Shown here piece by piece: positions 1-64,000 of a stretch of 64,000 bases of DNA. Below the pieces are notes generated by a model. That model had not been told where the DNA came from. It made no database searches and worked only from the letters and a program-made list of their open reading frames with translations. The stretch's first letter is position 1. Each line of letters starts with the position of its first letter. The translations under genes were made by a program, and so were the position numbers. This DNA comes from an uncultured Myxococcales bacterium (lineage in GTDB: Bacteria; Desulfobacterota; Binatia; UBA1149; CAITLU01). The stretch is taken from positions 12,532 to 76,531 of the forward strand of contig CAYYZO010000005.1 of assembly GCA_964476185.1 (NCBI GenBank). Reading direction: 5' to 3'.

Positions 1-1
1 A

Positions 2-892
2 CCCGACGATCCCGCCGCGTGGCGCGCCGCCGGGCCGCTCGAGTTCACGAATCCCGGCCTTCTGCCCGGCGGCGCGGCGTTCAAGCCGTTCGTCGTCCTC
101 GATGCGACGAAGCCGGGAACGGCCGCGCGCTTCGACGGCCGATACGGCCTGCTGCTGGTGACCGACGCCGACGCCAAGGTGGTTCGTCGCGCGTGGTCGA
201 CCTCGCTCGCCGGACCGTGGACGATCGAAGCCGGCGTCCTGATCGGACGCGGCGAGGGCGACGACTTCGACGCGAAGCACGTCGACGCCGTCTCGGCGTT
301 CGTGTTCCCGGAGCGCGGCGAGATCCTCTATTTCTACATGGGCTATCCGCAGAGGGCGCAGCCCGGCCGCGCGAGTCCGCTCGGGTCCGCCCAGGGCGCG
401 GCGATCGAGTGCTGGACGGATGCTCGCGCGCGCGCCGACGCGACTCTCGCGGGCCGCGACCTTCCGCCCGCGACGCTCCGCAAGCTCGGCTGCATCCTGC
501 CGCCTTCGAACGAACCCGGGCACTGGGCGGGCGGATGGGTCGGCGGCCTGCAACTGATTCCCGGGGGACGCCACCGCTGGCTCGGCCTCGTGAACGCGTC
601 GCCAACGGCGCCGCGGGAAGGAGACGATTCGATCTCCCGCGAGGAGCCGCCGCCGAGCCTCGGGGGGTTCGCGGTCTGCGACGAGGAGTTCCCGGTGAGC
701 GGCTGGCGATGGTGCGACTCGCCGATCGAGTGGGCCGACGACGTGCCGGCGTCGGCCCGAGCGGCCGGCGAGGTCGTCAACTTCTGGCGGCACCACGCCG
801 TCGTGCTCGACGACGGTCGCGTCGCGCTCTTCTACAACGCCGGCTCGTACTTCGACGAGAAACTGTTTCTTCGTGTGGCCGGCGGACGCTGA
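2..892 (+). CDS. hypothetical protein, 5' partial (runs off the window start)
   Basis: The frame is open from position 2 with no stop, and the GTG at 158 is internal. Translation (..FKPFVVLDATKPGTAARFDGRYGLLLVTDADAKVV..FYNAGSYFDEKLFL) is not low-complexity and GC3 is high. It may be a beta-propeller or glycosidase-like fold, but I do not recognise a family. Confidence 0.45.
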   Translation, partial: PDDPAAWRAAGPLEFTNPGLLPGGAAFKPFVVLDATKPGTAARFDGRYGLLLVTDADAKVVRRAWSTSLAGPWTIEAGVLIGRGEGDDFDAKHVDAVSAFVFPERGEILYFYMGYPQRAQPGRASPLGSAQGAAIECWTDARARADATLAGRDLPPATLRKLGCILPPSNEPGHWAGGWVGGLQLIPGGRHRWLGLVNASPTAPREGDDSISREEPPPSLGGFAVCDEEFPVSGWRWCDSPIEWADDVPASARAAGEVVNFWRHHAVVLDDGRVALFYNAGSYFDEKLFLRVAGGR

Positions 893-931
893 GGAACGTA
901 CACCGGGGCGGCTGCGCCCGCCCGAGCGACG

Positions 932-2137
932 TCAGCCCTGCGACAACTGCGACAACGCGATCGCCGCGTGCAGCGCCGCGCCGTGCTGGATCACGTCTTC
1001 GTCGATCTTCATCAGGTCGGAGTGCAGCGGCCCGCCGCCGTCGGTCTTCGCGCCGAGGAACGCGAATGCGCCGGGGACCTTCTCGAGCACGTAGGAGAAA
1101 TCCTCGGCGCCCATCACGGGGCTCGGCAGCTCGAGCACGGACAGTCCGACCCGTTCGGCGGTGCGCACGACCAGGTCGACCGGGTCGTCGTGGTTGACCG
1201 TCGGCGGATAGCCGTGGATCAGGCTCACGTCCGCGTGGATCCCGCGCGCCGCCGCCACGCCGTGCGCGACGCGCAGCAGCTGCTCGTGCGCCAGGCCGCG
1301 GCCGCGCGGGCTCAGCGCGCGGATCGTGCCGCCGCACTCGGCGGTCGGGGGCACCACGTTGTTCGTGGTTCCCGCCGTCACCTGCGTCACGCTCATCACG
1401 ATGCGGTCGTCCGGGTTCGTCTCGCGCGCGACCACGTGCGAGAGCCCGTCGACGAACGGACCGATCGCCGGGATCGGGTCGCGGGTGAAGTGCGGCATCG
1501 AAGCGTGCCCGCCCGCGCCCTTGAAGATCACCGAGAACGCGTCGGCCGACGCCATGATCGTTCCCTTGCGGATGCCCACGCGGCCGAGCGGCGTGCTCGG
1601 GTCGACGTGCAGCGCATAGGCCGCGTCGACGCCGACGAGGGCGCCTTCCTCGATCATCATGCGTGCGCCGCCGAATCCTTCCTCGCCGGGCTGGAACAGC
1701 AGGCGCACGGTGCCGGCGAAGGTCCGTCGCCGCGCGGTGAGGATCTCGGCGGCGCCGAGCAGCATCGCGACGTGCGCGTCGTGGCCGCACGCGTGCATGC
1801 AGCCCTCGTTCTTCGAGCGGAACTCGAGGTCGTTGTGCTCGCGAAGCGGCAGCGCGTCCATGTCGGCCCGCAGCGCCACGATGCGCGGCCTGGCGTTCGT
1901 CGGCGCGGTCCCGCGGACCTCGGCGACGACCGAGCTCAGGGAGTCGCCGGTCGCGATCGAATCCACGCCGATCCGGCGCAGCTCCTCGACGATCACGCCC
2001 TGCGTGTGCGGCAACTCGAGGCCGAGTTCCGGGAACGCGTGGATGCGACGTCGGTTGGCGACGAGGCGCGCCTCGAGCGCGGCGGCGTCGCTGCGGAGTT
2101 CGTGGAGGAGATGAAGGTCGGTGCTCTGGACGATCAT
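932..2137 (-). CDS. M20 family amidohydrolase (N-acyl-L-amino-acid amidohydrolase / hippurate hydrolase-like)
   Basis: The C-terminal 401 aa of the artefactual 1027-aa ORF 932..4015 are the real gene. Metal-binding motifs are present (..GCMHACGHDAHVAMLLGAA.., ..LLFQPGEEGFGGARMMIEEG..). The ATG at 2137 (MIVQSTDL) overlaps the upstream gene's stop as ATGA. Confidence 0.85.
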   Translation of the reverse strand: MIVQSTDLHLLHELRSDAAALEARLVANRRRIHAFPELGLELPHTQGVIVEELRRIGVDSIATGDSLSSVVAEVRGTAPTNARPRIVALRADMDALPLREHNDLEFRSKNEGCMHACGHDAHVAMLLGAAEILTARRRTFAGTVRLLFQPGEEGFGGARMMIEEGALVGVDAAYALHVDPSTPLGRVGIRKGTIMASADAFSVIFKGAGGHASMPHFTRDPIPAIGPFVDGLSHVVARETNPDDRIVMSVTQVTAGTTNNVVPPTAECGGTIRALSPRGRGLAHEQLLRVAHGVAAARGIHADVSLIHGYPPTVNHDDPVDLVVRTAERVGLSVLELPSPVMGAEDFSYVLEKVPGAFAFLGAKTDGGGPLHSDLMKIDEDVIQHGAALHAAIALSQLSQG

Positions 2138-2748
2138 GATGGGTTCATTCTCGCGACGAGTCGCTGGACGATGTTTCGGTAGACGGCGCGCTCCTGCGCG
2201 CCGGGAAGCTGGAATCCGCCGTCGAGCACGACGCACGGCACGGCCGAGATGCCGAGTTCGACGGCCTCGTTGTGCTCGGAGTAGACCTCGCGCGAGATCT
2301 CCGGGTCGTCGTAGTCGCGCGCGAAGCGCTCGAGGTCGAGGCCGCACTCGCGCGCGACGAGCGCGATCGTCGCGAGCGAGGTCACGTCGAGGTTGCGGGC
2401 GAAGTACGCGTGCATCAGCGCACGGTGGTAGCGGTCGAACGCCTCCTGGCGCGCGGCCGCCTTGACGGCGACGGCCGGCGGCACCGAGTGCGACGGCGGC
2501 TCCTCGTCGGTGGCCCAGACGCGGAACTCGCCGGAATCCGGCTGCGCGGCCGGCCTCATCCACGACTCCGTGTAGCGACGGAACTTCTCCAGCGGCTTCG
2601 GCTCGGCATGCGGGCGCAGCAGGTAGCTCTTCCACTCGAGCCGCAGCTCGGCGATGTCGGACACGTCTTCCCGGACCTGTTCGAGGCACACGGCCGCGTT
2701 CTGGCACCAGGGTCAAAGGACATCCGACCAGACCTGGAAGTGGATCAC
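2134..2748 (-). CDS. DsbA-like (FrnE/2-hydroxychromene-2-carboxylate isomerase family) thiol-disulfide oxidoreductase with an in-frame TGA at 2713..2715 in the active-site position (candidate selenoprotein, UPWC)
   Basis: ORF track 2134..2691 (185 aa) has a DsbA-like C-terminal region (..GISAVPCVVLDGGFQLPGAQER..) but no CxxC. Extending upstream in frame gives VIHFQVWSDVL-TGA-PWCQNAAVCLEQ.., which matches the family N-terminus xIDxxSDxxCPWC with TGA in place of the first Cys. Candidate starts are GTG 2748 or GTG 2760. The next in-frame stop upstream (2806..2808) is the stop of the upstream PPOX gene. Confidence 0.6.
2682..2698 (-). promoter_or_regulatory. weak candidate bacterial SECIS-like hairpin downstream of the in-frame UGA
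   Basis: On the mRNA, 14 nt after the UGA, lies 5'-CGCGGC[CGUGU]GCCUCG-3'. It has a 5-bp GC stem with one C.U mismatch and an apical loop containing GU. The position fits the range where a bacterial SECIS element would sit, but the structure is short and unvalidated. Confidence 0.25.
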
Positions 2749-2805
2749 GGGCAACGGCACCGGCGGATCGTGGCACCGCCCCCCGGCAACGGCAAGGAAC
2801 GCCGG

Positions 2806-3360
2806 TCAGTCCCTGCGCAGGCGCGCGACCGGCGCAGGCAGGCCGTCGATGCTGACTTCGTTGTTCCGGCGCTGGTACTCGGCGATGCCATCCGGCCCCT
2901 TGCGCTCGGCCCAGCGCGTCAGCGTGTCGCGCTCGCGGGGATTGTCCATGCGCGGCACCGCATACCCGCACGACGTCTGCACGCGCTCGAGGTCGAGCAC
3001 CAGGATCTGCCGCTCGCCCGGATGATCCGCGAAGTGTCGCCGAAGCCCGGCGTACTCCGTGTCCGCCGGCAGCACGGTTCGGCCGCGGCCGTACAGCCGC
3101 AGGATGAGGGCCCTGGCTCCGAAACTGCAGAACAGGATCGTCAGGCGTCCGTTGTCCGCGAGGTGCGCGGACGTTTCGTTGCCGCTGCCGGTCAGGTCGA
3201 GGTACGCGACGGTCTTCGCGTCGAGCACGCGGAACGTGTCGAGCCCCTTCGGCGACACGTTGACGTGACCGCCGGAGGTCGGCGCGGTCGCGACGAAGAA
3301 CACCGGCTGCTGCCGGATGAAGTCGGTCAGCTCGTCCGACAGACGGTCGAAGACTTCCAT
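2806..3360 (-). CDS. pyridoxamine 5'-phosphate oxidase family (FMN-binding split-barrel) protein
   Basis: MEVFDRLSDELTDFIRQQPVFFVATA..GHVNVSPKG.. is typical of PPOX-class proteins. I chose the second ATG (3360) as the start. Confidence 0.75.
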   Translation of the reverse strand: MEVFDRLSDELTDFIRQQPVFFVATAPTSGGHVNVSPKGLDTFRVLDAKTVAYLDLTGSGNETSAHLADNGRLTILFCSFGARALILRLYGRGRTVLPADTEYAGLRRHFADHPGERQILVLDLERVQTSCGYAVPRMDNPRERDTLTRWAERKGPDGIAEYQRRNNEVSIDGLPAPVARLRRD

Positions 3361-3475
3361 GCGCGGCTGATAGCCGGGCCGGCCCCGCAAGACAACGCCG
3401 CCGCGGCGGCTTGACTCCTCCCCGCGCGGCGGCGTTCATGCCTGCCTCCCGGCATCCGCCGGCGGAGACGGACTC

Positions 3476-4285
3476 TTGGGCAGCTTCCGGCAACCGACCG
3501 ATTTTCGCGACGAGTGCGAAGCGCTCCACGGGCTCGTCGCGTCGCGCGGCGACGGCGTGTTCGACGTCCGCACGCAGTTTCGCGGCTGGACGGTCGGCGA
3601 AGTCCTCGTGCACCTGCACGTCTGGAACGTCGGCGCCGATCTCGCGCTGCAGGACCCGGATCGCTTCCTCGGGTTCTATTCGCACTTCCGCGGGGCCGTC
3701 GAGGCAGGGACCAGCCTGCGCCCTCCCGAGAACGCGTGGATCGGGGAGCTTCGCGGCGCCGCCCTGCTCCGCGCCTGGCGCGAGCAGGCGCTCGCGATGG
3801 CGGCGCGGTTCGAAGCGGCCGACCCGCGCGCGCGCGTGCGCTGGGCCGGCCCCGACATGAGCGTGCGCTCGAGCATCACCGCGCGCCTGATGGAGACCTG
3901 GGCCCACGGGCAGGAGGTCCACGATGCGCTCGGCGTCGAACGCGTCGACACCGACCGGATCGGCAACATCGCGACGCTCGGCGTCAACACGTTCGGCTGG
4001 TCCTTCTCGGTGCACGGCCTCGCCGTTCCCGAGCGGGCGCCGCAGGTCCGGCTCACCGCGCCTTCCGGCGCGGCCTGGACGTGGAACGAGTCAAACGACG
4101 ACGACGTCGTCGAAGGCGACGCGACGTCGTTCTGCCAGGTGGTCACGCAGACCCGGAACGTCGCCGACACGCCGTTGCGCGTGCGCGGCGGCGTGGCGAC
4201 GAAGTGGATGTCGATCGCGCAGTGCTTCGCCGGCTCGCCGCAGATGCCGCCGGCGCCGGGCACGCGCCGGCCACAAGCCGCCTGA
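3476..4285 (+). CDS. maleylpyruvate isomerase N-terminal domain / TIGR03084-like (DinB-like) protein
   Basis: 269-aa ORF with motifs ..WTVGEVLVHLHVWN.. and ..LMETWAHGQEVHDALG.. typical of this family. Confidence 0.6.
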   Translation: MGSFRQPTDFRDECEALHGLVASRGDGVFDVRTQFRGWTVGEVLVHLHVWNVGADLALQDPDRFLGFYSHFRGAVEAGTSLRPPENAWIGELRGAALLRAWREQALAMAARFEAADPRARVRWAGPDMSVRSSITARLMETWAHGQEVHDALGVERVDTDRIGNIATLGVNTFGWSFSVHGLAVPERAPQVRLTAPSGAAWTWNESNDDDVVEGDATSFCQVVTQTRNVADTPLRVRGGVATKWMSIAQCFAGSPQMPPAPGTRRPQAA

Positions 4286-4303
4286 GGTTCCCGCCGCGAG
4301 CGG

Positions 4304-5236
4304 TCAGGGCGCGTCGGTGAACGCCTCGCCCTCGGCGATGACCTCGGCCTCGCGCCGTCCGCTCGAACGGACGATCATCGCGATCGACAGCAGCACGACG
4401 GCGCCGCCGGCCACCTGCAGGGCGTGGATCTTCTCGCCGATCAGCAGCCAGGCCGCGCCCGCGCTGATCGCCGGCACCGCCAGCAGCACCATCGACGAGA
4501 CGAACGCCGGCACGTAGCGGTGGGCCCAGTTCGTCAGCACATGCCCGAGCGTGCCCGGCATCAGCGCGAGCCACGCGAGCGTGAGCCAGTCGCCGGGCGT
4601 CGGGTCGCCGAGGTCCTGCCCTGTCGCGAACACCACGGCGAGGATCACGACGCCGGAGACCGTGGTCATCCCGACCACGTAGTCCCACGCGTGCGTGCGT
4701 TCGCGGAAGCGCTTCGAGGCGAGGAAGTACGACGTGAACGCGAACAGGTTCAGGAACGCGAGGGCGTCGCCGACGAAGCTCGAAGGCTCGGCGTGGTCGG
4801 CGCCGATCACCACGAGTGCGGTCCCGGAGAACGCGATCGCCGACCAGACGATCGAGCTCGCGGCGGCCGTCTCGCCGAACAACGGGCCGGAGAAGAGCAG
4901 CACCAGGGCCGGCTGCAGCGAGCCGATGATCGTCACGTCGGTGACGCTCGTCAGCTTGAGGCTCGTGAAGTACAGCGCCTGGTGCAGCGAGAACAGCAGG
5001 CCGCCGACCAGCGACGCCTGCAGCCAGCGGCGGTCGAGCCGCCGGCGCACGCCCGGCAGCAGCAGCGTCAGCAGCATCGGCGGGATCGCGAACCAGAGAC
5101 GGTAGAGCGCCGTGACCAGCCCGCCCGTCGAGACCGCCTTGATCGCGACGGCGCTCAGTCCCCAGAGCAGCGCCGTCGCGACGACCGCCCCCATGCCGAG
5201 GGCGCCGCGGCGATCGTCCGGAACCGGCGGCGACAT
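4304..5236 (-). CDS. EamA/DMT family transporter
   Basis: 310 aa with about 10 predicted TM helices and the two-repeat EamA architecture. Confidence 0.8.
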   Translation of the reverse strand: MSPPVPDDRRGALGMGAVVATALLWGLSAVAIKAVSTGGLVTALYRLWFAIPPMLLTLLLPGVRRRLDRRWLQASLVGGLLFSLHQALYFTSLKLTSVTDVTIIGSLQPALVLLFSGPLFGETAAASSIVWSAIAFSGTALVVIGADHAEPSSFVGDALAFLNLFAFTSYFLASKRFRERTHAWDYVVGMTTVSGVVILAVVFATGQDLGDPTPGDWLTLAWLALMPGTLGHVLTNWAHRYVPAFVSSMVLLAVPAISAGAAWLLIGEKIHALQVAGGAVVLLSIAMIVRSSGRREAEVIAEGEAFTDAP

Positions 5237-5317
5237 GGCGCGGAGTCTAGCGATGCCGCAACCGATTCCGACCGTGCGCGCGCGGGATGTGCGCGGCGGC
5301 CGAAGACGGGGCGCGAT

Positions 5318-5971
5318 TCAGCGCGACCGCAGCAGCGGAACCGACAGCAGCCCGCCGAGCCAGGCCGCCAGCAGGACCGGCGCGTAGTGCGACAGCGCGA
5401 GGTGCCACGAATCGCAGGCCTCGCACGCCATCTGCACGACCAGCGCCGAGCCGAACAGCGCCGCGCTCGCGTTGAACAGCCCGACCGCGAGCGGCTCGAG
5501 CGGCGCCAGCCGGCGCAGGACCGCGATGCCGCCGAGCCAGGCCGGCGTCGCCACGAGGATCGTCGCGCGCGTGCAGCCGAGGCCTTCGACGAGGACGGCC
5601 GAGAGGCCCGACCAGGTGCCGCCCCACGGCGACGTGACCGCGAGCAGGACCGCGAGCGCGACCGGCAGCAGGAACAGCGCGACGCGCACCCGCGCGTCGA
5701 CGACGCGGCCGGGGATCGCGAGCCGCGAGGTCGCCGCGACGCTGAGGACCGCCGCGACGACGAGGATCGCGAGCAGCACGAGGAATACCGGGTCCGAGAA
5801 TCGCTCGACGCCGCGAACGGCCGCGCCGGTCGCGACGGCCGCCGCGAGGATCGCCGCGGCCTGCACGACCAGCACGGTCGCGATCGTGTGCGTGAGCCGC
5901 ACGGGACGCACCGGGGCCAGGTCGCCCACCAGCGACGCGAGGAGATCCGTTTCCGCCTGCTTGTGGTTCAT
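5318..5971 (-). CDS. nrsF: NrsF family anti-sigma factor (DUF1109)
   Basis: 217-aa multi-TM protein directly downstream of an ECF sigma gene, with a 4-bp overlap. Typical NrsF size and topology. Confidence 0.7.
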   Translation of the reverse strand: MNHKQAETDLLASLVGDLAPVRPVRLTHTIATVLVVQAAAILAAAVATGAAVRGVERFSDPVFLVLLAILVVAAVLSVAATSRLAIPGRVVDARVRVALFLLPVALAVLLAVTSPWGGTWSGLSAVLVEGLGCTRATILVATPAWLGGIAVLRRLAPLEPLAVGLFNASAALFGSALVVQMACEACDSWHLALSHYAPVLLAAWLGGLLSVPLLRSR

Positions 5972-6543
5972 CCGTCACTCCCGAGCAGCGCCTGCCGGAG
6001 CGCTCCGTAGGCGCGATGCGCCCTCACCTTCAACGCCGACGGCGTCACGCCCGCGCGGCCGGCGGCCTCCTCGACCGAGAGCCCCTCGAGCTTGAGCATC
6101 GAGAACGCCTCGCGCTGCGCCGCGGGAAGGCGCTCCAGCAACTCGAGGAAGCGGCTCCAGCCGAACGCGGGCTCCTCGGCGGCCTGCTCCGGCCCGTCGT
6201 CGGCGCTGACCTCGAGGTCGCCGCGGCGGCGCCGGCTCCGCAGGTGGTCGATGAAACGGCTGCGCGCGATCGCGTAGAACCACGGCTCGAACGCGCGGCC
6301 GGGCTCGAACGTGTGGCGCACGCGGTGCATCGTCAGCAGCACGTCCTGGCAGACGTCGGCGACGGCTTCCTCGTCGCGCAGCCGCCGCTTCAGGTAGGCG
6401 CGAAGCTGCGGCTCGAGCGCCTCGAGCAGCGTGCGGTAGGCCTGCTGGTCGCCGCCCTGGGCAGCGAGCAGCAGCGCCGCGTAGTCCTCGCCGGTTTTCA
6501 CGTCTGCGGTCTGTGCCTCCCGTCGAACGCCTCGGCGGCCCAA
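5968..6543 (-). CDS. RNA polymerase ECF-type sigma-70 factor
   Basis: Sigma-70 regions 2 and 4 are present (..FEPWFYAIARSRFIDHLR.., ..MLKLEGLSVEEAAGRAGVTPSALKVRAHRA..). The true start may be internal. Confidence 0.8.
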   Translation of the reverse strand: MGRRGVRREAQTADVKTGEDYAALLLAAQGGDQQAYRTLLEALEPQLRAYLKRRLRDEEAVADVCQDVLLTMHRVRHTFEPGRAFEPWFYAIARSRFIDHLRSRRRRGDLEVSADDGPEQAAEEPAFGWSRFLELLERLPAAQREAFSMLKLEGLSVEEAAGRAGVTPSALKVRAHRAYGALRQALLGSDG

Positions 6544-6570
6544 GGGGAAGACGCCGTGCGCACGCCGCGG

Positions 6571-9500
6571 TTACGGCCGGACTTCGCCGCTCCCGCGATT
6601 TTCCGGCCGATGCCCGGCGGCCGCGTCCGTCACGTCCTGCCAGCGCAGACCGTCCGGCCACTCCGGGAAGAACAGCCCGAGCCGCACCGGGCGCGCCGGG
6701 TCGCGCGCCGCGAGCAACTCGCCGTAGCGCGCGAGCTGCCCGAGGTACGGCGCGCAGCGCTCCGCGATCGCGCGGGCGTCCGCCGCCCCGTCGAGCGCGC
6801 CGGTCTTGTAGTCGACGATCCAGCGCGTCCCGCCGTCGACGAACGTGCGGTCGATCTGCGCCGGCGTGAGCACGCGACCGTTCCAGCTCGTCAGTTCCCA
6901 CTCCGAGCGCGCCTCGGCGTGCGCGGCCAGGATCCAGCGGCCGCGCTCGTCCCCGAGCGTCGCCGCGAGCGCGCGCTCGACGCGCGCGGCGGCTTCGTCG
7001 AGCTGGGCCGGCGGCACGCCGCGGCTGCGCAGCACGTGCGCGATCGCCGGCCTCTCCGCCCGGACGCGCTCCTCCGGCCAGGCCCCGACGCCGTCGTTCG
7101 CGATGCGTTCGGCGAACGCGTGGAACGCGATGCCGATGCGCGCGGCGAGGCCGTCGCCGGCGACCGTTTCCGTGTCGATGCGAACCGGCTCGGAGGGCCT
7201 CTCGGTCGCGACCGAGCGGTCCTCGACGCTGCGTGCGGGCGAGAGCGCGAAACCGTCGCGCAGCCGGACGAGCGTGCGCCGCGACGCGGCCGAAGCCGGA
7301 GCGGCCGCCGTGCGCCGTTCCGCCGCGTCGACGGGAAGGCCCGGCTCGAGCGCCGCGAGCAGCGAGCCCTTCGAGGGCGCGCCGTCCTTCGTCAGCCGCC
7401 CGGCGGGAGACGAGAGCACGAGCCGCCGCTCGGCGCGCGTCGCGGCGACGTACAGCAGCCGAAGGCTCTCGTTGGCCTCGCGACCGGACTCGCGGAACGC
7501 GAGGAAGTCGTACTTGTCGCCGTCGGCGTCCTCGCGCCCGCGCGCGGCACGAGGCGCCACGAGCATCAGGCGCCCGGACGTGCCGTCGGTCTCGATCGCG
7601 AGCGGCGGCGCCGAGCCGCGCCCGGATCCGCGCCCGAGCGCCGGCAGCACCACGGTGTCGAACTGCAGGCCCTTGGCCTTGTGCATCGTCATGATCTCGA
7701 CGTCCGCCTCGGCGTCCGAGTCCACCGGCGCCTCGGTCGCGCGCAGCCGCCGCGCGAGGTCGTCGAGGTCGATCGCCGCGCCGGCCGGCCGGCTCGAGAG
7801 CACGTCGAAGAACGACTCGGCCTCGAGCGCCGCCAGCGCGGGGGCGCCGGCCGGGCCGCCGAGCCGGAGCCACGCCGAGCGCACCGCGATGTCGAGGCTG
7901 CGCAGCGCGAGGTCGCGCGCAGCGGCGCCGGTCACTTCGAGGAGCCGTGCGATGCGACGACGGGCGTCCCCGCTCGTGCGCGCGAGCGCCGTTTCGTCGG
8001 CGAGCAGCAGCGGTATCGGCGTCGTGCGTCGAGACGAGCCGGCTGACGCGACGTCCGGCTCGACGAGCGCGGCGATGTCGGCGAGCGCGAGGCCGACCAG
8101 GCGCGAGCGCAGCAGCGCGAGCCAGGCCAGGCGGTCGCCCGGGTGCACGAGCGCGCGCGTGAGCGCCTCGAGCTCGACCACCGACGGACGGTCCGCGAGC
8201 CAGTCGAGGCCGGGGGCGCGCAAGCGAAGGTCGGGATGCGCGGCCTCGAGCGCCCGCAGCAGCGGCAGCGCGTGGTTGCGCGAGCGCACGAGCACGGCGA
8301 CCGGCACGCGGCCGCGCCTCGGCGGCCGCTCGCCGTCCCTCTGCGCGCGCACCTCCGCGGCGATGAGGTCGGCGAGCCCGGCCGCCTCGATCGCGTCCGC
8401 GTCGGCGGCCTTCTCGCCGCCGGGACCCGACGTCCACAGCACGAACTCCACGTCGGGACCGGCGCCGGCCTTCGGCCCGGCCGACGCCGGCGCGAACGCG
8501 ACCAGCGATCGCGTCGCGTCGTCGCGATCGCCGAGCAGGATCGGGAAGACGCGGCCCACCCAGTCCACCACCGTCGTCGTCGAGCGGAAGTTCACCGACA
8601 GCGCCAGCGACTCGAGCACGCAGTTCTCGACGAAACCCGCGGAGGATCGCGCGGCCAGGAACAGCCCGACCTCCGCCTTGCGGAAGCGGTAGATCGACTG
8701 CATCGGGTCGCCGACGAGGAACAGCGTCCGGCCGTCGCCCTGCTGCCAGCCCGACGTCAGGCCGCGCAGCAGCTCGCACTGCATCACGTTCGTGTCCTGG
8801 AACTCGTCGACGAGGATGTGCTCGAGGCGGGCGTCGAGCTTCTCGAGCGTCTCGCCGGGCGCGAGCGCGGCGACCGCGCCGATGCCGATCTCGCCGTAAT
8901 CGACCTCGCGGCGCTCGCGGAACACGTGCCAGAGCTCGCCGAGGCAGTGGCGGAGCACCGCGAAGAACGCCGAGAGCGCGGCGCGGCCGTCGGCCGAGAA
9001 CGTCGTCGACGTCGGCAGCAGCGCGCCGTGGCGAAGGCGACCGGTCCAGCGCGCTGCGCCGTCGCCGGGAAGGTCCGCGATGTCCTCGAGGAGGTCGCCG
9101 AGCATCGTCTTCACGCGCTCGTCGCCGGCGTGGACGTCCGCGTTCGCGGTGCGCCTCGTGCGAAGCCGCTTGCCGTCGTCCTTGCCGAGCAGCGCGGCGG
9201 CCTGCTTCCACGCCGGCGCGGAGTCCGCGCCGCCGCCGAGCCGGTGCCGGTCGCCGAGCGTCGGCCACGCGCACGGCCCCTCGACGACATCGCGGCTCGC
9301 GCGCGCGAGTGCGTGGACGCGATCGACCAGCGACGGCTCGGCCCCGTCGGCGATCGTCGCGACCTCGGCGGCCACCGCGCCTTCGAGCGCCGATTCGAGG
9401 CGCGCCACGCGGTCGTCCGTGTCCTCGTGCCGACCGATCGCTCCCTCGCGCCACTGCTCGCGGCGCGCGAGCATGTCGACGAGCTGGTCCTCGAGACGGT

Positions 9501-10068
9501 CGAGCCCCATCTCGTAGCGCTCGAGCAGGACCTCGAGCTTCTCGCCGACGACCGCGCGGCCCGCCCCGGACAGCGTGCGGCGCACGGCCTCGCGGTAGAG
9601 CGGCTCGGGATCGTCGACGACGCGCGGCGTGCTGCCGAGCCGCGACATCAGCGGCGTCGACGCGACGACGCGCGAGCAGAAGCCGTCGATCGTGAAGACC
9701 TGCAGGCGCGACGGCGAGTGCAGCAGTTCCCAGCCGAGCTCGCGGTCGCGCGCGAGCACCGCGCGCGCCAGCTCGAAGCCCTCGCGCTCGAAGTCGTGCG
9801 CCGGCTCCCTGCCCGAGTCCGCCTCGGCGAGCGCCTCGAGGATGCGACGACGCATCTCGCCGGCCGCCTTGCGCGTGAAGGTGATCGCGAGCACCGCCTC
9901 GGGACGGTCGACTCGCGCGAGCAGCGCGAGGAAGCGCAACACGAGAAGTCCGGTCTTGCCGGAGCCCGCGGGCGCCTGCACGACGAAGCTTCGCGAGACG
10001 TCGAGCGCCTCGGCGCGCTGGCGCGCGTCGGGGATCCCCGGCTGCCCGGCGCCGTCCTGCCTGCTCAT
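6571..10068 (-). CDS. addA: double-strand break repair helicase AddA (UvrD-type helicase with C-terminal PD-(D/E)XK nuclease), alphaproteobacterial type
   Basis: Real gene trimmed out of the 2668-aa artefactual ORF. Start is MSRQDGAGQ. Walker A is ..VQAPAGSGKTGLLVLRF.., and helicase motifs include ..VDEFQDTN.. and ..MTMHKAKGLQFD... The C-terminus carries ..WIVDYKTG.. as the nuclease motif. The ATG at 10068 overlaps the addB stop as ATGA. Confidence 0.85.
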   Translation of the reverse strand: MSRQDGAGQPGIPDARQRAEALDVSRSFVVQAPAGSGKTGLLVLRFLALLARVDRPEAVLAITFTRKAAGEMRRRILEALAEADSGREPAHDFEREGFELARAVLARDRELGWELLHSPSRLQVFTIDGFCSRVVASTPLMSRLGSTPRVVDDPEPLYREAVRRTLSGAGRAVVGEKLEVLLERYEMGLDRLEDQLVDMLARREQWREGAIGRHEDTDDRVARLESALEGAVAAEVATIADGAEPSLVDRVHALARASRDVVEGPCAWPTLGDRHRLGGGADSAPAWKQAAALLGKDDGKRLRTRRTANADVHAGDERVKTMLGDLLEDIADLPGDGAARWTGRLRHGALLPTSTTFSADGRAALSAFFAVLRHCLGELWHVFRERREVDYGEIGIGAVAALAPGETLEKLDARLEHILVDEFQDTNVMQCELLRGLTSGWQQGDGRTLFLVGDPMQSIYRFRKAEVGLFLAARSSAGFVENCVLESLALSVNFRSTTTVVDWVGRVFPILLGDRDDATRSLVAFAPASAGPKAGAGPDVEFVLWTSGPGGEKAADADAIEAAGLADLIAAEVRAQRDGERPPRRGRVPVAVLVRSRNHALPLLRALEAAHPDLRLRAPGLDWLADRPSVVELEALTRALVHPGDRLAWLALLRSRLVGLALADIAALVEPDVASAGSSRRTTPIPLLLADETALARTSGDARRRIARLLEVTGAAARDLALRSLDIAVRSAWLRLGGPAGAPALAALEAESFFDVLSSRPAGAAIDLDDLARRLRATEAPVDSDAEADVEIMTMHKAKGLQFDTVVLPALGRGSGRGSAPPLAIETDGTSGRLMLVAPRAARGREDADGDKYDFLAFRESGREANESLRLLYVAATRAERRLVLSSPAGRLTKDGAPSKGSLLAALEPGLPVDAAERRTAAAPASAASRRTLVRLRDGFALSPARSVEDRSVATERPSEPVRIDTETVAGDGLAARIGIAFHAFAERIANDGVGAWPEERVRAERPAIAHVLRSRGVPPAQLDEAAARVERALAATLGDERGRWILAAHAEARSEWELTSWNGRVLTPAQIDRTFVDGGTRWIVDYKTGALDGAADARAIAERCAPYLGQLARYGELLAARDPARPVRLGLFFPEWPDGLRWQDVTDAAAGHRPENRGSGEVRP

Positions 10069-12884
10069 TCGCCGCCCTCCTCGGCGTCGCCGTCGTCCTC
10101 GTCGGGCGGGCCGAGCTCGGCGATGCGGCAGAACGCCTGGCTGCCGCAGTTGCGGCACACGGCCGCCTCGCGCGGGGCGACGCGCACGTCTCCGGCGAGA
10201 TACGCGTTCGCGAGTCCCGCGAGGACGTCGCGCCACTCGTCGGCCCGGGAACGGTAGTCCTCCGCCGAGCGCACGGCCTTTCGTCCCGGCGGACGGAAGC
10301 GCGCGCCGTATTCGCCGGCGCCGACGCCGTGCAGCACGCAGGCGTCGCGCGCCGAGAGGTTCGCGAACGCGATGCCGTCGACGCGCTCGCCGCGGGCTTC
10401 GAGCAGCGCGAGGTAAAGCGGAAGCTGCGGGTCCTTCGGCCGCTCGCCGTTCCAGAGCGACGGGCTCTTCGGCGTCGCCGAGGTCTTGTAGTCGAGCACG
10501 ACGAGCCCGCCGTCCTCGTGGCGGTCGATGCGGTCGGCGCGGAAGCGGATCGTCAGCGGCTCCGCGGCGCCGGGCGGGAACGTCGCCGTGTCGTCGTGCT
10601 CGCTCGCGTCGACCGCCCACGCCACCGTTCGGGCGCCGCGCTCGTAGTGCATCCAGCTCGCGACGAGGTCGACGAGCCACGCGCCGACGACCGCGGCGAG
10701 GTCGGGAGCGTCCTCGAGGAAATCCTTCTGCTGCTCGAGCGCGTGCGCGGCGGCGACGCGCGCGACTTCCGCGATGTCGCGGTCGCCGAGGCCGTCGAGG
10801 TCGCTCGACGAAGGGATGTCCGTGTACGCCTTCGCGAGCGCGTCGTGCACGAGCGTGCCGCGCAGCGCCGCGTTCGGCTGCGCCTCGATCGCCTGCAGCG
10901 GCTCGGCCGCGAGACGCGTGGCGGCGAGCGCGCGAAACGGGCAGTCGGACTGGCGCGTCAGCAGCGCCGAGCCGCCCGAGCGCACGAGCGGCGCCCCGGC
11001 TTCGTCCGTCGGCAGCGGCTCGGTGGCCCCGTCGGCCGCGGCCGCGGCGAGCCACCACGGCCGCCCTTCGGCCGCGCCGGGCGGCTCGGCCGCGAGGCGC
11101 GCGAGGAACGAACTCGGCGACTGCTCCTCGCCGGCGTCGCCGGCGGCCGACCAGCTCGCCCAGACCTCGGGCGCGCTGCGAAGCACGCGCTGCCAGACGG
11201 CCGTCGCGAGCTCGCGCTCGGCGTCGACCGACACGCGCGGCATCCCGGCCTGCGTGCGCTGCCACGCGACCGGCAGGAGCGGGTTCGGCCGCGGCGGCGG
11301 CGGGAAAGCCGTCGACGTCAGCCCGATCGCGAAGACGACGTCGAAGTCGAAGCCGGCGGCGTCGAGCAGGCTGACCACCTGCACCGAGCGGTTGGTCGCG
11401 GGCGGCTGCACCGGCACGCCCGCGCAGATCGCGCGAAGCCGCGCCAGCGCGTGGTGCGCTTCCATCCGCGGCTCGATGGCCTCCAGCGCGACGAACTCGT
11501 CGAGCGCCTCGCGCCAGCGCCGGAACAGGAGGCCCTCGGCGTCGCCCTCGAGCTCGCCGGGCCAGCCGAGGATCGCCAGGCGCTCGTGCCATTCGTTGCG
11601 CCATTCGGTCGGCGTCCGGCTGGTGCGGCGCCCCGGCTGCGGGCGAGCGGACGCCAGGCGCGTCGCGAGGCGTTCCACCAGGGCAGCCGTTTCCCCGAGT
11701 CCGCCTTGGCGCAGCGTCGTCGCGAGGCTGCCCGCGCGACCGACAAGCCGCAGCGACGACGCGCGTTCGCGCCGCAGCAGCGCCTCCGCGCGGCCGCGGA
11801 GCGCGCGCTCGCGCTGTTGATCCCCCGCCGCGAGGCCGCGCCGGCGGGGATGCGCCGCCAGCAGGATGCGCGACGCGAGCTCGAACGGGACAGGGCCGTC
11901 CTCGAGCGAGAGCAGGTCGAACGCGTTCGCGACGAGCGGATAGTCGGCCAGGCTCGGCGCCTCGGCGAAGTCGAAGCGGCGCGCCGACGACGCGCCCGGC
12001 GCGAGGATGCCCTCGGGATCGAGCTCTTCCTCGAACACGCGTTCGAGGCGGCTTCCCCACGCCGAGGTGTCGGGCGCGAGCACGCCGATGCGCAGGTCCG
12101 GACGTTCGAGCAACAGCGCCCGGATCCGCGACGCGACCGTGCGCAGCTCGGCCGTGGGCGTCGGCGCGATCCACGCGCGCGGCTCGACCGGCGCCGCGGA
12201 CGCGACGGTCGCGCGATCGCGCACGTCGGCGCCGCGTTCCCGGACGGCCTGCAGCAACCGCTCGAGCGCCGGGTCGTGCTTCTCGAAGTCGAGCGCGACG
12301 ACGACGGCGGGGACGGACGACGCCAGGCGATCCCCGCGAATCGCCGCCGCGACGATCGAGGCGAGCTCGGCCGTCGTCGCGAACGCGCCCTCGTGCAGCC
12401 GGGCGCGCAGCGACGGCAGCCAGCGGCGAAACGCCTCGACGTCCTCGGTGACGGGCCCCGCCCAGGACGGTTCGCCCCACAGGCAGGTCCGCGACCAGGC
12501 GTCGGAGGCCGTCGCGGCGAGCGAGACGATGTCGAGCAGCTGGCGCGGGAGGTCGCCGGGCGCGTCGGCGATCACGCGCTCCCAGAGGACGCGCTCGGCG
12601 CCCGGCGAAAGCAGCACGCGCCCGCGCTCGCCGCGGTCGACTTCGGCGGCGAGCGCTTCGCGCCCGAGACGATCGAGCCAGTCCGCGAGCGAATGGATCG
12701 GCGGCGTTTCGCTGACGCTGCGGCCGGCGTCGGCACGAAGCTCCGCGACGCGAAGTCGAAGGGCGCGCGCGAGACGGCGCGTCGGCGTGACGATCCAGGC
12801 CGGCGGGTCCGCGTCGAGCAACTGCAGCAACTCTTCGTCGCGGCGGCGGCCGGCGGCGCCTCGCTCGCTCGTTGCGTCGGCCAC
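10065..12884 (-). CDS. addB: double-strand break repair protein AddB (PD-(D/E)XK nuclease family), alphaproteobacterial type
   Basis: 939 aa with a GTG start at 12884. The C-terminus has ..LVVLDYKTSATPK.. and a Cys cluster ..CRNCGSQAFCR... It sits immediately upstream of addA in the same operon. Confidence 0.8.
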   Translation of the reverse strand: MADATSERGAAGRRRDEELLQLLDADPPAWIVTPTRRLARALRLRVAELRADAGRSVSETPPIHSLADWLDRLGREALAAEVDRGERGRVLLSPGAERVLWERVIADAPGDLPRQLLDIVSLAATASDAWSRTCLWGEPSWAGPVTEDVEAFRRWLPSLRARLHEGAFATTAELASIVAAAIRGDRLASSVPAVVVALDFEKHDPALERLLQAVRERGADVRDRATVASAAPVEPRAWIAPTPTAELRTVASRIRALLLERPDLRIGVLAPDTSAWGSRLERVFEEELDPEGILAPGASSARRFDFAEAPSLADYPLVANAFDLLSLEDGPVPFELASRILLAAHPRRRGLAAGDQQRERALRGRAEALLRRERASSLRLVGRAGSLATTLRQGGLGETAALVERLATRLASARPQPGRRTSRTPTEWRNEWHERLAILGWPGELEGDAEGLLFRRWREALDEFVALEAIEPRMEAHHALARLRAICAGVPVQPPATNRSVQVVSLLDAAGFDFDVVFAIGLTSTAFPPPPRPNPLLPVAWQRTQAGMPRVSVDAERELATAVWQRVLRSAPEVWASWSAAGDAGEEQSPSSFLARLAAEPPGAAEGRPWWLAAAAADGATEPLPTDEAGAPLVRSGGSALLTRQSDCPFRALAATRLAAEPLQAIEAQPNAALRGTLVHDALAKAYTDIPSSSDLDGLGDRDIAEVARVAAAHALEQQKDFLEDAPDLAAVVGAWLVDLVASWMHYERGARTVAWAVDASEHDDTATFPPGAAEPLTIRFRADRIDRHEDGGLVVLDYKTSATPKSPSLWNGERPKDPQLPLYLALLEARGERVDGIAFANLSARDACVLHGVGAGEYGARFRPPGRKAVRSAEDYRSRADEWRDVLAGLANAYLAGDVRVAPREAAVCRNCGSQAFCRIAELGPPDEDDGDAEEGGE

Positions 12885-12887
12885 CGG

Positions 12888-13688
12888 TCAGTCGCCCGAC
12901 GGCGCGGACGGCCCGCGCACGAGCGACAGGATCGTGCGGATGCGCTCGGCGTTGACGCCGAGGTCGCCCTTGCCGTCGCGCGACTTCGAGCGCACGTCGA
13001 TGCGGCTGCCGCCGCCCTCGAACGGGCGGATGCGCACGACGACGTCGTCCTGGAAGCGGAACAGGCGCGAGGTCTCGGTCGCCTCGATCCGGCCCTCCTC
13101 GCGGTTCTCGCCGGTGATGTGCATGCGCGGCATGCCGGCCAGCACGGCGCGGACGCGGTCGTAGACGACGTCCGGGGCATCCTCGACGACGAGCGCCGCG
13201 AGGTCCGGGTACGCGGCCTGCTGCTGCGCGGCGAAGGCCTCGCCGGGATAGCCCATGTCGCGGCCGCGGTTCGGCGCCTGTTCGAGCGCCGCGACGAAGA
13301 CCGGAGGATCGCCGACGTCGGTGGTGATGTCGTTGATGCGCGGCAGTCCGCTCCCACGCGACGCGCCGGCCAGCAGCGCGACGACGACCAGCACGCCCAG
13401 CGCGAGGCCGCGCGCGGCCAGCGGACGACCGCTTCGGCCCTTGCCCGGCGCCGTCGCGACGAGACCCAGCACCGACGTGACGACCCCGACGAGCGCGAGC
13501 CCGAGGCCGAGCACCATCAGCAGGAAGCCGCCGAACGGCGGGAGCACGCCGGACGCCGACCCGCCCACGCCGGCCAGCACGAACGCGACGGCGACCAGCC
13601 CGAGTTGCGACCCCATCCTGGCCGACGGCGCGACGACAACGGTTTCGGAAGTCATGGGCGCGGATCCTAACGCAGCGCTCGGCGCCAC
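12888..13688 (-). CDS. DUF1499 domain-containing membrane protein
   Basis: N-terminal TM helices followed by a DUF1499-like soluble region (..DMGYPGEAFAAQQQAAYPDLAALVVED..RIDVRSKSRDGKGDLGVNAERI..). Start uncertain. Confidence 0.6.
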   Translation of the reverse strand: MAPSAALGSAPMTSETVVVAPSARMGSQLGLVAVAFVLAGVGGSASGVLPPFGGFLLMVLGLGLALVGVVTSVLGLVATAPGKGRSGRPLAARGLALGVLVVVALLAGASRGSGLPRINDITTDVGDPPVFVAALEQAPNRGRDMGYPGEAFAAQQQAAYPDLAALVVEDAPDVVYDRVRAVLAGMPRMHITGENREEGRIEATETSRLFRFQDDVVVRIRPFEGGGSRIDVRSKSRDGKGDLGVNAERIRTILSLVRGPSAPSGD

Positions 13689-13893
13689 GGCAATGCGGCC
13701 GCGTGCGCTGCGACACGGTCGGCGGACGGTTGGCCCGGCCGCCTTCCGGCCGGCCCGCCGCCACGCCCTCCACCGCGCGCACCGGCGGGCCGCATCGACG
13801 GCGCACGCTCGTCGCCGCGCGTGTCGGCTGCACGAACCCGGCCGCGACGCAGGCCTCCTCGCGACGCTCGCGACGCGCCGCTATGGTCGGCCG

Positions 13894-14703
13894 ATGCCGA
13901 TCCGACTCGAGCTCCCGTCCGATCACCCGCACGTGGCCGTCGTCACGATCGACCGTCCCGAGAAGGCCAACTCGCTGAACCCGACGATGCTCGGGGAGCT
14001 GGCCGCCGCCTGGAGGCGGCTCGCGGACGACGACGACGTGCGCGCCGTCGTGCTCACGGGCGCCGGCGAGCGCGTGTTCTGCAGCGGCATGGACCTTCGC
14101 GAGACGATCCCGGTCGCCCAGGCTCTCGCCCGCGGCGAACGCATCGACCCGGCCGCGTTCGACGGCCTGCGCGCCGTCGGCGCCGCGACTCTCGCCGCGT
14201 TCGACCTCGGCAAGCCGCTCGTCTGCGCGATCGGCGGTCACTGCCGCGGGGGCGGCTTCGACCTGATGCTCGCGTCCGAGATGCGCGTCGCGGTGCCGGA
14301 GGCGACGTTCGCGCTCGAGGAAGTCGCGCTCGGCCTGTTCCCGACCGGGCACTCGGCGGTGATGCTGCCGCGCCAGGTTGCCTGGGCGCACGCGCACGAG
14401 ATCCTGCTGACCGCGAAGCCGTTCTCCGCGGCGCGGGCGCTCGAGATCGGGCTGCTCAACCGCGTGGTCGAGCGCGCGAAGCTGATGGACACGGCCTTCG
14501 AGCTCGCGGACGCGGTCGCGGCCAACGCGCCGCTGGCGGTGCGCGCGACGCGCGACGGCGTGCGCGAGATGCTGCACCTGCCGCTCGTCGACGCCTATCG
14601 CCGCCAGGAGGAACTCGGCCGCCCGCTGCGCCGGAGCGAGGACGCCCGCGAGGCCCAGCGCGCTTTCGTCGAGAAGCGGCCGCCGGTCTGGAAGGGGCGC
14701 TGA
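13894..14703 (+). CDS. enoyl-CoA hydratase/isomerase (crotonase) family protein
   Basis: MPIRLELPSDHPHVAVVTIDRPEKANSLN..VVLTGAGERVFCSGMDL..CAIGGHCRGGGFDLMLASEMRVA.. is the classic crotonase fold. The ATG at 13894 is internal to the 482-aa track ORF. Confidence 0.85.
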   Translation: MPIRLELPSDHPHVAVVTIDRPEKANSLNPTMLGELAAAWRRLADDDDVRAVVLTGAGERVFCSGMDLRETIPVAQALARGERIDPAAFDGLRAVGAATLAAFDLGKPLVCAIGGHCRGGGFDLMLASEMRVAVPEATFALEEVALGLFPTGHSAVMLPRQVAWAHAHEILLTAKPFSAARALEIGLLNRVVERAKLMDTAFELADAVAANAPLAVRATRDGVREMLHLPLVDAYRRQEELGRPLRRSEDAREAQRAFVEKRPPVWKGR

Positions 14704-14710
14704 CCCCGAT

Positions 14711-15097
14711 TCAGGAGCCGCGCTCGACGCCCCACTTGCCGGTGCCGCGGCAGGCGATCAGCAGGAAGACGAATGCGTAGAGCGCGGCCATCTCGCCGTC
14801 GTTGACGCCGGGCAGGATCCGCGTTCCCCCCTCGAACTTCCAATGGAACTGGAAGTACGCGACGGCCATCGTGCCGCTCGACAGGAACGCGGCCGCGCGC
14901 GTCTGCCACCCGACCATCACGAGGATTCCGCCGACCAGCTCGATCAGCCCGCCGAACCAGAGCTGGGAGCCGAACTCGGTCTCGTACGGCGTCAGCACGC
15001 CGAAGATCTTCTGCACGCCGTGGAACGAAAACAGGAACCCGGTGACCATGCGCAGCAGCGCATAGGCCTCGTCAGTGTAGCGTTCGAGCCGGTTCAT
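14711..15097 (-). CDS. DoxX family membrane protein
   Basis: MNRLERYTDEAYALLRMVTGFLFSFHGVQKIFG.. is DoxX-like and about 128 aa. It lies downstream of the carotenoid oxygenase on the same strand. Confidence 0.7.
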   Translation of the reverse strand: MNRLERYTDEAYALLRMVTGFLFSFHGVQKIFGVLTPYETEFGSQLWFGGLIELVGGILVMVGWQTRAAAFLSSGTMAVAYFQFHWKFEGGTRILPGVNDGEMAALYAFVFLLIACRGTGKWGVERGS

Positions 15098-15212
15098 GCG
15101 CGCGTCGTACACCACGCGCCTCGCGGTCGTCCAGCGGTCCCGCGAAACCACCGGCACGGCGGCGCCGCTCCGGGCAGCCGCCGTGCCGGCAGGACGGGCA
15201 GGATCCGCGGGC

Positions 15213-16676
15213 TCAGACGACGCCCGGCGCCCAGTTGCCGTGGAACCCGAGCGGCAGGCGGTGCTTCAGCCGGCACTTCGCGAGCGGCTTCCCGGCCATG
15301 TCCTGCGCGTCGAGGATCGCGAGGTACGTGTCGTCGCGCGTGCCGTCGTACACCGTCGACAACACGAAGCCGTCGGCCTCGGTCGCGTCCGGCGTGCGCG
15401 GCGCGAAGACCGGCTCGCTCGGCCACTGCCACGCGCCGAAATCGTGGATCTCGTTGCGGCCGCCCTGCCGGTCGTAGCGCACGAGCGTCGCCCACGTGTC
15501 CGTCGGATCGCCGCCGGCCGAGCGGTCGAGCGCAGCGTAGCCGTAGCGGTTGCGGTAGCCGACGAGGCGGTCGTCGAGGCGCGGGAACTCCGCGCCCCGC
15601 TCGTCGAGCTGGCGCTCGCTGCACGCGCCGGTCGCGAGGTCGAGCTCGTACAGGAACGGAACGGCCGAGAATCCGGGCACCGGGCGCCCGTCGCGCGCGC
15701 TGCGCAGCGTCTCGAGCAGCGCGCCGCCGTCGAGATAGGTGCAGGCGTCCATCACGATCCTGCCGTCCTGCTCGTAGGCGTTGCCGGGGTGGAAGATGTA
15801 GCCCGGCGTCGGCGCCGTGAACCACTGCGTCTTCGCACCGGCCTCGCGGCGGCGCACTCCGAAGCGAAGGCCGAGCTCCGGCTTCCACGAGATCGCGTCG
15901 TTGAAGCCGCCGCCGGTCAGCATCGGCGTCCCGTCGAAGTGGATCGCGCCCCAGACGAAGATCGCGTAGTTCTCGGTGATCGCGATGTCGTGCGCCATCA
16001 CGCAGTACGGCGCGTCGACGGCCTCGGCCACTGAGCACGTGCCGTCGGGCTCGACGACGTAGTACTGCAGGTACGGCTCGAACGGCTGGTAGCCGTGGAT
16101 GATCATCTGCCCGGTGCGGCCGTCGATCTTCGGGTGGGCAGTCACGCTCATGCCGAGCATCTTCCCCTGGAAATCGTTGACGCCGACGGGGCCGAGCGTG
16201 CGGCGGTCGATCTCGAACGGGTAGGCGTTCTCGACCATCGCCATCAGCTTGCCGCCGTGGAAGACCACGTTCGTGTTCGGCTGCACGCGAAACGGGTCGA
16301 CCGGATCGGCGACCTGCACGCCGATCGCGTTCATGCAGAAGCGGCCTTCGGCACGCTCGCGCAGCGTGGACGGGTGTTCGACCACGCGGCCGGTGTAGTG
16401 CACGCGGCCGTCGTCGATGCGCAGCGCGTGGACGAGGCCGTCGCCGTCGAACAGGTGAAGGGCGCGGTAGCCTTCGGCGGGCAGGATCTGCTGGGAAGGA
16501 CCGTTGCGGAAGAACGTGCCGGAGAGTTCGCGCGGCACCTCGCCTTCGATGTCGGTGACTTCATAGCTGGTCTCGGTCGTGGACGGGCGCCAGGCGTTGA
16601 TCCAGAACTGGCGCGCGTCGAGCGCCTCGGGGCGCGGGGTCGCGGTGTCGGAGGTAGCGGCGGTTGCGAGGCTCAT
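15213..16676 (-). CDS. carotenoid cleavage oxygenase (RPE65 / lignostilbene-alpha,beta-dioxygenase family)
   Basis: 487 aa with His-containing family blocks (..YHLFDGDGLVHALRI.., ..MAHDIAITENYAIF.., ..FHGNW..). I chose the internal ATG 16676 (MSLATAA..). Confidence 0.85.
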   Translation of the reverse strand: MSLATAATSDTATPRPEALDARQFWINAWRPSTTETSYEVTDIEGEVPRELSGTFFRNGPSQQILPAEGYRALHLFDGDGLVHALRIDDGRVHYTGRVVEHPSTLRERAEGRFCMNAIGVQVADPVDPFRVQPNTNVVFHGGKLMAMVENAYPFEIDRRTLGPVGVNDFQGKMLGMSVTAHPKIDGRTGQMIIHGYQPFEPYLQYYVVEPDGTCSVAEAVDAPYCVMAHDIAITENYAIFVWGAIHFDGTPMLTGGGFNDAISWKPELGLRFGVRRREAGAKTQWFTAPTPGYIFHPGNAYEQDGRIVMDACTYLDGGALLETLRSARDGRPVPGFSAVPFLYELDLATGACSERQLDERGAEFPRLDDRLVGYRNRYGYAALDRSAGGDPTDTWATLVRYDRQGGRNEIHDFGAWQWPSEPVFAPRTPDATEADGFVLSTVYDGTRDDTYLAILDAQDMAGKPLAKCRLKHRLPLGFHGNWAPGVV

Positions 16677-16811
16677 CGGATCGCTCCTTGGAACGGCGCC
16701 GGGGCGGCGGGCACGGTCCGCGCCGCCGCGAGAAAGAGGGCGCCGGTTCGGGCGGCAGCAGGGTCCCCGCCGCACGAGGGCATCCGCCGGGATCCGACGG
16801 ACGGCGCGGAA

Positions 16812-16860
16812 GTTAACAGAGTTAACACCGGGGCGTCAACCGGGATTTCGGGGATTTCGG
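16812..16860. promoter_or_regulatory. AT-rich direct-repeat cluster in the divergent intergenic region (GTTAAC x2 about 9 bp apart; tandem GGGATTTCG x2)
   Basis: agTTAACAgaGTTAACAccggggcgtcaaccGGGATTTCGGGGATTTCGggcaggtttttgacc lies between the divergently transcribed carotenoid oxygenase (start 16676) and pdxH (start 16934). This patch is locally low in GC within a 72%-GC genome. Confidence 0.3.
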
Positions 16861-16933
16861 GCAGGTTTTTGACCGCTCGGGCGGGCCTCCCTAGAAGGGC
16901 CGCGGACCCCCTTCCCGACCGCTGGAGCCGCCC

Positions 16934-17524
16934 ATGCCCGATCCGATCGTCCGTTTCCGTTCCTGGATGAAGGAGGCCGCCAAGGCCGGCGCGCCGATCC
17001 CCGAAGCCATGGTGCTCGCCACGGCCGACGCCAGGGGACGCCCGTCGGCGCGCTTCATCCTCCTCAAGGAAGCCAGCGCGCGCGGCTTCGTGTTCTACAC
17101 GAACGACCAGAGCCGCAAGGGCGACGAGATGCGCGCGAACGACCAGGTCGCGCTCTGCTTCTACTGGGACGTCACCGGCAAGCAGGTGCGGATCGAGGGA
17201 CGCGTGAAGCCGCTGCCCGCGGCCGAAGCCGACGACTACTGGGAGGAGCGCCCGGTCGGCAGCCGCTATGCGTCCGCGGCCTCCGAGCAAAGCCGTCCGA
17301 TCGCTTCGCGCGCGCTGCTGACGAAGCGGTGCTCGCAGCTCGAGGCGAAGTACCCGGACGGCGACGTGCCGCGCCCTCCGCACTGGAAGGGCTACCTCGT
17401 CGTGCCCGCGGCGATCGAGTTCTGGATCCGCGCCGAGCCGCGCCTGCACAAGCGCGAGCTGTTCACTCGCGCTCGCGGCAAGGCCGGCGCCGGGCAGTGG
17501 AAGTCGACGATCCTGCAACCGTGA
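16934..17524 (+). CDS. pdxH: pyridoxamine 5'-phosphate oxidase
   Basis: Canonical PdxH: ..RFILLKEASARGFVFYTNDQSRKG.., ..IEFWIRAEPRLHKRELF... 196 aa. Confidence 0.9.
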   Translation: MPDPIVRFRSWMKEAAKAGAPIPEAMVLATADARGRPSARFILLKEASARGFVFYTNDQSRKGDEMRANDQVALCFYWDVTGKQVRIEGRVKPLPAAEADDYWEERPVGSRYASAASEQSRPIASRALLTKRCSQLEAKYPDGDVPRPPHWKGYLVVPAAIEFWIRAEPRLHKRELFTRARGKAGAGQWKSTILQP

Positions 17525-18291
17525 CGGGCGAGCGCGCGCGCTGGCGCGAGATCCTCTTCTACCAGGCCTACTGCCAGCTCCGGCTCGAGTCGGAGCGACT
17601 CTACATCGGCTATCTCTGGTGGGCGCTCGAGACGATCCTCGAGATGCTCGTGCTGTACGCGGTGTTCGGCAGGCTGCTCGGCGCGCCGACCGGGAACTAC
17701 CTGTCGTTCCTGCTGTGCGGGCTCGTCGCGTGGCGCTGGCTCGCGCAGAGCGTCGCGCGCGCCGCGCCCGCCATCCTCGCGAACCAGCCGCTCGCGTCGC
17801 AGGTGTTCGTGCCGAAGCTCGTCTTTCCCGTCGCGATGCTGCTGACGGACGCCGTCAAGTTCCTCGTCGGGCTCGTCGTGCTCGTCGTCTTCCTGCTGCT
17901 GGACGGGTTCGGGACGACGCCCGCCTGGGCGGCGTTCCCGCTGGTCCTGGCGACCGAGTTCCTGCTGATCGCGGCGCTCGCCCTCTGGGTCGCGGCGCTC
18001 GTTCCGTTCCTGCGCAGCATCCTCGTGGGGCTCGACGTGGCGCTGCGGTTCGGGATGTTCGCGTCGGGCGTGTTCTTCGACCTCTCGCGCGTCGGCGAGC
18101 CGGTCGCGTCGTGGCTCGCGTGGAATCCCGTCGCCATGCTGCTCGACGCGTGGCGGGGGGTGCTGATGCGGGGAGAATGGCCGGACTTCGCCGCCCTCGC
18201 GGCGATCGCGGCGGCATCGCTCGTCGCGATCGCCGGCGCCCGCTCGTTCGTGGCCGCGCGCGAGCTCGACTACCCGAGGCTTCCGGCATGA
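17521..18291 (+). CDS. ABC-2 type transporter permease (polysaccharide/teichoic-acid export Wzm/TagG-like)
   Basis: 256 aa from the GTG at 17521, which overlaps the pdxH stop as GTGA. It has six TM helices and the ABC-2 signature region (..YIGYLWWALETILEMLVLYAVFG..). The upstream part of track ORF 17329 overlaps pdxH and is junk. Confidence 0.75.
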   Translation: MTGERARWREILFYQAYCQLRLESERLYIGYLWWALETILEMLVLYAVFGRLLGAPTGNYLSFLLCGLVAWRWLAQSVARAAPAILANQPLASQVFVPKLVFPVAMLLTDAVKFLVGLVVLVVFLLLDGFGTTPAWAAFPLVLATEFLLIAALALWVAALVPFLRSILVGLDVALRFGMFASGVFFDLSRVGEPVASWLAWNPVAMLLDAWRGVLMRGEWPDFAALAAIAAASLVAIAGARSFVAARELDYPRLPA

Positions 18292-19073
18292 CCGCCCGCA
18301 CGAGCCAGCTCACGGACCAGCGCACGATCTTGCGCGTCCGCGACGTGGCCGTGCGGTACATCCTGCGCGGTCGCATCTTCTCGCGCGGCGCGAGCGATCG
18401 CTGGGCGCTGACGCGCGTGTCGTTCGACCTGCACGCCGGCGAGACGCTCGGCATCGTCGGCCGCAACGGCGCCGGCAAGACGACGATGCTGCGGCTGCTG
18501 GCCGGCATCCTCGGCCCCGACCGCGGAACGATCGAGCGCGAGCCCGGCGTGCGCGCGTCGCTGCTCAGTCTCCAGGTCGGCTTCCTCCCGCAGCTGACCG
18601 GCCGCGAGAACGCGACGCTGTCGGGCATGCTGCTCGGCCTTCGCCGCGCCGAGGTCGCGCGCCGCATGGACGGGATCGTCGGGTTCGCCGGGCTCGAGAG
18701 CGTGATCGACGACCCGATCTCGACGTGGTCCGACGGCATGCGCGCGCGACTCGGCTTCTCGGTCGCGTTCCACGCCGATCCCGACCTGCTGCTGATCGAC
18801 GAAGCGCTCGGCACCGGCGACGCCGCCTTCCACGAGAAGTCGGCAGCGGCCATGCGCGAGCGCATCCGTTCCGAACGCACCTGCGTTCTCGTCTCGCACG
18901 ACGCGGCGACGATCCGGGAGCTTTGCGACCGCTGCGTCTGGATCGAGCGCGGGCGGGTGGCGGCCGCGGGATCGACGCACGAAGTGCTCGAGGCCTACGA
19001 GAAGGCGCTGCACGCGCCGCTCCTCGACGAGATCGACGCCGGCGCGACCGCCGCCGGCTGGCTCACCGTGTAG
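18288..19073 (+). CDS. ABC transporter ATP-binding protein (Wzt/TagH/KpsT-like, no C-terminal extension)
   Basis: MTARTSQ..GIVGRNGAGKTTMLRLLAG..STWSDGMRARLGFSVAF..LLLIDEALGTGD.. gives Walker A, signature and Walker B. The start overlaps the permease stop as ATGA. Confidence 0.85.
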   Translation: MTARTSQLTDQRTILRVRDVAVRYILRGRIFSRGASDRWALTRVSFDLHAGETLGIVGRNGAGKTTMLRLLAGILGPDRGTIEREPGVRASLLSLQVGFLPQLTGRENATLSGMLLGLRRAEVARRMDGIVGFAGLESVIDDPISTWSDGMRARLGFSVAFHADPDLLLIDEALGTGDAAFHEKSAAAMRERIRSERTCVLVSHDAATIRELCDRCVWIERGRVAAAGSTHEVLEAYEKALHAPLLDEIDAGATAAGWLTV

Positions 19074-19193
19074 GCATCCCCGACGCATCGCCCGCCGCCA
19101 TGGCCCGGCCTCGTCCGGGTCGACATGCGGCGGTCCGGTCGACAAGATGGGCAGCGCGCGGCGACGCCGCTCCGGCGCCCGCGGGGAGGACCG

Positions 19194-19574
19194 ATGGAAT
19201 CGATTCCGACGAAGGTGATCCGCATCCTGCTCGGGCTGCTGCTGCTCGTCGGCGGCCTCAACAAGTTCGTCCCGGTGCTGCCCGACCCCGGACACAACGA
19301 AGCCGGCGCGGCGTTCCTCGGTGCGCTGGCCGCCACCGGCTACATGTTCCCGATCATCGGCCTCGTCGAGATCTTCTCCGGCGCCGCGTTCGTCGCGGGC
19401 CGCTTCGTCGCCCTCGCGGCCGTGCTGCTCGCGCCGATCGCCGTCAACATCGTGATGTTCCACGTCGCGCTCGACCCGTCCGGCACCGGACCGGGACTCT
19501 TCGTCGGGGCCGCGAACATCTACCTGCTCGCCGTCAGCCTGCCGAAGTACCAGGACATGCTGATGCCTCGCTGA
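19194..19574 (+). CDS. small integral membrane protein (DoxX-like)
   Basis: MESIPTKVIRILLGLLLLVGGLNKF.. has 3-4 TM helices. There is a strong Shine-Dalgarno sequence (GGGGAGGAC) directly upstream of the ATG at 19194. Confidence 0.5.
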   Translation: MESIPTKVIRILLGLLLLVGGLNKFVPVLPDPGHNEAGAAFLGALAATGYMFPIIGLVEIFSGAAFVAGRFVALAAVLLAPIAVNIVMFHVALDPSGTGPGLFVGAANIYLLAVSLPKYQDMLMPR

Positions 19575-20040
19575 GCGACGAGGCAACCCCGAGCCGGCCG
19601 CGGAGGCGCCCCTCGGCGAATGCCGGGGGGTTCTCGACGTTGATCAGCGTCGACGCCTCGAAGTTCTCGGGCGCCTGCCGATCGTCGCGGCCACCGAAGC
19701 TCGCGGCATCCGGGGCCGCCAACTCGACACGGAGCGTACTCGCGCAGGCGTACGGATCGTCTTCGCCGTACACCGAGCTGTCGTAGCCGAGCTTCTCCCA
19801 TTTCCCCCGCGTGGCGGCGTCGGCGATCTCGCCGTCGTCGACGCGCAGCGTGCCCGGCGAGAGCCTCCCCCTCTTGGCCGGCTCCGGCGCAGGCGACGGC
19901 CTTGCCGTCGCCGTTTCTCGTCGCAGAGTGACCACGCGCACAGGAAGCGGATGGCATGGGCATGGCGAGCCCGTGCCCGAAGGTCGCGCCGCGAAACCGG
20001 CGCCGCGCGACTGCCGCTTCGGCGTGCCGACGTCCTTCAT
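19534..20040 (-). CDS. hypothetical protein (weak call)
   Basis: 168-aa ORF with strong GC3 bias and a partly non-repetitive sequence (..GKWEKLGYDSSVYGEDDPYACASTLRVELAAPD..ENFEASTLINVENPP..). I recognise no family. Its 3' end overlaps the convergent gene 19194..19574 by 41 bp. Confidence 0.25.
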   Translation of the reverse strand: MKDVGTPKRQSRGAGFAARPSGTGSPCPCHPLPVRVVTLRRETATARPSPAPEPAKRGRLSPGTLRVDDGEIADAATRGKWEKLGYDSSVYGEDDPYACASTLRVELAAPDAASFGGRDDRQAPENFEASTLINVENPPAFAEGRLRGRLGVASSLSEASACPGTSAG

Positions 20041-20217
20041 GCCTTTGGCCGCGCCGCACGCGTTCGACCAGGCGGGAGGTCAACCGGTGACGCATGTCAC
20101 CCCAACGCAACCAACTGCGGAAAGAGATGACTCGGGTCACGCGTCGGGCGGGGCTTTGCTGATACCCGTCAGCGACCTCCCGAAGTCCGGGAGAGACGAC
20201 GGTGGAGGATAACCCCG

Positions 20218-22692
20218 ATGATCAAGAAACGATGCGGCTCACGAACGGCGATTGCGGCGACGATGGCGATCCTGGCGGGTCTGCCCTTTCCCTCGGCGGC
20301 AACGGCAGGCGACCCCACTGCGCTGCTCTTCCCGCTCGACGGCAGCTACACGCTCGTCGACTTCTACGAGAACGGCGCTCCCGACCAGGGTAACGACGAC
20401 GACTCGACGGGAATCCTGCTCAGCTTCCCGTTCGACCTCTACGGCGAGTCGTACTCGGACGCCTACATCAACAACAACGGCAACGTTTCGTTCGTCACGC
20501 CGTATGGATCCTACAGCTCGACCGGCTTCCCGGACCCTTCGTTCAAGATGGTCGCCCCGTTCTGGGCCGACGTGGACACCAGGTACGGCAACGGCCAGGT
20601 CTGGCACAAGCTGACAGCGAGCACGCTCGTCGTCACCTGGGACAACGTCGGCTACTACAGCGGCCACGGCGACCTGCGCAACACGTTCCAGCTCGCCATC
20701 TCGGACGGCAGTGATCCCACCATGGGCATCGGCAACAACGTCTGTTTCAGCTACTCCGACATGGCCTGGACGACAGGCGACGCCTCCGGAGGCGCGGGGG
20801 GCTTCGGGGGAACGCCGGCCACCGCGGGCGCCAACCGCGGCAACGGCGTCGACTTCTTCCAGATCGGCCGCTTCGACCATGAAGGGACCGACTACGACGG
20901 GCCATCCGACAATGCGGACGGCATCAGTTATCTCGATGGCCGGACCTACTGCTTCAATGCGTCGTCGAACACGAACAACATCGCGCCGATCGCCTCCGGC
21001 TTCCCGGTCGGGAACGTCGTCGACCTCGACTGCTCGGCGGGCGACGTGCTCGACCTCGCCCTCTCGTTCCTGAGCCCCGAGGTCTTCCAGACGACGACCG
21101 TCGTCGTCGACGACGTGCACGGCGCGACGGCAGCCGGGCTCGCGATCGTCAACACCCCGGGCAACACCGCCACCGTCGCCCTCGACTGGGCTCCCGATTG
21201 TGCGGACGTCGGGTCCTGGCGTCTCGACTTCACGGCGACCGACGACCACGTGACGCCGGGCGAGACCGAAGTGAGCCTGACGGTCAACGTGATCCAGCCT
21301 TGCGGCAACGGCATCGTCAGCGGCGACGAGCAGTGCGACGACGGCAACACGGTGGACGGCGACTGCTGCTCGTCCTCCTGCCAGATCGAGGAAGCCGGGA
21401 CCGTCTGCCGGGAAGCCGTCAACGGCGTCTGCGACTCGGCGGAGGTCTGCGACGGAACGTCCGGAAGCTGTCCCGCCAACGTGTCGGCCCCCGCGGGGAC
21501 GGCCTGCCCCGCGGACGGCAACCCCTGCACCGACGACGTCTGCGACGGCATCGGGGGATGCGGCGTCGCGAACACGGCCGGCTGCGACGACTCGCTCTAC
21601 TGCAACGGCATCGACATCTGCGCGGGGGGAGTCTGCACGCACCCGGAACCGCCCTGCGGCGACGCGGAATGCAGCACCTGCGACGAGGACAACGACGAAT
21701 GCGGCGTCATCACCGCGGGTGTCTCGTGCGACGATGACGGCGACCAGTGCACGAACGACCAGTGCGACGGCCTCGGGGAATGCGCCCACCCGCCGATCGT
21801 CCTCGCACCCGCCTGCGACTGGATCATCGTGACCGGCTCCGATGCCCGCGCCGCCGGCGTGAAGACGCGCGCAAGCTCCAACGTGCGCGGAAGCGTCTGC
21901 GCGGATACCGCGGATGTCGGCGTTTCCTCGAGGCTGCTCGGCCCCGCGTCGTGGGCGCTGATGGAAGACAGCGGCGATGCGGCGCGCGTGCGGTCGCTGG
22001 CCACCGTCGAGAACGGCAGCGTCGTGACCGCGGGCGGCTGCCTGGCCGGCTTCCGCGACTTCCCGATCTTCGGGACGACCCTCGACGGCGAGATCTGCTG
22101 CAGCGCGGGCAGCGTGGAGTTGCCCGGCGGGAACCCGGCCAACGTGATCAACGCCTGCGGCACCGACAGCCTGCTGGGAGATTGCGAGGCCGCGCGCTCG
22201 CAAGTCGACGGTGACGTCGCCGAACTCGACGCGCTGGCGGCGACGCAGACGCACGGGTCGCTGTCGATCCAGCCGGGCCAGACGCACACCCTGCTGGTCG
22301 GACCGGGCCGGAACGTGATCGACTTCGACCGCATCAAGATCGGTCGCGGCGCGACGCTGGCGATCGACGCGCAGGGCAACAACGACGCCGTCGTGATCGT
22401 GCGCATGGGTCGCGGCTTCTCTGCCAAGAAGGGCGTCGGCGCCAAGAACGCTGCCCCGACCGTCGCGCTGCTCGGAGGCCTGCAGGCTCGCAACCTGCTC
22501 TTCTACGCGGTCGACGGAGGCTGCAGCGTCGGCCTCAACAACGTCGGCGCGGGCACGTTCTTCTGCCCCCAGGGACGCGTGCGCGTGCGAGTCGGATCGG
22601 AGTGGAGCGGCGCGATCGTCGCAGGCGGAGCCGTGGACATCGGCATCGGCGTCGAGTTCGCCCACGTTCCCTTCCTCGGCCTGGCCGAGTAA
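20218..22692 (+). CDS. large secreted protein with an N-terminal NIDO-like domain, a central array of Myxococcus-type cysteine-rich repeats and a C-terminal beta-rich domain of unknown function
   Basis: A signal peptide (MIKKRCGSRTAIAATMAILAGLPFPSAATA) is followed by a NIDO-like block (FPFDLYGESYSDAYINNNGNVSF..APFWADVDT). Then come repeats such as CGNGIVSGDEQCDDGNTVDGDCCSSSCQIE and further C-rich modules (..CTDDVCDGIGGC.., ..CDDDGDQCTNDQCDGLGEC..). The C-terminal roughly 250 aa are G/A/V-rich and beta-like. A Shine-Dalgarno sequence (GGAGGAT) precedes the start. Confidence 0.8.
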   Translation: MIKKRCGSRTAIAATMAILAGLPFPSAATAGDPTALLFPLDGSYTLVDFYENGAPDQGNDDDSTGILLSFPFDLYGESYSDAYINNNGNVSFVTPYGSYSSTGFPDPSFKMVAPFWADVDTRYGNGQVWHKLTASTLVVTWDNVGYYSGHGDLRNTFQLAISDGSDPTMGIGNNVCFSYSDMAWTTGDASGGAGGFGGTPATAGANRGNGVDFFQIGRFDHEGTDYDGPSDNADGISYLDGRTYCFNASSNTNNIAPIASGFPVGNVVDLDCSAGDVLDLALSFLSPEVFQTTTVVVDDVHGATAAGLAIVNTPGNTATVALDWAPDCADVGSWRLDFTATDDHVTPGETEVSLTVNVIQPCGNGIVSGDEQCDDGNTVDGDCCSSSCQIEEAGTVCREAVNGVCDSAEVCDGTSGSCPANVSAPAGTACPADGNPCTDDVCDGIGGCGVANTAGCDDSLYCNGIDICAGGVCTHPEPPCGDAECSTCDEDNDECGVITAGVSCDDDGDQCTNDQCDGLGECAHPPIVLAPACDWIIVTGSDARAAGVKTRASSNVRGSVCADTADVGVSSRLLGPASWALMEDSGDAARVRSLATVENGSVVTAGGCLAGFRDFPIFGTTLDGEICCSAGSVELPGGNPANVINACGTDSLLGDCEAARSQVDGDVAELDALAATQTHGSLSIQPGQTHTLLVGPGRNVIDFDRIKIGRGATLAIDAQGNNDAVVIVRMGRGFSAKKGVGAKNAAPTVALLGGLQARNLLFYAVDGGCSVGLNNVGAGTFFCPQGRVRVRVGSEWSGAIVAGGAVDIGIGVEFAHVPFLGLAE

Positions 22693-22822
22693 GCCCCGGA
22701 AGGCAGCCGCCAGGGGGCGGCCCGGACGACTCCCGGGCCGCCCCGGAACGACGATCACCCCGGACCACGCGCGGACCGGGTGCCGGAGAAGCAACCCACC
22801 GCGTCGCTCTGCATGCAGCGCG

Positions 22823-22856
22823 AAAAAAGGGCCGGGCCTCTTTCGAGGCCCGGCCC
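22823..22856 (-). terminator. rho-independent terminator on the minus strand
   Basis: Plus-strand sequence aaaaaaGGGCCGGGCCTCtttcGAGGCCCGGCCC is a 12-bp perfect GC stem with a 4-nt loop. On the minus strand it is followed by TTTTTT. It lies 3' of the tetR-small-ORF transcription unit. Confidence 0.65.
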
Positions 22857-22987
22857 GACGCGATGACCGGAGCAGGTCGACGATACGCCCCCGTATCGAC
22901 GAGCCCCGGCCGTTCGCGCACCGCCGGCGTTCCGCTCCTTTCCGCGCGAAACGCCGCTTTCCCCCGTCGGTTCTCCCCCCGGATCCC

Positions 22988-23140
22988 CTACAACGTCCCG
23001 CTCGCCACGTAGCGGATCGCGATCATCGCCAGGATCGTGGCTGCCGGGACTCCGGCGAGCAGCGTCGCGGCCGAGGACAGCATCTCGGCGAACGGGACCT
23101 CGTCCTGGTCGACGACGTTCCCCGGAAAACGACTGCTCAC
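22988..23140 (-). CDS. small (50 aa) tail-anchored membrane peptide translationally coupled to tetR
   Basis: VSSRFPGNVVDQDEVPFAEMLSSAATLLAGVPAATILAMIAIRYVASGTL. Its GTG start at 23140 overlaps the tetR stop as GTGA, and there is an alternative ATG at 23083 giving 31 aa. It has one C-terminal TM helix and ends about 130 bp before the strong terminator. Confidence 0.35.
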   Translation of the reverse strand: MSSRFPGNVVDQDEVPFAEMLSSAATLLAGVPAATILAMIAIRYVASGTL

Positions 23141-23907
23141 AACGCAACCTCCTTCGTATCGATCGCCGCTGGCGAAACGCTTCGCGACGGCTTGCGCATC
23201 GTCGGCATGGAGGACCTCTCCGGCCGCTTCGGTGGCATCGCGATCCCCTCGAAGCAGAACGCGACGACCTGCTCCGACCAGTCCTCGATCCAGCCCGGAC
23301 GCTCGTCGCCGCTCCCGAGCAGGCGCGCGGCCAGCGTGCGCGACTCGAGCCAGCACGACGACGCGCCGAGGATCTGGAAGAACGTGGTCTCGAACGGCGC
23401 CGGCCTGACGGCTCCTTCGTCGACCGCCCGGCGATAAACGCGTTCGATCGTCTCGAGGACCGGCTTCAGGTGCTTCGACGCGAGCCACTCGTCCTGGCCG
23501 GCGGCGATGCCGCCCTCGTCGCGCAGCAACCGGCACGCCGCGCGGTTCCCGGCGAGGAACACGACGAGACGACGAATCATGAGACGCAACGCTTCGCGGC
23601 CGTCGAGATCGCGGCCGTCGACCGCCGCGCCTTCGACCGCCGCGGCCCAGTTCGCGCAGAAGACCGCGACGGCCTCGCGCCACAGGTTCGCTTTCGAGCC
23701 GAAGTGGTACAGCACGAGCGGCGCCGTCACGCCGACCCGGCGCGCGATGGCCGCGAGCGAGGCCTCCTGGAAGCCCTTGCCGGCGAACTCCTCGAGCGCG
23801 GCCTCGAGGATCCGGTCGCGAACCCCGTGCCGGGCGCCCCCGGGCGGCCTCGAAGGCTGCGGGGAACTGCCGGCAAGCGCGCGTTCGACGACGGGGACGG
23901 ACTCCAT
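23137..23907 (-). CDS. TetR/AcrR family transcriptional regulator
   Basis: The N-terminal helix-turn-helix is ..RILEAALEEFAGKGFQEASLAAIARRVGVTAPLVLYHFGSKANLW... I chose the internal ATG at 23907. Confidence 0.85.
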   Translation of the reverse strand: MESVPVVERALAGSSPQPSRPPGGARHGVRDRILEAALEEFAGKGFQEASLAAIARRVGVTAPLVLYHFGSKANLWREAVAVFCANWAAAVEGAAVDGRDLDGREALRLMIRRLVVFLAGNRAACRLLRDEGGIAAGQDEWLASKHLKPVLETIERVYRRAVDEGAVRPAPFETTFFQILGASSCWLESRTLAARLLGSGDERPGWIEDWSEQVVAFCFEGIAMPPKRPERSSMPTMRKPSRSVSPAAIDTKEVAL

Positions 23908-24008
23908 GCCGAGAATCGAGCAACGCTCGTGCCAGACACTTCTTTCAAGAATTTCCATGCGTTAGCCTGATCCGGCGGTGCCCGCGACCGCGGCAGATCA
24001 CCGATCCG

Positions 24009-24024
24009 GTGGTCAAATGACCAC
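24009..24024. promoter_or_regulatory. perfect inverted repeat GTGGTCA-AA-TGACCAC, a candidate TetR operator
   Basis: A 7-2-7 palindrome lies about 100 bp upstream of the tetR start, in the divergent intergenic region shared with the sigma-54 regulator gene. Confidence 0.4.
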
Positions 24025-24233
24025 TTCCGCGCGAAAACTCGCCGGGCAGGCGCATCCCGGCGACGGGCCTCCCGGCGATTCCCGTCGAAGCGCCGGGGAA
24101 TCGACAGCGAGGGCTCGAGCGGATCGGTCGCGGACGACGGCGAGGGAATGGACGTGGCCGCAGGCGGCCCCGGCCCGCGAGGCCGGACGACGGGTGGTCG
24201 TCCGGGCCGGGGGCGGCAGGCAGGAAGAACGAC

Positions 24234-25673
24234 ATGGCCGACATCGTACTGGTCGAAGACGAGGACGTGCTCAGACGCTACCTGGCCGGCACGCTGGAGC
24301 GGCTCGGGCACACCGTGCGCGCGGCCGAAACGGCCGAGGACGGGCTGCGCTTCATCGAGGAAGGAGAGCCGGACATCGTCCTCAGCGACTACCGGCTGCC
24401 GGGCATGACCGGCTACGAGCTGTTGCGCGCCGTCAAGGAAGCGTCACCCGGCGTCCCGTTCGTGCTGCTGACCGCGCACGGCACCGTCGAGGACGCAGTC
24501 GCCGCGATGCGGGCGGGCGCGAGCGACTACCTGACCAAGCCGGTGAACCTGCAGGAGCTCGGCGTCGTCCTCGACCGCTGCGTCGCGAGCAAGGGGCTGC
24601 GCAACGAGCTCGACTATTATCGTCGTCGCGACCTCGCGCCCGGCGCCGCGCCCGGCGACGACGCCGGCGGCGGCCTCGGACTCGTCGGGGAGTCGGAACA
24701 GATCCGCGCGCTTCGAGAGCTCGTGCTGCGGCTGGCGTCCCACGAGAAGCGCGGCGGCGGCGGGCCGACCGTGCTGATCACCGGCGAGACCGGCACCGGC
24801 AAGGGGCTGGTCGCGCGCGCGCTGCACCGCGCGGCGCCGCGCCACGACGCGCCGTTCATCGAGGTGAACTGCGCGGCGCTGCCCGACCACCTGCTCGAAG
24901 CCGAGTTGATGGGCTACGAACGCGGCGCCTTCACCGGCGCCGTGCGCTCGAAACCGGGTCTGTTCGAAGCCGCCGAGGGCGGCACGATCTTCCTCGACGA
25001 GATCGGCCGCATGAGCCTCGACCTCCAGGCCAAGCTGTTGAAAGTCATCGACGAGCGGACGCTGCGCCGGCTTGGAAGCACGCGCGACCGCCTGCTGCGC
25101 TGCTCGGTGATCACGGCGACCCACCTCGACCTCGAAGCCTCGGCGCGGGGCGGCGCGTTCCTGCCCGACCTGTACCACCGCATCAACGTGTTCCGCATCC
25201 AGTCGCTTCCGCTTCGGGAGCGTCGCGAGGACATCCTGCTTCTCGCGAACCACTACCTCGCGCGCCACGCGGCCGAGTACGGGGTCGCCACGCCGGAGCT
25301 GACGGATCGCGCGAAGAAGGCGCTGCTCGAGTACGCGTGGCCCGGCAACGTGCGCGAACTCGCACACGCGATGGAGCGCGCGGTGGTGCTCTGCCGGGGC
25401 GACGCGATCGACACGGCCGACCTCAGCCTGCTCGCCTTCGACGACGCCGGGGCGCCGGCCGGCGCGGCCGCCTCGACGGCGACTGGCATCCGCTGCCTCG
25501 CGGACTTCCGGCTCGATTTCTCCGAAGGCCCGATCTCGCTGGAAGAGATCGAGCAGTCGGCGCTCCGGCAGGCGTTCGAGCACGCGGAGGGCAACCGCAC
25601 CGTCGCGGCGCGGCTGCTCGACCTGTCGAAGGACACGCTGCGCTATCGGCTCGAGAAGTTCCAGATCGGCTGA
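24234..25673 (+). CDS. sigma-54-dependent Fis-family response regulator (NtrC-like: REC domain + AAA+ sigma-54 interaction domain + Fis-type helix-turn-helix)
   Basis: REC domain (..IVLSDYRLPGMTGYELL..), AAA+ Walker A (..VLITGETGTGKGLVARALH..), GAFTGA motif and ESELFGHE-like motif (..EAELMGYERGAFTGA..), and a C-terminal helix-turn-helix (..NRTVAARLLDLSKDTLRYRLEKF..). Confidence 0.9.
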   Translation: MADIVLVEDEDVLRRYLAGTLERLGHTVRAAETAEDGLRFIEEGEPDIVLSDYRLPGMTGYELLRAVKEASPGVPFVLLTAHGTVEDAVAAMRAGASDYLTKPVNLQELGVVLDRCVASKGLRNELDYYRRRDLAPGAAPGDDAGGGLGLVGESEQIRALRELVLRLASHEKRGGGGPTVLITGETGTGKGLVARALHRAAPRHDAPFIEVNCAALPDHLLEAELMGYERGAFTGAVRSKPGLFEAAEGGTIFLDEIGRMSLDLQAKLLKVIDERTLRRLGSTRDRLLRCSVITATHLDLEASARGGAFLPDLYHRINVFRIQSLPLRERREDILLLANHYLARHAAEYGVATPELTDRAKKALLEYAWPGNVRELAHAMERAVVLCRGDAIDTADLSLLAFDDAGAPAGAAASTATGIRCLADFRLDFSEGPISLEEIEQSALRQAFEHAEGNRTVAARLLDLSKDTLRYRLEKFQIG

Positions 25674-25697
25674 GAGGCCGCCGGAACGCCCGCGCGC

Positions 25698-26582
25698 TCA
25701 GCTTCGCACGCAGTAGAGCAGCTGACGGTAGGGCCGCCGCAGCGGCACCGACAGCAGGTCCACGACCTCGGCGCCGGCCAGCACGAAACGGCTCGCCGGT
25801 TCGCTGAGCCAGCGGCCGAGGTGCGCGCGGTGCGTCGCCATGTGCTCGATCCGGAATCCCCGGCGGTCGAGCAGCGTCGCGAGGGTGCGCGCCGTGAAGT
25901 AGTGGTTGTGGCGCTTGTCGTAGAGCAGCTCGAGCGGCGCGCGCAACCGGCCCAGCGAGAGCCTCCACGCCAGGTCCGCGACCACGTTGAACAGGCTCGC
26001 GGCGTCGATGGTGAACACGACGAGAACGCCGTCCGGCGCGAGCAGGTCGCGGGCCCGGTCGAGCACCGCCGCCGGATCGCTCGTGTGCTCGAGCACGTCC
26101 CACATCGTGATCGCGTCGAACGCGCGCCCCTGGAAGTCGATGCGTTCGAAATCGCCCACGAGCACCTCGGCCCCGCTGCGCGCGGCCGCGCGCGCGGCGA
26201 GTTCGGGGGACAACTCGACGCCGACCGCGTCCCAGCCGTTGCGTCGCGCCCGTTCGAGGAAGCCGCCCGAGCCGGCGCCGACGTCCAGCAGCGAGCCCGC
26301 CTCCTCGACGTGCATGGTCGCGCGGCGGCGCCCGAGCCGGACCAGCGCCTCGCGGAAGATCGCGACCTCCGGCCCCTCGCGGACCTCCGCGAAATAGTCG
26401 CCCTCGATGTAGCCGGGGTCGCGGTAGTAGCCTTCCATCTCCGCGGCCGTCGGCAACGGATCGCGCTGCAGGGCGCCGCAACCGTCGCAGCGGACGACGT
26501 CGAACGGCTTCAGGCGATAGACCGCCCGGCGCGGCGCGGCGCCGCCGCAGACCGGGCACGCGCCCGCGGCGTCAGTCGTCAT
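25698..26582 (-). CDS. class I SAM-dependent methyltransferase with N-terminal zinc ribbon
   Basis: CPVCGG..C..CDGCG zinc ribbon, SAM motif I (..LLDVGAGSGGF..), ..ITMWDVLEHT... Confidence 0.8.
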   Translation of the reverse strand: MTTDAAGACPVCGGAAPRRAVYRLKPFDVVRCDGCGALQRDPLPTAAEMEGYYRDPGYIEGDYFAEVREGPEVAIFREALVRLGRRRATMHVEEAGSLLDVGAGSGGFLERARRNGWDAVGVELSPELAARAAARSGAEVLVGDFERIDFQGRAFDAITMWDVLEHTSDPAAVLDRARDLLAPDGVLVVFTIDAASLFNVVADLAWRLSLGRLRAPLELLYDKRHNHYFTARTLATLLDRRGFRIEHMATHRAHLGRWLSEPASRFVLAGAEVVDLLSVPLRRPYRQLLYCVRS

Positions 26583-26961
26583 CGTCGCCGAGTCGGGCGC
26601 GCAGCATCGCGATCTCCTGCGCGAGTCGCGCGACCTGGCGTCCCAGCCGGGTCAGCACGACCGCGTAGGTCAGCGAGATCGCGAGCAGGAACAGCAACGC
26701 GAAGAAGAACACCGTCGAGCTCGGCGTCCACGCGCCGATCAACCGCGTCATCGCGTGCAGGAGGTCGAGGTGGACGGCCAGCACGAGCACGACGGCCGCG
26801 CAGGTCAGCCAGATCGGCGTCAGGCTTTCGGAAAGCCGCCGCCGCCGCACGGCCTCGAACACGCCGAAGAACAGCGCGAGGCCGACGACCAGCGCGACGA
26901 TGCGCACCGCCGTCGTGTCGGCGTCGGCGAGCAGCAGTGCGCGGAGCTGCTCCTCGGTCAT
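26572..26961 (-). CDS. DUF2304 family small membrane protein
   Basis: 129 aa with 3 TM helices. It is ATGA-coupled to the upstream GT2 gene, which is the typical DUF2304 context. Confidence 0.7.
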   Translation of the reverse strand: MTEEQLRALLLADADTTAVRIVALVVGLALFFGVFEAVRRRRLSESLTPIWLTCAAVVLVLAVHLDLLHAMTRLIGAWTPSSTVFFFALLFLLAISLTYAVVLTRLGRQVARLAQEIAMLRARLGDDDD

Positions 26962-27698
26962 GCCGCCTCCGGGCGCGCCGCCGGCTTGCGGGGACGCGGC
27001 GCGACGGGGCGCAGCGCGTTCATGATCACGCAGAGGGTCATCTTGTAGACGTAGTAGAGCACGCGCGGGCCGGAGTGCATCGACGGCGAACCGCTCTCCA
27101 CGCGCATGTGCACCGGCACGTCCACGATCCGGAAGCCGCTGCGGGCGGCGAGCACGAGGATGTCCGCGTCCGGGTAATCGAGCGGGAAGACCTCGGTGGA
27201 GTAGAGCTCGAGCACGTCCCGTCCGAGCGCCTGCAGGCCGGAGGTCGGGTCGGCCAGCTCGACGCCGCTCAAGGCGCGGACGAGGAAGCGGAACCAGGAG
27301 CTGCCGAGACGGCGCAGCGCGGGCATCGGGTAGGTGGACCCCGCGTGAAAGCGGCTGCCGACGACGAGGTCGGCGCGCCCCTCGAGGATCGGCGCCGCGA
27401 GCGCGGCGACGTCGTCGGGATCGTGCTGGCCGTCCGCGTCGAGCTGCACGGCCAGGTCGTAGCCGCCTCGCAACGCATACAGGTAGCCGGTCTGCAGCGC
27501 GGCGCCGTATCGGATGTTGAACGGGTGCGAGACCACCCTCGCGCCTGCGGCGCGCGCGAGATCCGCGGTGCCGTCGGTCGAGCCGTCGTCGACCACGAGC
27601 ACGTCGAAGTCCGGCGCCGAGGCGCGACAGCTCGCCACGACGTCCGCGATCGATCGGGCCTCGTTCCAGGCCGGCAGGATCAGGAGCTTCCGGGGCAT
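26958..27698 (-). CDS. family 2 glycosyltransferase (polyprenol-phosphate sugar transferase, DPM1/CsbB-like)
   Basis: ..LLILPAWNEARSIADVV..VLVVDDGSTDGT..QLDADGQHDP.. gives the DxD / GT-A motifs. 246 aa. Confidence 0.85.
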   Translation of the reverse strand: MPRKLLILPAWNEARSIADVVASCRASAPDFDVLVVDDGSTDGTADLARAAGARVVSHPFNIRYGAALQTGYLYALRGGYDLAVQLDADGQHDPDDVAALAAPILEGRADLVVGSRFHAGSTYPMPALRRLGSSWFRFLVRALSGVELADPTSGLQALGRDVLELYSTEVFPLDYPDADILVLAARSGFRIVDVPVHMRVESGSPSMHSGPRVLYYVYKMTLCVIMNALRPVAPRPRKPAARPEAA

Positions 27699-27868
27699 CC
27701 GCGCGAAGATACCATCAGGCCCGAGCCTTTTCCCAACGTCGCCGCGATGCGTGTCGCCGCTTCGCCGTTCCGCGCGAACCGTCTCGTGCCCCGGTTGGCC
27801 GGTTGCCGCGCGCCGGACCGGCCACCGGGCGAATCGCGCGCCGCGGGCCGCGCACGTATACTCCGGCG

Positions 27869-29329
27869 ATGCCCGCCGCTCCCCGGTCCCGCAAGGCGAA
27901 GCTCGCCGTGCTCGCCTGCCTGGCCGCGACGGCGGCCTTCGCCGCCGCGTGCCGTGGCGGCGACCGGCCGCGCAACGTCGTCCTGGTCTCGGTCGACACG
28001 CTTCGAGCCGACCGCCTGGGAGCCTACGGCGCCCCGCGAAGGACCACCCCGCACCTCGATCGCTGGTTCGACCCGCAGCACGCGCGCGTCTACCGGCGCT
28101 CGTGGTCGACGGAAGCCTCCACCACGCCGAGCATCCTCAGCATGCTGACAGGGCTGCTGCCGCAGCAGCACCGCGTGCGCATGCTCGTGCAACTCGTGCC
28201 GCCCGAACTCGAGTTGCTGCCGGAAATGCTGCCGGAGGAATGGCAGACGGCCGGGTTCGTCTCGAACATGATGCTGACCACCGAAGCCAGCGGGCTCGGC
28301 GCGCACTTCGACCACTACGACGACTTCGTCGACGAGCGGGAGCGCCACCGCGGCGACACGTTCGAGCGCAACGCCGCGCGCACGACCGACGCCGTGCTCG
28401 ACTGGCTCGCGGCCGGCGCGAAGGCCGCCGCGTCGCCGCCGCAAGGATCGACCGCGGCGCGCGACCCCGAGCGGCCCCTGTTCCTGTGGGTCCACTACAT
28501 GGACCCGCACGGACCGTACCACGCGCCCGACGACTGGAAGCGCACGTTCACGCACCCCTCCCCGCTGCCGATCGACGTCTCGCGGATCCTCGAGTACCAG
28601 CGCGAGCCCGGCGTCACCGACGGCCTCGCGTACGTGGACGCCTACGACGAGGAAGTCGCCTACACCGATTCCGAGATCGGCCGCCTGCTCGAGGGGCTCG
28701 ACCGGGTGCTCGACCTCGACGAGACGCTCGTCGTCTTCACGGCCGACCACGGCGAGGCCCTCCTCGAGCACGAGTTCTGGTTCCGCCACGCCGTGCAGGT
28801 CTACGAGGAGATGGTCCGCGTGCCGCTGATGCTGCGCGGCCCCGGCGTGGTTCCAGGGGCGAGCGAACTCGTGACGAGCGGCACCGACGTCGCTCCGACC
28901 GTGCTCGCCGCGCTCGGCCTGCCCGCACGCGCGGCGGCTCCGGCCGTCGACCTTCGCAGCGGCAAGGGCCTTTCCGCGGACCGCATCGTCTACACCGAAG
29001 CCTCGCTGAGTTCCCGGGACGGCGGCGACCAGTGGCGCGCCGCGATCCAGGGGACCTCGAAGTGGGTGATCGGCGTTCGCAAGGGCGACTGCGAATCGAA
29101 GACGCGGCGCTACGACCTCGCGAAGGATCCGCTCGAACTCACGATCAAGAAATGGAGCGGCGACGGCGATGCGCCGCAGTCGCTGCTGCGCCTGTGCCGC
29201 GAGGATCCGGACCCCGCCGGCATCCCGCAGCACTGGGCGTTCGGCAAGAGCCTGGCCGGACCGAAGGCGCCGCCGATGAGCGGCGAGGACCAGCTGAGGA
29301 GCCTGAAGGCACTCGGCTACGCGGAGTGA
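27869..29329 (+). CDS. sulfatase / alkaline-phosphatase superfamily protein (LTA-synthase / phosphoglycerol-transferase-like), signal peptide
   Basis: ..NVVLVSVDTLRADRLGAYG.. is the sulfatase N-terminal motif and ..VVFTADHGEALLEHEFW.. is the metal-site motif. Signal peptide is MPAAPRSRKAKLAVLACLAATAAFAAA. Confidence 0.8.
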   Translation: MPAAPRSRKAKLAVLACLAATAAFAAACRGGDRPRNVVLVSVDTLRADRLGAYGAPRRTTPHLDRWFDPQHARVYRRSWSTEASTTPSILSMLTGLLPQQHRVRMLVQLVPPELELLPEMLPEEWQTAGFVSNMMLTTEASGLGAHFDHYDDFVDERERHRGDTFERNAARTTDAVLDWLAAGAKAAASPPQGSTAARDPERPLFLWVHYMDPHGPYHAPDDWKRTFTHPSPLPIDVSRILEYQREPGVTDGLAYVDAYDEEVAYTDSEIGRLLEGLDRVLDLDETLVVFTADHGEALLEHEFWFRHAVQVYEEMVRVPLMLRGPGVVPGASELVTSGTDVAPTVLAALGLPARAAAPAVDLRSGKGLSADRIVYTEASLSSRDGGDQWRAAIQGTSKWVIGVRKGDCESKTRRYDLAKDPLELTIKKWSGDGDAPQSLLRLCREDPDPAGIPQHWAFGKSLAGPKAPPMSGEDQLRSLKALGYAE

Positions 29330-29339
29330 CGCGCGCGCG

Positions 29340-31487
29340 ATGATCGAGCGCCCCCTCTCCCGGTTCGCGCCGGTCGCGGTAGCAGTCGCGGGCCTCGTCG
29401 CGGCGATCCTGTGGGTGCACGCGCCGTCCCTCCTCGGCCCCCGGCGCCTGACCGCGCACCACGACAACCTCGACGGCGCGGCGCCTCTTCGCCTCGAGGC
29501 CGCGCGACAGTGGAAGAGCGGACGGCTCCCGCTCTGGAATCCGTACAAGCGCGCCGGCATGCCGCTGCTCGCCGACACCACGGCCGGCGCGATCTATCCC
29601 GGCAACGCGCCGTTCCTGTTCGTGCAGGAGGGCGACAGCGCGGGAACAGGACCGACGGCCTTCCGTGCGATGGACGCGGTCGCCGCGCTGCACGCGGTGC
29701 TCGCCGGCCTGTTCACGTTCGCGTTCCTGCGCGCGCTCGGCGCGGGAGCCGCCGCCGCCGCGCTGGGCGGGCTCGTCTACGCGTGCAGCGGCGCGATGAC
29801 CTGGTTCGCCGCGTGGTACATCCAGATCCAGAACTCGATCGCGTGGCTGCCGCTGATCCTGCTCGCGGTGCATCGCGCCGCGACTTCCGACGGCCGCTCG
29901 ACCGGATGGATCGCGACCGGCGGCGCGGCGGTCGCGCTGCAGTTCTTCGCCGGGTTCCCCGAGACCAGCTTCTACAGCGGCGTGATCGCGATCGCGTACG
30001 CGCTGTCGCTCGTCCGCCGCGAGCAGCCGTGGCGGCCGCTGCTCGGCGTCGCGGGCATCTACCTCGCGGGGCTCTCGCTGGCTGCCGTGCAACTCGTTCC
30101 GTCCATCGAGCTGCAGTCGCTCTCGCGGCGGCCGGCCGGGCTTCCGCTCGAGGTCTTCCAGTCGCTGCCGGCGTCGGCGTCGATGGTCCTGTCGTGGTTC
30201 GCGGCGCCGGCGGACTCCGGTTTCGCGTTCCCGCCGGCGGCCGCGTACCACTTCGGCGCGGCCGCGGTCGTCGCGGCCGCGGCCGGCCTCGTCGCGCGAG
30301 CGCGCGCGAACGTGTTCTTCGCCGCGCTGCTGGCCGTCGGCTACCTGCTCGCGGTGGGCTCCGCGACGCCCGTGAACGGCTGGCTGCACGCGCTGCCGGG
30401 CTTCGGCGCGTTCCGGCATCCGTTCAAGCACTTGTTCGAGCTCTCGTTCGCGATGGCCGTGCTCGCCGGGCTCGGGGCCGACCGGTTGCTGCGCCGGCGT
30501 GCGGACGCGCGCTGGCCGCTCGTGGTGGTGGCGCTCGCGATCGCGGCGACGGCGACGAGCCTGCGCTCGAGCCACGCGGTGCTCGCCGCGGCCAACCCGC
30601 CGCAGGTCGACACGTCGGGCGCGCGCCCGGGAATCGCGGACCGCGTCGAGCCCGGCTGGCGCGTGCTCACGCCGCGCCAGTGGTTCCAGAAGCGCGATCC
30701 CGCGTTCCTGCTCGGCGACTACCCGAGCCGCTACCGTGTCCCGGCGCTGCACGGCGCCGGCCCGTACCTGTGGGCCCCGCTCGCCCAGGCGACCGGCATG
30801 ATCGAGGAGGAAACCACGTTCCGGCGCGGCCTGTTCGGCGCGAGCGACCGCACGCTCGCGGTGCTCTCCACGCGCTACGTCGTGCAGTCGAGGCAGGACG
30901 GGGCATTCGTCCCGAAGCTCGATCCCTCGGTATGGCACGAGGTCGCGACCGACGGCGACGCCAGGCTGGTCGAGCGACGCGACGCCCTGTCGCGCGTCCG
31001 CGTCGTCGGCGACGTTCGATGCGCCGCCGCCCCGGACATCGCGGCAGCGCTCCGCCCCGGCCCCGAGGATCCGCGCGAGGTCGCGATCGTCGACTGCGAG
31101 GAAGCAGGTCCGCCCGCGCGACCGCTTCACGCAGCGGCCTCGGTCCCGGTGTCGATCGTGGACGAAGACGCTGGCCGCCTCACGCTGGACACGGCCGTCC
31201 CCGAGGACGGCACGGCGTTCGTCGTGCTGTCGCAGGCCGACTTTCCCGGCTGGACGGCCGCATGCGGCGACCGGGAGCTGCGCATGCGCCGCGTGGACGG
31301 ACTCGTGCAGGGTATCGAAGTCCCGGGCGGCACTTCGCGGGTGGACGTCGCCTACCGCCCGCGTTCGTTCCTGGCGGGCGCGGTGGTCAGCGCAGCCGCG
31401 GCGACCCTGCTCGGCCTGCTGCTCCTGCGCCGGGCGCGCCGGCCCGCCGGCGTCAGCCCCTCGCCGCGCGGGGCAGTCGCACCGTAA
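29340..31487 (+). CDS. YfhO family membrane protein (putative glycosyltransferase of lipid-linked glycans)
   Basis: 715 aa with many N-terminal TM helices (..GFPETSFYSGVIAIAYAL..) and a large C-terminal extracytoplasmic domain, matching YfhO architecture. Confidence 0.7.
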   Translation: MIERPLSRFAPVAVAVAGLVAAILWVHAPSLLGPRRLTAHHDNLDGAAPLRLEAARQWKSGRLPLWNPYKRAGMPLLADTTAGAIYPGNAPFLFVQEGDSAGTGPTAFRAMDAVAALHAVLAGLFTFAFLRALGAGAAAAALGGLVYACSGAMTWFAAWYIQIQNSIAWLPLILLAVHRAATSDGRSTGWIATGGAAVALQFFAGFPETSFYSGVIAIAYALSLVRREQPWRPLLGVAGIYLAGLSLAAVQLVPSIELQSLSRRPAGLPLEVFQSLPASASMVLSWFAAPADSGFAFPPAAAYHFGAAAVVAAAAGLVARARANVFFAALLAVGYLLAVGSATPVNGWLHALPGFGAFRHPFKHLFELSFAMAVLAGLGADRLLRRRADARWPLVVVALAIAATATSLRSSHAVLAAANPPQVDTSGARPGIADRVEPGWRVLTPRQWFQKRDPAFLLGDYPSRYRVPALHGAGPYLWAPLAQATGMIEEETTFRRGLFGASDRTLAVLSTRYVVQSRQDGAFVPKLDPSVWHEVATDGDARLVERRDALSRVRVVGDVRCAAAPDIAAALRPGPEDPREVAIVDCEEAGPPARPLHAAASVPVSIVDEDAGRLTLDTAVPEDGTAFVVLSQADFPGWTAACGDRELRMRRVDGLVQGIEVPGGTSRVDVAYRPRSFLAGAVVSAAAATLLGLLLLRRARRPAGVSPSPRGAVAP

Positions 31488-33984
31488 AGCACGTCCCGCG
31501 ACCGTCGGCCGTCGTCAGCGCGATGCTGCCCCCGTGCCGATCCACGACCTTGCGAACGGTCGCGAGCCCGAACCCGGTGCCGGTCTTCTTCGTCGTGAAG
31601 AACAGGTCGAAGATGAGCGGTCGTTTCTCCTCGGGAATGCCGGGGCCGCGATCCTCGACCGACAGCCACGCGCCCGTGTCGTCCGATCCGGCGCGCACGT
31701 CGACGCTCGCGTCGTCCGGCGACGCATCGATCGCGTTCGCGACGAGCTCGACGACGACCTGCTCGAACAGCGCGACGTCCACGTCCACCCACAGTTCCGG
31801 GCCGACGGCCCCGAAGGAGAGTTCGACGCCGCGCTGCCTGGCCTTGCCGCGCGACACCTCGACCGCGCGAGCGACGAGTGCGCGGAGGTCGGTGCGCTCG
31901 GGGTGCGGCTCGAACGGTCGCGAGAAGTCGAGCAGGTCGCGGATGCGCCTCTCGAGCCGGCCCGCCTCAGAACTGATGTCGCGGAAGTTCTCGCCGGCCG
32001 GGTGGCTCTCGAACTCCATGCCGCCGAAATCGGCGGCCATCTTGATCGCGGCGAGGGGGTTGCGCATCGCGTGCGCGACGGCGCCCGACAGCTCGCCGAT
32101 CGCCGCGAGCCGCTCGGCGCGGATCAGCTGGTCCTGGGCTTCGTGCAGCTCGCGGTTCGACCGCTCGAGGGCGTCGGCCTTGGCCGCGAGATCGACGTTG
32201 AGGCGGCCGATCGTCGCGTAGGCCTGCGCGTTCTCGAGCGCGACCGCGAGTTGGTCCGACATCGTGCGCAGGAGCTCGGCATCGTCCCCGGTGTGGAAGC
32301 CGCCCGCGCGTTTCGGCCCGACCACGAGGAAGCCCGTCTCGCGGCCTTCCAGCTTCATCCCGGAAGCGAGCTGGCGCTGGAGCTCGACGCTGCCCTCGCG
32401 GCCAGGCGGCATCGGCCCGGTGAAGAACCCGCTTTCGCGCAGCACGTCCGCGACCGGAGCGAGCTCCGGCGCCGCACGGTCGGCGACGACGACGCGGCCC
32501 GGCGACCCGGGGCCGCCGTCGTAGACGAGCGCGGCGCGCCTCAGCGGGACGCCGTCGCCGTCGAGCGTGAACAGCTCGGCCGACAGCGGCTGCACGGTCT
32601 CGTCGATGAGGTCGAGCGACGTGCGCACGAGCGCCTCGAAGTCGAGGATCGAGCTGAACCTTCGCGACGCCGTGCGGACGACGTCGCGATACTCGTAGCG
32701 GCGCCGGTCGTAGAGGCGGTCGACGAGCGCCTGCACGCGATCGCGGCTCGGGTTCAGGAGCATGAGGAGCGCGAGCAGGATCAGGCCGGACGTGAGGCGT
32801 CCGGCCGCTCCCGCCAGGCTCTCGAACAGGGCCTCGACGACCGTGATGACGAGCCAGTACACCCCGATGACCGCCGCGCTGAGCAGCAGGTAGGCCAGGG
32901 CGCGCTTGATCAGGCGGTCGACGTCGAACAGGTCGTGCCGGGCGATCGCGTAGCCGATGCCGACCGGGAACGCGACGAAGAAGATCGTGAGCACGTTGAA
33001 CGGGATCGCCGCGCTCCCCACGTAGACCGCGACGAGCGCGAGCACCGGCAGGAACGCGCCGAGGCTCGCGAGCAGCACCACCTTCGTGCGCTGGCGCGCG
33101 GCGGGGTCGGAGGTCGTCACGAACTGCCAGGTGAAGAATCCCATCGACGCGAGGATGCTCGACGCCAGGTAGACGTGGAACAGGCGGTCGAGCACGAGCA
33201 GGAGCTCGCGATGCCCGAAGAACGCCGCGTTCGACGCGATGCCGAACGCGACGGATCCCGCCGCGAGGAGCCCGATCGCCGGCGTCTCCCAGCGCCGCCG
33301 ACCACGCCCGATCGGGAACCAGCTGATCACCGCATACGCGCTCGTCGGCGCCGCCGCGGCGAAGAAGAAGTACGCGGGGCGGAAGATGTAAGGTCCGAAC
33401 AGGTCGATCGCAGTCGCGAGGAAGAGCGCGAGCGTCGTCGCGAAGGTCGTGAGCGCCGTGGAGTCCGCGCCGGTCGGCTTCAGGTACAGCATCACGACCG
33501 CGAGGACCATCAATGCGACCGCGTCGAACAGGAAGATGCCGGTGCTCTCGGCGTAGTGGCGCAGCGTGAAGACCTCGACGGGGACGGTGGCCGAACCGAC
33601 CACCCCGTTTCGCTCGAACTCGTAGCGCACGAGGTCGCCGCGCTCTTTGCCGCGCAGCACGTCCTCGAGGTCGTCCGCGGTCTCCAGCGAGACCCCGTCG
33701 GCCGAGAGCAGCCACGAGTGGTACGGCAGCCCCGACCGGACGCCCGTCCACGACGAAGCGCCGATGGCCGGCACGAAGAGATTCTCCCAGACGAAGAATC
33801 CCGGGAACGCGCGCCCGATCGGCTGCACGGAGTTCAGGCCGCAGACCGAGACGACCACGAGCGCGACGGTCGCGACCGCGACTCGCCACGCGCCGGGCGC
33901 GAGCAGGCGCGAGAGGCGCGAAGGGGAGGACGCGGTGTCGATCGGAAGGCCGGCGGTCGTCATGCGGATGGCCGCACTATACAC
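31453..33984 (-). CDS. sensor histidine kinase with extracytoplasmic PDZ-like domain, about 7 TM helices, GAF domain, HisKA and HATPase_c
   Basis: PDZ-like block (..LLSADGVSLETADDLEDVLRGKERGDLVRYEFERNG..), then multiple TM helices, a GAF-like region, the H-box ..AHAMRNPLAAIKMAADF.., and ATPase N/G boxes (..VELVANAIDA.., ..EDRGPGIPEE..GTGFGLATVRKVV..). Confidence 0.85.
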   Translation of the reverse strand: MYSAAIRMTTAGLPIDTASSPSRLSRLLAPGAWRVAVATVALVVVSVCGLNSVQPIGRAFPGFFVWENLFVPAIGASSWTGVRSGLPYHSWLLSADGVSLETADDLEDVLRGKERGDLVRYEFERNGVVGSATVPVEVFTLRHYAESTGIFLFDAVALMVLAVVMLYLKPTGADSTALTTFATTLALFLATAIDLFGPYIFRPAYFFFAAAAPTSAYAVISWFPIGRGRRRWETPAIGLLAAGSVAFGIASNAAFFGHRELLLVLDRLFHVYLASSILASMGFFTWQFVTTSDPAARQRTKVVLLASLGAFLPVLALVAVYVGSAAIPFNVLTIFFVAFPVGIGYAIARHDLFDVDRLIKRALAYLLLSAAVIGVYWLVITVVEALFESLAGAAGRLTSGLILLALLMLLNPSRDRVQALVDRLYDRRRYEYRDVVRTASRRFSSILDFEALVRTSLDLIDETVQPLSAELFTLDGDGVPLRRAALVYDGGPGSPGRVVVADRAAPELAPVADVLRESGFFTGPMPPGREGSVELQRQLASGMKLEGRETGFLVVGPKRAGGFHTGDDAELLRTMSDQLAVALENAQAYATIGRLNVDLAAKADALERSNRELHEAQDQLIRAERLAAIGELSGAVAHAMRNPLAAIKMAADFGGMEFESHPAGENFRDISSEAGRLERRIRDLLDFSRPFEPHPERTDLRALVARAVEVSRGKARQRGVELSFGAVGPELWVDVDVALFEQVVVELVANAIDASPDDASVDVRAGSDDTGAWLSVEDRGPGIPEEKRPLIFDLFFTTKKTGTGFGLATVRKVVDRHGGSIALTTADGRGTCFTVRLPRAARG

Positions 33985-34018
33985 GCCGCGGCGCGACCGG
34001 GAACCCGGCGCGGCGGCG

Positions 34019-36103
34019 TCAGTTGCGGCTCACGCAGCGCACGGCCCGGAGGCTCGACGTGCACTTGAGGTGACGGGAGAAGGTGTCGTCACCGACCGTC
34101 ACGGCGAGCACGAGCCCGTTCGCGAGTTCCTCGGCGGGCTCGGTGTCCACGATCTCGAGCCGGCGCGCGACGAAACGCGCCCGTACCCCTCGCCGCGCGG
34201 CGCGCAGCTTGGCGCGCTGCAGGCCGGCGAGCGTGCCGTCCGGGTCTTCGTACTCCCAGGTCGGGCGGTCGTCGGTCTTCGTGAACATCCCGGGCACCTG
34301 CACGAAGTAGTGGAGACGGTCGCCTTCGGCGACGGTGATCTCCACCTCCTCCGCCTCGGGCGCGAGCACCTGCCCCTGCTCGAAGCGCAGCAGCGCGCGG
34401 ATGCGCACGATGTCGTCCCGGAGCCCGGCGCGCGGCTTGATCGTGAGGCGGGCGCGCGTGTTGAACGCGCGGAACCGCGAGCCCGCCTGCGGGCACTCGT
34501 TGCAGCCGCCCTCGGAGTCGTTGAGCACGCAGGTGCCGTCGCAGCAGTTGCCCTGCCCGTCGCCGTCGCTGTCGTTCTGCGAAGGGTTCACGTCCTGCAG
34601 GCAGTTGTCGTCGCACGGAACGGAGTTCTTCACGTCCGCCGCCGTGCACGGATGGTCCCCGATCGTGCCGCTTCCGTCGCCGTCGTCGAGCACGCCGTCG
34701 TCGTCGGTGTCGACGTCGCCCGACTGGTTCGCGAACACGAGCGCCTGGTCGAGCCCGATCGGCACGGCCGGCGGGGCGTCGTAGACCGTCACCCGCGCCC
34801 GCCCCTCGACGCCGTCGGATCCGATCTTGATCGAGATCCCGCGCGCCGTGAGCACGTTGACCGTCTCCTCGAAGGGATTGCCGTCCGCGTCGGGCTGCAG
34901 GATGCGCAGGCCGCCTTCCGCGCTCAGTCGCGCGGGAACGCCGGAAGGATCGGGATCGGCGATGTTGCCGAGGGCGTCCACCGGCATCAGGCGGAGGATC
35001 ACGTTGCGACCGGTGCGCAGCGCGACCTCCCCGGCCGGCGTCACGAGCCGGCGCGAAGAACCGGTCGTGGCCGGCGCGGGCCGCACCACCATGCGCGAGG
35101 ACGCGACGAAGCTCGACTGGCTCACCTCGCGAAAGAGCCGCACGCCGATGGCGGGGCCGCTCAGCGAAACGAACTGGTCGACCGTCGCGTTGGTGCCGTC
35201 GACGGGAACCGCGAACTTCTCGGCCAGGCCCGCCGTGTCGGGTTCCGGAAGAAGGAACTCCGAAGGCTGGTAGAAGAGGATGTTCGGTCCGTTCGGATCG
35301 GGCGGATTCGGCTCGTCGAGCCACACGACGGCCATCGGGTCGAGCGGCGGGAAGAACGGCCAGTTCGTGAAGATCGGCGTGCCGTTCGACCACAGCCGTC
35401 CGGGGTCGTCCCCGGTGTACATGCCCGCGACGAGCGCGACGCGAAGGCCGCCCATGCTCGCGGGCGCGCCGATGCGCACGGCCAGCTGGTTCGTGAAGCG
35501 GTCGGCGGCGATCTGGCCGACCTGGCGCCCGACGTGCGCGATCGCTTCCTGTTTCTGCAACTCGTTGTCGGCGCTGCCGTCGGTGTCGGTGGGTCCGATG
35601 CGGCCGTCGCCGTCGAGGTCGGCATAGGCGAAGACCGCCAGCGGCCGCTGGTCGAGGCCCGCCAGCGGAGCGCCGTACGGGAACGCGCCGGGGCCGTCCG
35701 TCACGAACACCGTGAACGGGACCGGCGCGCCCTGGCTGTTCCCTCCGCCGCCCGCGGTGTTCTGCACCAGCACGGGATTGCCCGCGCTGCCGGCCGGCGC
35801 GGGGATCTGGGTTTCGCTCGCGAACGTGCCGACTCGCACCACGAGGTCGACGTCCCCGGTCAGGCTGTTCGTGATGATCGGAGGGCCGTCGCTCCAGCGT
35901 CCGAGCGGCCCCTTCGAGGGAAGCACGAGCGGCAGGCCCGGCTGCATCGGATACGGCCCGGTGACCGGATCGCACGGATCGCCGGCGAACACGGGCGCCA
36001 CGTTGTCGCAGGGACCCGCCGAGGCTTCCCGCGAGAGGCCCGGCGCAACGACGATCGCCGTCAGCGCGACCGCGACACCGAACGCGGATCGCACGCCCCT
36101 CAC
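34019..36103 (-). CDS. secreted protein with thrombospondin-type-3-like Ca-binding Asp-rich repeats and a C-terminal Cys-rich module
   Basis: Signal peptide MRGVRSAFGVAVALTAIVVAPGLS, then ..DVDTDDDGVLDDGDGSGTIGDHPC..CDDNCLQDVNPSQNDSDGDGQGNCCD... I recognise no enzymatic motif. Confidence 0.7.
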   Translation of the reverse strand: MRGVRSAFGVAVALTAIVVAPGLSREASAGPCDNVAPVFAGDPCDPVTGPYPMQPGLPLVLPSKGPLGRWSDGPPIITNSLTGDVDLVVRVGTFASETQIPAPAGSAGNPVLVQNTAGGGGNSQGAPVPFTVFVTDGPGAFPYGAPLAGLDQRPLAVFAYADLDGDGRIGPTDTDGSADNELQKQEAIAHVGRQVGQIAADRFTNQLAVRIGAPASMGGLRVALVAGMYTGDDPGRLWSNGTPIFTNWPFFPPLDPMAVVWLDEPNPPDPNGPNILFYQPSEFLLPEPDTAGLAEKFAVPVDGTNATVDQFVSLSGPAIGVRLFREVSQSSFVASSRMVVRPAPATTGSSRRLVTPAGEVALRTGRNVILRLMPVDALGNIADPDPSGVPARLSAEGGLRILQPDADGNPFEETVNVLTARGISIKIGSDGVEGRARVTVYDAPPAVPIGLDQALVFANQSGDVDTDDDGVLDDGDGSGTIGDHPCTAADVKNSVPCDDNCLQDVNPSQNDSDGDGQGNCCDGTCVLNDSEGGCNECPQAGSRFRAFNTRARLTIKPRAGLRDDIVRIRALLRFEQGQVLAPEAEEVEITVAEGDRLHYFVQVPGMFTKTDDRPTWEYEDPDGTLAGLQRAKLRAARRGVRARFVARRLEIVDTEPAEELANGLVLAVTVGDDTFSRHLKCTSSLRAVRCVSRN

Positions 36104-36780
36104 GGCTCGCTCTCCGGAACCGGATCCGCGTCAGGGCCGGCCGCGGGCTCCGCGACCGGCGAACCGGTCCCGTTGTCGGGTTCGCCGACAATGCTGCCCT
36201 CCTCGACCCTGTCGATGGGAGGAGCGATCTGCAGCGGTCGCGTGATCGTGTTGCTGAGGATCGGCGAGACGTAGTCGTCGTCGAGCACGAGGTACGCCAC
36301 GACGCTGATCGGGCCGTCGCCGGCCGGAACCGGGCTGGCGAGTTTCATGCGCTGCGCCTCGAAGTTCACGAAGCGCGCCGCCGGCTCCACGGCGCCCGCG
36401 GCTTCGATCGCCACGATGTCGTCGCCGTCGATGCCGGCGTCCATCCGGGCGCCGAGGCCGGGGACGTATCCGACGAACACCTGGTCCGGATGATGGAAGC
36501 GCAGGAAGTTGTCGTCGCGCACCAGCAGCACGTTGAACGAAAGACCCGACGCGACCTGGACGAGATTGTCGAACTCCCAGCTTCCCGAGATGCGCAGCGA
36601 CATGCCGGCCGGGGACGGCTCCATGTCGACGGAACCGATGGCGACGAGCACCCGGCACGACCCCGCGATCGCGGCCGCGCCTCCCACGACGGCGAGCGCG
36701 GCGAACGCGAGGCCGGCCACCAGCGCTCGCGATCGGCGCGAGGGCACGTCACGCCCGGATGCGAAGGTAATTCTCGCCAC
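36100..36780 (-). CDS. secreted hypothetical protein
   Basis: Signal-peptide-like N-terminus (..ALVAGLAFAALAVVGGAAAIAG..) and a 4-bp overlap with the downstream secreted protein gene. The C-terminus is Pro/Glu-rich. Confidence 0.55.
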   Translation of the reverse strand: MARITFASGRDVPSRRSRALVAGLAFAALAVVGGAAAIAGSCRVLVAIGSVDMEPSPAGMSLRISGSWEFDNLVQVASGLSFNVLLVRDDNFLRFHHPDQVFVGYVPGLGARMDAGIDGDDIVAIEAAGAVEPAARFVNFEAQRMKLASPVPAGDGPISVVAYLVLDDDYVSPILSNTITRPLQIAPPIDRVEEGSIVGEPDNGTGSPVAEPAAGPDADPVPESEP

Positions 36781-36980
36781 GCCAATGCCCTATCGCTGGC
36801 AATTCATGGCACCCGTCTGGGCTCGAGACAACCCGTTTTCCCGGCCGATCTCCTCGTGCGCGGGAGCACGGAGCCGTTTTCTACTGGCCTGCGCCGTCCT
36901 CCCCGAGGAAACGCAGCAAATCCGGGCCGCGATCGGCCGCGCGATTCCGGCCCGGCGCACTCCGGCACGGGACCGACTCG

Positions 36981-36998
36981 CCTGAACCGCGGTTCAGG
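36981..36998. promoter_or_regulatory. perfect 18-bp palindrome CCTGAACC-GC-GGTTCAGG immediately upstream of the arsS-like gene
   Basis: 8-2-8 inverted repeat ending 19 bp before the ATG at 37017. No T-tract follows it, so it is not a terminator. Candidate operator. Confidence 0.35.
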
Positions 36999-37016
36999 GG
37001 CAGGCTCACGACCACC

Positions 37017-38018
37017 ATGCCGACGACAACCCCCAGCGAGGCGACGGTGCCCCCGTTCGAGACGACGCTGCGCGCGCAGGGACATTGGCCGTTCGCGCGC
37101 GAAACCGTCCGCACCGTGCAGGTCAACGTCGGCAAGCTCTGCAACCAGGCCTGTCACCACTGCCACGTCGACGCGGGACCGAAGCGCACGGAGATCATGA
37201 CCGCAGCGACCGCGGCGCGCGTGCTCGAGTTGCTCGCCGGCGCACCCGCCGTCACCACGCTGGACGTGACGGGCGGCGCCCCCGAGCTCAATCCGTCGTT
37301 CGCCGGCCTCGCGAGCGGCGCCCGTTCGCTCGGCAAGGAAGTGATCGTGCGCTGCAACCTCACGGTGCTGTTCGAGCCCGGACTCGGGCACCTGCCCGAG
37401 ATGTATCGCGACCTCGGCGTGCACCTGGTCTGCTCGCTGCCCTGCTACACGGCGGAGAACGTCGACCAGCAGCGCGGGCGCGGCGTGTTCGACCGGAGCA
37501 TCGAAGCCCTGCAATGGCTCGGGGCGCTCGGCTACGGAAGCGGCGGCGAACGGCTGCGTCTCGACCTCGTCTACAATCCACTCGGCGCGTTCCTGCCGCC
37601 TCCGCAGGCCGAGCTCGAAGCGAAGTATCGCGAGGAGCTCGGGCGACTGTTCGACATCCGCTTCGACCGCCTGCTCACGCTCACGAATCTCCCGGTCAAG
37701 CGTTTCGCGGAGATGCTCGCGCGGCGCGGCGAGATGGAACGCTACATGGGACTGCTCGTCGCGCACTTCAACACCGCCACGGTGCCGGAACTGATGTGCC
37801 GCAGCCTGGTCAGCGTCGCGTGGGACGGGTCGCTGCACGATTGCGACTTCCACCAGATGGAGGAAATCCCGCTGCTCGTGGGCGACTCGGCGCAGACCCT
37901 GTGGACGATCCGCTCGTTCGAGGAGCTGGCCGGGACGGCGATCCAGCCCGCGTCCCACTGCTACGGCTGCACGGCCGGCGCGGGCTCGAGTTGCAGCGGC
38001 TCGATCGCCGCAGGCTGA
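37017..38018 (+). CDS. arsS: radical SAM protein of the ArsS family (arsenosugar-biosynthesis radical SAM (seleno)protein family), Cys form
   Basis: CxxxCxxC radical-SAM motif (CNQACHHCHVD) and the family's conserved C-terminus (..HCYGCTAGAGSSCSG..). No arsM is adjacent. Confidence 0.75.
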   Translation: MPTTTPSEATVPPFETTLRAQGHWPFARETVRTVQVNVGKLCNQACHHCHVDAGPKRTEIMTAATAARVLELLAGAPAVTTLDVTGGAPELNPSFAGLASGARSLGKEVIVRCNLTVLFEPGLGHLPEMYRDLGVHLVCSLPCYTAENVDQQRGRGVFDRSIEALQWLGALGYGSGGERLRLDLVYNPLGAFLPPPQAELEAKYREELGRLFDIRFDRLLTLTNLPVKRFAEMLARRGEMERYMGLLVAHFNTATVPELMCRSLVSVAWDGSLHDCDFHQMEEIPLLVGDSAQTLWTIRSFEELAGTAIQPASHCYGCTAGAGSSCSGSIAAG

Positions 38019-39769
38019 GGCTCCGCGAAGCGCGCGAGCGCCGCGACCATCGACGGCAGCGCGAGCGGGCGCAGCTCGAGCGTCTCCGAGAACGCCTCGA
38101 ACGTGCGGCGCGCCGTTTCCCGGTAACGCCCGTCGCGTTCGGCCAGGCGGACGAACAGCAGCGCGGCGGCCGAGTTGCCGCTGGCCGCCGCGCGATCCAC
38201 GGCGGGCTCGAGGCGCAGCGGCAGCGTTCCCGTGCCGGCGGCCGTCTGGAAGAATCCGCCCGACGCCTCGTGGCCGAAGCGCGCCGGCAACTCGTCCGCG
38301 ATCGCGCGCGCTGCCTCGAGCCAGCGCCCGTCCTCGCCGTGCGCGGTCGCCTCGTGAAGGTCGAGGAAGGCGAGCGCGAGCAGCGTGTGGTCGGCGAGGT
38401 AGCCGTCGCCGCAGCGCTGCGCGTCGATCGCGCAGTGCACGACGCTGCCGCCGTCGCGAAGCCGCGCGTCGAGTTCGCGCGCCGCCGTGACGGCGGCTTC
38501 GAGCAGGACCGGATCCGCCAGCACGGCGGATCCGCGCGCGAGCGCGGAAATCGCGACGGCGTTCGCGTCCGCGAGCACGCGCTCGTCGCGCGGGGCGGGC
38601 GTGCCGTCGGTGGCGAGCGACGCCGCGAACGCGCCACCCGGCAGCCGGAGGTCGCCGAGCAGGAAGCCGACGGTGCGGCGCGCGGTCTCGAGGAAGTCGC
38701 GCCGGCCGGTCGCTTCGCCGGCCTTGAGGTACGTGCGCGCGAGCGCCGCGTTGTCGGCGAGGAATTTCTCGGGCGCCGGATCCTGCCAGCGCCCGGCGCG
38801 CGCGAAGCGGAAAAAGCCTCCACGGGCCCGGTCCTCGAGCGGGCTGCCCTGCAGCCGCTCCAGCGCGGTCGTCGCGATCGCGAGCGCCGCCGCGTCGCCC
38901 CGGCGTCCGCGCTCGACGAGGAAATCCATCAGCGGAGCGCGCGGGAACCACGGCGGCGGGCCGAACGCTCCCGCTTCCGCATCGAACGACGCGCCGGCGT
39001 AGCCGACCAGCGAGGCCGCCGTCTTCGCCGCGTCCGGCAGCGGCCCCGACGAGTCGATCGCCGCGCGCCGCGCCATCTTCTCGAACGTGCCCTCGGCGCG
39101 CTCGGCGATCATGCCTCCCCCGAGATCGATGCGCCGGGCGACTTCCGTGACAAGCCGGTCGGGTTGCTTCACGGTGGTGGCGGCAGCGCCCCACGACTCG
39201 GCCGCGAACGGCCGCCCGTCGGGCAGCAGCACGACGATCGCCGGCCAGCCGGCGCCGCCGGTGAGAACCTGCGTCGCGAGCATCAGGTACGCGTCGACGT
39301 CCGGCTGCGCGTGGCGGTCGACGAGCAGCGGCACGAAGCGCTCGTTGATCGTGCGCGCGAGGTCCGCCGAAGAAAGCGCGTCGCGGCCGAGCGCGTTGCA
39401 CTCGGCGCACGAGGCGTCGCCGGTCAGCGCGAGCACCGGCAGGCCCGACGCGGCGGCTTCGTCGAGCGACTGCCGGGACCACACGCGCCAGTCGATCGGA
39501 TCGAGGGCATGGCGCCTCGCGAACGCGCCCGATTCGAGCGCGAGGCGGTTGCAGGTCCGACGGTCGGAAAGAAGCGCTCCTGCTGGAACATCGGCGGCCG
39601 CGACGGCGGCGGCCAGGGATGGCGGAAACGCGGCGGCTCCCGGGAGGGCGGGATCGGGCGCGGCGCAGCGGACGGCGGCGACGCCGGGGCTTCGCGGATC
39701 GCAGCCCGCCGGGATCGCGAGCGCGCCGAAACCGGCCAGCACCAGCGCGGGAAGCGATTCGAGACGCAC
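37961..39769 (-). CDS. thioredoxin-domain protein of the DUF255/YyaL family (N-terminal Trx-like fold + (alpha/alpha)6-barrel), probable lipoprotein
   Basis: ..GLPVLALTGDASCAECNALGRDAL..FVPLLVDRHAQPDVDAYLM.. is the Trx-like N-domain with a CxxC-like pair. The GTG start at 39769 gives a signal peptide and lipobox ..LVLAGFGALAIPAGC. Its 3' end overlaps the arsS 3' end by 58 bp (convergent). Confidence 0.65.
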   Translation of the reverse strand: MRLESLPALVLAGFGALAIPAGCDPRSPGVAAVRCAAPDPALPGAAAFPPSLAAAVAAADVPAGALLSDRRTCNRLALESGAFARRHALDPIDWRVWSRQSLDEAAASGLPVLALTGDASCAECNALGRDALSSADLARTINERFVPLLVDRHAQPDVDAYLMLATQVLTGGAGWPAIVVLLPDGRPFAAESWGAAATTVKQPDRLVTEVARRIDLGGGMIAERAEGTFEKMARRAAIDSSGPLPDAAKTAASLVGYAGASFDAEAGAFGPPPWFPRAPLMDFLVERGRRGDAAALAIATTALERLQGSPLEDRARGGFFRFARAGRWQDPAPEKFLADNAALARTYLKAGEATGRRDFLETARRTVGFLLGDLRLPGGAFAASLATDGTPAPRDERVLADANAVAISALARGSAVLADPVLLEAAVTAARELDARLRDGGSVVHCAIDAQRCGDGYLADHTLLALAFLDLHEATAHGEDGRWLEAARAIADELPARFGHEASGGFFQTAAGTGTLPLRLEPAVDRAAASGNSAAALLFVRLAERDGRYRETARRTFEAFSETLELRPLALPSMVAALARFAEPQPAAIEPLQLEPAPAVQP

Positions 39770-39887
39770 GGGCCGGGTGTAACGCGAGGTCGCGTGCGTT
39801 TCGAATCGTCCTGCGACGGGAGTCCGGCGACCGGGGGCTCGTCGCGACTCCCGGTCCATCGGCGATCCCGCCGACGGACCCGACCTG

Positions 39888-40328
39888 CTACGCGAGGGCG
39901 CCCTGCATGTAGTCGCGCAGGAAGCGGATCTCGGTTTCCTTCTCGTCGTATTGGGCCTTGACCACGTCGCCGATCGACACGATCGCGACGAGCCGGCGAT
40001 CCTCGAGCACCGGCAGGTGGCGCACGCGCCGGTCGGTCATCACGCGCATCACGTAATCGAGGCTGTCGTCGGGGACGCTGATCACGAGGTCGCGCGTCAT
40101 CACGTCGCGCACCTTGAGGAGGAGGTTCGCCGCACCGTCCTTGCGGCAGATCAGGCGCAGGATGTCCCGCTCGGAGATGATCCCCACGAGCGAGCCTTCG
40201 ACGTCGAGCACCGGCAGTGCGCCGATGTTGTGCTCGCAAAGCGATTCGACGGCCTCCTGCACCGTCTGGTCCGGGGAGATGGTCTGCAGCGGGACGGGAC
40301 TGCTCTTCTGGATGTCGCGGATCTTCAT
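39888..40328 (-). CDS. CBS-domain pair protein
   Basis: Two CBS motifs (..NIGALPVLDVEGSLVGIISERDILR.., ..RVRHLPVLEDRRLVAIVSIGDVVKA..). The ATG at 40328 (MKIRDIQ) is internal to the 265-aa track ORF. Confidence 0.8.
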   Translation of the reverse strand: MKIRDIQKSSPVPLQTISPDQTVQEAVESLCEHNIGALPVLDVEGSLVGIISERDILRLICRKDGAANLLLKVRDVMTRDLVISVPDDSLDYVMRVMTDRRVRHLPVLEDRRLVAIVSIGDVVKAQYDEKETEIRFLRDYMQGALA

Positions 40329-40573
40329 CGGCGTCGGCTCCTGGGTTGGAATCGTTTCTTCGCTCGCGTCTCCCCCTGCGACGTCGAGGCAAGTAAGGCA
40401 CCGCGTACCGGACCGGTCAACAGGACGGACGCACCCGTCCGGCGATTGCGGCAAGGCTGCCCCGCGGTTGCCGTGCGGCGTGAATCTTGAAACATTGCCG
40501 CAGCGCAGCGAACGCCACCATCGGCGGGGAGCACGGCTCCCCCGACCCCGCCGCGCCGGGAACGGACTCGAGA

Positions 40574-42565
40574 ATGGAACCTGCAACCCCTGAAGTTTCC
40601 GGCCACCCGGCGAAGGCAACCGTGCGCGGCTACGGCGGAATGCGCGTCGTCTTGTTCGAGAGCCGCATGGCGTCCGAGGCGGCACGGCTCGTGCACAACG
40701 CCGGCGGCGTCGCGATCCCGGCCCCGACGATGAAGGAGGTGCCGCTCGAATCGAACGATGCCGCGTTCGCCCTCGCCGACGCGCTGCTGGCAGGCGAGGT
40801 CGACGTCGTGCTGTTCCTGACCGGCGTCGGGACCCGCACGCTGTTCTCGGCCTGGCAGACCCGCTACGAGCTGCCGCGCCTCGTCGAGGCGCTGTCCCGG
40901 ACGACCGTCGTCGCTCGCGGGCCGAAGCCGGTCCAGGCGCTGCGCGACCTCGGCGTCGCGATCACGATCACCGTCCCCGAGCCCAACACCTGGCGCGAGC
41001 TGCTGCTGACGCTCGACGAGGCCGCCGAATCGGTCGAGCTCTCCCGCGCGCGCGTCGCGATCCAGGAGTACGGCGTCTCCAACGACGACCTGGTGCGCGA
41101 GCTCGAGCGCCGCGGCGCCGTCGTACGGCGCGTGCCGGTCTACCGCTGGGAGCTGCCCGACGACGTCCGTCCGCTCGAGGACGCGATCCGGCAGGTGCTC
41201 GCGCGCACCGCCGACGTGCTGCTGTTCACGAGCTCGAACCAGGCCTACAGCCTCCTCACCGTCTTGCGGCGGATGGGCGTCGAGGACGCTTTCCGCCACG
41301 CTCTTCGCGAGGTCGTGGTCGGATCGGTCGGCCCGGTCTGCAGCGAGACGCTCGGCGAGCACGGTTTCCAGGTCGACTTCGAGCCGTCGCACCCGAAGCT
41401 CGGCACGCTGATCAAGGAGGGGTCCCAGATCGCGCCGCCGCTCGTGATCGAACGGCGCGAACGGCTGCGCGAGACGGCCCGCACGCGCGCGAATCCCGCC
41501 GTCGCGACGACGAAGGCCGCCGACGCCGCCGCGCTTCGCGACAGCGTCTTCCTGCGCGCGTGCCGCCGCGAGCCGGTGCCCCACACGCCGGTGTGGCTGA
41601 TGCGCCAGGCCGGCCGCTACATGCAGGAGTACCGGGAGGTCCGCGCGCGCGCGTCGTTCATCGAGCTCTGCAAGACGCCCGAACTCGCCGCGAAGGTCGC
41701 GCTGGACGCGCAGCAGCGTATCGGCGCCGACGCGGCGATCCTGTTCTCCGACATCCTGCTGATCCTCGAGCCGATGGGCCTCGGCCTCGAGTACGTGCAC
41801 GGCGACGGCCCCAGCCTGTCGCGCCTCGTGCGCGGCCCGGAGGACGTCGACCGCCTTCGCGAGATCGACCCGGTCCAGTCGCTCGACTACGTGATGGAAG
41901 CCGTCCGGTGCACGCGCGCCGCGCTTCCGGCCGATATCCCGCTGATCGGGTTCAGCGGCGCGCCGTTCACGCTCGCGTCGTACGTGATCGAGGGCGGCGG
42001 CTCGCGCAACTACATCCAGACGAAAAAGTTCCTGTACGGCGACAAGGGCGCCTGGGACGCGATGATGGACAAGCTCGCGCGCGCCGTCGCGGCCTACCTG
42101 ATCGGCCAGATCGAGGCCGGCGTGCAGGCCGTGCAGCTGTTCGACAGCTGGGTCGGGTGCCTGGCGCCGTCCGATTTCGAGACGTACGTGGCGCCGCACA
42201 TGCGCACGATCGCCGAGGCGCTGCCGAAGGACGTGCCGCTGATCTCGTTCGGGACCGACACCGCGACCCTGCTCGACCTGCAGGTCGAGGCCGGCTGCTC
42301 GGTGATCGGCGTGGACCACCGCGTGCCGATCGCGAACGCGTTCGACCGCTTCGGCGACCGCGTCGCGGTGCAGGGCAACCTCGATCCGGTGCTGCTGTTC
42401 GCGCCACCCGACGTGATCCGCCGCGAGGCCGCGCGGGTGGTCGCGGAGGTCGCGGGCCGGCCGGGCCATGTCTTCAACCTCGGTCACGGCATCCTCCCCG
42501 GGACGCCGGTCGACCACGTAATCGCGCTCGTCGACGCCGTGCACGAGCTGTCCGCGAGAGGCTGA
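40574..42565 (+). CDS. hemE: fused uroporphyrinogen-III synthase (HemD, N-terminal ~270 aa) / uroporphyrinogen decarboxylase (HemE, C-terminal ~350 aa)
   Basis: The N-terminal half is HemD-like (two-lobe Rossmann-like; ..VDVVLFLTGVGTRTLF.., ..VLLFTSSNQAYSLL..). The C-terminal half starts with the HemE signature ..PVWLMRQAGRYMQEYREVRA.. and continues with ..FSDILLILEPMG.., ..GFSGAPFTLASYVIEGG.. in one uninterrupted frame. The start could be ATG 40574 or ATG 40640. Confidence 0.8.
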   Translation: MEPATPEVSGHPAKATVRGYGGMRVVLFESRMASEAARLVHNAGGVAIPAPTMKEVPLESNDAAFALADALLAGEVDVVLFLTGVGTRTLFSAWQTRYELPRLVEALSRTTVVARGPKPVQALRDLGVAITITVPEPNTWRELLLTLDEAAESVELSRARVAIQEYGVSNDDLVRELERRGAVVRRVPVYRWELPDDVRPLEDAIRQVLARTADVLLFTSSNQAYSLLTVLRRMGVEDAFRHALREVVVGSVGPVCSETLGEHGFQVDFEPSHPKLGTLIKEGSQIAPPLVIERRERLRETARTRANPAVATTKAADAAALRDSVFLRACRREPVPHTPVWLMRQAGRYMQEYREVRARASFIELCKTPELAAKVALDAQQRIGADAAILFSDILLILEPMGLGLEYVHGDGPSLSRLVRGPEDVDRLREIDPVQSLDYVMEAVRCTRAALPADIPLIGFSGAPFTLASYVIEGGGSRNYIQTKKFLYGDKGAWDAMMDKLARAVAAYLIGQIEAGVQAVQLFDSWVGCLAPSDFETYVAPHMRTIAEALPKDVPLISFGTDTATLLDLQVEAGCSVIGVDHRVPIANAFDRFGDRVAVQGNLDPVLLFAPPDVIRREAARVVAEVAGRPGHVFNLGHGILPGTPVDHVIALVDAVHELSARG

Positions 42566-42614
42566 GCTTGCGCGTCCCGCGTCGCTCCGGGCGAGGAACC
42601 CGACGAGGTTCCCG

Positions 42615-44054
42615 ATGACCCGCCGCATCGTCGTCGTCGGCGCCGGCATCGCGGGGCTCGCTGCCGCGTACCGCGCGCACCGGTTGGCCGCCGAGCGCGG
42701 CGTCGAGGTCGAGATCGTCGTGCTCGAAGCCGCCGGGCGCGTCGGCGGCGTGATCGAGAGCGTCGAGCGGGACGGCTGCGTGATGGAGCTCGGCCCCGAC
42801 TCGATCATCACCGAGAAGCCGTGGGCGCGCGCGCTCTGCGAGGAGATCGGGCTCGCGCCACGGATCGTCGGCACCTCGAACGAGTTCCGCCAGAGCTTCG
42901 TGGCGCTCGGCCGCGACCTGCACCCGATCCCCGAGGGCTTCTACATGATGGCGCCGTCGCGGCTCTCGCCGTTCGTCGGGACGAAGCTGTTCTCGTGGCC
43001 CGGCAAACTGCGCATGGCCGCGGACCTCGTGCTGCCGCGCCGCACGGACGGCGCCGACGAGAGCCTCGCGTCGTTCGTGCGCCGCCGCCTCGGCGCCGAG
43101 GCGCTCGAACGCGCCGCACAGCCGATGGTCGGCGGCGTCTACACGGCCGACCCCGAGAAGCTGAGCCTGCGGGCGACGATGCCGCGCTTCCTCGAGATCG
43201 AGCGCAAGCATCGCAGCCTGATCCTCGGCTTCGTCGAGCAGCGCCGGCGCGCGATGCGCGGCGGCGGCGCGGCGGCCGAGGGCAGTGCGGCGGGCCCGCG
43301 CTACTCGCTGTTCATCTCGCTCGACAAGGGACTCTCCGCGTTGCCGGAACGCCTGCGCGAGCTGCTGCCCGCCGGTGCGGTTCGCACCGGCACGGCCGTC
43401 GAGCGCGTCGAGCGCGAAGGGGACCGCTGGAAGGTCCACACGCTCGACGACGCCGTCGAGGCCGACGCGGTCTGCCTCGCGACGCCGGCCTACGCGACCT
43501 CCCGCATGGTCGAGGGCCTGTCCCCCGAGCTCGCCCGCTCGCTGAACGCGATCGAGTACGCCTCGTCCGCCACCGTGAACCTGGTCTACCGGCGCGAGGA
43601 CATCGCGCACGCGCTCGACGGATTCGGCTTCGTCGTGCCGGCGAGCGAGCGTCGCACGCTGCTGGCCTGCACGTTCAGCAGCGTGAAGTACCCGGGCCGG
43701 GCGCCGGCGGGCTCCGTGCTCGTGCGCGCGTTCGTCGGCGGCGCGTTGTTTCCGGAGGCGTACGACATGGCCGACGACCGCATGCTGACCGGGATCGGTC
43801 GCGACCTTGCCGAGCTGCTGGGCGTGCGGGCCGAGCCGCGCGACGCCGTCGTCACGCGCTGGCCGCGCTCGATGCCGCAGTACAACGTCGGGCACCTCGA
43901 GCGCGTCGCGCGCATCGAGGAAGAGGCCGGACGCCATCCGACGCTCGCGCTGGCGGGCTCGGCCTACCGCGGCGTCGGCATTCCCGACAGCGTGCGTTCC
44001 GGCGAAGCGGCGGGCGAACGGCTGGTCGGCGCGATCCAGCGGATGCCCGGCTGA
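42615..44054 (+). CDS. hemY: protoporphyrinogen oxidase (HemY-type, FAD-dependent)
   Basis: N-terminal FAD fold (RIVVVGAGIAGLAAAY) and HemY-like blocks (..GCVMELGPDSI.., ..AGSAYRGVGIPDSVRSG..). It sits directly downstream of hemE. Confidence 0.85.
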   Translation: MTRRIVVVGAGIAGLAAAYRAHRLAAERGVEVEIVVLEAAGRVGGVIESVERDGCVMELGPDSIITEKPWARALCEEIGLAPRIVGTSNEFRQSFVALGRDLHPIPEGFYMMAPSRLSPFVGTKLFSWPGKLRMAADLVLPRRTDGADESLASFVRRRLGAEALERAAQPMVGGVYTADPEKLSLRATMPRFLEIERKHRSLILGFVEQRRRAMRGGGAAAEGSAAGPRYSLFISLDKGLSALPERLRELLPAGAVRTGTAVERVEREGDRWKVHTLDDAVEADAVCLATPAYATSRMVEGLSPELARSLNAIEYASSATVNLVYRREDIAHALDGFGFVVPASERRTLLACTFSSVKYPGRAPAGSVLVRAFVGGALFPEAYDMADDRMLTGIGRDLAELLGVRAEPRDAVVTRWPRSMPQYNVGHLERVARIEEEAGRHPTLALAGSAYRGVGIPDSVRSGEAAGERLVGAIQRMPG

Positions 44055-44105
44055 CGCTGGCGGATCCGCTGACGCCCGGGAGCCTAGCCCCCCGGCGTGG
44101 CGTCG

Positions 44106-44471
44106 TCAGCAGAGGTCGACGGCGTACTTCTTGAGGTCGTCGAGCGAGACGTCCTCGAGCGCGTGCTCGTCGGTCGCCTGCAGCACGACGGGCGGCGCCA
44201 GCCCGGCCTCGAGCGCTTCCTGCCAGCGCCTGGAGCACAGGCACCAGCGGTCGCCGGGCTGCAGGCCCGGGAAGCCGAACTCCGGCCGCGGCGTCGACAG
44301 GTCGTTGCCGCGCTGCCGCGAGAACTCGAGGAACTCGACGTTCACCTCGACGCAGACGCAGTGCCGACCGACGTCGTCATCGGAGGTCCGGCACGAGCCG
44401 TCGCGGAAGAATCCGGTCAGGGGCTGGGTCGAGCAGGAGGCGAGCGGTTCACCGAGCACGTTGCGGGGCAT
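44106..44471 (-). CDS. DUF2237 family protein
   Basis: 121 aa with conserved Cys pattern (..FFRDGSC..HCVCVEV..WCLC..). Confidence 0.65.
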   Translation of the reverse strand: MPRNVLGEPLASCSTQPLTGFFRDGSCRTSDDDVGRHCVCVEVNVEFLEFSRQRGNDLSTPRPEFGFPGLQPGDRWCLCSRRWQEALEAGLAPPVVLQATDEHALEDVSLDDLKKYAVDLC

Positions 44472-44528
44472 GGCCTGCTTCTGCCACGAAAGCGCGGCGG
44501 GCGACAGCGGCGACGCCGCCCGCCGCGA

Positions 44529-45074
44529 TCACGTCGCCGCGTCGAGGAGCGAGAGCATCTCGTCGCGGCAATCCTCGCAGATCGCGTGCGTCAGCGACGG
44601 CAGCGCCGGCGCGTCGAACAACGCGAGCGCGACGACGGCGTCCTCGACCTCTTTCCACCCGCTTTCGACGCGGATCTTCTTGCACCAACCGCACGCCGCG
44701 AGCACGGCTTCGGAGCGAGGCGCGTCCGCGGCCAGCAGCCGCTCGGGAGGCCGGTCCTCGATCGCGACCGTGCTGACGCGGAACTCCACTTCGTCGCCCG
44801 TGGCGAGGACCGTCATGCGCAGCAGCCGGCGCCTTGACGGCGAGTCGCAGCGGAACGGGAACGTGACCGGCCGTCCGTCGATGGCGCGGTCGAGGACCGC
44901 GTCGTAGATCTGCCGCGTCGTCGGCTCGCGGACGACGTCCCAGAGGCTGCGCCCGACCACCGTCGCCGACGACAGGTCACGGCCATCGTTCGCGATGGCG
45001 AACTCGTCGAAGGCGCGGTTGGCGTGGCGGATCACGCCCTGCCGGTCCACGCGGTAGACGACGTCGGCCTGCAT
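44529..45074 (-). CDS. PAS-like domain protein with C-terminal Cys4 (CxxC...CxxC) module, hypothetical
   Basis: The N-terminus (..VDRQGVIRHANRAFDEFA..) is PAS-like. The C-terminus has ..CGWCKKI..CEDC... 181 aa. Confidence 0.5.
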   Translation of the reverse strand: MQADVVYRVDRQGVIRHANRAFDEFAIANDGRDLSSATVVGRSLWDVVREPTTRQIYDAVLDRAIDGRPVTFPFRCDSPSRRRLLRMTVLATGDEVEFRVSTVAIEDRPPERLLAADAPRSEAVLAACGWCKKIRVESGWKEVEDAVVALALFDAPALPSLTHAICEDCRDEMLSLLDAAT

Positions 45075-45093
45075 CCCGACCGCCCTCCGCCCG

Positions 45094-46068
45094 TCAGCCG
45101 ACGAGCGGGAACACGTCGCGGCGGAAGATCTCCGCCTGCGAGTCGCCGCAGCCGAACGATGCGATGTCGTTGAAGTAGAAGACGATGCCGGAAACCCCCA
45201 TCTTGCGATAACCGTAAAGGAATTCCGCGCACTGCTCGCGCGTCCCCTTGCACGAGACGAAGCTCAGCAGGCCTTCCCTCGGGAGTCCCTGCGCGGCGAT
45301 GCGGGAGAAGAAGCGCTCTCCCTCGACCTCGTCGTCGTAGCAGATGCCGCCCGCCATCGCGGTGATCGTGATCTCCTCGAAGTCGCGACCGACCGCGAGG
45401 CAGTGGTCCTTGAGGATCTCGCGGTAGCGCGGGAACTCGTCGCGGCTCCCATTGTAGTTCCAGATGTCGGCGTACTCGGCGACGAGCCGCAGAAGGACCT
45501 TCTCGCCGCGGCCGCCGATCAGGATCGGCGGGTGCGGGCTCTGCAGCGGCTTCGGCTGGCAGACGGCATCCTTCAACCGGAAGTGCTTGCCGTCGAAGCT
45601 CGCCATCGGCTCCGGCCCCCACATCCGCCGCAGGATCTCGAGGGACTCGCGCAGGCGCCGCAGGCGCTCGCCCGTCGCGCGGAACTCGTACCCGTAGGCG
45701 TCGAACTCCTCGACGAACCAGCCGGAGCCGAGCCCGAGGTCGAGCCTTCCGCCGCTCATCACGTCGATGCAGGCCGCGATCTTCGCGAGGTAGGCGGGAT
45801 GACGGTACTCGTTGCAGGTGACGAGCTGGCCGATGCGCGCGCGGCGGGTCGCGGTCGCCATGTGGGCCATCAGCGACCAGGCCTCGAAGGTCGCCTCGAC
45901 CTCCTTGCGGGGAACGGTGTGGAAGTGGTCGTAGACCCAAAGCGAGTCCCATCCGGCCGCGTCGAGTCCGCGAATCACGCGATCGCACGTCGCCCACTTC
46001 GCGGCGTCCCCGTCGACGCCCATCAGGTCGAGCCGCCATCCCTGCGGAACCAGAACTCCGAAATCCAT
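45094..46068 (-). CDS. LLM-class (luciferase-like) flavin/F420-dependent oxidoreductase
   Basis: MDFGVLVP..WVYDHF..LGLGSGW..LIGGRGEK.. is a typical LLM TIM-barrel protein. The ATG at 46068 is internal to the 581-aa track ORF, whose N-terminal extension is antisense to yqgE. Confidence 0.8.
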   Translation of the reverse strand: MDFGVLVPQGWRLDLMGVDGDAAKWATCDRVIRGLDAAGWDSLWVYDHFHTVPRKEVEATFEAWSLMAHMATATRRARIGQLVTCNEYRHPAYLAKIAACIDVMSGGRLDLGLGSGWFVEEFDAYGYEFRATGERLRRLRESLEILRRMWGPEPMASFDGKHFRLKDAVCQPKPLQSPHPPILIGGRGEKVLLRLVAEYADIWNYNGSRDEFPRYREILKDHCLAVGRDFEEITITAMAGGICYDDEVEGERFFSRIAAQGLPREGLLSFVSCKGTREQCAEFLYGYRKMGVSGIVFYFNDIASFGCGDSQAEIFRRDVFPLVG

Positions 46069-46085
46069 GTCGCTGATCCTCCTTC

Positions 46086-46120
46086 GGATGTCGCTCCCGG
46101 ATGTCGCTCCCGATGCTCCC
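46086..46120. repeat. tandem direct repeat GGATGTCGCTCCC x2 plus a partial third unit (GATGCTCCC)
   Basis: Seen directly in the LLM/yqgE divergent intergenic region at 46086..46120. Confidence 0.5.
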
Positions 46121-46281
46121 GCGGGTCGATCGGACTCCCGCTGCCGGCTCCCGGCGCCGAACGGGAGCGCGACCGGAGCCGGCCCGGCCTGCCGAGCATC
46201 TTGTGCGCGCAATGCGGACGCAACAGATTTCCGGAAGTCTTTCCCTTGCCGGACGGGCGGTCCGTGTGTACAGAGTCGGCC

Positions 46282-46842
46282 ATGCTTGGAGAACTGCACG
46301 TCGCCCCGGGACTCCTGATCGCGATGCCGCAGCTTCGTGATCCGAATTTCGACCGCTCGGTCGTGCTGATGATCGAGCACCGCTCCGAAGGATCCTTCGG
46401 GCTCGTCGTGAACCGGCCGACGCGCACGCCGGTCGGCGACCTGCTGAAATCGATCGACGTGGACTGGCACGGGACGAGCCACGAGGTCGCGTGGTCGGGC
46501 GGACCGGTGCAGCCGGAGACCGGATGGATCCTGCACGAGCAGGTCGACGGCCTCGACGGCCTCGGCACGCGCGAGGTTCTTCCCGGCGTCTACATCACGT
46601 CGGCGCCGGACGCGCTTCGCGAACTCGCGAAGCATCCGCCGAAGCGAGTGCGCTTCCTGCTCGGCTACTCGGGATGGGGGCCGGCCCAGCTCGAGCGCGA
46701 ACTGACCGAGACGGCCTGGGTGAACAGCGACGTCGACGCCGACTTCCTGTTCGACACTCCTGCGGCGCTGATGTGGGAAGCGGCCCTGCGCCGCCTGCAC
46801 GTCTCGCCCGAGACCCTCGCCCCATCGCACGGGATTCACTGA
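46282..46842 (+). CDS. YqgE/AlgH family protein (UPF0301)
   Basis: MLGELHVAPGLLIAMPQLRDPNFDRSVVLMIEHRSEGSFGLVVNRP.. is the canonical family N-terminus. 186 aa. Confidence 0.85.
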   Translation: MLGELHVAPGLLIAMPQLRDPNFDRSVVLMIEHRSEGSFGLVVNRPTRTPVGDLLKSIDVDWHGTSHEVAWSGGPVQPETGWILHEQVDGLDGLGTREVLPGVYITSAPDALRELAKHPPKRVRFLLGYSGWGPAQLERELTETAWVNSDVDADFLFDTPAALMWEAALRRLHVSPETLAPSHGIH

Positions 46843-47933
46843 CCCTGGAACCGATCCTCGTCTACGGCGCCACCGGCTACACCGGGCGCCTCGTCGTCCG
46901 GGCCCTCGAGGAAGCGGCCCGTCCGTACGTGGTCGCCGGGCGCAATCGTGCGGCGCTCGACGCGCTGTCCTCCTCGCTCGCGTCGCGTCCCGAGGTCCGC
47001 GTCGCCGACGCCGCCGACAGCGCCTCGCTGCTGCGTGCGTTCGGAGGCATGCGCGCCGTCGTCAGCACGGTCGGCCCGTTCGCGCGCTGGGGCATGCCGG
47101 TGGTGCGCGCCGCGGTCGACCTCGGCGTCCACTACGTCGACACGACCGGCGAGCAGAACTTCCAGATGCAGGTCTACGAGGAACTGCACCGGCGCGCGAT
47201 CAGCACCGGCTCCACCGTCGTGACCGGCGCGGCGTTCGAGTTCACGTTCAGCTACCTCGGCGCGGCCGTGCTCCACGAGCGAAGCGGCCCTCTGCTGACG
47301 ATGAGCTCGTACTACCTGGCCGACGGGTTCCGGCCGACCGTCGGGACGGCGCGCAGCGCGCTCGACATGCTCGGCGCCGAGCTCGTCGCGTTCCGCGACG
47401 GCCGTCTCGTGCCGTTGCCGACGGCGTGGAGTCCGCGCGAGGTCCGCTTCCCCGGCGAGAAGCAGGCCTGGTGGGCCGTCGTGATCCCTGGCGGCGACGC
47501 GGTGATGCTGCCCCTCGACATCCCGCAGCTGCAGTCCGCCAGCTGCCACCTGCTGCTGCCCGAGTGGCAGGCTCGCGCCCTCGCCCCGCTCGCGCACCTG
47601 CAGCCGCGGCTTCGACGCGTGCTCGCGGGGAGCGTCGCGTCGGCGCTCGACCGCGCGCTCGCGCGCTGGCACCGCGACCCGCCGGACGACCAGCGTTCTT
47701 CGGTCCCGTGGAAGGTCTTCGTGCACGGGCAGACGCCGACCGGCAGCCACGTGTTCGTCGCGAGCGGCAGCGACGTCTACGCGGTCTCCGGCGCGGCGGC
47801 AGCGCACACGGCGATCCGGCTCGCGGACGGCGGCGGACGCGACGGCGGCGTGATGACGACCGGAAAGGCCCTGCCCGCGGTCGAGTTCCTCGACGCGATG
47901 CGACCGCACGGCGTGCGCTGGGAACTTCGCTGA
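46839..47933 (+). CDS. saccharopine-dehydrogenase-like NAD(P)-binding protein; start codon unresolved
   Basis: ..ILVYGATGYTGRLVV.. Rossmann N-terminus begins right after the yqgE stop. No ATG, GTG or TTG precedes it in frame locally, only CTG at 46839/46845 and ATC at 46857. The upstream part of track ORF 46491 is junk antisense sequence. Confidence 0.6.
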   Translation: MTLEPILVYGATGYTGRLVVRALEEAARPYVVAGRNRAALDALSSSLASRPEVRVADAADSASLLRAFGGMRAVVSTVGPFARWGMPVVRAAVDLGVHYVDTTGEQNFQMQVYEELHRRAISTGSTVVTGAAFEFTFSYLGAAVLHERSGPLLTMSSYYLADGFRPTVGTARSALDMLGAELVAFRDGRLVPLPTAWSPREVRFPGEKQAWWAVVIPGGDAVMLPLDIPQLQSASCHLLLPEWQARALAPLAHLQPRLRRVLAGSVASALDRALARWHRDPPDDQRSSVPWKVFVHGQTPTGSHVFVASGSDVYAVSGAAAAHTAIRLADGGGRDGGVMTTGKALPAVEFLDAMRPHGVRWELR

Positions 47934-48055
47934 CGGGCTGGCGGGGGCGCGCGCCGGGAACTTCCCGATGCTCCCTCGAGCCGCTGGAGGCGACCCGCCG
48001 CGACGCCGAGCCCTCGAGAGCCCGCCGGGGTTCCCGCCATCGAGGCGGAAAGCGC

Positions 48056-48868
48056 CTACGCGTCGCCGCGGAGCGCGTCGAGCACGGCCAGCGCGTCGCG
48101 CAGCAGCCGCGGCTCGTGCGTGCGGATCATCGTCGCGCCGCGCTCGACCGCGAACAGTTCCGCCGCGAGCGACGCGGCGTCCCGCTGCGCGACGCCGCGA
48201 CCGGCGAGGCGGCCGACCAGCGACTTGCGCGATACCGAGACGAGCAGCGGCAGGCCGTAGCGCGCGCGCAACTCGCCGAGCCGCCGGAGCACCAGCACCG
48301 ACGGCGCGGGGTCGTCGCCGAGGAACAACCCCATGCCCGGATCGAGCACGATGCGCTCGCGGGCGACGCCGGCCGACTCCAGCGCGGCCAGCCGTGCGTC
48401 GAACCACGCGAGCAGTCGCTCCCACACCTGCTGCGGGTCGGTCGCCTCGCGCGTGGCGCGTGCTCCCTCGCGGATCGAGTGCATCACGACGAGGCGCGCC
48501 GGCGACGCAGCGAGTTCGCGATGGAAGGAAGCGTCGGCGAAGCCGCGGATGTCGTTCAGCCACGAGGCCCCGAGCTCGAGCGCGCGCCGCTGCACTTCGC
48601 TTCGCCACGCGTCGACGCTGACCGCCACGCCGCGGCCGACGAGCTCGCGCAGGACCGGCTCGAGCCGGCGGATCTCCTCGGCCGCGCCGACGTCCTCGGC
48701 CTCCGGATGGCTCGACGCGGCGCCGACATCGACGACGTCGGCGCCGTCGGCAACCATGCCGAGCGCGTGCGCGACGGCGGCCTGCGGATCGAGGTAACGC
48801 CCGCCGTCCGAGAACGAGTCGCGCGTAACGTTGAGGATGCCGAGGATCGTGACGCCGGCGGTGGGCAC
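48056..48868 (-). CDS. folP: dihydropteroate synthase
   Basis: ..VTILGILNVTRDSFSDGG..VDVGAASSHP..DPGMGLFLG.. gives the pterin-binding DHPS motifs. Confidence 0.9.
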   Translation of the reverse strand: MPTAGVTILGILNVTRDSFSDGGRYLDPQAAVAHALGMVADGADVVDVGAASSHPEAEDVGAAEEIRRLEPVLRELVGRGVAVSVDAWRSEVQRRALELGASWLNDIRGFADASFHRELAASPARLVVMHSIREGARATREATDPQQVWERLLAWFDARLAALESAGVARERIVLDPGMGLFLGDDPAPSVLVLRRLGELRARYGLPLLVSVSRKSLVGRLAGRGVAQRDAASLAAELFAVERGATMIRTHEPRLLRDALAVLDALRGDA

Positions 48869-48926
48869 GAGCGCACTGTGCGCGATGGGGCGGCAGACAC
48901 AAGCGCATCGCCGCGTCCGCGGCGAT

Positions 48927-49901
48927 TCAGCCGGCGCGGCGCTCGCGCGTGGCCACGAGCAGCAGCGCGCCGCTGACGACCAGCGCCGCCCCGACGAGGG
49001 AGCCGGCGTCCGGCGTCTCGCCGAACCACAGCGCGCCCCAGGCGGTCGCGAACACGACCTGCGTGTAGGTCAGCGCCGTCGCGCGCGTCGCCGACTCGTG
49101 CTGCAGGCCGCGCGTGAACCAGACCTGTCCCGCCTGCGTCGTCACGCCGATGCCGGCGAGGACCGCCCACTCCCATCCCCGCGGCATCACGGCCGAGTGC
49201 AGCAGCGACGGGAGGGTCGCCGGCAGCGTGACGAGCGGGAAGTAGAAGACGATCACGAGTGGATGCTCGAGCGCGGTCAGCCGTTTGACGCCGACGTACG
49301 CGATCGCCGTGAAGAGCGCGCCGAGCACGGCGATCGAGACGTCGAACAGCGGGGGGCCGCCCGCGAGCGCTCCGAACACGAACGACGGCTTGGCAACGAG
49401 CACGACGCCGGCCAGGCCCGCGAGGCCGGCGGCCGCGATGCCGGGCGTCGGGCGCTCCCCGAGCAGCGCCGTCGCCAGCACGGCCGTGAAGATCGGGTAC
49501 AGGTACTGCAGCACCGTCGCGTCGGACAGCGGCATCACCGTGACCGAGCGGAACACGCACGAGAGCGCGAGGTACCCGAGCAGCCCGCGGAAGAAGAGCA
49601 TCCGGCGGTGCGTTCCCCACGGCGAGACGCCCGCGCGCCGCACGAGCCACCAGCTGAGCACGAGGCTCACGGCCGCCCTCGCCGCGACGATCTCCTGGGT
49701 CGGGAGGCGCTGGCCCGCGATCTTCACGAGCGCGCTCATCAGGCTGAACGCGAACGCGCCGGCGACGATGTAGACGACGCCGATCCCGACACGGCGCGGG
49801 TTCGAGCCCGCCCCGGGGCTCGCCACCGGAAGCGCCGTCGCGGGGTCGGCCACCAGACCGCCCGCGTCGACTCCGCGCGCCTCTTCGCCCACGACTTCCA
49901 A
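48927..49901 (-). CDS. EamA/DMT family transporter
   Basis: 324 aa with about 10 TM helices and the two EamA repeats. Confidence 0.8.
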   Translation of the reverse strand: MEVVGEEARGVDAGGLVADPATALPVASPGAGSNPRRVGIGVVYIVAGAFAFSLMSALVKIAGQRLPTQEIVAARAAVSLVLSWWLVRRAGVSPWGTHRRMLFFRGLLGYLALSCVFRSVTVMPLSDATVLQYLYPIFTAVLATALLGERPTPGIAAAGLAGLAGVVLVAKPSFVFGALAGGPPLFDVSIAVLGALFTAIAYVGVKRLTALEHPLVIVFYFPLVTLPATLPSLLHSAVMPRGWEWAVLAGIGVTTQAGQVWFTRGLQHESATRATALTYTQVVFATAWGALWFGETPDAGSLVGAALVVSGALLLVATRERRAG

Positions 49902-49919
49902 CGGGGCTGGCCGACGCCG

Positions 49920-50129
49920 TCAGCGATCGCCGAACAGCCGCATCAGCAGCCAGAGGGCGAGGTTCACGAGGAGCAGCGTCGTCAGCGGGAAATAGAACCG
50001 GAAGTTCTCGCGCTCGTACGCGATGTCGCCGGGCAACCGGCCGAGCCCGAGTTTTGCGACCAGCGGCCACGCCAGCCCGACGGCGACGAGCACGAGCCCG
50101 GCGAAGACGAGCGCGCGAGAAACGCTCAC
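49920..50129 (-). CDS. DUF2905 family small membrane protein
   Basis: ..LVAKLGLGRLPGDIAYERENFRFYFPLTTLLLVNLALWLL... The GTG start overlaps the phzF stop as GTGA. Confidence 0.6.
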   Translation of the reverse strand: MSVSRALVFAGLVLVAVGLAWPLVAKLGLGRLPGDIAYERENFRFYFPLTTLLLVNLALWLLMRLFGDR

Positions 50130-51001
50130 GCGACCTCCCCGCGCGCGACCAGGGCGACCTTGCCCGCGACGTCCACGCCCTCCGGGCCGGCGCCCAGGTA
50201 CAGACACGACGGACGCCCGATCTCGTATCCCTGCTGCACGCGGACGCGCACGCGATCGCTGCCGAAGTACCGCTCGGCGGAAAGCCAGGCCGCCAGGCAC
50301 GCCGCCGCCGAGCCGGTCGCCGGGTCCTCGCGAATGCCGAGCGCATCGAAGAAGACCCGCGCCGAAAGGTCCCCGCCCGGCTCGTACGCCTCGGGCGAGA
50401 ACGCGAGCACGCCGAGCATCTGTCCGGGCACGCCCGCCGGCAGGGAACGCGGCTGCGCCGCGCGCAGCGCCTCGAGGCTCCGCAGCGCAACGATCACGAA
50501 CTCGACGCCGATGCCGACGCGGCGGGGCGCGTGGCGAGGATCGATCGCGTCGACCGGGAGCGACAGGTGCCGCGCGGCCTCGGCCGCCGCGACGTTCTCC
50601 CCAAGCACCGGCGTGCGCGGTCGCATGCGCACGAGCTCGCCCATCTCCGTCCTGTCGAACTCCACGGGAACGACGCCGATCCCGAGGCGCAGGGCGATCG
50701 CCGTTCGCAACCGCCGGTCGCGCAGATGGCGGCGCAGCACCCAGGCCGTGCCCAGCGTCGGATGACCCGCGAACGGCAGCTCCTCGGCCGGCGTGAAGAT
50801 GCGCACGTCGTAGGCCCCGTCGCGCTCCGCGGGCGTCGCGAACGTCGTCTCGGAGAAGTTCATCTCGCGAGCGAACGCCTGCATGCGCTCGGGCGGCCAC
50901 CGGTCGGGCATCGCGCCGACGACCACGGCGAGCTGGTTTCCGGCGTAGGGCCGCTCGGCGAAGACGTCGACGAGATACAACCTCGGCGAGGACGCGGGCA
51001 T
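50126..51001 (-). CDS. PhzF family phenazine-biosynthesis-like isomerase
   Basis: ..YLVDVFAERPYAGNQLAVV..FSETTF..FTPAEELPFAGHPTLGTAWVL.. is the PhzF/DAP-epimerase-like fold. Confidence 0.85.
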   Translation of the reverse strand: MPASSPRLYLVDVFAERPYAGNQLAVVVGAMPDRWPPERMQAFAREMNFSETTFATPAERDGAYDVRIFTPAEELPFAGHPTLGTAWVLRRHLRDRRLRTAIALRLGIGVVPVEFDRTEMGELVRMRPRTPVLGENVAAAEAARHLSLPVDAIDPRHAPRRVGIGVEFVIVALRSLEALRAAQPRSLPAGVPGQMLGVLAFSPEAYEPGGDLSARVFFDALGIREDPATGSAAACLAAWLSAERYFGSDRVRVRVQQGYEIGRPSCLYLGAGPEGVDVAGKVALVARGEVA

Positions 51002-51100
51002 GCGCCATCCTGTCCGACGCGCGGCGCGGTGCCAAAACGACGCGAGCCCCGGGAAGCAGGCTTCCCGGGGCTCGCGAGGTTTGCCGCGGACCGGCCCACG

Positions 51101-52414
<1,314 letters not shown>

Positions 52415-52574
52415 CGTTCTCGACGAAAAACAGCCTTGCATCGGTACCTCCTGAGTTCGGGTTGCGGCCAGAAGCAGGGAGCACCATCGCAGCCGCGGCG
52501 ACTCAAGACAAGGTCGTGTCTCGCAGCTGCGACTCGACGGTGCCGCGCTTGAAGACGGATTCAGCAGACCAGGA

Positions 52575-52944
52575 TCAGGCGCCGAAGAACGACTCCCACG
52601 GCACGAGCAGCAACAACCCGATCGCGGCTTCCATCACGATGGCGCCGATATTCGCGCCCGAACGGCTGTTGTCGCGCACGAACGAGAATGCACGCGCCGA
52701 AGCCGCGCCGATCCACGCCACGCCGAGCGCGCGGAAGATGTCCGGGGATTGCGCGATCATGGCAACGAGGCCGAGCGCGAGGAAGAGGCCCCCATACGTG
52801 GCGCGGATTTCCGAGACGCCGCGCTCGCCCTCCGGAACGATGCCGACGAGACTCGCGACCCCCCAGGGCCAGAACAACCCGAAGACGCCGAGCCCGAGGG
52901 TGACGAACGCTCCGAACGTATTGACGCTGACGGGCAGATCCATG
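52575..52944 (-). CDS. DUF4345-like small membrane protein
   Basis: MDLPVSVNTFGAFVTLGLGVFGLFWPW.. has 4 TM helices. The ATG at 52944 is internal to the 193-aa track ORF. Confidence 0.5.
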
Positions 52945-53115
52945 CGAATCCCTCCACTCCGGTCGCGGCGACCGGTCGCGAGCTCCTTCCTATCCGGGAC
53001 ACCCTGCGACAGAAACCCGGCGGATTCGGCGCCGCCGTGCGTCATTTGTGCGCGATGCCGAACCGCGCGATAGCACGATCTCCGGCTCGACCGCCGGCCG
53101 GACAGGAGCAGATCC

Positions 53116-54687
53116 ATGGCCCGATACGCGTACGATCGCCTGACCGCCCTCGACAACTCGTTCCTGATCCTCGAGAAACCGAACGCCTACATGCACGTGG
53201 CCTCGACCCTCGTGTTCGAGTCGGGCCCGCTCGCCACGGCGGACGGCGGGGTCGACGCCGACGCGATCCGCCAGCTCTTCGCGTCGTCGCTGCACCTGAT
53301 CCCGCGCTATCGCCAGAAGCTCGCCTACGTTCCGTTCACGAGCCAGCCCGTGTGGGTCGACGACGACCGCTTCAACCTCGACTACCACATCCGGCACTCG
53401 GCGCTGCCGCGTCCGGGAACCGAAGCGCAGCTCAAGCGATTGTCCGGCCGCATCATGCAACAGCACCTCGACCGCCAGCGCCCGCTGTGGGAGTTGTGGA
53501 TCATCGAGGGCCTGTCCGGCGACCGCTTCGCGCTGATCTCGAAAGTCCACCACTGCATGATCGACGGCATGTCCGGCGTCGACATGCTGAAGATCCTGCT
53601 GAGCCCGTTCGAGCAGCAGGACGTGCACGAAACCCCGCAGTTCATCCCGCGGCCGACTCCTTCCGGTGTCGAGCTGCTGCGCGACGAGGCCGCGCACTGG
53701 GCAAAGCTTCCGCTCGAGGCCGCACGCGGCATCGGCAGCCTGGTCGCGGCGGCGGAGGACACGCAGCGCGACCTCCTCACGCGCGGCCGCGCCGTCGCCG
53801 AGACGCTCGGCGCGTCGTTCCGCACGGCGTCGGCGACGCCGCTCAACGGCGAGATCGGACCGCACCGCCGCTTCGACTGGCTGACGATGAGCCTCGCGGA
53901 CATCAAGGCCGTGCGGCGCGTGCTCGGAGGTTCGCTCAACGACATCGTGCTGACCGTCGTGACCGGCGCCGTGCGGCGCTTCCTGCAGCGCCGGCTCGTC
54001 GACCCGCGCCGCATCGACTTCCGCGTGCTCACGCCGGTCAGCGTGCGCGCGGAGGACGAACGCGGCGCGCTCGGCAATCGCGTGTCCGCCTGGACCGTGG
54101 ACCTGCCGATCGGCGAGGAAGACCCGCGGCGCCAGCTCGAGACGATCCGGCGCACCACGGCCGACCTGAAGGCGTCCCGGCGCGCCGTCGGCGCGGAAGT
54201 GCTCACGCAGGTCGCGGAGTGGACGCCGTCCACGCTGCTTTCGCTGGCCGGCCGCAACATGACGCGGCTGCTGCCGTTCAACATGGTCGTGACGAACGTG
54301 CCGGGGCCCCAGTTCCCGATGTACATGCTCGGGGCGCGGCTGCTCGAGACGTTCCCGCACGTGCCGCTCGTCGACAACCTCGGACTCGGCATCGCGCTGC
54401 TCAGCTACGACGGAAGGCTCTGCTGGGGATTCAACGCGGACTACGACCTCGTCCCGGACCTGGCCGCTTACGTCAAGGCGACGCGCGAGGCCTTCGAGGA
54501 ACTCCAGGTCCTCGCCGAGCGCGTCCAGGCCTCGTCGTCGCAGCGCGGCGGCGAACAGGCTCGACGAAAGACGACGACGCGCGGCGCCGGGATCACCGCG
54601 ACCGATTCCTCGGCGACGACGACGTCTTCCGATCCCGATGCCTCTGCGGAAGCAGGACACACCAGCGGCGCGACGCACCTGACGTGA
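53116..54687 (+). CDS. wax ester synthase / acyl-CoA:diacylglycerol acyltransferase (WS/DGAT)
   Basis: Catalytic HHxxxDG motif (..KVHHCMIDGMSGV..) and family blocks ..PLWELWIIEGL.., ..NVPGPQFPMY... A Shine-Dalgarno sequence (GGAGCAG) lies upstream. Confidence 0.85.
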   Translation: MARYAYDRLTALDNSFLILEKPNAYMHVASTLVFESGPLATADGGVDADAIRQLFASSLHLIPRYRQKLAYVPFTSQPVWVDDDRFNLDYHIRHSALPRPGTEAQLKRLSGRIMQQHLDRQRPLWELWIIEGLSGDRFALISKVHHCMIDGMSGVDMLKILLSPFEQQDVHETPQFIPRPTPSGVELLRDEAAHWAKLPLEAARGIGSLVAAAEDTQRDLLTRGRAVAETLGASFRTASATPLNGEIGPHRRFDWLTMSLADIKAVRRVLGGSLNDIVLTVVTGAVRRFLQRRLVDPRRIDFRVLTPVSVRAEDERGALGNRVSAWTVDLPIGEEDPRRQLETIRRTTADLKASRRAVGAEVLTQVAEWTPSTLLSLAGRNMTRLLPFNMVVTNVPGPQFPMYMLGARLLETFPHVPLVDNLGLGIALLSYDGRLCWGFNADYDLVPDLAAYVKATREAFEELQVLAERVQASSSQRGGEQARRKTTTRGAGITATDSSATTTSSDPDASAEAGHTSGATHLT

Positions 54688-54689
54688 GC

Positions 54690-54712
54690 GGACGGCGCGC
54701 CGATTTTTTGGC
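54690..54712 (+). terminator. possible intrinsic terminator after WS/DGAT (weak)
   Basis: The GC palindrome gaCGGCGCGCCGatttttt sits immediately after the stop codon and is followed by a T6 tract. The stem is short. Confidence 0.3.
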
Positions 54713-54772
54713 TTGCCAAGAGTCCAGCGGGTTCGCACATTGTGACGGGCAGGACTGTCTTCCTCTCGGCCG

Positions 54773-56065
54773 ATGAGGCAGTTTGACACGATGGCATCGT
54801 ATCCTTCTCCCGAGAACGTGCTCGTCGAGGCCACCACGGTTTCGCGACAGGATCCCGCCCAGAGCGCAAGCTCCGTCGAGGGCTACATCCATCCGGACTT
54901 TTGGAGCGTCGCGCGGCTCTTCAAGTCGCTGATTCCCGGCGGCCACGGCGGCGCGGCGCTGTGCATCTTCCATCGCGGCCGCAAGGTCGTCGATCTCTGG
55001 GGAGGGACGTCCGACGCTGCCGGCACGAGCTGGACGTCCGAGACCGCGTCGATGTCGTACTCGACGACCAAGGGCGTCGCGTCGACTCTGCTGCACGTCC
55101 TCGCCGACAAGGGACTCCTCGACTACGACGAACCCGTCGCGAAGCACTGGCCGGAATTCGCATACGCGGGAAAAGGCAAGATCACGATCCGCCAGGTCCT
55201 TTGCCACGAGGCCGGACTCTACGACATCCGCAGCATGATCGACCATGCACGGCGGATGCTCGACTGGGAATACATGGTGCGCGCACTCGAGGCCGCGCAC
55301 CCGATCCATGAACCCGGCAAGTCGCACGGCTACCACGGCCTGACCTACGGCTACCTGGTCGGCGAGATCATCCAGCGCGTCACGGGCAAGCCGTTCCGGC
55401 AGGTCCTCGAGGAGGAGATCACCCGGCCGCTCGACCTCGACGGCCTGTTCATCGGCCTCCCCGCCGACCAGGCCCACCGCAAGGCGACGCTCGCGCTGGC
55501 CGGGCCGCAGGCGCAGCGCGGAGGCGCCGACCGCACGCGCGCGTACCTCGCCGCGATCAACCGCTGGCTGCGCATGCTCGGCATCCCGGTGGACCTTCGC
55601 GAAGCCGAACGCGCGCTGATCCCTCACGGCATCGACGAAGTCGACTTCAACTCGCCCGAGTTCGCGGCGGCCTGCATCCCGTCGGCCAACGGCGTGTTCA
55701 CGGCGCGTTCGCTCGCGACGCTGTACGCGGCGCTCGCGTCCGGCGGCGAGCTCGGGGGCGTGCGGCTCGTCTCGGAGCAGACGCTGCACCGCGCGTCCAC
55801 GATCCAGAACCGCACGGTCGACCGCGTCGTGCCGTTCCCGATGCAGTGGCGCCTCGGTTACCACCGCCCGTTCACGATCGGGCTCGGCGGCGGGATCCGC
55901 CACGGGATCGGGCACTTCGGGTTCGGCGGGTCCGGCGCGTGGGCCGACTTCGAGCGCGACCTCGCGGTCGCGCTGACGCTGAACAGCGGCGTCGGCACGC
56001 CGTTCGGCGACCTTCGCATCGTCCGCGTGAGCACGGCGGCCGTGCGCTGCGCCGACCGACGCTGA
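54773..56065 (+). CDS. serine hydrolase, beta-lactamase/esterase (class C-like) family
   Basis: S-x-x-K active site (..ASMSYSTTKGV..) and ..YHGLTYGYLVGEII... There is an alternative start at 54791. Confidence 0.85.
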   Translation: MRQFDTMASYPSPENVLVEATTVSRQDPAQSASSVEGYIHPDFWSVARLFKSLIPGGHGGAALCIFHRGRKVVDLWGGTSDAAGTSWTSETASMSYSTTKGVASTLLHVLADKGLLDYDEPVAKHWPEFAYAGKGKITIRQVLCHEAGLYDIRSMIDHARRMLDWEYMVRALEAAHPIHEPGKSHGYHGLTYGYLVGEIIQRVTGKPFRQVLEEEITRPLDLDGLFIGLPADQAHRKATLALAGPQAQRGGADRTRAYLAAINRWLRMLGIPVDLREAERALIPHGIDEVDFNSPEFAAACIPSANGVFTARSLATLYAALASGGELGGVRLVSEQTLHRASTIQNRTVDRVVPFPMQWRLGYHRPFTIGLGGGIRHGIGHFGFGGSGAWADFERDLAVALTLNSGVGTPFGDLRIVRVSTAAVRCADRR

Positions 56066-56210
56066 CCGGCCGCGCCGGACGCTCGCGCCGACCGGCCGCC
56101 GCAACGCTCGCCACCCCGCCTCCTTCCACCGGCGTCCGCCCGCTTCACCCGCACGGAAATCCGGCGGGCGCATGGACCCGCCGGGCGGGCTCTTCTAGGA
56201 TGACCAGATC

Positions 56211-57764
56211 ATGAAGCGCGACATGCGGTTGGTGGCAGCACGGCGGCTCGTCGTGCTCGTTCCCGCTCTCGCAGCGGCCCTGCTGGCCGGCTGCTCGGGC
56301 GGTTCGCCGTTCCAGAAGAAGGACTCGATCGAGGAAGGCACGGCCGCCGCGCGGCGCGAGGCTGAAGCCGCGGCGGCGGCCCAGGCGGCGGCCGGCGATC
56401 CGGGCCTGCAAGGCACGTCGTCGACGATCCCCTCGCTGGTGCCCGGGGAAGGCCGCGTCGTGCTGCCCGCCCCGGACGCTCCGCCGCCGACGGCGCCCCC
56501 CGAGGACCAGTTCGACGACGACAACCCCCAGCACCTGCTCGCGCGCTGCCGGGATCGCTCCGCGCGCCAGCAGTGGTTCGACGCGGTCGGCGACTGCCGG
56601 CGCGCCTCGGACCTCGACCCGAAGAACATCGAACCGCAAGTCGAGTTGATGCGCCTGCTCGTCACGCTGCAGTCGTACAGCGACGCCGAAAAGTCGGCGA
56701 GGGCCGTGATCGCCGCGAGGCCGAACGATCCCGTGGCCTGGTACTACCTCGCGTGGTCCTACCGCGGCAGGGACGAGTACCCGCAGGCGATCGACGCGCT
56801 CGGCCGCGCCGTCGCCCTCGACCCGAAGCGCGTCGAGTTCGTGCAGGCCCTCGGCTTGACCTACTGCCTCGCCGAGAATTTCGGGAAGGGCATCGAGACG
56901 CTGGAGCAGGCGCTCGCGATGCGGCCAGGCGACGCGAAGATCCAGGCGATGATCACGGAGGCGCGCGCCCAGCTGGCCGAGAAGCTCGCGCCGTACCTGA
57001 AGCTCGTGCGCGAACACCCCGAGTCGTACGACAATCATGCGGCCCTCGGCTTCATGTACCAGAAGTACGGGCTGTCGCAGCACGCGCTGAAGGCCTACGA
57101 CTCCGCGCTCGCGAAGATCCCGGTCCCGCTGCCCGAACAGGACGCCGAGACGAAGAAGATCGCCGCGCAGATTTACTACAACCGCGGAGCCGTCTACCGC
57201 GAGCTCGGTCGGCCGGATCTCGCCGAGGCTGCCGTGTGGCAGTCGATGCAACTCGACCCGACGCTCGGCGCGGTCGGCTGGTACATGATCGGGCTTTCGC
57301 GTTACGACGCCGGCAAGTACGAGCCGGCGATCGAGGCGCTGCGCCGCTCCATCGACCTCGAGCCGAACGTCGCCGAGAATCGCCTGGCGCTCGCGGACGC
57401 CTACGACAAGGCCGGGCGCGGCTCCGAGGCGCGCGAGCAGCGCAACGCCGCCCGGGCCATCCGGGAACGCCGCCAGGCCGAGAAGGACGAGATCACGAAC
57501 GAGTACCGCGCGCGCGAGCAGGAAGAGGAAGCGAAGGCGGCGGCCGCGGCTGCGGCGACAGCGCCCGCAGCGCCGGCGGCAACAGCCGTTCCGCCGGTTG
57601 CCGATCCTGTTCCTGCGGCAGCGCCGGCGGCAAGTCCCGCCGCGCCGGCCGGCGATCCCGCGGGCACGCCGTCCGCGCCGGCAACGCCACCGTCCGCGAC
57701 CGCAGCACCGTCCGCGGCCGTGGCACCCGTCGTCGCGCCGGCGGCAAGCCCCGCCGCCGAATGA
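56211..57764 (+). CDS. tetratricopeptide-repeat protein, secreted/lipoprotein, with C-terminal Ala/Pro-rich low-complexity tail
   Basis: Signal peptide with lipobox (..LLAGCSG). Multiple TPR units (..AWYYLAWSYRGRDEYPQAIDALGRAVALDP..). The C-terminal ~90 aa are an (A/P)-rich low-complexity tail. Confidence 0.8.
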   Translation: MKRDMRLVAARRLVVLVPALAAALLAGCSGGSPFQKKDSIEEGTAAARREAEAAAAAQAAAGDPGLQGTSSTIPSLVPGEGRVVLPAPDAPPPTAPPEDQFDDDNPQHLLARCRDRSARQQWFDAVGDCRRASDLDPKNIEPQVELMRLLVTLQSYSDAEKSARAVIAARPNDPVAWYYLAWSYRGRDEYPQAIDALGRAVALDPKRVEFVQALGLTYCLAENFGKGIETLEQALAMRPGDAKIQAMITEARAQLAEKLAPYLKLVREHPESYDNHAALGFMYQKYGLSQHALKAYDSALAKIPVPLPEQDAETKKIAAQIYYNRGAVYRELGRPDLAEAAVWQSMQLDPTLGAVGWYMIGLSRYDAGKYEPAIEALRRSIDLEPNVAENRLALADAYDKAGRGSEAREQRNAARAIRERRQAEKDEITNEYRAREQEEEAKAAAAAAATAPAAPAATAVPPVADPVPAAAPAASPAAPAGDPAGTPSAPATPPSATAAPSAAVAPVVAPAASPAAE

Positions 57765-57797
57765 CCGGGCGCCGAGCTTGCCTCGCGGAGGAACGCC

Positions 57798-58217
57798 ATG
57801 CCGATCGACCGGAACCTTCGGGATCATCGCGAACACATCGTGCGCGAGCACATGGAGTCCGAGAACGTGCACGAGTTCGACCGCACGCTCGCGACGTTCC
57901 GGCACCCGCGCTACGAGCTCATCGCGACCGGGCAGGTGCACGACGGCGCTGACGCGGTGCTGGAGTACTTCCGCACGAGCCGCGCGGCGTTTCCCGACCA
58001 GCGCAACGAGCTGATTGCGCTCCACCACGCCGACGACGCCGTGATCGCGGAGTTCTGGCTGCTCGGCACCCACGACGGCCCGCTGATGGGCCTCGAGCCG
58101 ACCGGACGCGAGTTCCGCTGCCGGATGGTCGCGTTCTTTCTCTTCGACGGGCCGGACCTCGTCTGCGAGCGCGTCTACTTCGACAGCGCGACCATCCTTC
58201 GCCAGCTCACGGCCTGA
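57798..58217 (+). CDS. SnoaL-like ester cyclase / NTF2-fold protein
   Basis: ..REHMESENVHEFDRTLATF..AEFWLLGTHDGPLMGLEPTGREF.. is typical of SnoaL-like cyclases. 139 aa. Confidence 0.75.
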   Translation: MPIDRNLRDHREHIVREHMESENVHEFDRTLATFRHPRYELIATGQVHDGADAVLEYFRTSRAAFPDQRNELIALHHADDAVIAEFWLLGTHDGPLMGLEPTGREFRCRMVAFFLFDGPDLVCERVYFDSATILRQLTA

Positions 58218-58317
58218 CCGTCACGACGACCGCCGCCGGCTGGAGCGACTCGGCCCCGCCCGCAGGGAGCAGCGTGGCCGCCCGCGAAGACCAGCGGCAC
58301 AAGAGTTGGCGCCCGGC

Positions 58318-59262
<945 letters not shown>

Positions 59263-59278
59263 GCAGGTTCGCCATAGC

Positions 59279-60856
59279 ATGCCGACCGAGCCCGCCGCGA
59301 ACCCTTCGCCGCCGTCCGCGGCGGGCACGCACGTCCCCGACTGGTACCCGCGCTACGTGCTCGTGGTCCTGGTCGTGGTCTACGTCCTGAACTTCCTCGA
59401 CCGGCAGATCCTTTCGATCCTCAACGAGCACATCCAGGCCGACCTCGGCCTGACCGATGCCGAGATGGGCTTCCTGTTCGGGACGGCGTTCGCGGTCTTC
59501 TACGCGTTGTTCGGTATTCCGCTCGGGCGGCTCGCCGACGTCTGGGTGCGGCGCAGCCTGATCTCGCTCGGCCTCGCGTTCTGGAGCGCGATGACGGCGT
59601 TGTCGGGCCTCGCGCAGAACTTCACGCAGATCGCCGTCGCACGCATCGGCGTCGGCGTCGGCGAAGCCAGCGCGTCGCCGGCGGCCTACTCGCTGCTCTC
59701 GGACTGGTTCCCGCCCGCGCGTCGCGCGACGGTGCTCGCGATCTACTCGAGCGGGATCTATATCGGCGCGGGTTGCGGGCTCGCGATCGGCGGCCAGGTC
59801 GTCGACCGCTGGGACGCGGCGTTCCCGCCGGGGGCGGCGCCGTTCGGCCTGCGCGGCTGGCAGGTCGCGTTCTTCGTCGTCGGACTTCCCGGGCTCGCGC
59901 TCGCCGCGTGGGTTCGCACGCTGCGCGAACCGGCGCGTGGCGACGCCGGCCCGACCGTGGACGCCCGGCCGTTCGCCGTGTTCCTGCACGAGCTCGGCGC
60001 GGTGCTGCCGCCGCTGACGCTGTGGACGCTCGCTCGCGAAGGCGGTCGCGTCCCGCTCGCGCGCAACGTCCTCGCGGCCGGCGTGATCGCGTCCGCCGCC
60101 GCCGCGATCGCCGCCAGGAGCGGCGACGCCGCGCAGTGGATCGCGCTCGGCATCGGCACTTACGCCGCCTCTTCCTGGATGCAGGCGCTCGCGATCCGCA
60201 GCCCCGAAGCGGCGGAGGTGATCCTCGGCACGCCGACGCTGCGCTGGGCCGCGCTCGGCTTCGGCTTCCTGTCCTTCAGCGGCTACGCCATCGGCTACTG
60301 GGCGGCGCCGTACTTCATGCGCGTGCACGGCGTCGGCGCGGCCGATGTCGGCCTCGCGGTCGGCGGCGTGGCGGCGGCGGCCGGCTGGCTCGGGGTGAGC
60401 GCGGGCGGCGCGCTCGCCGACGCCTGGCGCAGCCGCACGCTGTACGGCCGGCTGTACACGGGGATGCTCACGGCGCTGCTCACGCCGCCGCTCGCCGCCG
60501 CGATGATCGCCGCTCCTTCCACGCTCGCGGCGTTCGCGATCAACGCGCCGCTGGTGTTCGTCTCGTCGATGTGGATCGGCGCCGGCATCGCGACCGTGCA
60601 CGACCTGGTGCCGCCCCGGCTTCGCGGCTCCGCGGCGGCCGCCTACCTGCTCGTGGTCACGTTCATCGGCCTCGCGCTCGGGCCGTACGTCGTCGGCAAG
60701 CTCTCGGCCGCGCTCGACTCGCTCGGAGCGGCGCTGCTGGCCGGCGCCCTCCTCGGCGACGGCATCGGCCTCGTGTGCCTGCTGCTCGCCGCACGCACGC
60801 TCGCCGACGACCAGCGCCGCTCCGACGCGCGCCGCGACATCCCGCTCAGTCCGTGA
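59279..60856 (+). CDS. MFS transporter
   Basis: ..NFLDRQILSILNEHIQADLGLTDAEMGFLFG..GRLADVWVRR.. is the MFS motif A region. About 12 TM helices. There is an alternative start at 59261. Confidence 0.8.
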   Translation: MPTEPAANPSPPSAAGTHVPDWYPRYVLVVLVVVYVLNFLDRQILSILNEHIQADLGLTDAEMGFLFGTAFAVFYALFGIPLGRLADVWVRRSLISLGLAFWSAMTALSGLAQNFTQIAVARIGVGVGEASASPAAYSLLSDWFPPARRATVLAIYSSGIYIGAGCGLAIGGQVVDRWDAAFPPGAAPFGLRGWQVAFFVVGLPGLALAAWVRTLREPARGDAGPTVDARPFAVFLHELGAVLPPLTLWTLAREGGRVPLARNVLAAGVIASAAAAIAARSGDAAQWIALGIGTYAASSWMQALAIRSPEAAEVILGTPTLRWAALGFGFLSFSGYAIGYWAAPYFMRVHGVGAADVGLAVGGVAAAAGWLGVSAGGALADAWRSRTLYGRLYTGMLTALLTPPLAAAMIAAPSTLAAFAINAPLVFVSSMWIGAGIATVHDLVPPRLRGSAAAAYLLVVTFIGLALGPYVVGKLSAALDSLGAALLAGALLGDGIGLVCLLLAARTLADDQRRSDARRDIPLSP

Positions 60857-61880
60857 ACAGCGCGTACGGCCCGCCCGTGAACCCGATCGTGTTGCGCGTG
60901 CCGTCGAGGTTGTCGTACTCGGGCGCCGGGTCCCCGGCGCCGACGGCCCGGCTCCTGCGCGACGGGTCACGGCTCGGGAGGAAGCGCTCCGGGGCGAACT
61001 CCTCGATCGTCCGCGGCAGTCGCCCCCCGGTGTAGCGCGGAGCGCCGTCGAGGTTGTCCGCCAGGCGATCGAGCAGGAGCAGATTCTGCGCGCGGCGGAT
61101 GCGCCGGTAGTCGACGCCGCCGGTCAGCAGCGCCGCGACCGTGTTGCGATAGAACAAGTTGAATCGCGTCTCCGTCCCGGTGGCGAAGTCGCAAATGCCG
61201 CGTCCCTTGCGGCTGCCGACGAGCCGCGACCCGTTGCGCACGAGGATGTTGTTGCGGATCTCCGGGGAGGCGATGCCGCTCGTCAGGATCGCGTTGCTGT
61301 CGTTGCGCGCGATCGTGTTGTTGACGATGCGCGGCGACGACGAGACGACCTGGATCGTGTGCGGGTCACCACCGCCGACGCCCGTGTTGAACGCGAGCAG
61401 GTTGTTGAAGATCGCCGGCTCCGCGGTCGTGCCGCCCACGTAGATCCCGCTGCCGACGCCCGTCGCGCGGTTTCCGACGATCACGTTGCGCAGGATCGTC
61501 GGGCTCGAGTCGCGGATCTCGATGCCGCCGCCGGTCGCGGCGAGGCCGCCGCGGATCGTGAACGAGTCGAGCACCGCGAGCGGTCCTTCTCCGCCCACGA
61601 AGCGCACGACGGACCCGGCGTCGCCGCCGTCGATCACCGAATCGGGACCGGAGCCCTGCACGGTCACCTCCTTGCCCCCGAAATCGAGGTTCTCCGCGTA
61701 CACGCCGGGAGCGACGAGGATGACGGCGCCGTCCGGCGCAGCGTCGATCGCCTGCTGGATCGTCGGGTACATCGCGGGAACGCCGAGGAAATCCGCGGCG
61801 GCGGGCGCGGCGCAGCACAAGAGCGCAGCAGCACCAGCGAGGGTCGACGCTCCGAAGCGGACAAGGGTCGTGTTCTCCAT
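60846..61880 (-). CDS. secreted right-handed parallel beta-helix repeat protein (pectin-lyase-fold; NosD/DUF1565-like)
   Basis: Signal peptide MENTTLVRFGASTLAGAAALLCCAAPAAA, then repetitive ..IRNNILVRN.. / ..IVNNTIARN.. / ..ILRNVIVGN.. beta-helix rungs. The ATG at 61880 is internal to the 900-aa track ORF. Confidence 0.7.
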   Translation of the reverse strand: MENTTLVRFGASTLAGAAALLCCAAPAAADFLGVPAMYPTIQQAIDAAPDGAVILVAPGVYAENLDFGGKEVTVQGSGPDSVIDGGDAGSVVRFVGGEGPLAVLDSFTIRGGLAATGGGIEIRDSSPTILRNVIVGNRATGVGSGIYVGGTTAEPAIFNNLLAFNTGVGGGDPHTIQVVSSSPRIVNNTIARNDSNAILTSGIASPEIRNNILVRNGSRLVGSRKGRGICDFATGTETRFNLFYRNTVAALLTGGVDYRRIRRAQNLLLLDRLADNLDGAPRYTGGRLPRTIEEFAPERFLPSRDPSRRSRAVGAGDPAPEYDNLDGTRNTIGFTGGPYALFTD

Positions 61881-62075
61881 GACATTCCTCCGTGGCGAAT
61901 GGGACGCTGCGAGCCGGCGGCGGTTACATGGGGAATTCGAGCCCGAACGCGGACGAAGCCGTGCACCCTGGCGCGCGCGGATCGCGACCGCGTCCCGCTC
62001 GACACGAGCAGCGGGCTGTTCATGGCTCGAGCTCGCAGGCATGCTCGGCCGGCACCCCCCGCAGGAGAAGCCCCC

Positions 62076-62639
62076 ATGCCGCAGCAGAGGATCCCGCTCG
62101 TCGACGTCGAGACCGCGCCCGAGGACGTGCGCAGCGCGTTCGCCGCGCTGCCCGTCCGGCTCAACATCTTCCGCATGATGGCCCACGCGCCGACCAGCTT
62201 CCGTCCGCTGATGCGGCTCGGCGCGTCGATCCTGTCCGCCCAGCAGCTCGACCCGGAACTGCGCGAGTACGCGATCCTGCTCGGCGTGAAGGCGTTCGGC
62301 GGGCGCTACGAATGGATCCAGCACGTGCCGATCGCGGAGGCGACCGGCGCCTCCCCGGAGCAGATCGCGGCGATCGAGCGCGGCGACCTCGACGCCTCGT
62401 GCTTCGACGAGAAGGAAAAAGCGTTTCTCGCGTTCGTGCAGCAGAGCGCCGTCGACGTTCGTTGCTCCGACGCGACCTTCGCCGCAATGAGGAAGCACTT
62501 CTCGGACCGCGAGATCGTCGAGACGCTGCTGACGATCGGCTACTACCAGATGCTCGCCCGGCTGACCGAATGCACCGACACCGAACTCGACGAGCCGAGC
62601 GGCACGAAGGTCGTCGACTCCCTCCAGCGCGCGGGTTGA
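62076..62639 (+). CDS. carboxymuconolactone decarboxylase (CMD/AhpD-like) family protein
   Basis: ..LREYAILLGVKAFGGRYEWIQHVPIA.. is CMD-like. The ATG at 62076 is internal to the 426-aa track ORF. Confidence 0.75.
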   Translation: MPQQRIPLVDVETAPEDVRSAFAALPVRLNIFRMMAHAPTSFRPLMRLGASILSAQQLDPELREYAILLGVKAFGGRYEWIQHVPIAEATGASPEQIAAIERGDLDASCFDEKEKAFLAFVQQSAVDVRCSDATFAAMRKHFSDREIVETLLTIGYYQMLARLTECTDTELDEPSGTKVVDSLQRAG

Positions 62640-62954
62640 GGCGTCACTGGTGACGAACGCCTCCGAAGTCGTCGCGGACGACAGGACGAGCGTGACGGCA
62701 TCCTGCGAGGGCGTGGGCGAGCCGCGGTCCGGGACCGGTTCGTGTTCCGCGGCCTCGAATCGCCGCCCATCGCGGCCGGGGGTTCGGAATGCGCGTCGCC
62801 GGGCAGGCCGCGCGGCTGCTGCCGGCGCCCTCCCCTGACTGCGCACTGTGGCGGCGTGAGGCAGCGCCGGCCGGCGGTGACGGCAGGACGGCGCGACCGG
62901 CGTCGCGACGGGAATGCTTGCTACACCTCGCCAGTCCCGTAAGGAAGGAAAGCG

Positions 62955-63434
62955 ATGGCCGGGCAACCCGAGACGAAGGCTCCACGGCCGTTCACCGCCA
63001 GGGAAGAACGGATCGCCAAGCCGATCATTCGCGTGATGTCGGCCGTCAACACGTGGATGTACCGCGCAAGCGGCGGCCGCGTCGGCGGTCGCTGGATGTA
63101 CGACGCCCCGATCTTCCTGCTGACGACCGTCGGCCGGAAGTCCGGGCAGAAGCGCACGACCCCCCTGCTCTTCCTCGAGGACGGCGACCGCATCGTCACC
63201 GTCGCGTCCCAGGGCGGAATGTCGAAGGACCCGCTGTGGATCCGCAACATCGACGCGAACCCCGACGTCGAAGCCCAGGTCGGGTCGAAGAAGCGCTCCA
63301 TGCGCGCGCGGCGTGCGACGGCCGAGGAGAAGGCGAAGTACTGGCCCGCACTCTGCCGCATGTATCCCGACTACGCCGACTACCAGGCGCGAACGATCCG
63401 GGACATCCCGGTCGTCCTGCTCGATCCACGCTGA
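62955..63434 (+). CDS. deazaflavin (F420)-dependent nitroreductase-family oxidoreductase (DUF385, PPOX class)
   Basis: ..WMYRASGGRVGG..PIFLLTTVGRKSGQKRTTPLLFLEDGDRIVTVASQGG..DPLWIRNIDANPDVEAQVG.. is diagnostic for this family. A Shine-Dalgarno sequence (AAGGAAGGAAAG) lies upstream. Confidence 0.8.
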   Translation: MAGQPETKAPRPFTAREERIAKPIIRVMSAVNTWMYRASGGRVGGRWMYDAPIFLLTTVGRKSGQKRTTPLLFLEDGDRIVTVASQGGMSKDPLWIRNIDANPDVEAQVGSKKRSMRARRATAEEKAKYWPALCRMYPDYADYQARTIRDIPVVLLDPR

Positions 63435-63484
63435 CGAAGCGCAAAGGTCGATCGTCGCCGCGAACTGCCCCTCAGGAGGAACCG

Positions 63485-64000
63485 ATGCGCCCATTTCCCG
63501 CTGTCCGCCCGTTCGTCGCTGTCGCGCTCGCCGCGTCGATGCTGGCAAGTCCCGCCGTCTCGTTCGCGCAGGGCTGCGATCCCGACACCGAGGCGCGCCT
63601 GGCGTTCCTCGAGCAGCGCCTCGAGGAAGCGCAGCCGAACACGCGCCTGTGGTGGCGGAGCTGGATGACGGTCTTCGTGTTCGGCGTCGGCTGGGGCGTC
63701 ACCAACGGCCTGCTCGAGGACAACAACGAGCGGGCCGCGGCTGACTACGTGAACGCCGCCAAGAGCGTGCTCGGCATCGCCGAGCTCTCGCTCCGCCCGC
63801 ACGTCGGGCGTCTCGGCGCCGGGCCGGTCCGCGCGATCCCGAAAACGTCGCCCGAGAACTGCCGGGAACGCCTGCGCGTCGCCGAGCGCCACCTCGAGAG
63901 CGCGGCCGGCGACGCCGGCATGCGCTGGTCGTGGAAGCGGCACCTGTCGAGCCTCGTGCTGAACCTCGGCGCCGCCGTGGCGATCGCCGAAGGAGCCGAC
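63485..64000 (+). CDS. hypothetical secreted protein, 3' partial (runs off the window end)
   Basis: The frame is open from ATG 63485 to the window end. Signal peptide MRPFPAVRPFVAVALAASMLASPAVSFA. It is absent from the ORF track because no stop lies within the window. Confidence 0.45.
   Translation, partial: MRPFPAVRPFVAVALAASMLASPAVSFAQGCDPDTEARLAFLEQRLEEAQPNTRLWWRSWMTVFVFGVGWGVTNGLLEDNNERAAADYVNAAKSVLGIAELSLRPHVGRLGAGPVRAIPKTSPENCRERLRVAERHLESAAGDAGMRWSWKRHLSSLVLNLGAAVAIAEGAD

Follow-up and report, generated by a model that had tools for sequence, protein, structure and literature searches.

The minus-strand open reading frame at 2134..2691 of the window, by which we mean the whole 64-kb stretch of DNA analysed here, starts with a GTG codon, encodes a DsbA-like protein of 185 aa with the N-terminus MCLEQV..., and contains no CxxC motif. 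Upstream, the same frame is open save for one TGA at 2715..2713, and the first stop beyond this TGA, at 2808..2806, is the one that terminates a PPOX-family gene (2806..3390). An earlier, sequence-only reading had described the CxxC-less frame, the single upstream TGA and the ownership of the next stop in the same way, and all three are seen in the frame. The question is hence what this TGA stands for. We consider it highly probable (roughly 0.9), judging from comparative sequence data, that it encodes the active-site selenocysteine (Sec) of a cytoplasmic 208-aa DsbA/FrnE-like oxidoreductase with the motif U-P-W-C. The sequence-only reading had proposed such a candidate selenoprotein (UPWC), and the fold, the codons of orthologues, a hairpin at the appropriate position and the literature all support it.

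Reading frame, start codon and fold

Translation through the TGA gives VPLPVIHFQVWSDVL*PWCQNAAVCLEQ, and the segment around this codon reads VIHFQVWSDVL-U-PWCQNAAVCLEQ. The extended gene has three candidate in-frame starts, namely GTG 2748, TTG 2754 and GTG 2760, of which the last is matched, in the alignment, by an ATG in the closest orthologues (L081, L083 and L012). On the strength of this alignment GTG 2760 is most likely the true start, so that the extended protein would comprise 208 aa. The earlier proposal of either GTG 2748 or GTG 2760 can thus be narrowed to the latter, but the accompanying length of about 204 aa has to be corrected. The features of this region are as follows.

2134..2760, minus strand: full coding sequence of the candidate DsbA/FrnE-like selenoprotein, from GTG 2760 to the stop at 2136..2134, 208 aa including U16
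2713..2715, minus strand: UGA codon probably read as Sec (U16), equivalent to the first, nucleophilic Cys of CPWC according to orthologue codons and the FrnE alignment
2704..2715, minus strand: putative U-P-W-C redox motif (UxxC), with P, W and C invariant in 81/81 sequences
2806..3390, minus strand: upstream PPOX/PNPOx-family flavoprotein gene (PF01243), whose stop bounds the open frame

The Pfam domain DSBA (PF01323) matches the extended protein with E = 5.4e-21 and 75.7 bits (cut-off 25.6). Since the match spans residues 10-192, against profile positions 4-184 of 191, the extension brings in the N-terminal part of the domain that is otherwise missing. The best match among solved structures is FrnE of Deinococcus radiodurans (PDB 5cnw; E = 2.9e-11, residues 6-206), in which IRVDIWSDIACPWC aligns with IHFQVWSDVL[U]PWC and the TGA falls opposite the first Cys of CPWC. 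An alignment to Cys-containing DsbA/FrnE homologues had been suggested as a check on the correspondence between the extended and the canonical DsbA-like N-terminus; with FrnE and 49 Cys orthologues, U indeed stands opposite the first CPWC Cys.

FrnE, a disulfide oxidoreductase/isomerase of the DsbA family that works in the cytoplasm (PDB 5cnw and related entries), carries a C-terminal CxxxxC tail. Both proteins have the W-S-D-x-x-C-P-W-C active-site segment and no signal peptide. The match is nevertheless distant (46.6 bits), FrnE has Cys where the window protein would have Sec, and FrnE is 260 aa long compared to 208. The alignment stops at FrnE residue 223 of 260, and a C-terminal CxxxxC tail was sought in the window protein and is absent, as the protein ends in ...VYRNIVQRLVARMNPS and its last 30 residues contain no Cys. 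The periplasmic DsbA of E. coli (CPHC) likewise has the thioredoxin fold with helical insertion and an N-terminal CxxC that opens alpha1; however, it is a periplasmic oxidant with a signal peptide, whereas in the window protein only 15 residues precede the active site, and its motif is of the CPWC type. As the active site starts 15 residues after the start codon, the protein would lack a signal peptide and is most likely cytoplasmic.

The catalytic codon among orthologues

Orthologues were collected from 80 species-representative GTDB loci, which together with the window make 81 sequences (32 TGA, 49 Cys). At the catalytic codon the 80 loci have TGA in 31, TGC in 33 and TGT in 16 cases, while TAA, TAG and TGG occur in none of them. 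The Cys codons that the sequence-only reading proposed to look for are therefore present in 49/80 loci. The nearest relatives of the window gene come from Candidatus Binatia MAGs; L081, L083, L012 and L001 all have TGA, and opposite GTG 2760 they have either ATG or GTG. TGA forms were found in MAGs labelled Binatia, Myxococcota/Deltaproteobacteria, Acidimicrobiia, Spirochaetaceae and Gammaproteobacteria. In 31/32 TGA genes (the window and 30 loci, the exception being L008) an in-frame start lies 6-18 codons before the TGA. Upstream of the TGA, S-D-x-L is invariant in 32/32 TGA genes while third positions vary, which indicates that this segment is translated in the same frame. The tree mixes Sec forms with Cys forms and implies at least 15 changes between TGA and TGC/TGT, a distribution typical of real Sec/Cys families.

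One could object that the TGA is a nonsense mutation or a miscalled Cys codon, and that the gene is either dead or encodes CPWC. A single base separates TGC from TGA, the nearest relatives make a MAG the probable source, and the hairpin of the window taken alone is statistically unremarkable. The recurrence of the same TGA across 31/80 species-level genomes largely refutes this objection, the more so as the two closest relatives, assembled from independent sequencing runs (SRA assemblies), have it as well. It also conflicts with the exclusive choice of TGA, TGC or TGT at this codon, with the purifying selection that persists in the coding sequence on either side of the TGA, and with the 29 nt after TGACCN (alignment columns 102-130), which are invariant among the five closest sequences. 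A pseudogene or assembly error is hence highly unlikely. Reassignment of the genetic code can be ruled out, since TGA is the normal stop of 23/26 confident window genes.

A SECIS-like hairpin downstream of the UGA

If the UGA is recoded to Sec, a bacterial SECIS element would be expected within the coding sequence. Two nested candidates are present.

2682..2698, minus strand: candidate bacterial SECIS core, a 17-nt hairpin CGCGGC[CGUGU]GCCUCG, nt 18-34 from the U of the UGA
2670..2711, minus strand: possible extended SECIS hairpin with lower stems CCUGG/CCGGG and GCC/GGU around the core; 48-nt fold of -17.0 kcal/mol

The core hairpin (2698..2682) begins 14 nt after the UGA, has the GU of its apical loop at nt 25-26 and contains a C.U mismatch in the stem. 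Because total stability does not discriminate in a genome of 72% GC, position-specific hairpin tests were used in place of whole-region folding, for which MFE z-scores were not significant. Each of the 32 TGA sequences shows this hairpin. At this position and with GU at nt 25-26, it was found in 28/32 TGA genes compared to 5/49 Cys genes (Fisher p = 1.3e-12), so that the GU-loop hairpin noticed in the sequence-only reading is not only present here but mostly absent from Cys forms. In the stability of the 28-nt segment, the Sec group exceeds its synonymous shuffles (Wilcoxon p = 5.5e-7), and relative to shuffles it likewise exceeds the Cys group (p = 0.003). Codon 7 ends in G in 29/32 Sec genes and in 16/49 Cys genes, codon 10 ends in C in 27/32 and 14/49, respectively, and Ala-Val at codons 8-9 is invariant in Sec forms only. 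These comparisons indicate that the TGA genes are under a synonymous-site constraint of their own downstream of the UGA.

The window's own copy is weak, with -5.3 kcal/mol including the C.U mismatch and a competing structure preferred in a 30-nt fold, and its MFE is no better than that of dinucleotide or synonymous shuffles (z = 0.21, -0.43 and -0.23). An equivalent lower stem of different sequence occurs in L002, L007, L009 and L014; we nonetheless propose the extended hairpin only tentatively, as it is no more stable than synonymous shuffles (z = -0.23). RNAalifold on the 32 TGA sequences returned a consensus of the 3-bp core only, with modest formal covariation, because the lower stem lies in two registers, which also makes fixed-register pair counts of this stem ambiguous. 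A search of 2500..2900 against Rfam at E <= 10 gave no SECIS and merely two chance-level sRNA matches.

In the fdhF SECIS of E. coli, the GU lies at nt 23-24 and the upper stem-loop begins 11 nt past the UGA. Like it, the candidate is located within the coding sequence shortly 3' of the UGA and has a 17-nt upper stem-loop with an apical GU. It differs by its start 14 nt after the UGA and its GU at nt 25-26, and a bulged U is lacking on the 5' side. In its stead, the 3' side has an invariant U that forms a mismatch, a G.U pair or a bulge in different subfamilies. The two elements were compared by geometry alone, and SelB binding is putative.

Taken together, the most probable course of events is that the UGA at 2715..2713 is recoded to Sec; the hairpin with apical GU, which lies within the gene 14 nt further on, would recruit the SelB/Sec-tRNA complex. 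Sec would then take the place of the nucleophilic Cys of CxxC, as in other thioredoxin-fold selenoproteins, and the protein would most likely serve, like FrnE of D. radiodurans, as a cytoplasmic reductase or isomerase.

The comparative data speak for decoding of the UGA and for a SECIS-like hairpin, rather than for the identity of the inserted amino acid. A SelB-like factor with a Cys-charged selC-like tRNA, a variant described for some bacteria, could thus insert Cys instead, or the codon could be passed by near-cognate read-through. We regard this as very unlikely, given that the site is the classic Sec/Cys redox position of an established selenoprotein family, that decoding of UGA as Cys or by read-through is rare, and that frequent switching between TGA and TGC/TGT is the ordinary pattern of selenoproteins.

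The selenoprotein reading places the gene in a family that is already accepted. DsbA-like proteins (COG2761/PF01323) with UxxC were described as form 1 from the Sargasso Sea by Zhang et al. (2005) and later in Anaeromyxobacter dehalogenans, Desulfovibrio desulfuricans and Desulfotomaculum reducens (PMC1088965, PMC1794560, PMC13188914), so that the sequence-only reading was right to call the family established. The window protein agrees with the published members in the PF01323 domain, in having (as predicted) Sec for the first Cys of CxxC, in its widespread Cys homologues and in a SECIS-like hairpin that closely follows the UGA and has a G in its small apical loop. The features by which the family is recognised were found here as a DSBA domain, a UGA at the first Cys, coding conservation on both sides across genomes, and a SECIS-like stem-loop (nt 18-34, loop CGUGU) that is weak in the window copy and no better than shuffles. 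The window protein belongs to a subfamily defined by the motifs PPSHSxPP and FRRYTESWxRP, to which the published representatives NIP15863.1 and AACY01178397 may also belong. The window gene hence adds a member to the published UxxC family and no new mechanism, as selenoproteins of this UxxC DsbA-like type and bacterial SECIS hairpins within the reading frame are both established already. Our literature search found no paper pairing Binatia with selenocysteine, and neither Binatia nor Acidimicrobiia are mentioned in the selenoprotein literature drawn on here. By the present result, Candidatus Binatia, some Myxococcota and some Acidimicrobiia MAG lineages are probable selenium users. With at least 15 exchanges between TGA and Cys codons, this clean Sec/Cys family would also be suited to studies of Sec-to-Cys exchange and SECIS decay.

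Truncated annotation and genomic context

The start codon of the 185-aa frame is part of the candidate SECIS element itself.

2689..2691, minus strand: probable false GTG start used by ORF callers (start of the listed ORF 2134..2691), corresponding to the GUG of the SECIS apical loop and to the Val codon of A-V-C-L

It could be argued that this GTG is real, that the product is a genuinely CxxC-less DsbA-like protein of 185 aa, and that the upstream similarity is a relic. Gene callers do pick this start, the NCBI protein for the window gene is the 185-aa form (P0001), as had been anticipated for standard pipelines, and 86 of the best 120 database homologues are annotated likewise, without CxxC. 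The commonest first residues among these best 120 entries, [MV][CR]L[ED]K, lie at or beside the loop GUG codon. Such entries, however, are TGA-bearing genes that were called too short, which was demonstrated in 31 GTDB loci as well as in L081 to L083: gene prediction ends at the presumed Sec codon and resumes at the GUG of the SECIS loop or shortly after it, so that the catalytic motif is lost. Moreover, the 15 codons before the TGA keep the beta1-strand and the S-D-x-L motif with synonymous variation, the Pfam domain needs the upstream residues, and it is implausible that a DsbA fold could do without beta1 and the first part of alpha1. A 185-aa product is thus highly unlikely. For the longer selenoprotein, the practical value of the result lies in annotation, as any function or metabolism inferred from entries of the 185-aa type would miss a redox-active selenoprotein.

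Within the 64-kb window, no SelA, SelB or SelD was found by NCBIfam/Pfam scans of about 60 ORFs, ARAGORN detected no tRNA-Sec in the window or in the 31 TGA loci, and tblastn with an approximate E. coli SelD query gave no matches in the window or in any of the loci, a negative of little weight. The Sec trait of the genome is therefore deduced rather than seen. A second selenoprotein candidate, a gene of the ArsS radical-SAM '(seleno)protein' family at 37017..38015, was rejected since its relevant codon is TGC, at a position that we take to be Sec in some family members. A scan of the window for further in-frame stops flanked on either side by coding signal yielded only TGA 12890, TAA 33389 and TAG 61441. 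None of them is in a redox context, and they were dismissed as Sec sites; TGA 12890 lies between two adjacent genes, DUF1499 and AddB-like.

The gene is followed by a conserved neighbour.

932..2137, minus strand: M20 amidohydrolase gene (TIGR01891, PF01546), the downstream partner, whose ATG overlaps the stop of the DsbA-like gene (ATGA)

This gene lies directly downstream of the DsbA-like gene in the 12 nearest-clade loci, and is conserved and translationally coupled to it. Judging from the truncated calls that make up 86 of the 120 nearest entries, most members of the FrnE-like subfamily, including those of Binatia and Acidimicrobiia MAGs, would be selenoproteins. One could speculate that the protein forms, together with the M20 partner, a selenium-dependent cytoplasmic redox module, or, more radically, that in some lineages the pair of UGA and SECIS is decoded as Cys by a hijacked SelB/tRNA; we consider such extensions very unlikely. 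On the other side, the PPOX/PNPOx gene is conserved upstream in 4 loci and is also found near the DsbA-like gene in the closest relatives.

Reading frame and protein family

The sequence-only reading had described an ORF of the DsbA/FrnE-like gene that lacks the CxxC motif, a single in-frame TGA in its upstream extension and the stop of a PPOX-family gene beyond it, and all of these are present in the window:

2134..2691, minus strand: listed ORF, 185 aa, GTG start, N-terminus MCLEQVRED..., no CxxC
2715..2713, minus strand: TGA, the sole break in the extended frame
2808..2806, minus strand: next stop upstream, which ends the PPOX-family gene (2806..3390)

Translated in the same frame back to the previous stop, the minus strand reads PAFLAVAGGRCHDPPVPLPVIHFQVWSDVL*PWCQNAAVCLEQ... 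and offers three in-frame start candidates, namely GTG 2748, TTG 2754 and GTG 2760, which lie 11, 13 and 15 codons 5' of the TGA. Since the two closest relatives (orthologous loci L081/L082 and L083) carry an ATG at the position matching GTG 2760, this codon is the likely start, and the predicted product would comprise 208 aa. The earlier proposal of GTG 2748 or 2760 is thus narrowed to the latter, and its length of about 204 aa has to be corrected. No obvious Shine-Dalgarno sequence was seen upstream of GTG 2760. A 13-nt motif, GGTGCCACGATCC (2765..2777, minus strand), lies 4 nt 5' of this codon and is kept in L081, L083 and L001 and partly in L012, with L081 having a different upstream neighbour; it may represent a regulatory or translation-initiation element.

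For protein searches, the TGA was replaced by Cys. The 208-aa product matches the Pfam DSBA family (PF01323; E = 5.4e-21) over residues 10-192, corresponding to profile positions 4-184 of 191, and the extension hence supplies the N-terminal part of the domain that is absent from the short ORF. The top match among solved structures is FrnE of D. radiodurans (5cnw; E = 2.9e-11, residues 6-206), and the alignment of FrnE IRVDIWSDIACPWCYIG with IHFQVWSDVL[U]PWCQNA is free of gaps. As had been proposed, the TGA falls on the first Cys of CPWC, in this alignment as well as in that with the Cys-containing orthologues. FrnE possesses a C-terminal CxxxxC tail, whereas the window protein has none. With just 15 residues before the active site, the protein appears to lack a signal peptide and is most likely cytoplasmic.

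The TGA codon among orthologues

In the DNA of 80 species-representative genomes encoding a relative, the first Cys position is occupied by TGA in 31 loci, TGC in 33 and TGT in 16; the Cys-encoding orthologues by which the sequence-only reading could be checked thus make up 49 of the 80, and TAA, TAG, TGG or any other codon was found in none of the 80 loci. The TGA forms occur in metagenome-assembled genomes (MAGs) labelled Candidatus Binatia, Myxococcota/Deltaproteobacteria, Acidimicrobiia, Spirochaetaceae and Gammaproteobacteria. In a neighbour-joining tree, Sec and Cys forms are interspersed, which by parsimony demands at least 15 changes of state.

An in-frame start lies 6-18 codons 5' of the TGA in every one of the 32 TGA genes (the window gene and the 31 loci) except L008. 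Conservation of the residues before the TGA (S-D-x-L after a hydrophobic beta-strand) matches that seen in the Cys forms, while the third codon positions vary, which argues that this segment is translated in frame with the downstream part. The two closest relatives (88% and 86% identity), which stem from independent sequencing runs, retain the TGA. Overall, a sequencing error, a private nonsense mutation and a protein that genuinely lacks CxxC are thereby all but excluded. Reassignment of the genetic code can also be ruled out, as TGA is an ordinary stop in 23 of the 26 confident window genes.

The downstream hairpin and probable selenocysteine insertion

A short hairpin starting 14 nt 3' of the UGA, with GU in its apical loop, had been noted before and is indeed present. 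A longer fold around it is plausible:

2698..2682, minus strand: SECIS candidate hairpin, CGCGGC[CGUGU]GCCUCG, -5.3 kcal/mol, one C.U mismatch
2711..2670, minus strand: extended hairpin, -17.0 kcal/mol, without statistical support

In the E. coli fdhF element, a 17-nt upper stem-loop begins 11 nt after the UGA and carries GU at nt 23-24 (counted from the U of UGA); the geometry of the window hairpin, with GU at nt 25-26, is close to this. Taken by itself, the window sequence folds no more stably than its shuffles, a competing structure beats the candidate in a 30-nt fold, and an Rfam search of the gene region gave no match to it.

The small hairpin (nt 18-34) can form in all 32 TGA sequences, and its three loop-closing pairs are near-invariant among them (C-G in 32/32, G-C or G-U in 29/32, G-C or U-A in 30/32). 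The lower three to four pairs adopt two alternative registers, one where L-E is encoded and the other where L-R-R is, so that formal covariation is modest. The contrast between Sec and Cys forms is the stronger evidence: a hairpin enclosing nt 25-26, with GU there, is the local MFE structure in 28 of 32 TGA genes versus 5 of 49 Cys genes (Fisher p = 1.3e-12). Synonymous-codon shuffles of the 28-nt segment are less stable than the native sequence in the Sec group (p = 5.5e-7), whose stability excess is larger than that of the Cys group (p = 0.003). Two stem positions show the same bias, with G at the third position of codon 7 in 29/32 Sec versus 16/49 Cys genes and C at that of codon 10 in 27/32 versus 14/49, and Ala-Val at codons 8-9, the source of the loop GU, is invariant in Sec forms only. 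Alignment columns 102-130, which are the 29 nt following TGACCN, do not differ among the five closest sequences even at silent sites. One locus with a TGT (Cys) active site, L069 (177-240, plus strand), retains an intact SECIS-like hairpin (CGGGGC CGUCC GCCUCG, -9.2 kcal/mol), as if Sec had recently been exchanged for Cys and the SECIS left behind as a "fossil"; L060 and L044 are weaker cases.

We could not find SelA, SelB or SelD among the approximately 60 window ORFs scanned, tRNA genes of any kind within the 64 kb, tRNA-Sec in the flanks of the 31 TGA-bearing loci or a SelD-like gene in any fetched locus. From the comparative pattern, we infer that the organism possesses the Sec machinery and that Sec is the residue inserted at the UGA.

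DsbA-like proteins (COG2761/PF01323) with UxxC were, in line with the sequence-only reading, already reported as a selenoprotein family in 2005 from the Sargasso Sea metagenome (PMC1088965), later listed for Anaeromyxobacter dehalogenans, Desulfovibrio desulfuricans and Desulfotomaculum reducens (PMC1794560) and kept in current reviews as "DsbA-like protein form 1" (PMC13188914, PMC9312934). Judged by sequence-level criteria, the window gene fits this family in every respect. From our point of view, the observation is confirmed and its interpretation as a selenoprotein well supported (probability roughly 0.9). The gene adds one more member to an established selenoprotein family, and the finding is useful chiefly for correcting annotation and for marking Binatia-type lineages as probable users of Sec.

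The need for such correction is evident from two populations of database homologues, one full-length (203-246 aa) with WSDVLCPWC, such as P0005 (208 aa), and one made up of numerous shorter entries (about 183-189 aa) whose N-terminus lies just past CxxC. The NCBI entry for the window gene, P0001, is the 185-aa form, the truncated, active-site-less DsbA that standard annotation had been expected to give. The start codon picked by ORF callers is exactly the GUG of the SECIS candidate loop (2691..2689, minus strand), and the most frequent first residues among the 120 best homologues are [MV][CR]L[ED]K. As CxxC is absent in 86 of these 120, the majority of the subfamily appears to be mis-annotated. 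An NCBIfam profile search of the gene found no dedicated model, with the best matches far under the cut-off, and the persistence of the truncated form in automated annotation is consistent with this.

Gene neighbourhood and other window genes

The nearest orthologues and neighbours belong to Candidatus Binatia MAGs, and the GC content of the window is 71.8%. The upstream PPOX-family gene is conserved in four loci and found nearby in the closest relatives. In each of the 12 nearest-clade loci, with Sec and with Cys alike, the DsbA-like gene is followed by an M20 amidohydrolase gene:

2137..2134, minus strand: ATGA, in which the ATG of the downstream M20 amidohydrolase gene overlaps the DsbA-like stop

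A radical-SAM protein (37017..38015, plus strand) matches TIGR04167, "arsenosugar biosynthesis radical SAM (seleno)protein ArsS", with 406.6 bits (cut-off 300). Sec occurs near the C-terminus in part of this family; the corresponding motif here, ...GSSCSG... with TGC, identifies this protein as a Cys form, and it was rejected as a second selenoprotein. Beside it, on the opposite strand, lies a second thioredoxin-fold gene (37964..39859, minus strand; Thioredox_DsbH/DUF255, E = 3e-28), in which no in-frame stop was seen. Another TGA (12888..12890, minus strand) lies between a DUF1499 gene (12891..13688) and an AddB-like gene (10068..12884; TIGR03623, "probable DNA repair protein"), which share one frame with strong coding signal on either side. 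No redox motif was found at this TGA, and the two are most likely merely adjacent genes.

An 824-aa protein (20218..22689, plus strand) combines Nidogen-like (NIDO, E = 1e-24) and Disintegrin (E = 6e-9) domains, which are better known in animal extracellular proteins. A single ORF of 692 aa (40487..42562, plus strand) looks like a HemD-HemE fusion, with uroporphyrinogen-III synthase at residues 50-312 and uroporphyrinogen decarboxylase (HemE) at residues 355-687, and is followed by a protoporphyrinogen oxidase gene (42615..44051). Lastly, three genes (3476..4282, plus strand; 45097..46839, minus strand; 53116..54684, plus strand) bear family names that suggest Actinobacteria (TIGR03084/mycothiol-type maleylpyruvate isomerase family protein, F420-dependent LLM oxidoreductase and wax-ester/triacylglycerol synthase); the genome that holds them has its nearest relatives among Binatia MAGs.
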